A model generated the notes under the pieces. That model searched no databases, was not told the origin of the DNA, and saw nothing but the letters and a program-made list of their open reading frames with translations. The position numbers and the translations under genes were made by a program. From IMG/VR virus record IMGVR_UViG_2897375277_000001, positions 1 to 19,118 of that record: 19,118 bases of DNA. One strand, written 5' to 3'. The stretch is from a virus (Duplodnaviria; Heunggongvirae; Uroviricota; Caudoviricetes). Shown piece by piece: positions 1 through 19,118 of the stretch (positions are counted from its first letter, which is position 1; each line of letters starts with the position of its first letter).

Positions 1-58
1 GACTCAGATGAATTTCTTACTCTGTGGAATATCACTTAATGTCACTTATAGGTAAACA

Positions 59-703
59 ATGAAATCCGAAACGCTAACCATCCAGCAAATTTTCCAAAAT
101 CAACGACAATATCGTGTTCCATTCTATCAACGCGCCTACGTATGGACGCAACGAAACCAATGGTCAGCTTTGCTGGAGGATATCTTCGAAAAAGCACAGA
201 GCCGACTTTCGGGAACAAAACCAACCCCTCATTTCCTCGGCGCGGTGGTGCTGGAACCTCAACTAAAAAACAGCTTGTTAGGTGTAGATACCATACATAT
301 TATTGACGGCCAGCAACGTTTAACCACTCTTCAATATATTCTGGCATCCATTCGATTATCATTGCGTGCTACAGGCCTTTCTGAATTGGAAGGGTTAGTA
401 TTGACTTGCTTGAAAAATACAAACGAAGCAACGATGAGAAATAAAAAGGTAGAATGCTTCAAACTGTGGCCAACTTTTCGAGACCAACTCATTTTATTCA
501 TAGTCTTAATGTTGATAATATTGACGATCTCCGTAATGTATTTTCTGATAGCTTCACGCAAAATGGTACGTTACGTTAAACATTTCAACCACCCGCCGTC
601 ACTAGAGGCATTATGGTTTTTTACTGAAGCCTTTATAAAATGGATTAAAATAGAAAACCACTCACCACAAGAAAATGCGGTAGCACTAATTGAGGCTGTC
701 TGA
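59..703 (+). CDS. DUF262 (GmrS-like) N-terminal module of a GmrSD-family type IV restriction enzyme; probably the 5' part of one larger gene continuing at 773
   Basis: ATG at 59 with AGGT 5 nt upstream. Translation contains PFYQRAYVW and IIDGQQRLTT, motifs I recognise as DUF262. Same reading frame as ORF 773.., separated by four in-frame stops (701, 740, 746, 770). From about nt 480 the translation turns hydrophobic and junk-like while another frame reads more protein-like. Confidence 0.6.
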   Translation: MKSETLTIQQIFQNQRQYRVPFYQRAYVWTQRNQWSALLEDIFEKAQSRLSGTKPTPHFLGAVVLEPQLKNSLLGVDTIHIIDGQQRLTTLQYILASIRLSLRATGLSELEGLVLTCLKNTNEATMRNKKVECFKLWPTFRDQLILFIVLMLIILTISVMYFLIASRKMVRYVKHFNHPPSLEALWFFTEAFIKWIKIENHSPQENAVALIEAV

Positions 704-772
704 CGGAAATCTGAAACTGGTAAGCATATTTCTCGAAGCTGAAGATGATGCCAAATAATTTTGAAACATTAA

Positions 773-1781
773 ATGGCGAGGAGCGGAACTTCATGCAACG
801 ATCTTATTCGCAACTATATCTTTATGTGCGCTGAGCATGAAAATATTAATGCTATTGAATTATATGAAAATGAGTGGAAGAGCTTTGAAGATAAATACTG
901 GTCGGAAAAGCAACGCCGTGGACGTATTAATAAACCACGCATGGAGTGGCTTGTACATGCGACATTGCAATCAGAAAGGCAGCGTGAAATTGATCTGTCT
1001 CGCCTTTACAATGAGTATCGTGATTATGTAAGTAAGGACTTGCCTTCACAACGAGCAGATCTGCAAGTAAAGCGCCTCAAACAATATGCATCACAATATA
1101 AAGAATTGGTTGGTGGTTTTGGCACAACCCCCATCTCACACTTTGGACATCGCATCGCAGCCTATGATGTGACGACACTTTATCCGCTTGCTTTGTTCAT
1201 TTCGATAGCTAACATCGCCGATGATGAGAAAGCAGCCATGTATAATGATCTTGTCTCCTACGTAGTACGAAGAGCCGTATGTGGCCTGACGCCAAAGAAT
1301 TACAACAATGTATTTATGAATATATTGCGACACTTGTCTAAAACGGAAATTTCCAGTGTTGAGTTACGTAATATCCTCAATAGCTTAAATGGCGAAGCCT
1401 CACGTTGGCCTAGGGACTCAGAATTTCTCAACGCTTGCATCAATGCTCCACTTTATCCTGGCAGGCTCGACGCACCGAAAATGCGCTCAATGTTAACGGA
1501 ACTTGAAAGAGAACTTTGTCGCCAAGTGAAGACAGAAAAGCCTGATGTTCCAAATCTTTCTAATCTCGATATCGATCATCTTATGCCTCAAAGTTGGTAT
1601 TCCTGTTGGCCTCTCGAAAATGGTCATATGGTGACAAATTCAGATGCTACGGTATTGAACCAAATTGTTCTGTCTGGAACCGATCTTACCCCTGAACAGC
1701 TACTGGTAAGGAAACGGCAACAAGCGATAGCTACGTTGGGAAATCTAACTTTGCTTAACCTTAGCGTAAACCGTTCTGTTC
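773..1781 (+). pseudogene. GmrSD-family type IV restriction enzyme, central region plus DUF1524 nuclease domain, interrupted by IS66 after nt 1781
   Basis: Translation contains DIDHLMPQSW and GNLTLLNLSVNRSV, typical of DUF1524. The six-frame ORF continues to 1912, but 1782..1912 is IS66 terminal sequence; the native frame resumes at 4232. Confidence 0.65.
1774..1781. repeat. Left copy of 8-bp target-site duplication TTCTGTTC flanking IS66
   Basis: Identical octamer at 4224..4231 immediately outside the other IS end; 8 bp is the duplication size known for the IS66 family. Confidence 0.85.
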
Positions 1782-1818
1782 GTAAGCGTACAGCGAGGGC
1801 CGTATTGACGGGGATGTG

Positions 1819-3357
1819 TTATTCAGCTGGCAGTGCTATGCGCCACGGAAGCAGTTCGCTGACCCGGTTGACCGGCCAGTCTGCTATGACGCCAAGCACA
1901 TGGCGAAGGTAGCTTTCTGGATCCACGTCATTCAGTTTGCACGTCCCGATCAGGCTGTACAGTAGCGCTCCCCGCTCACCACCATGGTCAGAGCCGAAGA
2001 ACAGGAAGTTTTTACGACCCAGACTGACCGCCCGCAGGGCATTTTCAGCGATGTTGTTGTCGATTTCCACCCAGCCATCGTTCGCATAGTACGTCAGTGC
2101 CGGCCACTGGTTAAGTGCGTACGCGAACGCCTTCGCCAACTCTGAGTGTCGCGACAGGGTCTTCATCTTTTCACGCAACCAGCTTTCCAGGGATTTCAAC
2201 AGCGGTTTCGTTTTTCGCTGACGTTCAGCAAGCCGCTGCTCTGCCGGCATTCCCCTTATATCCGCCTCTATGGCGTACAACTGACCGATCTGCTCCAGGG
2301 CTTCTTCCGTCAGTGCTGACGGGATGCGGACGTGCACATCGTGGATCTTTCGGCGGGCATGAGCCCAGCAGGCAGCTTCCGTTATCCCACCATTGCGATA
2401 CAGCTCGTTGAACCCGGCGTACGCATCCGCTTGCAGCACACCGCTGAAGCAAGCAAGATGAGTCTGCGGATGGATGCCTTTCCTGTCCGGGCTGTAAGCG
2501 AACCACACTGCAGGTGCCAACGCTGACCCGGCATTGCGGTCATCACGAACATACGCCCACAACCGCCCGGTCTTCGTCTTCTTATTACCCGGCAGCAGTA
2601 CCTGGACCGGGGTATCATCGGCATGGAGTTTGCCGTCAGTCATGACATAGCCATGAAGCGCCTCTTCCAGCGGAGACAGCAGCCGGCAGCATGCATCCAC
2701 CCAGCCCGACAGCAGTGAACGGCTCAGCTCCACACCTTGCCGGCCGTATATTTCTGACTGGCGATACAGCGGGGTGTGCTCTGCATACTTCGAGGTCAGC
2801 ACGCGGGCCAGCAGCCCCGGTCCGGCGATACCCCGCTCGATGGGCCGCGAAGGTGCAGGTGCCTGCACGATGGCATCGCACTGAGTACAGGCATGTTTTT
2901 CCCGTACCGTCCGGATAACCCGGAAGGCGCTACGCATCAACTCCAGCTGTTCGGCGGTATCCTCGCCCAGATAGCTCAGTGAACCGCCGCAGTTCGGGCA
3001 GCACGGCGCCGCAGGCAACAGTCGCTTTTCGTCACGGGGTAGTGATTCAGGGAACGGCTTACGGGTGCGGGTCTGACGCAACGGACGCTGTACTGCCGGG
3101 TCATACACCCTACCAGTCAGCGTATCGCTCTCTTTCTGAAGCCGGTTCAGATCGGCTTCCATTTGTGCGATACGGCGGGAGACTTTTTCGGAACGACTGC
3201 CGAAGTTCATCCGGCGGAGTTTATCCAGCTGCGCCTGCAGATGGTCTATTTCGCGCTCCCGGTTGCTCAGCTTTTCCTGCAGGGCGTGGATCAGCGCTTC
3301 CTGTTCGGCCAGGCGCTGTTTCAGCAGGAAGATGTCGTCAGAAGAGATGTCGTTCAT
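1819..3357 (-). CDS. tnpC: IS66-family transposase TnpC
   Basis: 512-aa uninterrupted ORF; translation has the cysteine-rich region (CCPNCGG...CTQCD) and overall character I recognise as IS66 TnpC. Confidence 0.9.
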
Positions 3358-3406
3358 AAGCCCGTATTTTACCGGGCTTATTCTGTGACAACCAGGATAA
3401 AGAGAT

Positions 3407-3754
3407 TTACAGCATGGTCAGGGAGGTCAGCAGCCGCTTAGGCTGTCGCCAGTCGATACCTTCCAGCAGCATCGCCAGCTGCGCCTGCGTAAGGAACACT
3501 TTGCCATCACGGGCTGACGGCCAGGCGAAGCGCCCACGCTCCAGCCGTTTGGTCAGGAGGCACAGCCCGTCACCGGTGGACCACAGCAGTTTAACCTGAC
3601 TGCCGCTGCGGCCCCGGAAAATGAAAACATGGCCGGACATGGGATCGTCTTTCAGCGCCGTCTGTACTTTCGCAGCCAGGCCGTTGAAGCCATTTCTCAT
3701 ATCGGTGATACCGGCAACCAGCCAAATTTTGGTCCCGGAAGGTAACGGGATCAT
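3407..3754 (-). CDS. tnpB: IS66 Orf2 (TnpB)
   Basis: 115-aa ORF directly upstream of tnpC, 4-bp overlap with tnpA, size and position typical of IS66 orf2. Confidence 0.85.
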
Positions 3755-4152
3755 CGCTTCAGTTCCTGTATCAGCAGAGTCAGGAGCTTTTCGCTGACAT
3801 TGCCATTGAAGCGGAGCGTCCCGTGCCGGAACGTTACCTCACAGCTGATACTGAGGGTTTCCGGGTCCTCTGCGAGCGATTCTGGCTGTTCGGCAGCTGC
3901 ATCGAGAGTCACAGGAAGTAGCTGGGGGCTCTCTGAAGAAGGTAATAGCAGCTTTCCCTTGCGCCATTGTTGTCGCCATTTGAACAACAGATTGGCGTTA
4001 ATGCCATTTTCAAGAGCAAGTTTTGAGATGGATATCCCGGGTTCACAGGAGGCAGCAACGAGCTGCTGTTTAAATTCGGGAGGATAATTAGGGCAGCCTT
4101 TTCGCCTGCCGGGAGTCACATTTTTCTGCATATCTGACACTTTGGTTCCCAC
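3751..4152 (-). CDS. tnpA: IS66 Orf1 (TnpA)
   Basis: 133-aa ORF at the 5' end of the IS operon; the true start may be an internal Met. Confidence 0.8.
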   Translation of the reverse strand: MGTKVSDMQKNVTPGRRKGCPNYPPEFKQQLVAASCEPGISISKLALENGINANLLFKWRQQWRKGKLLLPSSESPQLLPVTLDAAAEQPESLAEDPETLSISCEVTFRHGTLRFNGNVSEKLLTLLIQELKR

Positions 4153-4223
4153 TACTTATTTGGTGGACACCACTTTGTCTAATTCGTCAGATTCTGACCA
4201 GACGGTTCAGGCTGTACGCTTAC

Positions 4224-4231
4224 TTCTGTTC
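4224..4231. repeat. Right copy of 8-bp target-site duplication TTCTGTTC flanking IS66
   Basis: Identical to 1774..1781. Confidence 0.85.
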
Positions 4232-4395
4232 AGAATGCTGTATTTCTGAAAAAACGTGATGCTCTCATCGTCCACACCAATCTACGACTGAACATTCCAC
4301 TTATAGTTAAGGATAAATGGGATGAGGATGAAATCCTGGAGCGGGGTAAAAAGTTGGGGGAAATTGCATTGAAAGTATGGCCAAAACACGATTAA
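4232..4395 (+). pseudogene. Displaced 3' fragment of the GmrSD-family gene (54 codons plus TAA stop at 4393..4395)
   Basis: After removing the IS and one duplication copy, codon cgt-tct-gtt-c|ag joins in frame and reads ...GNLTLLNLSVNRSV-QNAVFLKKRDALIVHTNLRLNIPLIVKDKWDEDEILERGKKLGEIALKVWPKHD*. It has no start codon of its own, so it is absent from the ORF track. Confidence 0.7.
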
Positions 4396-4418
4396 TGCAA
4401 TTAATAAAATAATTATAA

Positions 4419-4440
4419 CGGCCTTACATTAGTAAGGCCG
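4419..4440. terminator. Putative bidirectional intrinsic terminator hairpin
   Basis: Perfect 9-bp stem (CGGCCTTAC / GTAAGGCCG) with 4-nt loop ATTA, 24 nt after the restriction-gene stop; AT-rich on both sides (T-rich when read on the minus strand). Confidence 0.4.
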
Positions 4441-4490
4441 CTACTCACTATTAAATCCTTTAATTTGCATCAAGAACAGCAGTGTCAGCC

Positions 4491-4619
4491 CTAGGTCTCG
4501 GACTTTGTACCGCTTATCTTGTCTTCAAAAATCAGCTCGCATCCTGCACAGTTCAGCGCATTACGTTGTAGATCTGTGTTCTGGTCATTTATTGATACGC
4601 GTACATAGCCAATAAGCAT
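4491..4619 (-). pseudogene. Remnant of a Pin/Gin/Hin-family serine DNA invertase gene (first 42 codons only)
   Basis: Minus-strand translation from ATG at 4619: MLIGYVRVSINDQNTDLQRNALNCAGCELIFEDKISGTKSET*. This matches the N-terminus of Pin/Gin invertases as I recall them, including the catalytic-serine motif YVRVS. Only about 95 bp separate its end from the restriction-gene stop, so the remaining roughly 150 codons cannot be present. Confidence 0.75.
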
Positions 4620-4645
4620 AGTGGCTCCCTCTGACAAAAGCAGGA

Positions 4646-4981
4646 ATGATGCCATTTGCTCGTTATTTCTGCATTTTCATAAACGTTGGTTTGGGAGAAG
4701 GTGCTAACTGGGTTATGTTACCTGGAGGAATGATAATTCAGCGTGTTTATCTTGGATTTCCTGTCGGCACCAATGTAAGACACATAACTTTCCCCCGGTC
4801 GTTTACAACAACGAACTATTCCATCTCAATTAACTGGAATGATATCGGTACTGTAACAACTGAAACACAATCGCCAGCAAATGTGGCGGTTGTTCATCAA
4901 ACAAAATCATTAACAGGGGCCAGCATCTGGCAGGCAGGTCCCGGGGGATTTAATGTGGACATTATAGCGGTGGGGTATTGA
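4646..4981 (+). CDS. Alternative tail-fiber C-terminal cassette, silent in the current orientation
   Basis: The crossover site 4674..4699 lies within codons 10-18; it is followed directly by a Tfa gene and converges on the expressed fiber/Tfa pair, the G-segment-like layout. No fiber N-terminal constant region is attached. Confidence 0.55.
4674..4699. repeat. Left crossover site of invertible segment (12-2-12 invertase site, core TT)
   Basis: TTTTCATAAACG-TT-GGTTTGGGAGAA. Its inner half is the exact reverse complement of 6510..6521; the overall form resembles hix/gix-type sites. Confidence 0.6.
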
Positions 4982-4982
4982 T

Positions 4983-5411
4983 ATGTACGTATGGAGCGCT
5001 AAAGCAAATGGCTTTTTCCCCATATCGGAGAAAGAAAAATTTGAGGCATCAGGTCTGTGGCCTGATGATGGTGTAATAGTCAGTGAGGAAGAACATAAAA
5101 AGTTATTTACGGATATTCTACCAGGAAAACAGATTGGAACACTGAATGGAAAACCAGCACTGATAGATATTCCTCAGCCGACCAAAAAGGAATTAATAGC
5201 TATTGCTGAAGTTAAAAAATCCCAATTACGGGAAAAAGCTGACAGTGAAATATCCTGGCGTCAGGATGCTGTTGATGCTGATATCGCAACTGATGAAGAA
5301 ACTTCAACTCTCACCAAATGGAAGAAATACCGTGTGCTGCTGATGCGTGTTGATACTTCAACAGCACCCGATATTGAATGGCCTACGCCTCCGGCAGTTC
5401 AGGCCAGATGA
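4983..5411 (+). CDS. Tail fiber assembly protein (Tfa), alternative copy
   Basis: 142-aa ORF ending ...[23 protein letters not shown], the conserved Tfa C-terminal pattern. Confidence 0.8.
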
Positions 5412-5988
5412 CATCCGGCGTGGTGCTGGTATCTGTTACCGTCACCGCGTCAATGTAATCCAGCACGGCGTTAAGTCGGGTTGTTTCTGCCTGCGTCAGC
5501 TTCCGCCCGGCCTGTAATTTCAGTTGAATCAGACTGATGGAAGCCATTGCAGCATCAATCAGCGACTGGCGCTGTGCTTCTGCCGCGTCTACTGCGGCAC
5601 TATGCTGTGCCTCAGTATCTGTCACCCATTTCTCACCATCCCATTTATCGTATGGCGTTAACGGGACGATAGTGGTTGTATTTTCAGGGTAATCACCCGG
5701 AGCTGTGATTTCTTTTGATTCTCCCGTTTCGGTGTTATAGACAACTTCACCGCGATGGTCTGGCACATATTCCCATGAGTTTAAATCTGCCGAACGGCAG
5801 ATTGCATAACCAACCTTATGTGTGCCAGGAGCATCTAAACAGGAATATGCAGGGATACCGACACCCACAGCAAGATATTCAGTTGATGCAGAAATATACT
5901 CCCGTGTCTCACTGTCATAGTTATAAACGGTAATCTCTCCTGCCTTTGTGGCAATAAATTTATTATTTAAGATGGCGTTATACATCAT
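5383..5988 (-). CDS. Tail fiber assembly protein (Tfa), expressed copy
   Basis: 201-aa ORF ending ...[18 protein letters not shown]; start overlaps the fiber stop (ATGA); 3' end overlaps the convergent Tfa by 29 bp. Confidence 0.8.
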
Positions 5989-6812
5989 GCAGCCCTCACA
6001 ATGTAATTAAATGAAATATTACGTGGGCGTGTCTCTGCTGCACCGACAATACTGGTACTCAACCCCGTTGCCGTTCGTTTGTTATTTTTATTTCCTTCAA
6101 TCAGACAGTTGTAATCATCATTACCAATTAACGAATTGGTGGCATCAATACTGTCCGGGGACAAGGCATTAGTTGTGGAACTTAAAGTCAGCATCTCGTC
6201 TGAACTTGGAAGATTTTTTAATGGTGTTTCATTGCGTGAAATACCCGCGTAAAAAAAGGACTCATGCCTGTGAGCTTCAAAAGAGTCATTCTGAAGACTT
6301 AGCAAGGCTCGCCCCGCATCCACTCCACGTCCATCATCCCAGCCACGAATAAATTCACCGCGTAAATCAGGCAATTTATTGGTCGGGTAAGCCTTTGCCA
6401 GTTCCGGGTATTCTTCAGCAGAAAAAGCCGCACCATTGCATTTCAGCCAGCCTGTTGGCGGAGTGGCTGAAGGCCACGGAACAGGCACCCCAACCGGTAA
6501 TGCAGAGCCTTCTCCCAAACCAAGGTTTTCGAGAGCTGTTTTCACCGTGCCATCCGATTTGATATCGCCAAACGGATTCTTGCGGCTTAACAGCAGCGCA
6601 CGAAGCGCGGTAAGCAACTGGTCGTGCCGCGCCTTCTCCAGGCTGGCACCGGAGGCCTCCACCACGCTGCAGAGTTCTTCCTGCAACATGTCAAAGTAGT
6701 CATCATCCAGATCGGTGGCAGGCGTGCCTGTCTGGGGGTTACCACGGGTAAAACCGTTCTTACCCGGGCCGAACTTATCCTTCTGCGCGGTTTTCGTGTC
6801 TATACGATGCAT
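5985..6812 (-). CDS. Tail fiber protein (constant N-terminus plus variable C-terminus currently in the expressed orientation)
   Basis: 275-aa ORF with GGAG 7 nt before the ATG; the C-terminal region has [19 protein letters not shown], which resembles the receptor-binding region of Mu S / P2 H-type fibers. The crossover site 6510..6535 lies inside the gene. Confidence 0.75.
6510..6535. repeat. Right crossover site of invertible segment (12-2-12, core AA)
   Basis: TTCTCCCAAACC-AA-GGTTTTCGAGAG, which closely resembles the hixL sequence as I recall it (TTCTTGAAAACCAAGGTTTTTGATAA). Confidence 0.6.
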
Positions 6813-6815
6813 GGA

Positions 6816-7400
6816 TTACTCCGGATATTTAAAAATTACGTAGGTATGCGACGGGCAGAGTTTGTTAAGCACACATTCGACGACGGTGTCGCCCCAGACA
6901 CGCAGCGCGGAATCACAGGGATCGCCACATGTCATCCAGGTGGTGTTGGTGGCGGCTGGCATGTTGACCTGCCAGTAATACCGCCATTCCGGCGCATTCA
7001 CCGCGTCAGTACAGGCAGATGAGCAGGTGAAAGTGCTTTTATCGTATCGCGTGATGGTGGCATCCGGTCTGCCCAGGGCAGCAAGCTGTGCAAGGTAAAA
7101 ATCCTCATTGATGCCGCCCGCCAGATTAACCTTCGCATCCAGCCGTTGCTGACGCTGGCGAAGGGTCTGCGTTCCCGCCGGAATACATTCATCCGGCAGG
7201 CCGCACAGACGCTCCCAGCGGTTTATCAGTTCAGTGGTGGTGCGCGGATCCAGCTCCCGCATCAGGGCATCCGCACGCTGATGAACGCGGGTTAATGACG
7301 GTGCCGCACCGGCAATCGCCGGATCGCTGACTGACCACGCCGGACCGGGCGGCAACAGTGCCGACAACAGACGGATATAATCATCGTTTGTCACGTCCAT
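6816..7400 (-). CDS. YmfQ/DUF2313-family tail protein (Mu gp48-like)
   Basis: 194-aa ORF between the baseplate J-like gene and the tail fiber, overlapping its upstream neighbour; composition and position fit. Confidence 0.55.
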
Positions 7401-8449
7401 GAAATCGTCCCCAGAACTGCCAGCTCATTTTTTGCAATGGAGATATTGTCCGCCGGGGCAAGCAACTGATGGCTGTATTCCCCGTTCGCACCGGAAATCG
7501 CTTCACTGATACGTGACACCTTCAGTTCTCCCTGCGGATAACCATCACGCAGCAGGAACGAACGCAACTCCGCGGTGATGGCGGCTCGTATTTCCGGTGT
7601 ATCCGGCGTCACACGGATATGAAAATCCACTTTATGCGCCACCGGCCTGAATACATACAAATCAGAGCCTGCCACCGGGGCCAGTGGCTCGATATGTTGT
7701 CTTGCCGCCGTTTCCGTTGATTCTTCCGGAATGGGATTAATCAGGTCACTGCTGGCAATCATCACACCGACAGTTCCCGTTCCCATCCAGTGACGGTATG
7801 TCCATGCGCGGGTAATGCCGGGCACTTCTTTAGCCCAGACGACATAGTCCCCGTCAGCCCCGCCCTGAGGCGTCCAGTAATACCGCTCAATGACGCGGGC
7901 GCGCCACGTTTCCAGCTCTTCAGTATCAAATCCACCTGTCAGGGTATCTGCCACGCCGGAAGACGGCAGACCATTCACCGGCGTGACCAGGATTAATGAC
8001 GTACCGTCGTCAGCGTTACCGACCGCGCCTGCACTTGAGCAGGCGATCGGCACGCGCAGGACACCACCGGAGCTGGTTGCATCGGCAGTTGCCGTGTACT
8101 GAACCAGGTCATCGCGCTGAATAACACTCCCGGCGGTCACCTTCAGGCCATCGCTGACACCTTCCCAGCGCATATACCCGCTGGCAGTCGTGGCCCCCTT
8201 GCGCGGACACCGTTTCATCGCAGCATGTCGCGCCAGCCAGGACTCATCGCACAGGTCAGGCAGCATGTTCATTGCCAGATAATCGATGTACCCGTAAACC
8301 GTATGCAGCGCCGCCGCATACACCTTTGCCCGCACGTCTTCATCCATGCGCCGGAGCGTGTCGCTGACGTCCAGCCTGGCGAATAAATCGTTACGGAGCA
8401 TACTGATATTTTCTGCCAGCGTCGGGCGCTGAAATTCACTGTCCGCCAT
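7391..8449 (-). CDS. Baseplate J-like protein (Mu gp47 / P2 gpJ-like)
   Basis: 352-aa ORF in the expected position, 14-bp overlap with the upstream gene. Confidence 0.7.
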
Positions 8450-8864
8450 GCATTATCGCACTCCACAGATCATCAAAAGAAATCATTACCGGTCCGTCAC
8501 GACGCCAGAGAGTGATACTGTTACCCAGTTCATTAATCCCGGTGCGGCGGATATCCAGATCAATACGGGACACCACACCGTCATCAATCATCCATTGCAG
8601 GCATTCGCGGATATACCCCCTTACCGTCTGCACCAGCTGATTGGTCAGTTTGCCGCGCTGAAGCAGCCACAGCCGGGAGCCGTAACGGTCATTCTGTACC
8701 GCAGGCCAGGTATCCCCCCACCATCCCATCGGGACGTCGGCATTGTCATCAGGCTCCGCCCGCCGCCAGGTAAACAGGGAAATCACCACGGCGCGGGTCA
8801 GCGGATCCAGCGGTGCGCTGGCGCAGGTGCGTTTACCGTTCACCGTCAGCCACAGTTCCATCAT
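8436..8864 (-). CDS. Phage GP46-family baseplate protein
   Basis: 142-aa ORF, overlapping neighbours on both sides, expected position after the spike gene. Confidence 0.6.
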   Translation of the reverse strand: MMELWLTVNGKRTCASAPLDPLTRAVVISLFTWRRAEPDDNADVPMGWWGDTWPAVQNDRYGSRLWLLQRGKLTNQLVQTVRGYIRECLQWMIDDGVVSRIDLDIRRTGINELGNSITLWRRDGPVMISFDDLWSAIMHGGQ

Positions 8865-9409
8865 GCCTCCATCGCTTTATCCGGTTTGTCGGTGTTACTG
8901 CCCTGACCGTTCTCTCTGTGACGATGGCCGTTATAGGCAAGCCGCATCGCTGACATGGTGGTGCCGCCGGAGTCGCACAGGTCTTTCACCTGTCCGGTCA
9001 CTTCCAGGTCCATTTCAAAACGTGCTTTAGGTGAATTGCGAAACGTGATCGTTTTACCTGCACCGTCCACCACGATCCCCTCCCGGGTCAGCGTCACGGA
9101 CTGCCCCTGATCGTCATAGACAGCCACCTCACCCGTCTGCAGCCCTTTCAGGCGGTAGCGCCGGTCCGACACCGTAACAACCACCGCATGAGAACGGTCG
9201 CCATCCGGAAACAACACCACCGCTTCCGCACCGCTGTTTGCCCTTGAGGTAAAACCGTAGGGTTCAAGATGTTCAACCCCTGCTTTGGGTTCACCGGCAA
9301 TCAGGGACACATCCACGGTCTGACATTTCGTGGCGGCACTGATGCTTTTCACCACGGCCCGCCCAATCAGGCCGAGGAGTTGTCGCTGCATGGCTTCAAT
9401 CGTCCTCAT
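8861..9409 (-). CDS. Baseplate assembly protein V / spike (Mu gp45-like)
   Basis: 182-aa ORF; the N-terminal pattern MRTIEAMQRQLLGLIGRAVV...EPYGFTSRANSGAEAVVLFPDGDRSH is typical of the phage baseplate V family. Confidence 0.7.
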   Translation of the reverse strand: MRTIEAMQRQLLGLIGRAVVKSISAATKCQTVDVSLIAGEPKAGVEHLEPYGFTSRANSGAEAVVLFPDGDRSHAVVVTVSDRRYRLKGLQTGEVAVYDDQGQSVTLTREGIVVDGAGKTITFRNSPKARFEMDLEVTGQVKDLCDSGGTTMSAMRLAYNGHRHRENGQGSNTDKPDKAMEA

Positions 9410-10488
9410 CAGAACGGATCCTCCTGTACTCTGGCTTTTTTCTTTTTCCGCGAGCCGGGGGCTTCGGGTTCAGGCAGATAAGCATCAGGCGGGCCGACAC
9501 GGATTTCCGTCAGGGTGCCGTTCTGGTCCTGAGTAAACGTGACTTCCGAAACAAGCAGTTCGGTATTGTCGAAACCACAGACCGGATCGAAGACAATCAC
9601 CCGCTGGTTGGGCTGCCACAGCGTACCGTTACCCTGTCGCCAGCCCTGCACCACATAGGTGGTTTCATCCGTCCGCGCCGCCCGTTGCCGGGCTTCAAAG
9701 TCAGCACGGGCAATACAGCCTGCCCCCGTGGCCTGCCCTGTCTGCCTGATATACATCGGACGGTAACGGGCAATAAATGCGTCCTCTGTGCGGGCCCGCA
9801 GCGCGGTGGTGGTGGCCTCACCGAAATCATCGTCGTTTCCGGCACGCTGCCCCGCCACCTGGTAAACTGAAAACCGCTCCCGGATACTCTTCTCCGTATC
9901 ACAGGAAAGGATGTTTTCCCCAAGTACCAGCGCGGTATGTGCCCGCGTTGAGCCAATACCGCCAATCACCAGCCTGCCGTGCGGGTCGTCATAAGCCAGC
10001 GCCTGCTGCTGACCGAGTATTTTGTTGATTACCTCAATCACCGTTTCACCGTGATCAGGCTGGACATCAGGAATAACACCCGACGGCGCACCGCTGTTCA
10101 CCACCTCAATGCCGAAAGGCGCAGCAAGCGCCTGCGCAATCTGTACCAGCGATCGTCCGTTAAACTGTGTCGGTTCGGCTGCACAGTCAATCAGGTCAGC
10201 GGTCAGACTACGTCCGGCAATACCGGTGCTGACCGAACGGGCATCGTAACGAACGGGCGTCGCCTCCACCCAGCCAGTGATCACCAGCTCATCACCAATC
10301 AGCACTTCCACTTTTGAACCGTTTTTAATGCGCGGCTGAAGCGTGGTGATACCCTCATCTCCCGGCCACTGGCGGGTGATCTCCACACTGAAATCCCGCG
10401 CCAGTCGTTCAACACCGGCACCGATGCGCACCGATGTCCAGCCATTCCACTCCCGGCCATTTACCCGTAGCGTGACGTTATCGTTCAT
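9409..10488 (-). CDS. Mu P (gp44)/P2 gpD-like tail protein
   Basis: 359-aa ORF, gene order and translation character. Confidence 0.55.
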   Translation of the reverse strand: MNDNVTLRVNGREWNGWTSVRIGAGVERLARDFSVEITRQWPGDEGITTLQPRIKNGSKVEVLIGDELVITGWVEATPVRYDARSVSTGIAGRSLTADLIDCAAEPTQFNGRSLVQIAQALAAPFGIEVVNSGAPSGVIPDVQPDHGETVIEVINKILGQQQALAYDDPHGRLVIGGIGSTRAHTALVLGENILSCDTEKSIRERFSVYQVAGQRAGNDDDFGEATTTALRARTEDAFIARYRPMYIRQTGQATGAGCIARADFEARQRAARTDETTYVVQGWRQGNGTLWQPNQRVIVFDPVCGFDNTELLVSEVTFTQDQNGTLTEIRVGPPDAYLPEPEAPGSRKKKKARVQEDPF

Positions 10489-11812
10489 TGCACTGGCACC
10501 TTCAGAGGGATCACCGGCACAAAGCCGGGATGCGTAATGGCATTACGCCGGATAATGTCCCCGTCACGCGCCGCGTTATCAAACCAGGTCGCCGCCAGCA
10601 CCAGCGCGGGTAAAACCTCATCCGGCGTGCGCTGAATGATCCGTGCAGACTGTTCAAGGCGCGTGTTGATATCCGCATTCAGATCTGCTTTCACCCGGCG
10701 CAGCGCCAGAAACAGCGCATCACTGGTTGTACGGGACAACTCCTTATCAATTGCCGTATTCAGTGTGTCGCGAATGTCAGTCAGTTCTTCCCACGTTGGC
10801 AGGTCAACCGTGCTTTTCACCGCCGGTGCATTGTTCAGTGCCGGATGCGTGACGGAAGGCCAGCCAGTGCTCTGCGCGGGTGTTGTTGCCTGCCCCACTG
10901 CGGCATTCTGCATCACCGCGGAAGTTGTTGGCGCAGGCAATCGGGTGACGGCATACGCCGCTTCGCTGATTGCGGTCGTACGAAGGATGCTGGCAACCAC
11001 GTTACGCTGCTGTGTCGCCGTGGCGGTGGTTTTACTGTCCGTTTTCCAGACGCCGCGCGGTTGCAGATCGCTGCCAAGGCTGACACCGGAAAGCGTTTTG
11101 ATCATGGTGACCAGGTCGCTGGCGTTACCATAAAGGCGTTTCCCGGTACGCCACATTTTCTGCACCTGCTCAACGAAATTTTTGCCTGACGATGGCGGCG
11201 GCAGAAGTACCGAGATATCCCCTGCAACAGCCTGGCGGCATCCGATACGGCAGAATCCACCACTTTCATCGCATCAGAAACATACCCAAGCATTGTGCCG
11301 GCATTACCGACGACGTCGTTCTGCACAAAATCTGCCACGCCATCGATACTGAAACTACTGAAACTGTCACTGATGCAGTCATCCAGTGCAGAACAGGATG
11401 ACATCAGCGTCTGCGCCGTCGCCGCACCTGATGTGGGGTAAGAGAGTTCTCCCGCTTCGACAAACTTCAGGTCAAAGCGGACAATACGCCCTTCACTCTT
11501 CGATGTGCTGACCCGAACCTCTCCGTCAACACAGACTTTCAGCTCACCGTAAGTCGGATGGACAAGCGTGCCAGGACCGGGTTTATTCAGCGCGTCAATC
11601 AGGCGATCGCGCTGGTCAAAGCAGTCATCTCCCACCACATAAGCCGTGATGGACGGGCGGAAAGTGATTTTCCCCAGGTCTTCGGTATAGGGTTTGTCGC
11701 GGTTCGGGTATTCGTGCGTTTCCACACGACGACCGGTTCCCGTACTTTCTTCTTCAACCTTAAACGGCACACCGCGAAATGACGCGTCCTGAAGTCTGTC
11801 TTTCCACGTCAT
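10485..11812 (-). CDS. Mu N (gp43)-like DNA circulation protein, with an apparent frameshift near 11219..11222
   Basis: Likely start is ATG at 11812..11810 (MTWKDRLQDASFRGVPFKV) with GGAG 6 nt upstream. The frame of ORF 11102..11854 turns junk-like after ...SDAARLLQG, and the neighbouring frame reads on as DISVLLPPPSSGKNFVEQVQKMWRTGK...; the switch is at a CCCC run (plus strand). Confidence 0.55.
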
Positions 11813-11827
11813 ATAAACTCCGTACAT

Positions 11828-11849
11828 AAAAAATCCCACCGGAGTGGGA
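11828..11849 (-). terminator. Putative intrinsic terminator/attenuator between tape measure and N-like genes
   Basis: Minus strand reads TCCCAC-TCCG-GTGGGA followed by TTTTTT, 24 nt after the tape-measure stop. Confidence 0.45.
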
Positions 11850-11872
11850 CTCATTAACAGATTAATTTTTCA

Positions 11873-13696
11873 TTACCTGCCAAAGCACGTATAGCCAACA
11901 TCATGGCTGACATCAAAACCGCTGGATCGCGTTTCCATAACCCGCATCCCCGGAGGCGAATTCACAAAAGAGACCTTGATCTCACCATCAACTTTTGGCG
12001 CAGAAGCTTTGTTAATCATGAAGGGATTCGAGCCTGTGGCACCGGAGGCGTTGTTTGACTGAGCCGGATCCACCGCCGGATAAGGTGTGTATCCCGCGCC
12101 GGTATTCCCGTCCCATAAGCATCATAAGCACCCGCGCCCCACTGCGCAGAGTTAATGCATCGACCGTGTCACCGGAACTGTCGGTAAACCACTCAATAAT
12201 TGGCTTCAGCTTGTCCCACATATCCTGAAACCACTTAACAACCGGTCCCCAGTTATTGATCACCATCCCCAGCGGCGACCAGGCAAAAACCTTCTTAAGA
12301 AGTTCCCAGCCAGTCTCAAAATAAGGACCAATGGTTTCCAGAGTTTCTTGAAATAAGGTCCGACAACATCCCAATTAGTGATAATTAATCCCGCAGCCAG
12401 GGCTATCGCCGTCGCAATCATGCCAATCGGCGTCATCGACATGATCCTGCTGACAATACTGATGGCACCGCCAACGCCCATCAATCCCAGTTTCAGAATC
12501 GCAAGACCGGCAGCAAGCCCGACGACACCGCGAATAACCCGGGGATTTTCATCCGCAAACTTCGTGAATTTTTCCCCTAACTCCCCCAGCCATTGCGTGA
12601 TATTTTTGGCGTCACCAGAAAATGCGCCGCCAATAGCCGCAAGGCCGTTAGTTGCGGTCCCCGTCATTGCCTCCCACAGGTTGGACAGCGTACCAAGCTG
12701 GGCCTGAACACGTTTATTCAGGCTGGCCTGTTTATTCATCTTCTGCTGGATCTGATCGTAGCCATCCTTTCCTTTATCGATTAGTGCATTGACCACCTGA
12801 AGGGTTTCGGCATCATCACCAAATATTGCCTTAAGTACACCTGTTCGCTTAACGTCGGTCAGTTTTCGCAGCTTTGCCAGTTGCCTGAACATGTTATCAA
12901 GACCGCCAAAACTTCCTTTGCCGTCAGTAAAATCGAGCTGTACCCCGAGTTTCTGGCGGGCCATGACTTTATTGACGTCCCTGATTTTCTTAACGCTTAA
13001 TCCGGACTGGATAACTTTTCGCAGGGCATTACCTGCCGACTCCCGTTCATCCCCATCTGATCCATCATAACGCTGATGGGGGCAAGGCTCTGTGCAGCCT
13101 GAAGACCGTCCTTGTTCACCATCTTCAGAACAGAACTGGTTTTAGTGAAGAAGGACAACATGTTGTATCGTCAACGCCCAGATAAAACGCCTTCTGGATA
13201 GTGTCGAACAGCCCCATCATGTCTTCTGACGCCGTTCCGGTAGCATCCTGCATCTTTGCAGCAAACTCAGCAGCCGCTTCCGGTGTTTTTTCAGTTGTAC
13301 CGCAAGATAAGCTGTCGCTTTACCCACACCGCCAAGAATGTTTTCTGCGGGATCCCTGACGCACCAGCATCTGCATCATGTTCTGGAAATCAGCCGTTGT
13401 ACGGGTAGCTGGTTACCCAGGCCAATAGCCAGTTTATTGATGTCCTGAAAGCGCTTTCCGACCTCACCGTTCGCATCCATCATGGCAACTTTCAGCCCGT
13501 GGCGGCGTTTTCCTGATCGGCATAAGATTTCAGGAAAGCGTCAGACCCGCAGCCAGTCCGCCACCAAGCGCCAGCCCACCCTGTGACGCTTCTTCCGCCT
13601 GGCGTTTAAATCCCGGATTTTCTTTTGCATTTTCGACAGCGCGGGAGAAAGCCTGTCGACACCGGTGATCAACGCCTTAAGCTCAAATTCAGCCAT
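11873..13696 (-). CDS. Tail tape measure protein, with multiple apparent frameshifts
   Basis: Start ATG 13696..13694 (MAEFELKALITGVDRLSPALSKMQKK) with GGAG upstream. ORFs 12260..12964, 12012..12374 and 11873..12073 are successive pieces of one protein in different frames; 12965..13696 has no ORF of 60 aa or more in any frame yet reads as tape-measure sequence across frame switches. Confidence 0.6.
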
Positions 13697-13835
13697 GTGT
13701 GCGTTTCTCCTGCTCTATCCTGTTTGCCTGACTGACCAGCAAGGAATTTCACTGATCGGCATATTCAGCAATTCGAAGGGATTAATGCGCCAGTAGCTGC
13801 GCAGTCAAAGAAGCGATCAGTGAGGTATTCAGCCG

Positions 13836-14102
13836 TCAGGCCTGGAGGAAAAAACCGGCCACAAGCCACGCCGCTGCATTCAGGTCTGCCGGAGACATCT
13901 GGTCGACAGAGCTTTGCGGCACTTTCGCCAGCCGCACAATGTATTTCGACACCACATGCGCCAGAAGTCTGACGGACTCATCCTGATTCATCTGGTAGGG
14001 ATACCCAGCTCGCGGACATCCTTCCGGTGGTTCATCAAACTCCAGTACGGAGAGTGTCTCGCCATGAGCAATAATCGGTTTCTTTAACTCAAGCTCTTTC
14101 AT
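13836..14102 (-). CDS. Tail assembly chaperone (Mu gp41 / P2 gpE-like)
   Basis: ATG at 14102..14100 (MKELELKKPIIAHGETLSVLEFDEP...); lies between tube and tape measure; carries a slippery heptamer 2 codons before its stop. Confidence 0.55.
   Translation of the reverse strand: MKELELKKPIIAHGETLSVLEFDEPPEGCPRAGYPYQMNQDESVRLLAHVVSKYIVRLAKVPQSSVDQMSPADLNAAAWLVAGFFLQA
13848..13854 (-). other. Candidate programmed -1 ribosomal frameshift site T-TTT-TTC in the chaperone gene
   Basis: Minus-strand zero-frame codons GGT-TTT-TTC immediately before ...LQA-stop; the -1 frame stays open for 29 more codons to a TGA at 13765..13767. Confidence 0.4.
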
Positions 14103-14454
14103 TACTGGTAATCCCTTCTTCACCGTGGAACTCAAGATCAACCGTGCCTTCTTCGGCATTATGGTTCGCTTCGCCGTGCAGCCAGGCAGACGACAGTACA
14201 TAGACCTGACCGTTCGCCAGCTCGGCAGTGATTGTCATCTCATCAGACGAGGTGATTTTGCTCACCGGAAAATTCTTCGCACCTTGAAGGTCCCTTTGAC
14301 ATAAGGCGCACGGTGAGTTTCCTTGCGGTCCACTGAACCGTCCAGGCCGATGATGTCATCATTGACCGTCCTGTTCATGGCACCTCAATGCCGCCGGTCA
14401 GCGATAGCTGCTGACCGTCAATTTTGAAATAACAGGTTCCCCGATACGGGCCAT
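14089..14454 (-). CDS. Tail tube protein, with apparent frameshifts
   Basis: Start ATG overlaps the sheath stop (TAATG at 14457..14452). Translation pieces MARIGEP..., FKIDGQQLSLTGGIEV and TVNDDIIGLDGSVDRKETHRAPYVKGTFKV fall in different frames; one switch is at a CCCC run at 14439..14442. Confidence 0.45.
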
Positions 14455-16072
14455 TATGCGGACTCCTCTGAATACTGAAGACGGAACTGGTTAACCACGG
14501 CAAAGACACGCAACTGGTTAACATAGTCAGGCGGGAACAGCGTGTTCAGGCGGTTCGGATCGCTGGCATCACGCTCCACAACCAGGTACTGCTTAAAAAG
14601 TTCGTAGTTTTCCACGATCCCGCACGCTCAAGCTGACGGTAGGTTGCCAGCAGTTCCCTTTGATCACCGCCTGGGTGACAATCGCCTGACCGGACCAAAG
14701 CGGTACCGTCGCTGGCAAGCTTGTGACGCCCGTACTTACTGGTAATGACGGATTTCAGTTTGCGCAGTACATACGCACTGGTATGCAGCGTCTCGCTGTC
14801 GAGGTAGCTGTTATCCGCAACCCCGTAAGCGTTTTTCCTGTACGTGGTGACATCACGCTGAATGCGCAGTACCCGCTTTCGACATACGCCGTTGCCACGC
14901 CATGAGACAGCAGGGTCTGTTGTTCGGTCATCGTGAACCGTTTCCCCTTCGGCGCAGGCAGCATACCCACCAGCTCACCGTCTGCGTGGACGTGCCGGAT
15001 CGTTGCGGATAAACACCGCTGCGCGGGCGGTACGGCTTGCGCCAGCTCGTCGGCAGCGTCTGGTCTCTTTTCGTACCCGCCAGGGTAATGTGCTGCTGGT
15101 TAAACTGGTCACCTGCGTCACCAGTTCTGACAGCGTGCCGATCTTTGCCGTATACACATGACCATACAGCTGACGCGCATAGCTCCAGCGACCGCTGGTA
15201 TCGTTCATCTCGGTCACCAGCGTGTTAACGGAGCCGTGTCGTTGAACGGCAGGCCGATATAATCAAACGGCTCATCCGCCATTGCAGCCACCGCGCCGGT
15301 GAGAACAGGAGAACCCGTTCCGGCGGTACCCGTCGCCACGGCAATCTGTACGCCGCTGGCAGCACTTCGCCCCACCAAGCCGTAGTAATTGAGGCTGACA
15401 GGAATTTCATTCCGCAAAGCCCTTATGACGCGCGGTCAGTGTGACCACGCCAGCGAAGATGAAGCTGTAAACGCAGAGTCGGAACGGCATTGATGGCATC
15501 CTGGATACTGCCGGCAATCGTCGCGACGTTATCGCCATTGGTCACCGGTGCCTGCACGCGGGTACGTCCACATAAACATTCACCGTGCGGTTTCGGTTGC
15601 CGCCCGGTCACCGTCAGCGTAACCGTTGCCGCCGCGCCTGTGGCTTCCGGAACGGCAATCACATACAGCTCGCAAACGGGTCAGTCTGGCGATAAGCCTC
15701 GACCATACGCGCCAGCTGACTTCCCGCACCACAAATCTGGAGTGCATAGTCTGCCGACGGCATCAGTACCAGACTGTTGGCAACAATCTCTGCACCGTTA
15801 TTGCATGACCAATCAGCAGCGATGCTCCGCTGTCCTGTGCAGTATTCGCCGCCTGGTTATCCATTTCCGCATAAACAACGGAACCAGCGTATTCGACGGA
15901 ATGGTGTTAAAGCTTATCGTCATCGGTATTCACCTTTTTATTCACGCGCCGGATATCACCCGCTGCTTCACGGCGCAGCCAGTAGTTGTTCTCGTCAACA
16001 TTTCGCCCTTCGCGGCAAAGGTCGCCGCGGCAGGGTCAGGAACTGACCGCCCTTTAACAGGTTGACAAACAT
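14455..16072 (-). CDS. Tail sheath protein, with multiple apparent frameshifts
   Basis: Start ATG 16072..16070 with GAGGA upstream. The translation across frames reads ISFNTIPSNTLVPLF-YAEMDN...NTAQDSGASLLIGHAIT... and MTEMNDTSGRWSYARQLYGHVYTAKIGTLSELV..., which looks like a contractile sheath. Only ORFs of 80 aa or less survive in this 1.6-kb stretch. Confidence 0.55.
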
Positions 16073-16074
16073 GA

Positions 16075-17130
16075 GGATCCTCAGAAGGAAGGGTTATTTC
16101 GGTGTGATGTTCGATATCGCCGTCAGGCCGTTACGGGCTCGAGATAATCAACATCAATCGCCAGCGTTTGCAGTTCATCCAGACTGTTCAGATCATCCTG
16201 CTGGCGGGTATCGTCTTCAGTCAGCTCGCTGATGACCGAAAAATCGAACTGATAAATCAGCTCATGACGATTCAGATCCAGCAGCGTGCCGCCGTCATAG
16301 GTAATCGGGTTACCGCACGCCTCCGGGTTCCAGCCAGCAGAGCCTTAAGAGCATCTGCGGACATCGTCCACCACATCATACGAGGCAAACTGACCGCGCT
16401 CATCACGCCCGTTACTCAGTATGACAACCACGGAGAAACCTCTTTCAGCTCCTGCAGTAGTCGGTCTGGCTTTGTTTCTCCCGAGAATCATCACCCGGTA
16501 CAACATATGCCGCCGGGAGTTTCAGCTTCCGACCTCCGGCAGATTTTGAACTGGGCGCGCCTGCAACCCGGTTTTCAAAATACGGACAGCGGGCACGCAG
16601 TGCAGCAATAACAGGCGTCAGTTTCATCTGTGTCGTCGCTCCGGCTTCAGTGATTACGCAATTCCGCGCCAGAAAATAGCGTGTCCAGCTGCGGTTCTTT
16701 TCAAGAGTTTCCACCATGAAGTTATTACGTGGAGCCAGTCGCCAGCCGCTGCCACCGGATGCACCACGATGATGGCTGCGACGACGCTTTGCCCTCTCTT
16801 CACGCCATAGAACAAAAAGCCGGATAAAATCACGGTGATGCGGCGTTTCCCTCACCATTACGCTGGTTAGGGGCTATACGAGCCATAAACCGGGCGATGT
16901 TTACTGGCTCTGGGTACCATATAACCAATCGAACGTGCCAGGCGTCCGGTCTGATAACCGGGGTTTTCACCCGGTGCCGACCGCGCACGGCGCATCACAG
17001 CCGACGGCATCACGCATATGACGCTGACCAATCGTGACAAACGCCGCCGGACACGGGCGCGGTTAAAGCGCATCTCCGCGGCTGCTGAAATCAACGTGCA
17101 AAAAGGAAGTCGCCATTGTTGCCTCCGTGA
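16075..17130 (-). other. Fragmented minus-strand virion morphogenesis / tail completion genes (not resolved)
   Basis: Protein-like minus-strand translation in pieces across frames (for example ...GNPITYDGGTLLDLNRHELIYQFDFSVISELTEDD...), with no long intact ORF. Confidence 0.3.
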
Positions 17131-17136
17131 CTCTGC

Positions 17137-17499
17137 CTACATTCGCCCAGCTCCGTACACTCCAGCAGCAGAAAGCGCCGCGCACCGTTCAGATCGCGCT
17201 GACGTTTCACCGGTACACACTATCACCGCAGACCACCTCATAATCAGCGGTGATCCCCCGGCGGTAGCGAATGGTGATGTAATGGGTGATGGCGTCTCCG
17301 GTCTGCGCGGTTTCCTGCCAGGTGGTGGCACTGGTCTGGACAACCTTCGCCCATGCCGGAACGCAACCGGGTATTGAGGCTCCACGCCAAAGTTATCCGA
17401 GGGCATATCCACCCGCTGGCGGATCAGGACGCGTTTATTCAGTTCGCCGGGGTCCGGCAGAATGTAGGTTGCGCTGGTCTGCGCCTGACGAATTTTCAT
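17137..17499 (-). CDS. Head-tail adaptor / head closure protein, with apparent frameshift
   Basis: N-terminus MKIRQAQTSATYILPDPGELNKRVLIRQRVDMPSDNFG resembles the adaptor family; the ORF then turns proline/arginine-rich and junk-like while another frame reads TGDAITHYITIRYRRGITADYEVVCGDSVYR. Confidence 0.4.
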   Translation of the reverse strand: MKIRQAQTSATYILPDPGELNKRVLIRQRVDMPSDNFGVEPQYPVAFRHGRRLSRPVPPPGRKPRRPETPSPITSPFATAGGSPLIMRWSAVIVCTGETSARSERCAALSAAGVYGAGRM

Positions 17500-17817
17500 T
17501 GCGGAAAGTACCTGTACGGGCCGACAAGCCAGCCAAAACTCTGCGGCATGTCGAGTTTCTCCACTTCCGTAACCGAAGAGCGGTTTTCGTAAAAATGGCT
17601 GATAAGCATCAGCATCCCCAGACGAATATCATCGGTAGTGCAGCCCGTCCGGATCGCTGTCCGGAATGGTTTCATCCGGTGCATAGAGCTTCCGGTTCAG
17701 ATACGTTTCCGTCCGCTTTTGTGCCGCACATGCCAGCAGTTGCAGATGGCGGTCATCAGTATCGAAATCCTCATCCAGCCGGAGTTGGGCTTTAATCTCT
17801 TCCATTGTCAGAAGCAT
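17496..17817 (-). CDS. gp6-like head-tail connector protein, with apparent frameshift
   Basis: N-terminus MLLTMEEIKAQLRLDEDFDTDDRHLQLLACAAQKRTETYLNR (ORF 17629..17817) and C-terminus ...DDIRLGMLMLISHFYENRSSVT...GPYRYF (ORF 17496..17684) are in different frames. Confidence 0.55.
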
Positions 17818-18016
17818 ACTCAGCCCTCTTTACTGGTCGTGGCTTTTTCTCTTTTGCCGCTTTACTGCTTTTTGCACTGATTCCGCGCTCTGCTAACCCG
17901 GCCTGAAGTGCAATCTCCTGCACCCGGGCAGGAAGCGCCCCGTCGTCATACTCACCCCGAATGACCTCAACACGCATACCGTCCGGTGACCATTTCAGAT
18001 CTTGTTTCAGGATCAT
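17792..18016 (-). CDS. Hypothetical small phage protein downstream of the capsid gene
   Basis: 74-aa ORF with ATG 18016..18014, overlapping the connector start; no recognisable motif. Confidence 0.3.
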   Translation of the reverse strand: MILKQDLKWSPDGMRVEVIRGEYDDGALPARVQEIALQAGLAERGISAKSSKAAKEKKPRPVKRAEYASDNGRD

Positions 18017-18038
18017 GATTCTTCACCCGTCAGAACAG

Positions 18039-18058
18039 GGGGCGCGGTTCCGCGCCCC
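18039..18058 (-). other. GC-rich stem-loop immediately after the capsid stop (possible processing/stability or attenuating element)
   Basis: GGGGCGCGG-TT-CCGCGCCCC, a perfect 9-bp palindrome (effectively 8-bp stem with 4-nt loop), starting 7 nt after the capsid TAA at 18066..18068; no U-run follows on the minus strand. Confidence 0.4.
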
Positions 18059-18065
18059 TGAGTGA

Positions 18066-19118
18066 TTACGCCGCTGCAATCTTCAGCAGTTTGATGGCCT
18101 GCGAATCGACCAGCATGCCGCCGGTGCGTTTGGTGGTATAAAAACCGACAAACGGTTTATTGGTGTACGGGTCACGCAGAATGCGGGTGCCGATACGGTC
18201 AACGATGGTGTAACCCCGTTTGAAGTTACCAAATGCAATGGCTTTCGCATCAGCGGCGATATCCGGCATCTGTTCGTTTTCAGCGATACCGTAACCCGCC
18301 AGAGAGGACGGCTGCCCCAGCTCCAGCCCCGGACGCCACAGATAGTTACCCTCGCTGTCTTTCAGCAGACGGATGGCAAACAGGGCTGTTGTTGTTCATC
18401 ATGAACTTCGCACCGGTGCGGTGTGCCTTACGCAGCGTGTAAATAAGTTTGATAATGGCGTCTGCGGTCACCGCAGTCGCTTCGCCGGATACAATATGCT
18501 GAAGTTTGCCGAACGCCCGGACCTTATCGGTTTCATCAGTGGATTCATACGCCAGGAACCCTTTCGGCTTCTTGGTGCCATCGCCTGAGGTAAAGGCAAT
18601 TTCTTCCTGTTCGGCAAATTCGGTTGCCAGCTCGCTGTTGATCCAGGCCTCCACGTTGAAGAAGGCATCGTCCAGCATTTTCTGGGTGGCCTGCGGGTTG
18701 CCGTAGATTTCCCCCATGAGAGGTTCAATCAGCTCCAATCTGGAGGTGGCAGTCTGGGATCGCGTATCCGTTTCCCCCACCCATCCGGAAGCCGTGCCGC
18801 CCAGATTCACCAGTTTTTTGTAGTCGGAACCGCCAACGGTGATCACCGTGGCTTCCTGGCGCATCACCACTTCATCTTTCAGCAGGGTGAGAATGTTGCG
18901 ATCCAGCGCTTCCGGCACGGCATAGCCACCGTCTTCATCGGTGCCCACCTGCAATGCCTTACGCTCCAGATCGCGCAGACCATCTTCACGGCCTTTACGC
19001 AGGAAGCCCACAAACGCTTCTTTATGCTCGGTGGCCAGTTTATTTTGCGCACCACCTGCCGGACGTTTCAGCTCAAGCAGCTCTTTTCAAGATCGCTTTT
19101 GAGGTTTTCCAGCTCGCT
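18066..19118 (-). CDS. HK97-family major capsid protein, 5' end outside the window, with at least 2 apparent frameshifts
   Basis: ORF 18346..19011 reads ...FLRKGREDGLRDLERKALQ...GGYAVPEALDRNILTLLKDEVVMRQ...; the C-terminus ...LWRPGLELGQPSSLAGYGIAENEQMPDIAADAKAIAFGNFKRGYTIVDRIGTRILRDPYTNKPFVGFYTTKRTGGMLVDSQAIKLLKIAAA* is in another frame. Switches near 18385 (AACAACAAC region) and 19085 (AAAA run); protein-like translation continues to the window edge. Confidence 0.7.

Follow-up and report, generated by a model that had tools for sequence, protein, structure and literature searches.

An ISEc8 insertion in a prophage-borne gmrSD restriction gene of Escherichia albertii 2014C-4356 and artefactual indels in a contig deposited as a plasmid

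A prophage gene for a modification-dependent restriction enzyme that is cut by an insertion sequence raises the question of whether this one event disabled the enzyme, or whether the gene carries further lesions. The DNA analysed here (the window) is a stretch of 19,118 nucleotides that makes up the entire record NZ_CP024288.1, which was deposited for Escherichia albertii 2014C-4356 under the name "plasmid unnamed6". An earlier note on its sequence had proposed that a GmrSD-family gene was knocked out by a single clean IS66-family insertion. In our reading, which we hold with high confidence, an ISEc8 element cuts the gmrSD gene of a prophage at icd, the additional frameshifts are artefacts, and the record is a redundant contig. 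The features are collected in Table 1.

The gmrSD gene and the inserted element

Assignment to the GmrSD family was confirmed on the intact allele, which matched GmrSD_N (1e-33) and GmrSD_C (9e-21) of Pfam, and all four DUF262 and DUF1524 protein motifs quoted in the earlier note were found. The mREase_IV model of PADLOC covered the intact GmrSD over residues 1-629 of 629 with 1497 bits. In the window, the open reading frame at 59-700 matched the ParB-like NTPase domain DUF262/GmrSD_N (PF03235, 6e-22) and contains DGQQRLTT. DUF1524/GmrSD_C (PF07510) was recognized on the intact allele, in which DIDHLMP represents D507-H508 and both N563 and N572 are present. These two residues correspond to N169 and N178 of GmrD (offset of 394, from H114 = H508) in a published HNH model that includes H114, N169, and N178 (PMC4619093), and Asn572 is predicted to be the metal-coordinating Asn of the HNH helix. 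No NCBIfam model matched the GmrSD protein, the "phages" collection contained no gmrSD match, and the sole match in a PDB sequence search was the DUF262 protein 9jfl, which was weak (E=3e-7). GmrSD is a single-chain type IV restriction enzyme cutting glucosyl-5hmC and 5hmC DNA; its NTPase domain (DUF262) is N-terminal, and its His-Me-finger nuclease (DUF1524) is C-terminal. The part of the gene in front of the insertion contains the DGQQR domain and most of GmrSD_C. A terminator-like hairpin follows directly past the gmrSD stop, in the interval where gmrSD and the pin remnant converge.

The inserted element is intact and lies between two copies of TTCTGTTC, as had been described; two given octamers would agree by chance with a probability of ~1.5e-5. 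Its terminal inverted repeats are perfect over 13 bp (GTAAGCGTACAGC, at 1782-1794 and 4211-4223), and its three intact minus-strand ORFs, all in a single orientation, carry the Pfam domains HTH_Tnp_1, TnpB_IS66, and DDE_Tnp_IS66. The tnpA ORF stays open upstream of the RefSeq ATG, as far as a GTG at 4152. All 2442 of its 2442 positions are identical in five records, whose transposase is named "IS66-like element ISEc8 family" by PGAP, and the name ISEc8 is taken from these five annotated copies. Other copies have the 8-bp duplications GTTCTTTA and CTTTGCTT, and their flanks are unrelated except for being T-rich. Several ISEc8 matches start 10-16 nt ahead of the element's end. This might have pointed to an element longer than 2442 bp or to a consensus at the target, but given the unrelated flanks the overlap is a chance extension.

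Table 1. Features of the gmrSD locus in the window (strand "." = none assigned).
Feature	Position	Strand	Description	Evidence
gmrSD 5' part	59..1781	+	codons 1-575 and first base of Q576 of the 629-aa gene	Pfam; H22 alignment
Indel cluster	485..800	+	nine homopolymer-length indels and one substitution	H22 alignment; chromosome copy comparison
Target-site duplication, left copy	1774..1781	.	TTCTGTTC, 8-bp	chromosome copy has the same duplication
ISEc8 (IS66 family)	1782..4223	-	2442 bp, intact	identity to annotated copies; inverted repeats
IS-encoded read-through	1782..1912	+	43 unrelated residues (RKRTARAV...STWRR, stop) on truncated GmrSD	translation; chromosome copy
tnpC, IS66 DDE transposase	1819..3357	-	512 aa	Pfam DDE_Tnp_IS66 5e-107, LZ_Tnp_IS66, zf-IS66; NCBIfam transpos_IS66 2e-138
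tnpB, IS66 accessory protein	3407..3754	-	115 aa	Pfam TnpB_IS66 1e-38; NCBIfam IS66_TnpB
tnpA, IS66 accessory protein	3751..4131	-	126 aa	Pfam HTH_Tnp_1; NCBIfam IS66 TnpA; RefSeq ATG
Target-site duplication, right copy	4224..4231	.	TTCTGTTC, 8-bp	sequence
gmrSD 3' part	4232..4395	+	second and third base of Q576, then 53 codons and TAA	H22 allele identical
Terminator-like hairpin	4415..4444	. (scan call: minus strand)	13-pair	consensus match only
Pin-family invertase remnant	4491..4619	-	42-aa N-terminal part of Resolvase domain	Pfam Resolvase 4.7e-8

An uninterrupted gmrSD of 1890 nt, with an icd' fragment on one side and a pin remnant on the other side, is found in E. coli H22 and strain 1190. 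After removal of the IS and one octamer, the window is colinear at the junction with the H22 empty-site allele. The frame is kept through the junction codon C|AG and runs on for 54 codons to the TAA at 4393-4395. A single copy of ISEc8 transposed into codon Q576 and generated the 8-bp duplication. The exact left junction (40 nt) had no match in viral, genome, or metagenome contig collections, and no further carrier of this ISEc8-gmrSD insertion was found in the contig collections or in complete E. coli genomes.

The prophage that carries this gmrSD is e14/SfII-like and is integrated at icd. In the chromosome copy of the strain (see below), H22, and strain 1190, with K-12 e14 used for comparison, gmrSD lies between the pin remnant and the icd' duplication, by tail-fibre and Mu-like baseplate genes; the window begins 58 bp upstream of gmrSD, and icd' is outside it. 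The proposed prophage-cargo context is thereby borne out by the same prophage in the strain's chromosome and by the H22 and 1190 neighbourhoods. The pin remnant, which RefSeq names "recombinase family protein, incomplete" in H22 and 1190, marks the pin-proximal cargo slot.

Frame-breaking indels and the chromosomal copy

In the window, gmrSD is not one reading frame. The only plus-strand ORFs are 59-703 and 773-1912, and the joined translation contains four in-frame stops; an intact expressible ORF is precluded both by the IS at codon 576 and by the indels and stops at 485-800. Relative to the intact H22 allele, there are six 1-bp deletions (485, 700, 750, 758, 774, and 799); bases are inserted at 576 and 707-708, and position 797 is substituted. 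The earlier note had overlooked these nine indels and the four stops, and its claim that the pre-insertion ORF can be reconstructed to the base is therefore wrong for the window. Over the whole window, deletions relative to H22 (98) far outnumber insertions (4), and the indels cluster at 485-800 and ~11000-18400. Nearly all of the deletions (94/98) fall within runs of at least two bases, and 78/98 are of C or G. The sheath, tape-measure, and terminator genes are also broken by such patches.

On the other hand, the chromosome of the same assembly (CP024282.1) carries the same locus with the identical IS and duplication and with the gmrSD indels absent, and the tail genes of its prophage are all intact. 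In blastn comparisons with the chromosome, window positions 1-4701 aligned with 0 mismatches and 10 gap positions, and positions 6508-18359 with 0 mismatches and 90 gap positions. After excision of the element, the chromosomal gmrSD encodes a 629-aa protein with 100% identity to that of H22, and the two genes differ at 1 of 1890 nt. Because the same strain's chromosome is without them, the indels are PacBio consensus errors, and those at 485-800 are artefactual and not biological. Taken literally, the two ORFs and four stops of the window would suggest a decayed pseudogene in which the nine indels are real, so that the IS hit a dead gene or the decay came after. We give this hardly any credence, since the chromosome copy has zero such indels and zero substitutions over 4.7 kb, and the changes are homopolymer-length changes with a deletion bias of 98:4 and an enrichment of C and G. 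Moreover, the indels occur in patches, the remaining sequence agrees with the chromosome without a single mismatch except in the invertible segment, and ~100 indels without substitutions are not expected of a real mutation process. A mutator signature of mismatch repair, or genuine decay, was likewise rejected as the source of the indels after comparison with the chromosome copy. The description of a single clean IS insertion thus fails for the window as given but holds for the indel-free chromosomal copy, and it is only because of that copy that a knockout by one clean insertion can be upheld.

The window is a PacBio contig, redundant with the chromosomal prophage and poorly polished, that was deposited as a plasmid. 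In structure, it departs from the chromosome in one tail-fibre segment (4681-6528), which is flipped, and we infer that the opposite orientation of this adjacent invertible segment probably gave rise to the separate contig. The 2014C-4356 assembly was made from PacBio RSII data with HGAP3 and then polished with Pilon, and the plasmid contigs were reported with 200-600x coverage and overlapping ends (PMC5754485). Taken at face value, the stated coverage is a poor fit to a low-coverage leftover contig. A genuine 19-kb circle existing on its own, as a plasmid or as excised DNA of phage origin, and bearing a second interrupted gmrSD would agree with the deposition as a circular plasmid and with the overlapping ends of the authors' plasmid contigs. 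However, genes for replication, partition, or mobilisation are absent from the window, and PLSDB lists no replicon type and rates it non-mobilizable. It contains part of a prophage arm, which breaks off inside the major capsid gene, and its sequence is chromosome-identical save for the homopolymer indels and the one inverted segment; such a molecule is thus very unlikely. For curation, NZ_CP024288.1 is not a plasmid but duplicates, with many errors, a prophage arm of the chromosome, and its ~100 frameshifts, those in gmrSD included, should not be taken for pseudogenisation.

Consequences of the insertion for GmrSD

In the chromosome copy, read-through into the IS results in a 618-aa GmrSD-IS fusion ORF, in which the final 54 GmrSD residues are swapped for 43 IS-encoded ones. 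The insertion point at codon Q576 lies four residues past Asn572, and the IS cuts the GmrSD_C match of the window short at position 93 of the 138 in the profile. The nuclease function, and hence phage exclusion, was most likely destroyed by the insertion, judging from the sequence. Against a loss of activity, it can be held that the predicted catalytic residues D507, H508, N563, and N572 are all upstream of codon 576; none of them is lost from the fusion, which also retains the NTPase domain and could be at least partly active. The GmrSD homolog of APEC O1 is shorter still, a natural variant of 604 aa (PMC4437046), which means that some C-terminal variation may be tolerated. We nevertheless consider residual activity improbable: the GmrSD_C match is broken within the HNH helix as modelled, very close to the metal-binding Asn, and the lost 54 residues are H22-identical, their reading frame being open in 299 of the 306 carriers in E. 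coli. With GmrSD most likely inactivated, a GmrSD-negative state is probable for E. albertii 2014C-4356 and could bear on its susceptibility to T-even phages.

A second insertion was observed in the APEC strains IMT5155, DE17, and VTB96815v, whose gmrSD contains a mosaic 2442-bp IS66-family variant with the duplication CTTTGCTT. In complete E. coli genomes, an IS-gmrSD junction was spanned solely by this APEC insertion, which is different from the ISEc8 one. The two insertions are independent, 25 bp apart, and in the same orientation. It is doubtful that the 3' end of gmrSD, encoding the HNH helix, is a recurrent landing site for the IS66 family or that knockouts there were repeatedly selected. 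Candidate selective causes may be self-toxicity of GmrSD or its blocking of the uptake of modified DNA.

Comparison with known enzymes, elements, and prophages

The enzyme is known, its context is known, and an IS knockout is routine. The earlier note had seen the interest of the locus in the context and the exact insertion; characterised orthologs of the enzyme and the prophage site by tail-fibre genes were already published (PMC4437046). GmrSD being characterised, its prophage location published, and IS knockouts of defence genes routine, the locus adds little for biology. The element agrees with ISEc8 in its 2442 bp, tnpA-tnpB-tnpC order, 8-bp duplication, and terminal repeats that start with GTAAGCG. 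There is no structural difference; the insertion site alone is new, and the same junction was found nowhere else in the contig collections and complete E. coli genomes.

On sequence grounds, the rebuilt protein is an ortholog of Eco94GmrSD and UTI89 GmrSD. Eco94GmrSD (ECSTEC94C_1402, WP_000834395) also has 629 aa with DUF262 and DUF1524, and its D507, H508, C517, N522, N528, and N535, six mutagenised residues, are at the same positions in the rebuilt protein; this likeness is one of length and reported residue positions. R313 is reported for Eco94GmrSD and D313 is present here, which is an allelic or numbering difference. The EcoUTI89GmrSD gene has 93.6% nucleotide identity over the full length of 1890 nt, and EcoCT596GmrSD is grouped with these two as the closest known enzymes. 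Eco94GmrSD shows NTP-stimulated cleavage of 5hmC or glucosyl-5hmC DNA and restricts T-even phages (PMC4437046). As with these enzymes, the gene here is prophage-borne beside the tail-fibre genes of an SfII-like myovirus prophage; the differences are ISEc8 at codon 576 and the host, which is E. albertii and not E. coli. BrxU (E. fergusonii pEFER) and SspE have the DUF262 and DUF1524 architecture in common and are distant relatives only. BrxU is reported to be 13% identical to GmrSD, and the SspE and Orf5 models of PADLOC match the N-terminal domain of GmrSD.

The closest parallel in location is mcrA in the cryptic prophage e14 of E. coli K-12, which, like gmrSD, is a type IV modification-dependent HNH restriction gene. 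It occupies the same slot of a prophage integrated at icd, with the pin invertase on one side and the duplicated attachment site icd' on the other. However, the McrA protein is unrelated, with its own N-terminal reader domain instead of the DUF262 and DUF1524 of GmrSD. Furthermore, mcrA has the opposite orientation to gmrSD, and pin is cut here to a 42-aa remnant.

The deposited record and its chromosomal counterpart

The fusion ORF at 773-1909 had an exact-protein match in one record only, CP024288.1 (19,118 bp), which PLSDB lists as 'Escherichia albertii strain 2014C-4356 plasmid unnamed6', circular, non-mobilizable and without a replicon type. The window makes up this entire record (GenBank/RefSeq NZ_CP024288.1), contains no replicon or mobilisation genes and terminates inside the major capsid gene. 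Through its baseplate J protein, the same prophage was found on the chromosome of the strain (CP024282.1, locus L015), where every tail and head gene has its full length and the ORF called for GmrSD (618 aa) reads into the IS. Outside the invertible segment there are zero substitutions between the window and the chromosome (blastn; see the table). The chromosomal IS is base-for-base identical to that of the window and has the same duplication, and the upstream part of gmrSD is open there (1726 nt). Removal of the IS and one octamer from the chromosomal gene gives 629 aa with 100% identity to the protein of E. coli H22, with 1 nt difference in 1890.

The comparison of the whole window with H22 gives 98 deletions against 4 insertions, and these cluster at 485-800 and about 11000-18400. 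Runs of at least two bases hold 94 of the 98 deletions (the background is 46% of positions), and C or G was deleted in 78. At 11000-18400, approximately 90 homopolymer deletions, mostly C/G, disrupt genes that are intact in L015 and H22, namely those for the tape measure, tail assembly, tube, sheath, terminator and head closure. Judged from these sequences, the indels of both patches are assembly errors, and those at 11000-18400 do not reflect prophage decay. The genome was obtained from PacBio RSII reads by HGAP3 assembly with Pilon polishing (PMC5754485). We infer that Pilon was unable to correct sequence duplicated between two contigs. Read most simply, 'unnamed6' is probably no plasmid but a redundant contig left over from the prophage arm of the chromosome. 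It was probably assembled separately because some cells carried the tail-fibre segment in the opposite orientation. The main use of this result is that the record can be recognised as a mis-deposited, error-rich duplicate.

Features of the window and of the comparison loci
Feature	Sequence	Position	Strand or orientation	Details
IS66 TnpA	window	3751-4131/4152	minus	HTH_Tnp_1; ORF intact
TnpB_IS66	window	3407-3754	minus	ORF intact
IS66 transposase	window	1819-3357	minus	LZ_Tnp_IS66, zf-IS66, DDE_Tnp_IS66 (5e-107), DDE_Tnp_IS66_C; ORF intact
Octamer TTCTGTTC	window	1774-1781; 4224-4231		
pin remnant	window	4491-4619		42 aa
Crossover sites AAACGTTGGTTTGGGAGAAGG	window	4681-4701; 6508-6528	inverted repeats	21 nt, Pin/Cin-type
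Match to chromosome	window	1-4701	same	0 mismatches, 10 gap positions
Match to chromosome (tail-fibre cassette)	window	4681-6528	inverted	2 mismatches, 0 gap positions
Match to chromosome	window	6508-18359	same	0 mismatches, 90 gap positions
APEC IS66 element	L003 (IMT5155)	5358-7799	same as ISEc8	2442 bp, duplication CTTTGCTT
Lambda-like arm beside icd' fragment and gmrSD	L001 (H22)	138-4931		
Pin-adjacent gene	L011	14612-17422		defence-type
Pin-adjacent gene	L016	14356-15129		defence-type
Pin-adjacent gene	L005	7347-8180		defence-type

The ISEc8 insertion and the gmrSD reading frame

The 2442-bp IS66 element between 8-bp direct repeats described in the earlier note was fully borne out by the repeats, the ORFs and the 100% ISEc8 identity. 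The octamer is present twice, with a spacing of exactly 2442 bp, and the IS ends are inverted repeats (GTAAGCGTACAGC), perfect over 13 bp and imperfect further in. The element is identical at 2442/2442 positions to five E. coli plasmid copies (PGAP name 'IS66-like element ISEc8'), and copies at ≥99% identity occur in thousands of records. No second carrier of the exact IS-gmrSD junction was found among viral, genome and metagenome contigs or complete E. coli genomes, and the junction appears private to E. albertii 2014C-4356.

The quoted motifs (PFYQRAYVW, DGQQRLTT, DIDHLMPQSW and GNLTLLNLSVNRSV) were all found, and the junction arithmetic (C|AG, 54 codons, TAA at 4393) is correct. Of the claim that the ORF could be rebuilt to the base, the exact insertion site stands, but rebuilding from the window fails because of indels and four in-frame stops in the joined translation. 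The ORF listing gives 59-703 and 773-1912 only, not one ORF. Against the uninterrupted H22 gene (NZ_CP120563.1, 1890 nt, 629 aa), there are six 1-bp deletions (485, 700, 750, 758, 774, 799), insertions at 576 and 707-708, and one substitution at 797, and every indel alters the length of a homopolymer run. The window equals H22 over 800-1781 and from 4232 to the stop, with zero difference at the join.

Predicted effect on GmrSD and a second insertion

In the HNH model of GmrD, N169 is the structural and N178 the metal-binding Asn (Machnicka et al., PMC4619093). With the offset of 394 given by H508 = GmrD H114, their predicted equivalents here are N563 and N572, both Asn. ISEc8 lies in codon 576, four residues past the predicted metal-binding N572, and cuts the Pfam nuclease domain at position 93/138. 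The predicted catalytic residues are kept despite the insertion, while 54 GmrSD residues are lost and 43 IS-encoded residues gained. Nuclease function is likely to have been lost through the insertion.

A second, independent IS66-family insertion was found in gmrSD of three APEC genomes (IMT5155, DE17 and VTB96815v), 25 bp upstream of the ISEc8 site, and it removes the predicted metal-binding Asn572. This element is a mosaic relative to ISEc8: its identity is 86-88% in bp 1-800, 93.5% in 801-1000 and ≥99% from there on. In VTB96815v (NZ_CP178648.1), the interrupted halves map to 3.83 Mb and 1.31 Mb, a separation of about 2.5 Mb that points to a chromosomal rearrangement mediated by IS66; the N-terminal half additionally contains an IS3-family element.

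Prophage setting and relation to known enzymes

The gene order in H22, in 1190 (a second strain with the uninterrupted gene) and on the E. albertii chromosome is icd' fragment, gmrSD, pin remnant, tail-fibre cassette, ymfQ and Mu-like baseplate/tail genes. At the corresponding prophage end, e14 of K-12 has pinE-mcrA-icdC, and thus GmrSD occupies the mcrA slot. In closely related prophages with an identical baseplate J protein, the pin-adjacent slot holds differing defence-type genes; its contents include a 936-aa SIR2_2 protein, a LEM-3-like GIY-YIG nuclease, GmrSD and, in e14, mcrA. The pin-proximal end looks like a variable defence-cargo site. In H22, a lambda-like arm (gam, bet, exo, xis and int with an internal stop) directly adjoins the icd' fragment and gmrSD, and therefore two prophages lie in tandem at icd. 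The tail-fibre cassette of the window (gp53-like/Tfa versus Collar fibre/Tfa) is inverted relative to the chromosomal copy, and only the pin remnant lies beside it. Any ongoing inversion would have to be driven in trans by an invertase with its gene elsewhere.

The intact allele matches the Pfam families GmrSD_N (1e-33) and GmrSD_C (9e-21), and the PADLOC 'mREase_IV' model end to end (1497 bits). Eco94GmrSD has 629 aa, with D507, H508 and N522 critical and C517, N528 and N535 also mutated (He et al., 2015, PMC4437046); the protein studied here has each of the six at the identical position. The UTI89 gene ('UT enzyme') is 93.6% identical in nucleotides over its full length. On the combined evidence of length, residues, the UTI89 match and the profiles, gmrSD is orthologous to the prototype GmrSD enzymes, which, according to the literature, carry out NTP-stimulated cleavage of glucosyl-5hmC and 5hmC DNA and restrict T-even phages unless the inhibitor IPI* is delivered by the phage. 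Of 5426 complete E. coli genomes, 306 carry the gene, which is chromosomal in every case and contiguous in 299. It had been called prophage cargo, correctly, but its context is not notable, since Eco94GmrSD was already published as prophage-borne and adjoining tail-fibre genes (He et al., 2015, PMC4437046). The enzyme, the IS, the disruption mechanism and the genomic setting are already known, and the one mildly interesting point is the second IS66-family insertion in APEC gmrSD.

Follow-up and report, generated by a model that had tools for sequence, protein, structure and literature searches.

What do e14-like prophages carry between their invertase gene and the junction with the host chromosome, and is this a position where anti-phage genes are exchanged? 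Here, we explored this question starting from a 19,118-nucleotide stretch of viral DNA (hereafter, the window), in which positions 59-4699 had been likened, in an initial annotation, to the pin-mcrA arrangement of prophage e14. Our analysis indicates that this segment is very probably the accessory slot at the end of a prophage of the e14/SfV family, with a disrupted GmrSD gene in it, and that the pin-to-att interval behaves as a defence hotspot. In this family, a Mu-type baseplate occurs together with an invertible tail-fibre segment and a Pin invertase; the slot runs from the invertase gene to the junction of prophage and chromosome, where e14 of Escherichia coli K-12 has mcrA.

The e14 layout agrees with that given in the initial annotation: in the RefSeq annotation of MG1655, the order is ymfQ, stfP, tfaP, tfaE, stfE, pinE (plus strand), mcrA (plus strand), the prophage end and icdC. 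Alignment to e14, the check that had been proposed, revealed homology of the window up to pin codon 41, with 94% identity over the truncated pin gene (pin') and crossover site, 90% over tfaE and 96% over stf/ymfQ/jayE (positions 6508-8178 are 96% identical to K-12 stfP/ymfQ/jayE). The window encodes Mu-type baseplate genes (gp45, gp46, gp47/J and gp48/YmfQ), followed by e14-homologous stf and tfa genes; the annotation of the collinear region of E. coli H22 names the same baseplate and stf/tfa genes. An invertible fibre segment lies between inverted crossover sites, beside a Pin-family invertase of which only a remnant is left. The features of this part of the window are as follows.

6816-7400, minus strand: ymfQ, Mu gp48-like baseplate gene (96% DNA identity to K-12 ymfQ; YmfQ in the H22 annotation; survey anchor)
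4646-6812, no strand: intact invertible tail-fibre cassette (Pfam Gp53-like_C, Caudo_TAP twice, Collar; homology to e14 tfaE/stf), comprising the next four features
4646-4981, plus strand: alternative fibre tip
4983-5411, plus strand: tfa'
5383-5988, minus strand: tfa
5985-6812, minus strand: stf
4681-4701, partner 6508-6528, no strand: crossover-site inverted repeat (21 nt, 95% complementary, arms 1806 nt apart)
4497-4619, minus strand: Pin/PinE serine invertase remnant, codons 1-41 only (Pfam Resolvase; translation), ending at the junction with the GmrSD cargo module
4420-4439, no strand: GC-rich hairpin visible in the sequence (GGCCTTAC ... GTAAGGCC), in the gap where GmrSD and pin' converge

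The remnant starts with an ATG at 4619 and continues for 41 Pin codons (MLIGYVRVSINDQNTDLQRNALNCAGCELIFEDKISGTKSE), then T and a stop; homology to K-12 pinE DNA stops at window position 4498, which is pin nucleotide 122. In H22, the same invertase is annotated as 'recombinase, missing C-terminus'. Given that Pin is cut to 41 codons, unlike PinE of K-12 e14, fibre switching would need Pin in trans. The hairpin is likely a terminator. A search with the Tfa protein of the window returned only two contigs, each shorter than 2 kb.

The cargo itself is a type IV restriction gene split by an insertion sequence.

59-1781, plus strand: 5' portion of the GmrSD type IV restriction gene, from codon 1 to about codon 575 (Pfam GmrSD_N, GmrSD_C; alignment to the H22 allele)
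1774-1781, no strand: TTCTGTTC, left repeat of the 8-bp target-site duplication, present only once in the H22 allele that lacks the IS
1782-4223, minus strand: IS66-family insertion sequence, 2442 bp (Pfam DDE_Tnp_IS66, TnpB_IS66, HTH_Tnp_1; junction sequences), carrying the next three genes
1819-3357, minus strand: tnpC
3407-3754, minus strand: tnpB
3751-4152, minus strand: tnpA
4224-4231, no strand: right copy of the 8-bp target-site duplication (junction sequence)
4232-4395, plus strand: GmrSD gene, 3' part, last 54 codons, with TAA stop at 4393-4395 (sequence read and H22 collinearity)

The open reading frame at 59-703 matches GmrSD_N (DUF262, PF03235; E = 6e-22) and contains IIDGQQRLTTL, with the DGQQR NTP-binding motif, whereas that at 773-1912 matches GmrSD_C (DUF1524, PF07510; E = 2e-10) and contains the His-Me finger nuclease motif DIDHLMPQS...EN (D-H...N). 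Alignment to the uninterrupted H22 allele (locus L001, 8060-9949), which encodes 629 amino acids and is 99.3% identical, shows that both frames belong to one gene, and the window and H22 are collinear from position 4224 onward (99.7% identical). In the intact allele, DGQQR is located at residue 83 and the catalytic residues are D507, H508 and N522. This allele matches PADLOC mREase_IV over 629/629 positions (E = 0), with PDLC03655 and the GmrSD-like models Orf5, HEC-06 and SspE among its matches; the McrA model (PDLC03656), which McrA itself matches, is absent from the 25 PADLOC families listed for it. The initial annotation had placed a type IV family different from that of mcrA (DUF262/DUF1524) beside the invertase remnant, which the Pfam matches, the H22 alignment and the homology to pin codon 41 bear out. 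The window cargo occupies the position of McrA and belongs to a different family.

The inserted element displays the hallmarks of the IS66 family, namely, tnpA-tnpB-tnpC genes, terminal inverted repeats (GTAAGCGTACAGC/GCTGTACGCTTAC) and an 8-bp target duplication. Because it lies between most of GmrSD and the pin remnant, and pin is truncated, the adjacency of GmrSD and the invertase could be viewed as a by-product of an IS66-mediated rearrangement or deletion in the window strain. However, the target duplication is clean, and taking the element out of the window recovers the H22 allele exactly; the codon-41 truncation of pin is also present in H22, which lacks the IS; and, among 5426 complete E. 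coli genomes in which junctions were counted, the pin'-GmrSD-stf' junction of the window occurs in 295, with no IS among the matches listed. Thus, the artefact scenario is refuted by IS-free relatives, and we assign it practically no probability.

The window copy also differs from the intact allele by several 1-2-base indels at about 486-800, possibly assembly errors; we downgraded the reading of these frameshifts as genuine gene decay because indels far exceed substitutions across the window. With the last 54 codons removed by IS66, plus these indels, the window holds no uninterrupted GmrSD coding sequence, and its copy is a disrupted family member, dead or crippled.

Eco94GmrSD and CT596 GmrSD perform NTP-stimulated cleavage of DNA containing glc-5hmC or 5hmC and restrict T4 ip1 mutants, with Eco94GmrSD restricting T4 delta-ip1 more than 10^6-fold, and Eco94GmrSD sits 'immediately downstream of' tail-fibre genes in an SfII-like prophage (PMC4437046). 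Eco94GmrSD, UTI89 GmrSD and CT596 GmrS-GmrD (He et al. 2015, PMC4437046) and the intact allele are alike in the length of 629 aa, D507/H508/N522 and the DUF262 + DUF1524 composition, and Eco94GmrSD and the window gene are both prophage-borne and located beside tail-fibre genes; the window copy differs in its IS66 insertion and its indels. We infer that the window gene is an ortholog of Eco94GmrSD, UTI89 GmrSD and CT596 GmrSD from the agreement in length, motif positions, mREase_IV score and genomic context. The intact single gene joins an N-terminal DUF262 NTP-binding domain to a C-terminal His-Me-finger nuclease in one 629-aa protein, which is predicted to protect the lysogen by cleaving the DNA of infecting T-even phages, modified with glucosyl-hmC or hmC. 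In the window, the IS66-family element has cut off the end of the gene.

How does this arrangement compare with that of e14? In H22, GmrSD has the pin remnant on one side and icdC, the duplicate of the attachment site, on the other, and the 233 bp between mcrA and icdC in K-12 have no counterpart in H22. The whole pin-to-att interval, att-adjacent sequence included, is replaced between K-12 and H22. The K-12 pinE-mcrA pair belongs to the same prophage family and mcrA holds the same last-gene position between the Pin invertase and icdC; McrA and the GmrSD of the window lineage would both be modification-dependent type IV nucleases for T-even-type DNA, although the two are unrelated except for the His-Me/HNH nuclease core. 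They also differ in orientation: GmrSD is convergent with pin, whereas mcrA of e14 is co-directional with it.

To survey the slot more broadly, we sampled 80 IMG/VR loci with YmfQ at least 98% identical to that of the window, in 33 of which the DNA beyond pin is readable; neither these loci nor the complete genomes were dereplicated, so that all counts reflect clonal abundance together with independent events. The first gene beyond pin is PD-T4-3 in 6 of the 33 loci, McrA in 2, GmrSD in 2, a SIR2 protein in 1 and RnlA/RnlB in 1, and Ppl follows a small ORF without assigned function in 2 more. With YmfQ this similar and pin conserved, there are at least 12 first-gene clusters. The slot thus has variable content between conserved phage genes, as do the phage-encoded hotspots of Rousset 2022 and Vassallo 2022. 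Among the second genes of the interval are EcoRII-type and type IIG/ISP restriction-modification (RM) systems, AbiTii and a CapH/CapP-like pair: GmrSD occurs alone or with AbiTii or a type IIG RM system, and PD-T4-3 alone or with an EcoRII-like one. PADLOC, Pfam or NCBIfam recognised McrA, GmrSD, PD-T4-3, Ppl, the SIR2 protein, RnlAB, AbiTii, EcoRII-type RM and type IIG RM as defence systems in the slot, which, judged from its occupants rather than against a prophage-wide background, appears enriched in known defence systems. Phage resistance has been published for cloned McrA, GmrSD and RnlAB and, under these names, for cloned PD-T4-3 and Ppl; for the slot cargo, defence roles are predicted from profile matches and the literature.

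The remaining loci raise the alternative of a generic accessory ('moron') slot at the prophage end, with no bias toward anti-phage defence. DinI is the first gene in 8 of the 33 loci, about a quarter of which thus carry DinI alone; a DUF4145 protein with no defence annotation is first in 5; and other or uncharacterised genes are first in 6, with AraC-type regulators and IS elements among the occupants. Furthermore, Shigella phages SfV, SfI and SfII, which share the e14 morphogenesis module, carry the O-antigen genes gtrABC after the tail genes and before attP (PMC3636060). By its tail-to-attP position, the gtrABC serotype-conversion module of SfI, SfII, SfV and SfX occupies the same structural slot as the e14 cargo; its products modify the O-antigen receptor, whereas restriction cargo attacks incoming DNA, but gtr modification blocks superinfection as well. 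Against the generic reading, a PADLOC-recognised or well-known defence gene comes first in 14 of the 33 loci, several with a second one, and at least 8 unrelated defence systems are represented. The complete genomes display a marked skew, with about 1290 defence junctions (PD-T4-3, 565; mcrA, 329; RnlAB, up to 72; SIR2, 14; Ppl, 13; and the GmrSD junctions given above) as opposed to 43 for DinI and DUF4145 together (34 of these DUF4145). We therefore consider an unbiased slot highly unlikely. The tabulation also qualifies what the initial annotation had proposed: its expectation that the genes beyond the invertase would not consistently be non-defence genes holds, and the defence cargo is indeed interchangeable, but it is not restricted to nucleases, as the SIR2 protein, the Ppl ATPase and a toxin-antitoxin pair attest, and DinI is the sole occupant in a sizeable minority of lineages.

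In a cross-species contig scan with YmfQ (29 loci), nearly all loci outside Escherichia/Shigella had no invertase downstream of ymfQ. A long K-12 query (ymfQ to bluR) matched mostly chromosomal flank and contributed little on the cargo.

A third alternative concerns the route by which the cargo was acquired and is compatible with the hotspot reading: the cargo might derive from neighbouring chromosomal islands or tandem-element remnants at ssrA or icd, fused to the tail-fibre end by deletions. Upstream of GmrSD, H22 and loci L074 and L045 have a degenerate sequence that resembles the ssrA 3' end/att, the tmRNA gene or ssrA fragments lie beside the cargo in L045, L033, L060 and L073, and degenerate ssrA attachment-site copies end some cargo modules, which could mean that these modules were picked up from adjacent islands instead of being exchanged among phages. 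Also consistent with such an origin, a second hairpin copy is found beyond the cargo in L033 and L073, the lineages with GmrSD and with RnlAB have a truncated pin, and the tmRNA locus is known as a hotspot for multiple elements (PMC10121019). However, in K-12 and H22, the icd/icdC duplication marking the prophage limits encloses the cargo; the identical pin'-GmrSD junction is present at two chromosomal locations (icd, in H22; ssrA, in APEC IMT5155 and L045), and therefore the cargo travels with the prophage; and PD-T4-3, SIR2 and Ppl directly follow an intact pin and the conserved 3' element at differing chromosomal sites. An island or remnant origin thus appears unlikely. Under the preferred reading, a terminal defence slot, related or tandem prophages would exchange cargo through illegitimate or homologous recombination, with breakpoints inside pin, at the pin stop codon or at the conserved hairpin just 3' of it, and the cargo would be selected for exclusion of competing, largely T-even, phages.

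In most lineages, pin is followed by the conserved hairpin element, which lies on both sides of the cargo in L033, L060 and L073. It is possible, albeit rather doubtful, that the pin-to-att interval is an uncatalogued defence hotspot, with this stably folding element delimiting its cassettes and serving as a favoured breakpoint for recombination. In that case, the uncharacterised occupants would be new anti-phage genes, probably acting against T-even phages, the candidates being the 178-aa Ppl partner, proteins of 208, 262 and 345 aa and the 231-aa DUF4145 protein; five uncharacterised cargo proteins had no NCBIfam or PADLOC match. The locus, in a prophage family that is very common in E. coli, is easily anchored by YmfQ or pin at one end and att at the other, and could be mined for new single-gene defence systems. 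The classic anti-T-even exclusion genes McrA, GmrSD, RnlAB and PD-T4-3 would be tied to one interchangeable position, which may help to explain strain-to-strain differences in T-even phage sensitivity. Phage-borne hotspots and the GmrSD enzyme, inactivated here, are already known, so that the gain is incremental rather than conceptual.

Conserved flanks around interchangeable, mostly single-operon defence cargo likewise characterise the hotspots of P2-like phages (old/tin, and Z/fun by the tail-fibre genes) and of P4 (psu-int), but these belong to another family and are internal, whereas the e14/SfV-type slot is terminal, adjoining att, in phages with a Mu-like baseplate. In P2-like E. coli prophages, a Pin-like invertase lies internally, between the fibre genes and the sheath gene, and on this account Pin cluster P0024 was rejected as a member of the e14 family. 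The searched portions of three sources (PMC9122126; PMC9519451; preprint 10.1101/2024.10.15.618418) describe tail-fibre swaps, a DNA invertase and defence-like genes mixed at Z/fun, and do not mention e14.

A related layout is found at the right end of phage Mu, where Mu-type baseplate and fibre genes are followed by the gin invertase and then by com/mom, a restriction-related terminal accessory gene; Mom, unlike a defence nuclease, is a counter-defence DNA modification.

Our analysis supports the view that the interval from the pin invertase gene to the prophage end (att) in prophages of the e14/SfV family is a specific, well-populated hotspot; the central gene of the window, the type IV restriction gene GmrSD, is already characterised, and the gain is one more hotspot of a known class. 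The initial annotation had started from an e14 gene order of pin followed by mcrA at the prophage end, and the MG1655 annotation agrees: ymfQ, stfP, tfaP, tfaE, stfE, pinE(+), mcrA(+), the e14 end and the icdC pseudogene. Aligned to K-12 e14, the window is homologous over three stretches, namely, the truncated pin (pin') with the crossover site (94%), tfaE (90%), which is inverted relative to e14, as expected because this segment is invertible, and stf/ymfQ/jayE (96%). The closest IS-free relative of the window, E. coli H22 (99.3-99.7% identical), shows the order icdC, 850 bp, GmrSD(+), pin'(-) and then the fibre genes, which places GmrSD, within the att-bounded prophage, where e14 has mcrA. 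The further proposal that this invertase-adjacent place holds a different type IV family (DUF262/DUF1524) thus holds for GmrSD in the window and H22 versus mcrA in e14. The two arrangements differ, however, in that mcrA(+) runs in the same direction as pinE(+), whereas GmrSD is convergent with pin, and in that e14 carries pinE, whereas the replacement in the GmrSD lineage took pin away past codon 41. No counterpart of the 233 bp between mcrA and icdC of K-12 was found in H22, so that the entire pin-to-att interval differs.

The occupants of this interval were surveyed by scanning IMG/VR with the YmfQ of the window, a Mu gp48-like baseplate protein, which yielded 80 loci (YmfQ 98-99% identical); pin was found by tblastn, the ORFs beyond it were called and clustered, and representatives were annotated, including with PADLOC. 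The sequence beyond pin was readable in 33 loci.

First genes beyond pin in the 33 readable loci
6 loci: 257-aa GIY-YIG protein, PADLOC PD-T4-3 (E 2e-140)
2 loci: McrA, then icdC
2 loci: GmrSD, with pin cut to 44-49 codons, similar to the window
2 loci: 178-aa protein without assignment, then 917-aa Ppl / TrlF family protein (E 5e-157)
1 locus: 936-aa SIR2-domain protein
1 locus: RnlA and RnlB, with pin cut to 96 codons
5 loci: 231-aa DUF4145 protein, then DinI, integrase and dusA
8 loci: DinI alone, mostly with a 56%-identical invertase
6 loci: other or unknown

Among the genes in second place within this interval are a Dcm-type methylase accompanied by an EcoRII-type endonuclease, a type IIG/ISP enzyme, AbiTii and a pair resembling CapH/CapP. 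The same pattern appears in genome records of E. coli: pinE is followed by PD-T4-3 in O157:H7 and strain 120, and by the SIR2 protein and then chromosomal pao genes in UMNK88, and one Pin cluster has pin, DinI and then an SRAP-domain gene that we take to be chromosomal yedK. Among 5426 complete E. coli genomes, all counted without dereplication, junction queries at coverage of at least 80% matched pinE-PD-T4-3 in 565, pinE-mcrA in 329, pin'-GmrSD-stf' in 295, pin-DUF4145 in 34 and one lineage of pin-DinI in 9; pin'-RnlAB matched in up to 72, pin-SIR2 in 14 and pin-Ppl in 13, counts for which the cargo alone could reach 80% coverage and the recombinase was included in the top matches listed. 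Five proteins of the interval had no match in PADLOC or NCBIfam and are candidate new defence genes:

L067 13427-13960, minus strand: 178 aa, beside Ppl
L077 13671-14294, minus strand: 208 aa
L093 13736-14521, minus strand: 262 aa, weak HNH_5 match
L094 3934-4968, minus strand: 345 aa
L029 13483-14175, minus strand: 231 aa, DUF4145

Of the earlier suggestion of a variable locus exchanging anti-phage nucleases, the variability is upheld by the interchangeable occupants of both the survey and the genome junctions, but the restriction to nucleases is not: the evidence supports cargo that is defence in general, and the state with DinI only is common (8/33 loci). Many occupants are known to act on T-even phages: McrA acts on hmC DNA and GmrSD on glc-hmC DNA, PD-T4-3 was selected on T4, and RnlAB acts on T4 dmd mutants. 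T4 is also a target of Lit, which K-12 e14 carries at its opposite end.

In most lineages, a conserved element directly follows the pin stop codon (L107 4743-4930; also in L041, L093, L094 and L007). It opens with a hairpin with a 12-bp stem (AACCGTAGCACG-N13-CGTGCTACGGTT), runs on for ~100-185 nt and folds with a minimum free energy of -45 kcal/mol (z = -4.3); its match to the Shigella sRNA CssrB in Rfam is sub-threshold (36.7 bits against a gathering score of 76). PD-T4-3 is inserted directly past the hairpin, and SIR2, Ppl and two unknown genes come after the element, whereas DUF4145 comes after the pin stop but ahead of the hairpin, the copy at the pin stop being absent. Divergence starts at the pin stop codon in the McrA lineage and inside pin in the GmrSD and RnlAB lineages; the window lacks the element because its junction falls inside pin. 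Lineage breakpoints coincide with the element, a coincidence that does not prove a mechanism.

In K-12 and H22, the cargo lies inside the icd/icdC duplication. The same pin'-GmrSD junction is found at icd in H22 and beside ssrA in APEC IMT5155 and L045 (tmRNA gene called by ARAGORN); therefore, the module travels with the fibre end. A minor rival view, which concerns the origin of the cargo rather than the nature of the interval, is capture, at busy integration sites, from neighbours or from relatives in tandem. It draws on two features: a second hairpin copy beyond the cargo, which is thereby bracketed, in L033 (13450, 17630), L060 (13310, 14339) and L073 (13034, 17213), and a degenerate copy of the ssrA 3' end with its flank, in which some modules end. 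These ssrA copies are:

H22 7795-7894
L074 15090-15240
L045 15090-15240 and 16880-17020

They lie 165-265 bp upstream of GmrSD, even in the icd-located H22 prophage, which hints that the GmrSD arm formerly ended at an ssrA attachment site. On the other side of the icdC fragment, H22 has an adjoining lambdoid prophage (1-7212) with Red genes, an excisionase and an integrase with an internal stop, and thus two prophages in tandem at icd.

Comparable loci have been described: the P2 old/tin and P4 hotspots (Rousset 2022), a second P2 hotspot containing fun, with some new systems in Mu-like prophages (Vassallo 2022), the P2 Z/fun hotspot, in which defence-like cargo occurs together with a DNA invertase and tail-fibre swaps (2024 preprint), and chromosomal hotspots including the tmRNA locus, with mention of prophage 'dedicated positions' (Hochhauser 2023). 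e14, SfV and SfI share a morphogenesis module, and gtrABC always follows the tail genes and directly precedes attP (SfI paper); the location of GmrSD after fibre genes was previously remarked for single strains (PMC4437046). The e14 pin-att interval is not called a defence hotspot in any of the Rousset, Vassallo, 2024 preprint, Hochhauser and SfI papers, and searching full texts for 'e14-like' with 'defense' gave no paper, which is weak evidence given incomplete literature coverage.

In the window, GmrSD is split by an IS66-family element (ORF listing, Pfam and alignment to H22):

59-703: GmrSD_N (DUF262) ORF
773-1912: GmrSD_C (DUF1524) ORF
1774-1781 and 4224-4231: 8-bp target duplication TTCTGTTC on both sides of the IS
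1782-4223, minus strand: complete IS66-family element
1819-3357, minus strand: tnpC
3407-3754, minus strand: tnpB
3751-4152, minus strand: tnpA

Alignment to H22 restores one 629-aa gene, which picks up at 4232 past the IS and stops at 4393-4395. Given this resumption and the 8-bp duplication, the element, with terminal repeats GTAAGCGTACAGC and GCTGTACGCTTAC, is a simple insertion and did not make the gene neighbourhood. The intact 629-aa allele matches PADLOC mREase_IV over its full length (E=0, 629/629 positions), with DGQQR at residue 83 and D507/H508/N522. Eco94GmrSD likewise has 629 aa and D507-H508-N522 as catalytic residues; it shares 93% identity with UTI89 GmrSD, restricts T4 delta-ip1 >10^6-fold and is toxic when over-expressed (He et al. 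2015, PMC4437046). From its mREase_IV match and the shared length and catalytic residues, the window gene appears to be an inactivated ortholog of this characterised enzyme. Relative to H22, the window has 36 single-base indels, mostly deletions, against only 9 substitutions across 12.4 kb; they are concentrated at 23-800 and 11219-14702 and fragment GmrSD and the tail tape-measure/circularisation genes. This excess favours long-read assembly error, so that the indels are probably neither decay nor signs of real pseudogenes. The GmrSD copy is knocked out, its secure inactivating lesion being, in our reading, the IS rather than the frameshifts.

APEC IMT5155 has its own, independent IS66-family insertion in this gene (L108 5745-8160), at a site 25 bp upstream of that in the window and with the target duplication CTTTGCTT; in DE17 and VTB96815v, an IS66-family element is also inside the region matching the window. 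These repeated hits may stem from a preference for this target, or from selection against the enzyme, for which toxicity is reported.

Homology to K-12 pinE DNA stops at 4498. On the minus strand, a Pin/Gin-type serine invertase N-terminus makes up residues 14-54 of a 54-codon ORF, and 4470-4625 translates as MLIGYVRVS...SGTKSE, which comprises 41 Pin codons and is followed by T and a stop. Beyond it come an alternative fibre tip, a pair of tail-fibre assembly genes and one tail-fibre gene, followed by ymfQ and the Mu-type baseplate genes. The crossover sites (4681-4701 and 6508-6528) are intact and the resident invertase is truncated, so that inversion, if still occurring, would need a Pin-family enzyme supplied in trans. 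PinQ is reported to act in trans on e14, driving an inversion of the fibre segment that prevents adsorption of T2 (PMC12529663). Two E. coli assemblies (L019 and L024, 1-4567) have a P2-like tail-fibre/invertase remnant directly adjoined by a gene for flagellin and a Hin-like resolvase with 66% identity to PinE, an arrangement resembling a flagellar phase-variation module beside phage fibre-switch DNA.

Follow-up and report, generated by a model that had tools for sequence, protein, structure and literature searches.

A truncated pinE gene retains an enhancer-equivalent stretch beside a tail-fibre segment that has inverted since the truncation

We analysed a stretch of 19,118 bp (hereafter the window), which is the whole of record CP024288.1, deposited under the name "plasmid unnamed6" of Escherichia albertii 2014C-4356. 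It forms the right-hand end of a prophage of e14/SfII type that sits at icd and has a Mu-like baseplate and tail. Beside an invertible tail-fibre segment it carries the 5' stump of a Pin-type serine invertase gene (hereafter pin'), the middle of which has been replaced by a restriction-gene cassette. The cis elements of the inversion switch are retained, and the segment has inverted since the gene was truncated. We consider it quite likely that the cassette replaced the middle of pinE once, that the stump keeps the stretch equivalent to the recombinational enhancer, and that the segment still inverts by means of a Pin-family invertase encoded outside the locus.

The stump occupies positions 4491-4619 on the minus strand. 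It is a pseudogene, a 42-codon remnant of a PinE-type serine invertase gene in which 41 pinE codons are followed by Thr and TAG; the minus-strand translation is MLIGYVRVSINDQNTDLQRNALNCAGCELIFEDKISGTKSET, ending at the stop codon. Residues 3-41 of this peptide matched the Pfam Resolvase profile (PF00239) past its curated cut-off (E = 4.7e-8), covering profile positions 2-48 of 145, Ser9 included; the catalytic serine of Gin is S9 (PMC3575834). At the nucleotide level, pin' coding nt 1-122 gave a gap-free alignment with the pinE genes of K-12 and strain WS0115A. Identity to K-12 pinE was about 121 of 122 nt (99%), the differences being given as C29T (T10I) and a synonymous one at nt 111. Among intact invertase genes, e14-type pinE was matched by megablast as far as window position 4498 and a P2-like invertase as far as 4485, and no pin homology was found past window ~4470-4498 by megablast, by alignment or by comparison with 80 invertase loci. 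An earlier sequence-only reading of this DNA had recognised the N-terminus of a Pin/Gin invertase, catalytic serine included, and had placed the end of homology after about codon 41. Both statements agree with these results, and the alignment to intact e14-type pinE that it proposed locates the breakpoint at coding nt 122 (window 4498). It had also allowed that the peptide might have no invertase similarity, or that a complete ORF might emerge once sequence errors were corrected; the peptide has its Pfam match, and the polished chromosome of the source strain keeps the stump.

Patchy similarity to pin persists for ~13-28 nt beyond nt 122 and the stop codon of pin'. We considered a divergent pin allele as its origin and dropped this idea, since window 4396-4505 gave only chance-level matches to 80 diverse invertase loci and no allele explained the region of pin nt 123-150. 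These loci were retained from a scan for PinE relatives that took one genome per species, and they represent other strains and genera, the E. coli type strain excepted. It is possible that the patchy similarity is microhomology at the junction.

As a gene, the stump is dead. It contains the catalytic serine, and the remainder of the catalytic domain is missing: the ORF ends after 42 codons, without the complete catalytic core and oligomerisation helix (about 100 further residues). The C-terminal helix-turn-helix DNA-binding domain is missing as well, its place being occupied by a spacer and the 3' end of a GmrSD restriction gene. With both the catalytic core and the DNA-binding domain missing, pin' is not a functional Pin/Gin/Cin/Hin invertase. 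The truncation as a bare fact is already on record, as RefSeq labels the same sequence in E. coli "recombinase family protein, incomplete, missing C-terminus".

Between the stop codon of the restriction gene and pin' lies a spacer of 95 bp (4396-4490), the right end of the inserted cassette. It contains a terminator-like hairpin at 4415-4444, with 13 pairs, which scans as a minus-strand terminator and has a fold z of -3.6; about 95 bp with a hairpin is also what the sequence-only reading had described here. The spacer matched no invertase allele among the 80 fetched loci, no Rfam family reached its gathering score anywhere in the window, and a scan of 4300-4760 for sigma-70-like promoters found none. 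The window begins only 58 nt upstream of the GmrSD gene, and the far side of the cassette was read in UTI89. There the GmrSD cassette measures ~2.25 kb (locus L005, ~2520-4766). Its near side is pinE nt 1-122, and its far side consists of the last ~15 nt of pinE with the stop codon, followed by the ~77 nt that follow pinE in WS0115A. Because both flanks of the UTI89 cassette are pinE sequence, the middle of pinE must have been replaced, about 420 of its 555 nt being exchanged for the cassette; the prophage of the window has lost ~78% of the gene. This bears out the earlier claim that the cargo arrived by a replacement which removed about 80% of the invertase gene. The far-side piece of pinE is missing from H22, to which the window is more closely related than to any other E. 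coli.

The same junction is found in 286 of 5,426 complete E. coli genomes (~5%), at 97-100% identity over 444 nt and free of gaps, which argues for a single origin. The carriers include UTI89, S88, IHE3034, NU14, APEC O18, APEC O1 and the E. coli type strain ATCC 11775. The wider listing of pinE matches held various partial ones, in which a truncation and a mosaic allele look the same. A sequencing error is ruled out for this junction, which is identical in 286 E. coli genomes and recurs in the source strain's polished chromosome. One-base indel errors are indeed numerous in the window, which might suggest that the invertase gene is really complete and that its truncation is an artefact of sequencing or assembly; with window positions 800-11,000 free of errors relative to the polished chromosome, and with the junction present in 286 complete genomes, the probability of such an artefact is negligible.

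The replacement could also have taken place in two steps, the cassette arriving inside an intact pinE or downstream of it and most of the gene being deleted later. One step or two would lead to the identical end state, and the GmrSD gene was found in about 10 more E. coli genomes than the junction (296 versus 286, the latter at a coverage of at least 80%). An IS3 insertion in the GmrSD gene accounts for at least one of these additional genomes, no genome was seen in which this GmrSD cassette adjoins a full-length pinE, and pinE on both flanks of the UTI89 cassette is the simplest signature of a single substitution. We therefore regard the two-step course as unlikely and favour a single replacement. 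The site itself appears to be a customary place for cargo. In the e14 prophage of K-12 the gene order is pinE, then mcrA, then the icd remnant, and in WS0115A pinE is followed by Avs2; as mcrA and Avs2 occupy the site downstream of pinE, it constitutes a cargo slot.

In the window this slot holds a type IV restriction gene of the GmrSD type, convergent with pin'. Its 5' part (codons 1 to ~574) lies at 59-1781 on the plus strand, and its 3' part (the last ~55 codons, with the stop at 4395) at 4224-4395, also on the plus strand; the gene is collinear with that of H22 at 99.9% identity. It encodes a single chain with DUF262 (Pfam GmrSD_N) and DUF1524 (Pfam GmrSD_C), seen here on two fragments of the window, and its intact orthologue in H22 gave a full-length match to PADLOC mREase_IV (E = 0). 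Apparent frameshifts at 485-799, indels relative to H22, are errors of the contig; real decay of the gene by frameshift was rejected, the chromosomal copy being clean. In the source strain the gene is broken by ISEc8 (IS66 family, 2,442 bp, 1782-4223, minus strand). The element ends in the terminal repeats GTAAGCGTACAGC and carries three ORFs (tnpA, tnpB and the DDE transposase), all three with Pfam matches, and it is flanked by an 8-bp target duplication, TTCTGTTC, at 1774-1781 and 4224-4231. Annotated ISEc8 copies 100% identical to that of the window exist elsewhere, and the strain's IncX4 plasmid carries a further copy. The ISEc8 insertion is younger than the truncation.

On the other side of pin' lies the invertible P segment (4687-6522), 1,836 bp in length, which contains two chaperone genes and two alternative fibre C-termini. 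It is bounded by a proximal 26-bp crossover site (pix) at 4674-4699, which reads TTCTCCCAAACC-AA-CGTTTATGAAAA on the minus strand with its central AA at 4686-4687, and by a distal 26-bp site at 6510-6535, inside the tail-fibre gene, which reads TTCTCCCAAACC-AA-GGTTTTCGAGAG with its central AA at 6522-6523. The two sites have identical inner half-sites and the same central AA, and they overlap an inverted repeat, I1 (4681-4701 and 6508-6528), of 20-21 identical bp. The crossover core matches the inversion repeats of e14 (PMC12529663).

In the orientation of the window, the tail-fibre gene (5985-6812, minus strand, 275 aa, annotated as a phage tail protein) joins the constant N-terminal part to the fibre end Sv and matches Pfam Collar and S_tail_recep_bd. 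It is accompanied by the tail-fibre assembly gene for Sv (TfaE-like, 5383-5988, minus strand; Pfam Caudo_TAP, E = 1.4e-30). The alternative C-terminus, Sv' (gp53-like, 4646-4981, plus strand; Pfam Gp53-like_C), is without an N-terminus of its own, its true coding sequence starting from the crossover site near 4700, and is followed by the assembly gene for Sv' (4983-5411, plus strand; Pfam Caudo_TAP, E = 8.6e-33). Inverting 4687-6522 in silico joins the constant part in frame to Sv' and gives a product of 194 aa, which is the gene called on the chromosome. The locus has most features of a Fis/enhancer-type fibre switch, namely paired sites, in-frame alternative ends and both orientations. The cognate invertase gene adjoining the P segment is absent, and the stump alone stands in its place.

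Evidence that the segment has inverted since the truncation comes from pairs of nearly identical sequences. UTI89 and IHE3034 share the truncation and have 100% identical flanks, while the segment between the repeats is reversed; an in-silico inversion of UTI89, made anywhere within a 16-bp interval that takes in the central AA, gives the IHE3034 sequence over 9,444 bp with 0 mismatches, which places the crossover in this interval. Among junction carriers with the UTI89 type of P segment, 79 genomes have one orientation and 24 the other. Among those with the P-segment type of the window, 12 are oriented as in the window and 3 have the predicted inverted junction.

The strongest evidence is a similar pair from one strain, to which an exact-protein look-up with the stump led. 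In CP024282.1, the chromosome belonging to the assembly of the window, the same stump with isoleucine at residue 10 (I10) and the same ISEc8 insertion accompany a P segment of reversed orientation. Once the segment is inverted in silico, the window and CP024282.1 agree with 0 mismatches over 6,129 bp. Over 14.6 kb there are 0 substitutions between them, and one-base indels occur only at 1-800 and beyond 11 kb of the window; on the chromosome, the tape-measure gene, the DNA-circularisation gene and the N-terminal part of the GmrSD gene are intact. CP024288.1 has no replicon type, is typed as non-mobilizable, and its listed gene table contains IS and phage genes only. PacBio HGAP3 was used for the assembly and Pilon for polishing. 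On the simplest reading, CP024288.1 would be a secondary contig built from a minority of long reads with the other orientation, and not a plasmid. Indels confined to these outer regions fit a minor-variant long-read contig with the P segment at its centre. CP024288.1 was deposited as a closed plasmid, and a real second copy of the locus is formally possible. Because CP024288.1 matches the chromosome except for the inverted segment, both orientations probably coexisted in one culture. Furthermore, as the window and the chromosome share ISEc8 with zero substitutions, the flip is younger than the ISEc8 insertion.

These pairs also bear on whether the two orientations might be older than the truncation, the junction having been moved later by homologous recombination into prophages that already differed. 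P-segment types do vary among junction carriers, and the positions at which stumps of the window type and of the UTI89 type differ are concentrated upstream of coding nt ~30, which suggests recombination breakpoints inside the stump. Against this, the inversion is all that distinguishes UTI89 from IHE3034 over 9.4 kb, and a recent ISEc8 insertion is common to the window and the E. albertii chromosome, between which there are zero substitutions. We thus consider it very improbable that the orientations predate the truncation.

Another alternative is that the stump is inert and the switch dead, the orientations being products of rare RecA-dependent exchange that involves the short inverted repeats. 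The repeats do share 20-21 identical bp, the two mechanisms look alike by sequence alone, and many carriers have no detectable pinE- or pinQ-like gene on the chromosome. A length of 20 bp is below that usually given for efficient RecA recombination. Repeats this short notwithstanding, each orientation is well represented (the less frequent one in 24 of 103 and 3 of 15 genomes of the two P-segment types), the two apparently occurred together in one culture, and the crossover interval holds the canonical central AA of a 26-bp gix/pix-type site, as used by PinE and PinQ. We consider this explanation improbable, if less so than orientations that predate the truncation, and retain site-specific inversion as the preferred reading.

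If the segment is inverted by a serine invertase, the stump may contribute the enhancer. The P1 record AF234173 annotates an "enhancer of Cin-mediated C-segment inversion" at cin coding nt 19-90. Because the first 122 columns of the pin/gin/cin alignment are free of gaps, the equivalent in the window is pin coding nt 19-90, at 4530-4601 (4601-4530 in the direction of pin'), and is homologous to the P1 cin enhancer. These 72 bp are identical to K-12 pinE at 71 positions, to cin at 56 and to gin at 54 (75-78% for cin and gin). The stretch lies wholly inside the stump, with ~32 bp left over before the breakpoint. The Hin enhancer of Salmonella is part of the hin gene; it is situated about 100 bp from hixL, and a Fis dimer occupies either end of it (PMC3798978; PMC9368917). 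The distance from the centre of the crossover site to the ATG of pin' is 67 bp, equal to that in Mu. Following the layout of the Hin and Gin enhancers, we take two 15-bp stretches, 4584-4598 (GTATCAATAAATGAC) and 4535-4549 (GTGCAGGATGCGAGC), to be candidate Fis cores. C29T, the sole difference from pinE within the enhancer stretch, is carried by the sub-lineage of the window and H22, the UTI89 stump having the ancestral C; it would presumably fall at the centre of the proposed proximal Fis core. From homology and position we infer that Fis would bind the stump and that inversion would require it.

As for the recombinase, members of the Pin family are known to act on one another's segments. PinQ and PinR, of the Qin and Rac prophages, invert the e14 segment in trans, and cross-action has been reported for Fin on the H segment and for PinE on the G and H segments (PMC12529663 and work cited therein). 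Crossover sites of the e14 type were inverted experimentally by PinE and by PinQ, and a K-12 strain with pinE deleted was reportedly locked although PinQ and PinR were present (PMC12529663). The locked phenotype is compatible with loss of the enhancer in cis and fits equally well with helpers that are too weak at native levels.

We searched junction carriers for possible helpers with composite queries, which joined the GmrSD tag or gene to the C-terminal part of pinE and/or to pinQ and returned counts of matching places in which the part that matched cannot be told apart. H22 shows two additional places on its chromosome that match pinQ or the C-terminal part of pinE in such a query. With the query that joined full GmrSD to the C-terminal part of pinE, UTI89 and IHE3034 each have one extra place; the pinQ query gave none in either, so that this place is probably pinE-like, whereas S88 and APEC O1 each have one extra place with the pinQ query. 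No extra place was found with the composite pinE/pinQ queries in PMV-1, ZJ3920, ExPEC XM and SF-166. Overall, 93% of E. coli genomes match the composite query used for H22, a figure that includes matches to its GmrSD tag. Of the junction-bearing chromosomes listed, 34 of 60 showed no pinE-like DNA, and some of these showed no pinQ-like DNA either. Because no pinE- or pinQ-like place was matched there, the switch may be frozen in some carriers. The source strain, 2014C-4356, has five real plasmids (conjugative IncX4, IncF and IncI types), none of them P1-like by replicon typing. The gene table of the IncX4 plasmid contains no serine invertase, the other four plasmids being judged by replicon typing. 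The catalyst would most likely be a Pin-family invertase from another prophage or a plasmid in the same cell.

Together, these observations suggest the following course of events. By illegitimate replacement, a GmrSD cassette of ~2.25 kb with its own terminator would have taken the place of pinE nt ~123-540. This would have occurred once, the junction then spreading widely. The stump would be dead as a gene and yet, as DNA, would retain the 72-bp stretch that acts as a Fis-bound enhancer in the Gin, Cin, Hin and Pin systems. Both crossover sites, both fibre C-termini and both chaperone genes are intact, and therefore the 1.84-kb P segment can still be inverted; a helper invertase would assemble on the crossover sites together with Fis bound to the stump. 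This supports a speculation of the sequence-only reading, that the remnant might support inversion by an invertase supplied from elsewhere, which turns out to have the firmest evidence of its claims: the enhancer equivalent is retained and the segment has inverted after the truncation, both in E. coli lineages and in the source strain, with Fis binding and the helper as the putative parts. A further idea, which we find worth entertaining but somewhat short of probable, is that the stump has been kept as a stand-alone enhancer, a coding fossil reused in cis, because with borrowed invertases it maintains a working switch (or, as reported for e14 of K-12, one that yields a protein blocking adsorption). 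If this were true, a breakpoint ~32 bp past the enhancer stretch would reflect which replacements survive selection.

The locus offers a natural experiment in which the cis half of a Fis/enhancer switch has been parted from its recombinase gene and would still be operating in the wild. The orphan switch is present in model pathogens (UTI89, S88, IHE3034 and APEC O1) as well as in the E. coli type strain. It implies that phase switching of a fibre or surface protein can depend on co-resident mobile elements, which bears on the prediction of prophage host range, and, given the work on PinQ, it may bear on phage resistance. More generally, a pseudogene annotated as a "partial recombinase" can mark a live regulatory element. 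On the reading given above, CP024288.1, a "plasmid" in GenBank and PLSDB, would be exposed as an assembly by-product of DNA inversion.

Among known systems, the closest is the P segment of e14 with PinE in K-12. The prophage family, the icd site (an icd remnant is present in both H22 and the E. albertii chromosome) and the crossover core are the same, and so is the layout, with a fibre gene, two chaperone genes, an orphan fibre end and pin just outside the segment. Here, in contrast, 22% of pin is left, and a convergent GmrSD gene occupies the slot of K-12's mcrA and reaches into pin. The e14 prophage of K-12 is a remnant, whereas the prophage described here has a full tail and head module of Mu/SfII type. 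As in Gin of Mu, Cin of P1 and Hin of Salmonella, the enhancer position falls in the 5' part of the invertase coding sequence; unlike in these systems, the enhancer stretch survives without the gene around it. In P1 the enhancer lies about 500 bp from cixL, compared with about 86-157 bp from the crossover site here.

The cargo gene belongs to the same family as Eco94GmrSD and UTI89_C2960 (the "UT enzyme"), and the UTI89 copy adjoins pin'; the gene of the window differs in being disrupted by ISEc8. He et al. (2015) described UTI89_C2960 as "immediately downstream of" tail-fibre genes in an SfII-like prophage (PMC4437046), and the words invertase and recombinase do not occur in that paper. The locus is a natural, widespread "orphan" variant of a well-known system, for which we found no discussion in the literature searched. 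Since trans-complementation among such invertases has long been known, an orphan switch is in itself not surprising. With PinQ and PinR on e14, Fin on H, and Pin on G and H, it shares a segment inverted by an invertase encoded elsewhere. In those cases, however, the resident invertase gene was intact or had been removed in the laboratory, whereas here it has been lost naturally, in ~5% of complete E. coli genomes.

The sequence analyzed here is filed as a plasmid: positions 1-19118 of the window are the entire GenBank record CP024288.1 (RefSeq NZ_CP024288.1), titled 'Escherichia albertii 2014C-4356 plasmid unnamed6, complete sequence, circular' and entered in PLSDB as a non-mobilizable plasmid. 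The record has been given no replicon type, and its gene list holds only IS and phage genes. The record duplicates approximately 19 kb of a prophage on the chromosome of the same strain (CP024282.1), and over the 14.6 kb compared we found no substitutions between the two copies. CP024288.1 looks like a by-product of assembly, arising from inversion heterogeneity, rather than a plasmid.

Toward both ends of the window (1-800 and 11200-19118), differences are overwhelmingly one-base indels, with few substitutions. Ten indels fall within positions 1-800, and the alignment of positions 11893-19118 to the prophage of E. coli H22 contains 91 indels and 5 mismatches. These indels fragment the genes for the type IV restriction protein GmrSD, DNA circularisation, tape measure, sheath and capsid. 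As far as the comparison runs, up to window position 14,597, the same genes are unbroken in the chromosomal copy of 2014C-4356, so the indels look like errors in the consensus where the contig's coverage drops toward its ends.

The GmrSD gene is also interrupted by ISEc8, an IS66-family element (window 1782-4223) inserted at about codon 574 and flanked by a target duplication, TTCTGTTC. The identical insertion is present on the 2014C-4356 chromosome, and a further ISEc8 copy is carried by the IncX4 plasmid of this strain (NZ_CP024283.1, 34335-36647). In E. coli MS20654, an IS3-family element interrupts the orthologous gene, and repeated inactivation of the GmrSD gene by IS elements is therefore suggested.

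The remnant of the pinE-type invertase gene (the stump; window 4491-4619, minus strand) was compared between its window-type and UTI89-type versions. Differences cluster at window 4590-4630: eight of the nine lie in the 5' UTR or within coding nucleotides 1-30, and from nucleotide 30 to 281 the two types are nearly identical. Such clustering looks like a recombination breakpoint within the stump, and the stump may thus also act as a homology arm through which prophages exchange whole invertible tail-fibre segments. One change, C to T at pin coding nucleotide 29 (window 4591), converts Thr10 to Ile beside the catalytic serine. It is common to the window, the E. albertii chromosome and E. coli H22, and is absent from UTI89-type stumps and intact pinE. 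Nucleotide 29 sits in the middle of the proposed proximal Fis core, whose A/T content the change raises; the change may be either drift, the gene being dead, or an adjustment that tunes the enhancer.

An annotated 111-aa 'hypothetical / gp53-like' ORF has its ATG in the pin leader, before the crossover site is reached. The ~18 codons that open this ORF (window 4646-4700) are probably not genuinely coding, and the gp53-like fragment is expressed only once inversion has fused it to the constant part of the fibre.

In H22 (L001 1-3435), an icd remnant marks the prophage end, and immediately after it comes a second prophage, of lambdoid type, with a stop codon inside its integrase gene; the two prophages thus lie in tandem at icd. 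An icd remnant is likewise present on the E. albertii chromosome (L093 15415-15579), ~850 bp past the GmrSD gene. Beyond the slot adjoining pin, UTI89 carries more cargo, among it a gene for a GIY-YIG protein and a pseudogene resembling DinI. The slot itself (1-3045 in the WS0115A locus, L002; 6347-7180 in the K-12 locus, L004) differs by strain among e14-type prophages in the defence gene that it holds (Avs2, McrA or GmrSD), and in this it resembles a hotspot for defence cargo located where the prophage ends.

Follow-up and report, generated by a model that had tools for sequence, protein, structure and literature searches.

A P-segment inversion switch of an e14/SfV-like prophage with a truncated invertase gene, probably flipped in trans

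Related inversion systems

The Pin/e14 DNA-inversion switch is a textbook system, so the kind of locus which we describe here is already known. We will compare it with the P segment of prophage e14 in Escherichia coli K-12 and its invertase PinE (Plasterk & van de Putte 1985 and Mehta et al. 2004, both cited in PMC4272514; Kirigo et al. 2025, PMC12529663). The DNA studied, which we call the window, is the whole stretch of 19,118 nt of a tailed virus record (IMGVR_UViG_2897375277_000001). Its two 26-bp crossover sites are base-for-base identical to those of the K-12 P segment. The gene order ymfQ-stf-tfa-tfa-stf'-pin is also the same, with a 29-nt overlap of the two tfa genes in both cases. The segments have a similar size, 1836 bp in the window and 1797 bp in K-12, and the 5' end of pin is 94% identical. 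However there are clear differences: in the window pin is cut at nt 122 and a GmrSD/DUF262 gene has taken the place of mcrA. The short cassettes are different alleles, that of the window having a gp53-like C-terminus and a Tfa which is only 33% identical to K-12 TfaP. The long cassette is a mosaic: its fibre is 55% identical to StfE, while its Tfa gene has about 90% nucleotide identity with K-12 tfaE. Furthermore K-12 e14 has lost its tail module, whereas the prophage in the window retains a complete one of Mu-like type.

The G segment of Mu (invertase Gin) and the C segment of P1 (invertase Cin) follow the same plan as the window: a constant fibre N-terminus, two C-termini on opposite strands with their assembly genes, sites of 12-2-12 form and an invertase gene which adjoins the segment on the outside and whose 5' end is about 67 bp away from the site. 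They differ from the window in the sequences of half-sites and cores (gix cores are TC/GA, the window has AA); an AAACC arm is common to the half-sites of the window and Mu gix. The window segment is also shorter and its invertase is non-functional. In Salmonella the Hin/hix system, with its Fis-dependent enhancer, flips a promoter, whereas the window segment swaps fibre cassettes. The hix sites are also acted on in trans by Fin, a prophage invertase (Kutsukake et al. 2006, cited in PMC4272514). This is a precedent for a second, prophage-borne invertase which flips a segment that is not its own; in the case of the window there are only candidates for such an enzyme. Finally, the P2-like phage pro483 (NC_028943) has an invertase-side 26-mer identical to the left site of the window and to the pinE-side site of e14. 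Its fibre-side inner half-site and core are also identical to those of the window, and it has related tfaE and collar cassettes. It differs by being of Peduovirus type, with another fibre N-terminus and an intact invertase, 86% identical to PinE.

The prophage in the window is of e14/SfV-like type: its Mu-like baseplate and tail module ends in ymfQ (Mu gp48) and is followed by the fibre. The region of ymfQ and the fibre N-terminus has 96–97% nucleotide identity to SfV, SfI, SfII and SfIV. The window itself ends inside the prophage. In the nearest genome, H22, which is 99.9% identical and annotated alike, an icd fragment is found beside the DUF262 gene. The prophage of the ST95 relatives, which we will discuss below, sits at ssrA and not at icd.

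Crossover sites, cassettes and the remains of pin

The features of the locus are the following, in positions of the window:

1782..4223, minus strand: IS66-family insertion of 2442 bp, with terminal repeats GTAAGCGTACAGC and an 8-bp target duplication TTCTGTTC
4225..4395, plus strand: 3' end of the GmrSD/DUF262 gene which replaced the 3' part of pin and mcrA
4415..4444: bidirectional terminator after the DUF262 3' end
4498..4619, minus strand: stump of the pin invertase gene, nt 1–122 of 555; homology to K-12 pinE and Mu gin stops at 4498
4535..4598, minus strand: predicted recombinational enhancer, from homology and geometry
4646..4981, plus strand: ORF of the silent ("orphan") cassette; Pfam Gp53-like_C, E=6.8e-6, 27 bits (cut-off 24.9)
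4674..4699: left crossover site, invertase-proximal, pix type, 26 bp, TTTTCATAAACG-TT-GGTTTGGGAGAA, core TT at 4686-4687
4687..6522: invertible segment, 1836 bp, from in-frame inversion in silico and from a natural recombinant with junctions at the core (MEI148-20EC)
4983..5411, plus strand: assembly chaperone for the short variant, 142 aa; Pfam Caudo_TAP, E=8.6e-33
5383..5988, minus strand: TfaE-like assembly chaperone for the long variant, 201 aa; Pfam Caudo_TAP, E=1.4e-30
5985..6812, minus strand: tail-fibre gene as currently assembled, 275 aa; Pfam Collar, E=1.6e-15
6510..6535: right crossover site, fibre-internal, 26 bp, TTCTCCCAAACC-AA-GGTTTTCGAGAG, core AA at 6522-6523
6816..7400, minus strand: baseplate gene of ymfQ/Mu gp48-like type, immediately upstream of the fibre gene; Pfam Phage_Mu_Gp48, E=3.5e-26, and annotation of strain H22

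An earlier note on this DNA had described the two sites as inverted and of 12-2-12 form, and our analysis confirms it. They have dyad symmetry, they are mutually inverted, and when they are aligned their cores TT and AA coincide. The inner half plus the core, the 14-mer TTCTCCCAAACCAA, has just two exact copies in the 19-kb window, inverted relative to each other, where 0.01 would be expected; none of 200 shuffled sequences gave two matches. An inverted-repeat search of the window gives arms of 21 nt with 95% complementarity. A 19-mer search with up to 3 mismatches over the 19-kb window returned only the two known sites and no third one, as would be found in a multi-inversion system. The repeats TTGGTTTGGGAGAAGG and CCTTCTCCCAAACCAA are contained within the two 26-mers of the window; the K-12 P segment has been shown to invert at these repeats (PMC12529663).

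The fibre gene starts 3 nt downstream of ymfQ, which places the fibre at the end of the Mu-like tail operon. In its product the first 97 aa (6522..6812) are the constant part, and the remaining 178 aa form the variable C-terminus with the tail-collar domain; the core AA corresponds to positions 2-3 of codon Leu97. The right site lies within this minus-strand ORF and the left site within the plus-strand ORF 4646..4981, with G-L-G-E-G in frame at both. The latter ORF, named gp53-like domain protein in RefSeq, begins with a leader of 14 aa encoded by the flank on the pin side, followed by an alternative fibre C-terminus of 97 aa. Its Pfam match fits a tail fibre. It is the topological equivalent of StfE2 of K-12, with no similarity to the C-terminus of K-12 StfP beyond GLGEG.

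When the segment 4687..6522 is inverted in silico at the 2-bp core, the frame is uninterrupted and the fibre changes from 275 to 194 aa. An exchange of C-termini in frame through the shared half-site, as had been proposed, is thus apparent. The length of 178 aa given for one C-terminus is correct, while the 94 aa given for the other should be 97 aa (194 minus 97). Each variant does have its own Tfa, in two convergent ORFs which overlap by 29 nt. The silent cassette and its Tfa are both intact ORFs. Chance repeats together with ORFs unrelated to tail fibres have a negligible probability as an explanation: they are refuted by the shuffled sequences, by the identity of the sites with those of e14, by the Pfam matches and by the natural recombinants described below.

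The stump of pin has 41 codons, including Ser9, followed by foreign DNA and a stop at 4491. The truncation of the cis invertase, also recognized earlier, is clear from the Pfam match to the Resolvase N-terminus, which covers only positions 2–47 of 145 (E=1.1e-7) and leaves no DNA-binding domain; RefSeq annotates it as 'recombinase, incomplete'. There is no full-length small serine invertase adjoining the segment: only 122 of the 555 nt are present, so the locus is incomplete as a self-contained system, a substrate rather than an autonomous switch. Beyond the stump we have found no invertase gene in the 19-kb window; the rest of the genome lies outside it. The truncation joint is present in 289 of 5426 complete E. 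coli genomes. As part of the context, outside the switch, the IS66-family element splits the DUF262 gene in the window.

The stump keeps the region where the enhancers of the Hin family lie. The stretch 4535..4598, wholly inside it, can be aligned to pinE and gin. Two 15-mers in it are Fis-like, GTATCAATAAATGAC (4584..4598) and GTGCAGGATGCGAGC (4535..4549). Measured between centres, they are 95.5 and 144.5 bp away from the crossover site; in the hin system, to which the published statements used here refer, the distance is about 99–100 bp and the enhancer element has 65 bp. By homology we take the two 15-mers to be putative Fis sites. In the window the central base of the predicted proximal one is changed from C to T. 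Judging from homology and geometry, the predicted enhancer may still be functional.

Orientation of the segment in related genomes

In our view this locus very probably represents the P-segment switch of an e14/SfV-like prophage, one of the serine-invertase systems of the Din family (Gin/Cin/Pin/Hin), now orphaned and able to be flipped in trans. The constant 97-codon N-terminus of the fibre is joined at the 26-bp site to one of two cassettes, each with a C-terminal receptor-binding part and a Tfa. In the state of the window the long collar-type cassette is assembled, with the 275-aa fibre and the 201-aa Tfa; if the segment inverted at its 2-bp core, the 194-aa gp53-like variant and the 142-aa Tfa would take their place. 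The pin gene was destroyed by replacement of its 3' 433 nt and the adjoining mcrA cargo by the GmrSD/DUF262 gene. Both crossover sites have survived, and so have the first 122 nt of pin, with the Fis-dependent enhancer predicted there by homology. Such an orphan switch would not flip by itself, but a compatible invertase of the Din family from elsewhere in the cell could flip the segment. Candidate sources are a co-resident or incoming phage of P2-like, Mu-like, P1-like or e14-like type, and possibly PinQ/PinR.

The stump and the cassette pair of the window are shared by five close relatives (H22, LST200A, SOI121 and two OZ records), all of them in its orientation. In MEI148-20EC, where the stump and the DUF262 flank are again the same, the segment is inverted: its junctions are exactly as predicted and the annotated fibre has 194 aa. 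The segment is 99.5% identical to that of the window and the flanks about 97%; the relatives which carry this cassette pair in the inverted state all have flanks diverged by about 3%. A prophage of ST95 type with the same pin stump shows the orientation of IHE3034 in 24 genomes and the opposite one in 79. The latter carry the in-silico inverted IHE3034 junction, and among the matches listed (60) all are 100% identical. In UTI89 and E16002 the segment, 1927 bp long, matches the reverse complement of the one in IHE3034 and APEC O1 with 0 mismatches. The flanks of UTI89, IHE3034, APEC O1 and APEC E16002, about 38 kb, have 0–2 private SNPs. Both orientations are thus found on essentially identical invertase-less backgrounds, which indicates that at least one inversion has taken place after the truncation. 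In the four 40-kb loci compared the flanks hold only private SNPs and indels, with no informative sites for independent flips in ST95. Serotypes O1:K1:H7 and O18:K1:H7 are each found in both orientations, which is only suggestive of repeated flips.

Comparison with other isolates had been proposed in the earlier note as a check, and it has given the same invertase-less locus in both orientations. The identification as an invertible tail-fibre segment of Gin/Pin type holds, specifically as the P-segment type of e14. On the other hand, a locked state is not supported as a general property of the arrangement. The reservation made there, by which a different invertase could still flip the segment, appears to describe what happens.

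It is less probable, but deserves serious attention, that the segment never inverts in this genome, either from lack of a compatible invertase or from a damaged enhancer, with the long fibre fixed and the second cassette decaying. The reduction of the cis invertase to 41 codons, the uniform orientation of the five close relatives and the many invertase-less genomes with no detectable second chromosomal invertase all agree with such a relic, and K-12 with pinE deleted is indeed locked (PMC12529663). However neither the silent cassette nor its Tfa is disrupted, the two sites show perfect conservation among lineages whose adjoining DNA has diverged by 3–7%, and the ST95 backgrounds show both orientations. 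We find it improbable that the polymorphism in orientation results from RecA-mediated recombination at the inverted repeats of 16–21 bp, or from replacement of the whole segment from another prophage. The junctions are compatible with it: a crossover at the core is indistinguishable from one elsewhere in the 16-bp identical stretch. The higher identity of the MEI148-20EC segment, when compared with its flanks, suggests that cassettes move between prophages, and the same cassettes are found in P2-like and Klebsiella phages. In ST95, however, the exact identity of the inverted segment and of its flanks means that nothing was imported. Repeats of 16–21 bp are at or below the usual length needed for RecA recombination, yet a 79:24 split is found within one clonal group.

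A role in the host has also been considered, in which the orphan ORF 4646..4981 would be expressed and would alter the sensitivity to other phages, as reported for e14. In K-12, adsorption of T2 is reported to be blocked by the chimera StfE2, which has the stfE leader and the C-terminus of StfP (Kirigo et al. 2025, PMC12529663). The ORF in the window has the leader and topology of StfE2 with its frame intact, but its C-terminus is unrelated to that of StfP. A simple scan of 4230..4760 found no sigma-70-like promoter on either strand, and we think that such a role is doubtful in this case.

Candidate invertases and significance

Flipping by an invertase acting in trans, the explanation which we prefer, would be site-specific and would also hold for the genome of the window. 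Invertases with cross-compatibility do exist, an example being that of pro483 with its PinE-like sequence and matching sites. In K-12, plasmid-borne production of PinQ raised P-segment inversion to 88% (PMC12529663). When pinE is deleted the segment is locked despite the presence of pinQ (PMC12529663), so native levels of a distant invertase may not suffice. We have searched for other invertases by BLAST, with a 1 kb DUF262 anchor joined to invertase genes. A second pinE/gin-like match is found on the chromosomes of UTI89, IHE3034 and NU14, and a pinQ-like match on those of S88 and APEC O1. The pro483-type invertase was found by megablast in only a few of the ST95 genomes. Many ST95 chromosomes of both orientations have no pinE-, gin- or pinQ-like gene by blastn (e.g. 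PMV-1, GN06489, ZJ3920); flips in such chromosomes may be old or rare events. Extra invertase matches are in slight excess in the rarer orientation (6/8, vs about 22/41 in the other), which is not significant.

A more speculative idea, to which we give rather little weight, is that P segments without invertase are kept as 'listening' switches, with their sites and enhancer-bearing stump, and are flipped only by the invertase of another phage or prophage. If this were true, a superinfecting phage or an induced prophage would alter the cell's choice of prophage fibre or orphan Stf: it would be a form of phage defence or host-range bet-hedging, with one mobile element controlling another.

The analysis allows a correct annotation: what is described as "phage tail protein", "gp53-like protein" and "partial recombinase" corresponds to one inversion switch, in about 5% of the complete E. 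coli genomes. What is modestly new is the evidence from populations that a switch without its own recombinase still changes its state in nature; the lineages which supply it are ExPEC, such as UTI89, IHE3034, S88 and APEC O1. Differences in orientation at such loci should not be taken for assembly errors. The role in defence recently claimed for e14 inversion can be tested in strains which naturally have no cis invertase. Cross-talk of invertases among co-resident mobile elements is likely to be common.

A tail-fibre switch of the e14 type

The earlier note had described two inverted crossover sites around a tail-fibre segment of the Gin/Pin type, and in the sequence of the window we find both exactly where it had placed them. 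The features of the region are:

1782..4223, IS66-family element of 2442 bp, with three ORFs including a 512-aa DDE_Tnp_IS66 transposase
4491..4655, ORF with the invertase N-terminus (Pfam Resolvase, N-terminal part only, E=1.1e-7)
4646..4981, plus strand, orphan ORF of the silent cassette (Pfam Gp53-like_C, E=6.8e-6, which exceeds the curated cut-off)
4674..4699, left crossover site, TTTTCATAAACG-TT-GGTTTGGGAGAA
4983..5411, Tfa, the fibre assembly chaperone (Pfam Caudo_TAP, E=8.6e-33)
5383..5988, the other Tfa (Pfam Caudo_TAP, E=1.4e-30)
5985..6812, minus strand, assembled fibre (Pfam Collar, E=1.6e-15)
6510..6535, right crossover site, TTCTCCCAAACC-AA-GGTTTTCGAGAG

The common inner half with its core, TTCTCCCAAACCAA, has two copies in the window, one per strand, when 0.01 are expected by chance; two copies were reached in none of 200 shuffles. 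A 19-mer search of the window, with up to 3 mismatches allowed, did not find a third crossover site. Both 26-mers are identical in every base to the crossover sites of the P segment, the invertible tail-fibre segment of the cryptic prophage e14 in E. coli K-12. This segment has been shown to invert at the repeats TTGGTTTGGGAGAAGG and CCTTCTCCCAAACCAA (Kirigo et al. 2025, PMC12529663), which are contained in the two 26-mers of the window.

The right site lies inside the 275-aa fibre ORF and the left one inside the orphan ORF. In the fibre gene the core coincides with the second and third bases of codon Leu97, and in the orphan ORF with those of codon Val14; the variable parts therefore have 178 and 97 aa: the first length agrees with the earlier note, while the second had been given as 94. 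Inversion of 4687..6522 in silico gives an uninterrupted 194-aa fibre. The two Tfa genes are convergent, as claimed, and overlap by 29 nt. Pfam supports every gene assignment of the switch.

The order ymfQ - fibre - tfa - tfa - fibre' - pin is common to the window and e14. The nearest complete genome is E. coli H22, with 99.9% identity; in RefSeq its locus is annotated as YmfQ, a phage tail protein, two tail fibre assembly proteins, a gp53-like protein, an incomplete recombinase and a DUF262 protein. Over positions 6318..19118 the window matches the head and tail genes of the homologous prophage in UTI89 with 97% identity, and the region of ymfQ and the fibre N-terminus is 96-97% identical to Shigella phages SfV, SfI, SfII and SfIV. 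By its gene order and these identities the element is a prophage of the e14/SfV-like type, and its contractile tail is Mu-like. The locus is homologous to the e14 P segment and works in the same way, but the alleles differ. The C-terminus of K-12 StfP has no similarity to the short cassette of the window beyond GLGEG, TfaP is 33% identical to the Tfa of that cassette, and the long cassette is a mosaic of StfE with 55% identity. The K-12 reference has the opposite orientation; in the window it is the collar cassette that is joined to the constant part.

The pin stump and its surroundings

Homology to pinE, the e14 invertase gene, and to Mu gin begins at the ATG (4619, minus strand) and ends at 4498. 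It covers nt 1-122 of the 555-nt gene, which confirms the truncation of the cis invertase; this stump has only two differences from the intact pinE of K-12. Beyond it there is a hairpin (4415..4444), followed by the 3' end of a GmrSD-type DUF262 gene. The hairpin is strong (13 pairs, with T-runs), separates the convergent DUF262 gene and stump, and is probably a terminator which serves both.

The interval from pin nt 122 to the icd fragment holds, in K-12, the pin 3' part and mcrA, 1.6 kb (e14 locus L003, 6808..8410), and in H22 2.8 kb with the DUF262 gene (locus L001, 3436..6274). At this end of the prophage (window 4225..4498) one type IV restriction cargo (mcrA) has thus been swapped for another (GmrSD/DUF262); one joint is within pin, at nt 122, and the second is at the icd fragment. 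Of 5426 complete E. coli genomes, 289 have the truncation joint, which is also present in prophages at a different attachment site, ssrA (UTI89, IHE3034). Its frequency and its presence at two sites, icd and ssrA, indicate a truncation that is old and widespread.

The IS66-family element, bounded by GTAAGCGTACAGC terminal repeats and flanked by a target duplication of 8 bp, TTCTGTTC, splits the DUF262 gene. It is missing from the otherwise 99.9% identical H22 locus, and this interruption is found only in the window. The same gene has at least seven single-base indels with respect to H22 in window 1..800 (positions 22, 485, 576, about 704, 752, 774 and 799), which break it into ORFs 59..703 and 773..1912. 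They are either true pseudogenisation in addition to the insertion or homopolymer-type sequencing errors of the assembly.

Orientation in relatives without an invertase

The earlier note took the segment to be locked in one orientation and proposed a comparison of isolates, which we carried out on genomes sharing the stump. As a general property locking is not borne out: relatives without invertase show both orientations. MEI148-20EC has the same stump, DUF262 flank and cassette pair as the window, but its segment, 99.5% identical (locus L002, 3001..4848, against window 4681..6528), stands the other way round; the junctions fall precisely on the core, and a fibre of 194 aa is annotated. Both flanks of the segment are only about 97% identical, which suggests that entire cassette pairs may move between related prophages independently of the flanks. 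For the cassette pair of the window, three genomes have the full inverted junction and five invertase-less genomes have the window's orientation.

The ST95-type prophage has the same stump with a different cassette pair. The inverted junction of IHE3034, built in silico, was found in 79 genomes, including UTI89, S88 and NU14; the 60 matches listed all have 100% identity across 863 nt. The junction as it stands in IHE3034 is that of 24 genomes, APEC O1 and PMV-1 among them. In UTI89 and APEC E16002 the segment, 1927 bp long, is the exact reverse complement of that in IHE3034 and APEC O1, with 0 mismatches, and in the flanks of these four strains (about 38 kb) the only differences are 0-2 private SNPs or indels. 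All of these genomes share the joint, and a truncation hits one molecule in one orientation; at least one inversion in this group must therefore have come after the loss of the invertase. No SNPs informative for counting flips are present in the flanks compared, so they give a number of at least one only. Both orientations are found within O1:K1:H7 and within O18:K1:H7 strains, a hint of more than one event.

Inverted copies could also arise by RecA recombination across 16-21 bp or by wholesale cassette replacement. Replacement is hard to reconcile with a perfect reverse complement between identical flanks and with the division of one clonal group into 79 and 24 genomes, and the same findings make a RecA origin unlikely. 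That the segment of the window is truly frozen in its own genome would agree with the absence of an invertase from its 19 kb and with the orientation of its closest relatives, which is the same; given the two orientations among invertase-less relatives, we consider it rather doubtful. The orphan ORF, the topological counterpart of K-12 StfE2, might have a defence role on the host side, but the results here lend this no support: its C-terminus has no relation to StfP, and a promoter-like site was looked for and none was found.

Possible sources of invertase

Invertases of the Din family (Gin, Cin, Pin, Hin) require three components: a pair of inverted sites within the same supercoiled molecule, an enhancer in cis to which Fis is bound, and the enzyme itself, which can act in trans; Fin is a further instance. 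In the likeliest account the orphan segment would be flipped by a Din-family invertase supplied in trans, and the stump would still hold the Fis-dependent enhancer needed in cis. The stretch of the stump homologous to the enhancer region has two Fis-like 15-mers, GTATCAATAAATGAC and GTGCAGGATGCGAGC, centred at 95.5 and 144.5 bp from the midpoint of the crossover site. Both fall within the retained 122 nt of pin, with 37 bp to spare, and form part of a predicted recombinational enhancer.

Invertases compatible with the sites of the window do exist. One is encoded by pro483, a P2-like phage of an avian pathogenic E. coli, and shares 86% identity with PinE; the invertase-side 26-mer of this phage is identical to that of the window, and the inner half-site and core are the same. 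Its invertible fibre segment (locus L011, 1517..3446) has related tfaE and collar cassettes and the e14 site on the invertase side. Similar cassettes occur in many Klebsiella phages; one switch module thus circulates among unrelated tail types. Expression of PinQ from a plasmid increased inversion of the e14 P segment to 88%, and in K-12 with pinE deleted the segment was reported to be locked (PMC12529663). The latter fits either a dominant role of PinE or the loss of the enhancer with the deleted gene.

A second pinE/gin-like match is found on the chromosomes of UTI89, IHE3034 and NU14, and a pinQ-like match on those of S88 and APEC O1. By blastn, many ST95 chromosomes with the invertase-less switch have no pinE-, gin- or pinQ-like gene (for example PMV-1, GN06489, ZJ3920 and UM146); both orientations are found among them. 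Flipping in ST95 may be occasional and dependent on transient sources of invertase.

The locus has the same architecture as the Mu G and P1 C segments. Of the features that define an autonomous Din switch it lacks one, a working invertase next to the segment, and it is best classed among the orphaned substrates of the family. This kind of system is already known, and what is new here is the allele combination and the invertase-less state. It is mildly surprising to have population evidence, in well-studied ExPEC lineages, that orphans without an invertase still change orientation.

Follow-up and report, generated by a model that had tools for sequence, protein, structure and literature searches.

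The 19,118-nt stretch of phage DNA analyzed here (the window) raises the question of why nearly every gene from about 11.2 kb onward is broken by frameshifts, whereas the genes before that point read cleanly. An earlier note, made from the open reading frames, had considered two answers, uncorrected long-read errors or genuine decay of a prophage. To that reading it was not visible that the window is the whole of a mislabelled plasmid record, redundant with the chromosome: GenBank CP024288.1, "Escherichia albertii 2014C-4356 plasmid unnamed6". We compared the window with the chromosome of the same assembly and with nine related prophage loci showing 95-100% identity to it. The nature of the contig was judged from these sequence comparisons.

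The earlier note had suspected that the region might be repeated elsewhere in the assembly, and the chromosome (CP024282.1, 4184009-4205088; locus L010) indeed contains the entire record. Every gene was full length in this copy, including those of the capsid (401 aa), sheath, tape-measure and N-like proteins (Table 1), and the GmrSD/DUF262 gene was a single 618-aa ORF. Overall, relative to the chromosome copy, the window lacked 98 bases and had 4 additional ones (102 indel columns), with 0 substitutions and one precise inversion. The blastn alignments showed 0 mismatches and 10 gaps over 1-4701, and 0 mismatches and 92 gaps over 6508-19118.

Table 1. Features of the window (positions in CP024288.1; lengths marked "in chromosome" refer to CP024282.1).
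Feature	Position	Strand	Remarks
Left error-bearing arm	1..800		GmrSD/DUF262 gene broken into ORFs 59-703 and 773-1912
Clean core	801..11217		reaches ~3.9 kb left and ~4.7 kb right of the invertible segment
ISEc8 (IS66 family: tnpA, tnpB, tnpC)	1782..4223	-	inserted in 3' part of GmrSD gene; terminal inverted repeats
Serine invertase remnant (Pin/Gin/Hin-type)	4491..4619	-	41 codons + stop; Pfam Resolvase, 42 aa
Left 26-bp crossover site	4674..4699		TTTTCATAAACG TT GGTTTGGGAGAA; central dinucleotide 4686-4687
Invertible tail-fibre segment, ~1.84 kb	4686..6523		flipped relative to the chromosome of the strain
Silent alternative set	4687..5411	+	gp53-like fibre C-terminus (ORF 4646-4981) and 142-aa chaperone (4983-5411)
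Tail-fibre assembly chaperone	5383..5988	-	200 aa; partner of the fibre expressed here
Tail-fibre gene as joined here	5985..6812	-	275 aa, Collar domain; constant N-terminus outside the segment, variable C-terminus inside
Right 26-bp crossover site	6510..6535		TTCTCCCAAACC AA GGTTTTCGAGAG; central dinucleotide 6522-6523; within tail-fibre gene
Five intact baseplate genes	6816..10488	-	YmfQ/gp48, baseplate J, GP46, gp45/V, P-like hub; 0 indels
DNA-circularisation (Mu N-like) gene	10485..11812	-	442 aa in chromosome; split by one deletion at 11218
Right error-bearing arm	11218..19118		blastn vs. chromosome copy L010
Tape-measure gene	11873..13696	-	611 aa in chromosome; 12 indel columns
Tail assembly chaperone and tail tube	13836..14454	-	3 and 4 deletions, respectively
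Tail sheath gene	14454..15923	-	498 aa in chromosome; 27 indel columns
Six genes	15907..18016	-	indel columns: DUF2635 5, tail terminator 14, neck 14, head closure 2, head-tail connector 2, 66-aa hypothetical 4
Major capsid gene, 3' 1.05 kb	18066..19118	-	cut at record end; 2 indel columns

The clustering of frameshifts was real and much stronger than the earlier note had described, with 91 events in 11218-19083 vs. 0 in 801-11217. Of these, 89 were deletions of one base, and the other two were a 3-base deletion (17955) and a 1-base insertion (18383); the right arm as a whole gave 92 gap columns, 91 missing and 1 extra base, and 0 substitutions. All four lesions localized from the sequence were one-base losses: CCCCC to CCCC at 11219-11222 and again at 14439-14442, AAAA to AAA at about 15872, and TTTTT to TTTT at 19084-19087. 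The ten ORFs described for 4646-11165 do tile cleanly, and minus-strand ORFs become fragmented from about 11.2 kb, but the tenth (10485-11165) is only the 3' end of the broken N-like gene. Likewise, the limitation of errors to 11.2 kb onward held for the right arm, but a second patch at 1-800 with nine more events (7 missing and 3 extra bases), which frameshifts the GmrSD/DUF262 gene, had been overlooked. Apart from the inversion, the core matched the chromosome copy with 0 indels and 0 substitutions, and this included the insertion sequence, which had rightly been called clean.

All 98 deleted bases lay within homopolymer runs of at least 2, and by run length they broke down into 35 (2 bases), 32 (3 bases), 20 (4 bases) and 11 (5-7 bases). 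By type, 43 were C, 33 G, 13 T and 9 A. The deletion rate grew with run length (e.g., 3% for C2, 17% for C3 and 42% for C4). With 102 indels placed uniformly, the probability of a 10.4-kb core free of them is 1e-35, and the probability that all 91 right-arm deletions miss the singleton bases, which make up 54% of the arm, is 5e-31. The clustering is therefore not due to chance. Per kb from 11218, the density of indels in the right arm was 1, 3, 11, 14, 20, 29 and 12, followed by 2 in the last ~1.1 kb.

Genuine pseudogenisation would mean that a plasmid or circle bears an additional, real copy of the prophage end and that this copy is decaying by frameshifts. Prophage remnants commonly decay, and the record was deposited as a circular complete plasmid, the genome announcement describing the plasmid contigs as closed, with overlapping ends and 200-600x coverage (PMC5754485). 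This alternative was all but refuted by the comparison with the strain's own chromosome, because 102 indel columns stood against 0 substitutions, and we give it practically no credence. The true divergence of this module has the opposite form: SfI differed from the window's arm by 168 substitutions without any additional indel there. Moreover, deletions outnumbered insertions 98:4, 67 of the 98 fell in runs of merely 2-3 bases, and no stop codon in the window arose except through a frameshift. The adjoining 10.4 kb holds tail, baseplate and IS genes that are no less dispensable, yet it carried 0 lesions. The ISEc8 insertion and its 8-bp target duplication (TTCTGTTC, at 1774-1781 and 4224-4231) were the same in the chromosome.

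Inherited lesions would also be expected in close relatives. The same prophage in other genomes spoke uniformly: each of the nine relatives showed the identical 91 + 1 indel columns against the window in the right arm and none in the core, and none of the window's missing bases was common to any of the nine. E. coli H22 differed by only 10 substitutions in 15 kb, yet had none of the window's indels. Furthermore, the Shigella and E. coli temperate myoviruses SfI, SfII, SfV and vB_EcoM-689R6 share the capsid-to-tape-measure module at 95-97% identity and in equal gene order, and all their genes are intact, unlike those of the window. A more distant likeness was seen in Salmonella ST64B, and SfI carries gtr O-antigen genes in place of this prophage's invertase remnant and GmrSD island. 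The frameshift-fragment ORF 12260-12964 was found in one contig only (GCA_002741375.1:CP024288.1).

These results bear out the other explanation of the earlier note, uncorrected long-read errors. The assembly was made from PacBio RSII P5/P6 reads with HGAP3 and Pilon 1.21 using MiSeq 2x250 reads, and the announcement names CP024288 among the associated plasmids (PMC5754485). In long-read data, errors are mainly short homopolymer indels that pseudogenise genes, and they were mostly false deletions in the assembly profiled (PMC12007338). The arms of the window resemble unpolished PacBio CLR or nanopore consensus in that indels occur without substitutions, are nearly all deletions, are bound to homopolymers with a rate rising with run length, and are lacking in an accurate version of this DNA. 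Unlike the general case, only two arms of a single small contig are affected here, in a hybrid assembly that is polished otherwise, and the failure of polishing would stem from redundancy with the chromosome rather than from genome-wide low coverage.

Plasmid status of CP024288.1 was rejected, since the record has no replicon and its whole sequence lies inside the chromosome. The PLSDB entry, 100% identical to the window and deposited as "plasmid unnamed6", circular and complete, is typed by MOB-suite as non-mobilizable with no replicon and no relaxase listed, whereas the strain's real plasmids unnamed1 and unnamed2 carry IncX4 and IncF replicons as well as relaxases. No replication initiator or partition gene was found among the window's genes, all of which belong to GmrSD, ISEc8 or the phage structural set. 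The record termini interrupt the GmrSD and capsid genes, another point against a decaying second copy, and no terminal redundancy is left in CP024288.1. Judged from its sequence, the record is 19 kb of chromosome: the GmrSD gene with ISEc8 plus the tail/head end of an SfI/SfII/SfV-type prophage. Its small size, containment in the chromosome, missing replicon and single structural variant are also typical of the alternate-haplotype or spurious contigs that long-read assemblers produce and that are deposited as plasmids.

That structural variant, likewise unseen by the earlier reading, is the flipped tail-fibre segment at 4686-6523. By blastn, window 4681-6528 matched L010rc 7120-5273 in inverted orientation with 0 gaps and only 2 apparent mismatches, both due to the imperfect outer half-sites. 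These do not move with the segment when it inverts; the difference at G4685, for example, remains with its flank in either orientation. The two crossover sites are hix/gix-like imperfect palindromes in inverted orientation with equal central dinucleotides (TT/AA), and the breakpoints lie exactly at these dinucleotides. In the chromosome's orientation, the set that is silent in the window is instead joined as a 194-aa fibre gene followed by the 142-aa chaperone gene. A chimera formed in the library or by the assembler is very improbable as the source of this inversion. SMRTbell and assembler chimeras can make inverted joins and the local invertase gene is truncated, but such joins would hardly respect both central dinucleotides and keep the outer half-sites, and the window's orientation also occurs in E. 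coli H22 and in GCA_014911385.1, in chromosomes with the same truncated invertase.

Taken together, we are confident that the frameshifts are not mutations but sequencing-consensus errors in a redundant, spurious contig of the chromosomal prophage region with a flipped fibre segment. Because the clean core is roughly centred on that segment, with error density climbing with distance from 1 to 29 per kb, the contig is most likely the alternate-orientation product of a minority of reads spanning the inversion. Part of the sequenced DNA would have held the segment in the other orientation, and HGAP3, unable to thread these reads through the chromosome contig, would have placed them in a separate small one. 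The flip would thus account for both the separate existence of the contig and its clean centre: reads across the inversion junctions would map uniquely to it and allow polishing for ~4-5 kb on each side, giving the core 801-11217. Beyond their reach the contig would be indistinguishable from the chromosome, and PacBio and MiSeq reads would fit the accurate chromosome copy equally well or better. Quiver and Pilon, presumably through this ambiguous mapping, would have had no usable evidence on the arms and left a draft-level consensus with ~1-3% error, nearly all under-called homopolymers.

Three points run counter to this explanation. The announced 200-600x coverage of closed contigs, if true with uniquely placed reads, should mean polished arms; the drop in density over the last 1.16 kb (2 indels) is not predicted by a simple decay of coverage with distance; and the adjoining invertase is a remnant, so that inversion needs one from elsewhere. 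The errors could also be artefactual in a contig that reflects a genuine segmental duplication, in which all cells carry a second copy of 19 kb or more with its fibre segment flipped. Some E. coli genomes have 2-4 places matching the module and repeats are hard to polish, but a copy at full depth (200-500x) would have been well polished and tied by long reads to unique flanking sequence. Neither end of the contig reaches unique sequence; all of it, the non-phage GmrSD/ISEc8 flank included, lies within the chromosomal region, and the chromosome was verified with optical maps (PMC5754485). We regard a second locus as very unlikely and favor the spurious contig.

The segment belongs with the fibre-switching systems that use serine invertases (Mu G/Gin, P1 C/Cin and e14 P/Pin; also Salmonella H/Hin), which we take to be its closest counterparts. 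Shared features are two inverted 26-bp sites with exchange at the central dinucleotide, an invertase gene directly outside the segment, and opposed sets of fibre C-terminus and chaperone behind a constant N-terminal fibre part. This prophage differs in that its adjoining invertase is truncated and a trans-acting one would be needed. Only 41 of 184 codons are left, and homology to the full 184-aa gene, present in the related loci L006 and L011, stops at 4498 (translation and blastn against the L006 gene). The gene is likewise down to 41 codons in E. coli H22, L005 and L009. Both orientations of the segment occur among the relatives, including genomes with the identical truncation. Given a remnant of this size, ongoing inversion requires an invertase elsewhere in the genome; none was found. 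We lean slightly toward the view that this prophage still flips its fibre host-range segment within one E. albertii culture, driven in trans by an invertase of the Pin/Gin family. Cross-complementation among these invertases has long been known, so that flipping in trans, if true, would be a modest addition only. In the classical systems, the 5' part of the invertase gene contains a Fis-dependent recombinational enhancer, and the short 5' remnant may have been kept as the carrier of a putative enhancer.

Biologically the finding offers little: the capsid-to-tape-measure genes are intact in the strain's chromosome, so pseudogene calls in 11.2-19.1 kb are not credible; those in 1-800 should not be believed either. 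GenBank, RefSeq and PLSDB list CP024288.1/NZ_CP024288.1 as a circular, complete plasmid, although it redundantly repeats part of the chromosome with many errors; it is database contamination that inflates the plasmid and pseudogene counts of E. albertii. It has also seeded two artefactual RefSeq proteins, WP_099588296.1 from the tail assembly chaperone gene, where a net change of -3 keeps the frame, and WP_099588297.1 from the 66-aa hypothetical gene. Invertible segments may repeatedly yield spurious small contigs in long-read assemblies, since at least one other PLSDB "plasmid", NZ_CP148394.1 (19,141 bp), likewise derives from part of a phage of this type, with an end at the same crossover site of the fibre segment.

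The ORF at 12260-12964, a frameshift fragment, was found on one contig only in the gene-position index, GCA_002741375.1:CP024288.1. The window is this database record in full. The PLSDB entry NZ_CP024288.1 is titled 'Escherichia albertii strain 2014C-4356 plasmid unnamed6, complete sequence' and is described as circular, non-mobilizable and without replicon typing; RefSeq and PLSDB both carry it as a plasmid. In the genome announcement, the 19,118-bp contig is one of six 'associated plasmids'. [quoted passage not shown] No replicon was found in the record; this sets it apart from unnamed1 (IncX4) and unnamed2 (IncF), ordinary conjugative plasmids that the strain also carries.

The chromosome of this assembly (CP024282.1, 4184009-4205088; here L010) likewise encodes the intact baseplate protein of 9409-10488. 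The whole record was contained in this chromosomal locus, with its ends falling within the GmrSD and capsid genes. As shown in the table, the window equals the chromosome copy except for one precise inversion, 98 missing bases and 4 extra bases, and there was no substitution. In L010 all genes had their full length, with 401 aa for the capsid, 498 for the sheath, 118 for the tube, 611 for the tape measure and 442 for the N-like protein, and its GmrSD gene encoded 618 aa with the same ISEc8 beside it. The intact twin, the homopolymer deletions and the lack of substitutions support the reading preferred in the earlier note, that of long-read errors left uncorrected in a region of which the assembly has another copy.

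Coordinates of alignments and features in the window (L010rc, chromosome copy reverse-complemented)
Feature	Window position	Size	Detail
Collinear with L010rc 589-5293	1-4701		0 mismatches, 10 gap columns
Inverted to L010rc 7120-5273	4681-6528		2 mismatches, 0 gap columns
Collinear with L010rc 7100-19800	6508-19118		0 mismatches, 92 gap columns
Left arm	1-800		
Clean core	801-11217		
Right arm	11218-19118		
GmrSD/DUF262 ORFs	59-703; 773-1912		one gene split by errors
ISEc8 (IS66 family)	1782-4223		in 3' part of GmrSD gene
ISEc8 target duplication	1774-1781; 4224-4231	8 bp	TTCTGTTC
Serine invertase remnant	4491-4619 (-)	41 codons	adjoins flipped segment
Left recombination site	4674-4699	26 bp	TTTTCATAAACG TT GGTTTGGGAGAA
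Flipped segment	4686-6523		
Right recombination site	6510-6535	26 bp	TTCTCCCAAACC AA GGTTTTCGAGAG; inside tail-fibre gene
WP_099588296.1	13836-14102 (-)	88 aa	error product
WP_099588297.1	17792-18016 (-)	74 aa	error product

The phage part of the window is the late operon of an SfI/SfII/SfV-type temperate myovirus. Its capsid-to-tape-measure module is 95-97% identical to those phages, and the region as such has matches in over 1300 complete genomes of E. coli. The minus-strand ORFs tile without a break from 4646 to about 11.2 kb, and from there to the window end they are fragments of 50-250 aa. The best match was E. coli H22 (98.8%), with 8119 window bases aligned to 8209 reference bases. Compared base by base with H22, 4224-19118 showed 10 substitutions and 92 gap columns, the latter all between 11218 and 19083, while 1-1781 added 10 gap columns, all in the left arm. 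The 10 substitutions were also present in the chromosome copy and are real strain differences. The onset of fragmentation at about 11.2 kb after a clean stretch, as described in the earlier note, was confirmed but had been understated. The losses it had localised at 11219-11222, 14439-14442, about 15872 and about 19085 are indeed one-base run losses, and they make up 4 of the 91 events in that half. The first 800 bases form a second error patch, absent from the first list. Here 7 bases are missing and 3 are extra, and the GmrSD/DUF262 gene is split by them; the error rate of ~1.2% is the same as that of the right arm.

All 98 missing bases lay in homopolymer runs of at least two bases, with run length scored in the chromosome copy. 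Runs of 2, 3, 4, 5, 6 and 7 bases accounted for 35, 32, 20, 8, 2 and 1 of them, respectively, and the missing bases were 43 C, 33 G, 13 T and 9 A. Longer runs were more often affected, for example 3% of C2, 17% of C3 and 42% of C4. Singleton bases constitute 54% of the arm, and none was deleted (P = 5e-31). For 102 indels placed uniformly, the probability of a 10.4-kb indel-free block was 1e-35. Errors in long-read consensus sequences are documented to have just such a spectrum (PMC12007338). Against each of nine relatives, from the 95% identical phage SfI up to the strain's own chromosome, the arm showed the identical 91 missing and 1 extra bases and the core showed none; only these totals were used, as per-site 'agrees with window' counts are distorted by gap placement inside runs and are unreliable for reverse-oriented loci (L010 itself scored 51). 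In the arm, SfI differed from the window by 168 substitutions and 0 additional indels, which is the pattern that real evolution leaves in these genes.

Genuine decay of a real second copy, the alternative raised in the earlier note as pseudogenisation, is excluded for practical purposes. It would have to produce 102 indels and not one substitution against the strain's own chromosome, with a deletion bias of 98:4 that affects runs as short as two bases, while leaving a 10.4-kb core untouched and the chromosomal twin intact. Hypermutation through mismatch-repair deficiency or slippage was also rejected, since it cannot yield a lesion-free block of 10.4 kb between stretches with 1-3% indels without transitions.

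The indel columns fell in the genes for tail sheath (27), tail terminator (14), neck (14), tape measure (12), GmrSD (9), DUF2635 (5), tail tube (4), a 66-aa hypothetical protein (4), tail assembly chaperone (3), head-tail connector (2), head closure (2), major capsid (2) and N-like DNA circularisation protein (1). Two RefSeq proteins are products of these errors. WP_099588296.1 is the 89-aa tail assembly chaperone with 7 residues scrambled by three 1-base deletions (net -3), and WP_099588297.1 is the 66-aa protein after a 3-base deletion, with a frameshifted and extended C-terminus. There is nothing of biological novelty here, and what is useful is the warning that this 'plasmid' record, with the proteins derived from it, is a contaminant.

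The flipped segment, an invertible tail-fibre segment, is the sole structural difference from the chromosome. The exchange point is the central dinucleotide of 26-bp hix/gix-like sites, and both sites are built like hix/gix/cix/pix sites. The two mismatches in the inverted alignment are the single position differing between the sites, which stays with the outside flank in both molecules. In the window orientation, the fibre consists of the constant N-terminal 96 codons and a Collar-type C-terminus (275 aa), and a 200-aa chaperone follows; the chromosome orientation instead gives the constant N-terminal part a gp53-like C-terminus (194 aa), accompanied by a 142-aa chaperone. The window orientation was found in H22 and the related locus L005, and the opposite one in the E. 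albertii chromosome and the related locus L009. It is unlikely that the inversion is chimeric in origin, given that both breakpoints coincide with the central dinucleotides of genuine recombination sites and that the same orientation is present in other chromosomes.

Next to the segment, only a remnant of the invertase gene is left, the rest being replaced by the GmrSD island; the full gene encodes 184 aa in the related loci L006 and L011. The identical truncation was found in H22, L005, L009 and the E. albertii chromosome. Since both orientations occur among these loci, inversion evidently goes on without a local enzyme and presumably depends on an invertase that acts in trans. In unnamed1 (IncX4) and the first 50 kb of unnamed2 (IncF), no intact invertase was annotated. 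Such presumed trans-driven fibre switching is a small side outcome.

The clean core extends beyond the flipped segment by 3.9 kb on the left and 4.7 kb on the right, and past it error density grows with distance from the segment (1, 3, 11, 14, 20 and up to 29 per kb). The most economical reading, which is inferred, is a four-step account based on a minority orientation. Part of the DNA would have carried the segment in the other orientation, and HGAP3 would have built a separate contig from those reads. Reads crossing the junctions would be uniquely assignable, so that the core was polished. The arms cannot be told apart from the chromosome, and PacBio and Illumina reads from them would have gone to the more accurate chromosomal copy or been counted as ambiguous, so that Quiver and Pilon left the draft consensus of the arms unchanged. 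An awkward point is that the plasmid contigs are stated to have 200-600x coverage with overlapping ends (PMC5754485); if this were true of reads placed uniquely here, they would have corrected the arms. A true segmental duplication of the full copy is unlikely, as the contig has no unique flank and full depth would have given a polished sequence. A core centred on the IS, as in a minority IS-insertion variant, was rejected, since the IS and its target duplication are shared with the chromosome copy and only the inversion differs. In the literature, we found no account of HGAP contigs tied to invertible tail fiber segments.

The last 1.16 kb (17943-19118) contained only 2 indels, compared with 12-29 per kb before it. 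This drop coincides with a mosaic boundary, as phages phi467 and vB_EcoM-606R7 match only 17943-19118 of the window. Reads of a second prophage with the same capsid module may have polished this end.

The chromosome copy shares the ISEc8 insertion, which E. coli H22 lacks. Another ISEc8 copy, encoding the same three transposase proteins, was located on unnamed1. With the artefacts removed, the prophage end and the adjacent GmrSD island differed from the H22 locus (NZ_CP120563.1, 2911930-2926914) by 10 substitutions and 0 indels in 15 kb. This near-identity at the sequence level indicates very recent sharing between E. albertii and E. coli. In H22, the prophage integrase adjoins a gene fragment of the isocitrate/isopropylmalate dehydrogenase family, which suggests an e14-like icd attachment site.

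A further PLSDB record, NZ_CP148394.1 (E. coli Z1323HEC0010 'plasmid' pZ1323HEC0010-4, 19,141 bp, non-mobilizable), covers no more of this phage type than the stretch from terminase to baseplate. The alignment of this record with the window stopped at the fibre crossover site (window 6524), which is also the end of that record. Two larger PLSDB records ended at the fibre crossover site as well, and together these ends suggest a recurrent assembly artefact at invertible segments.
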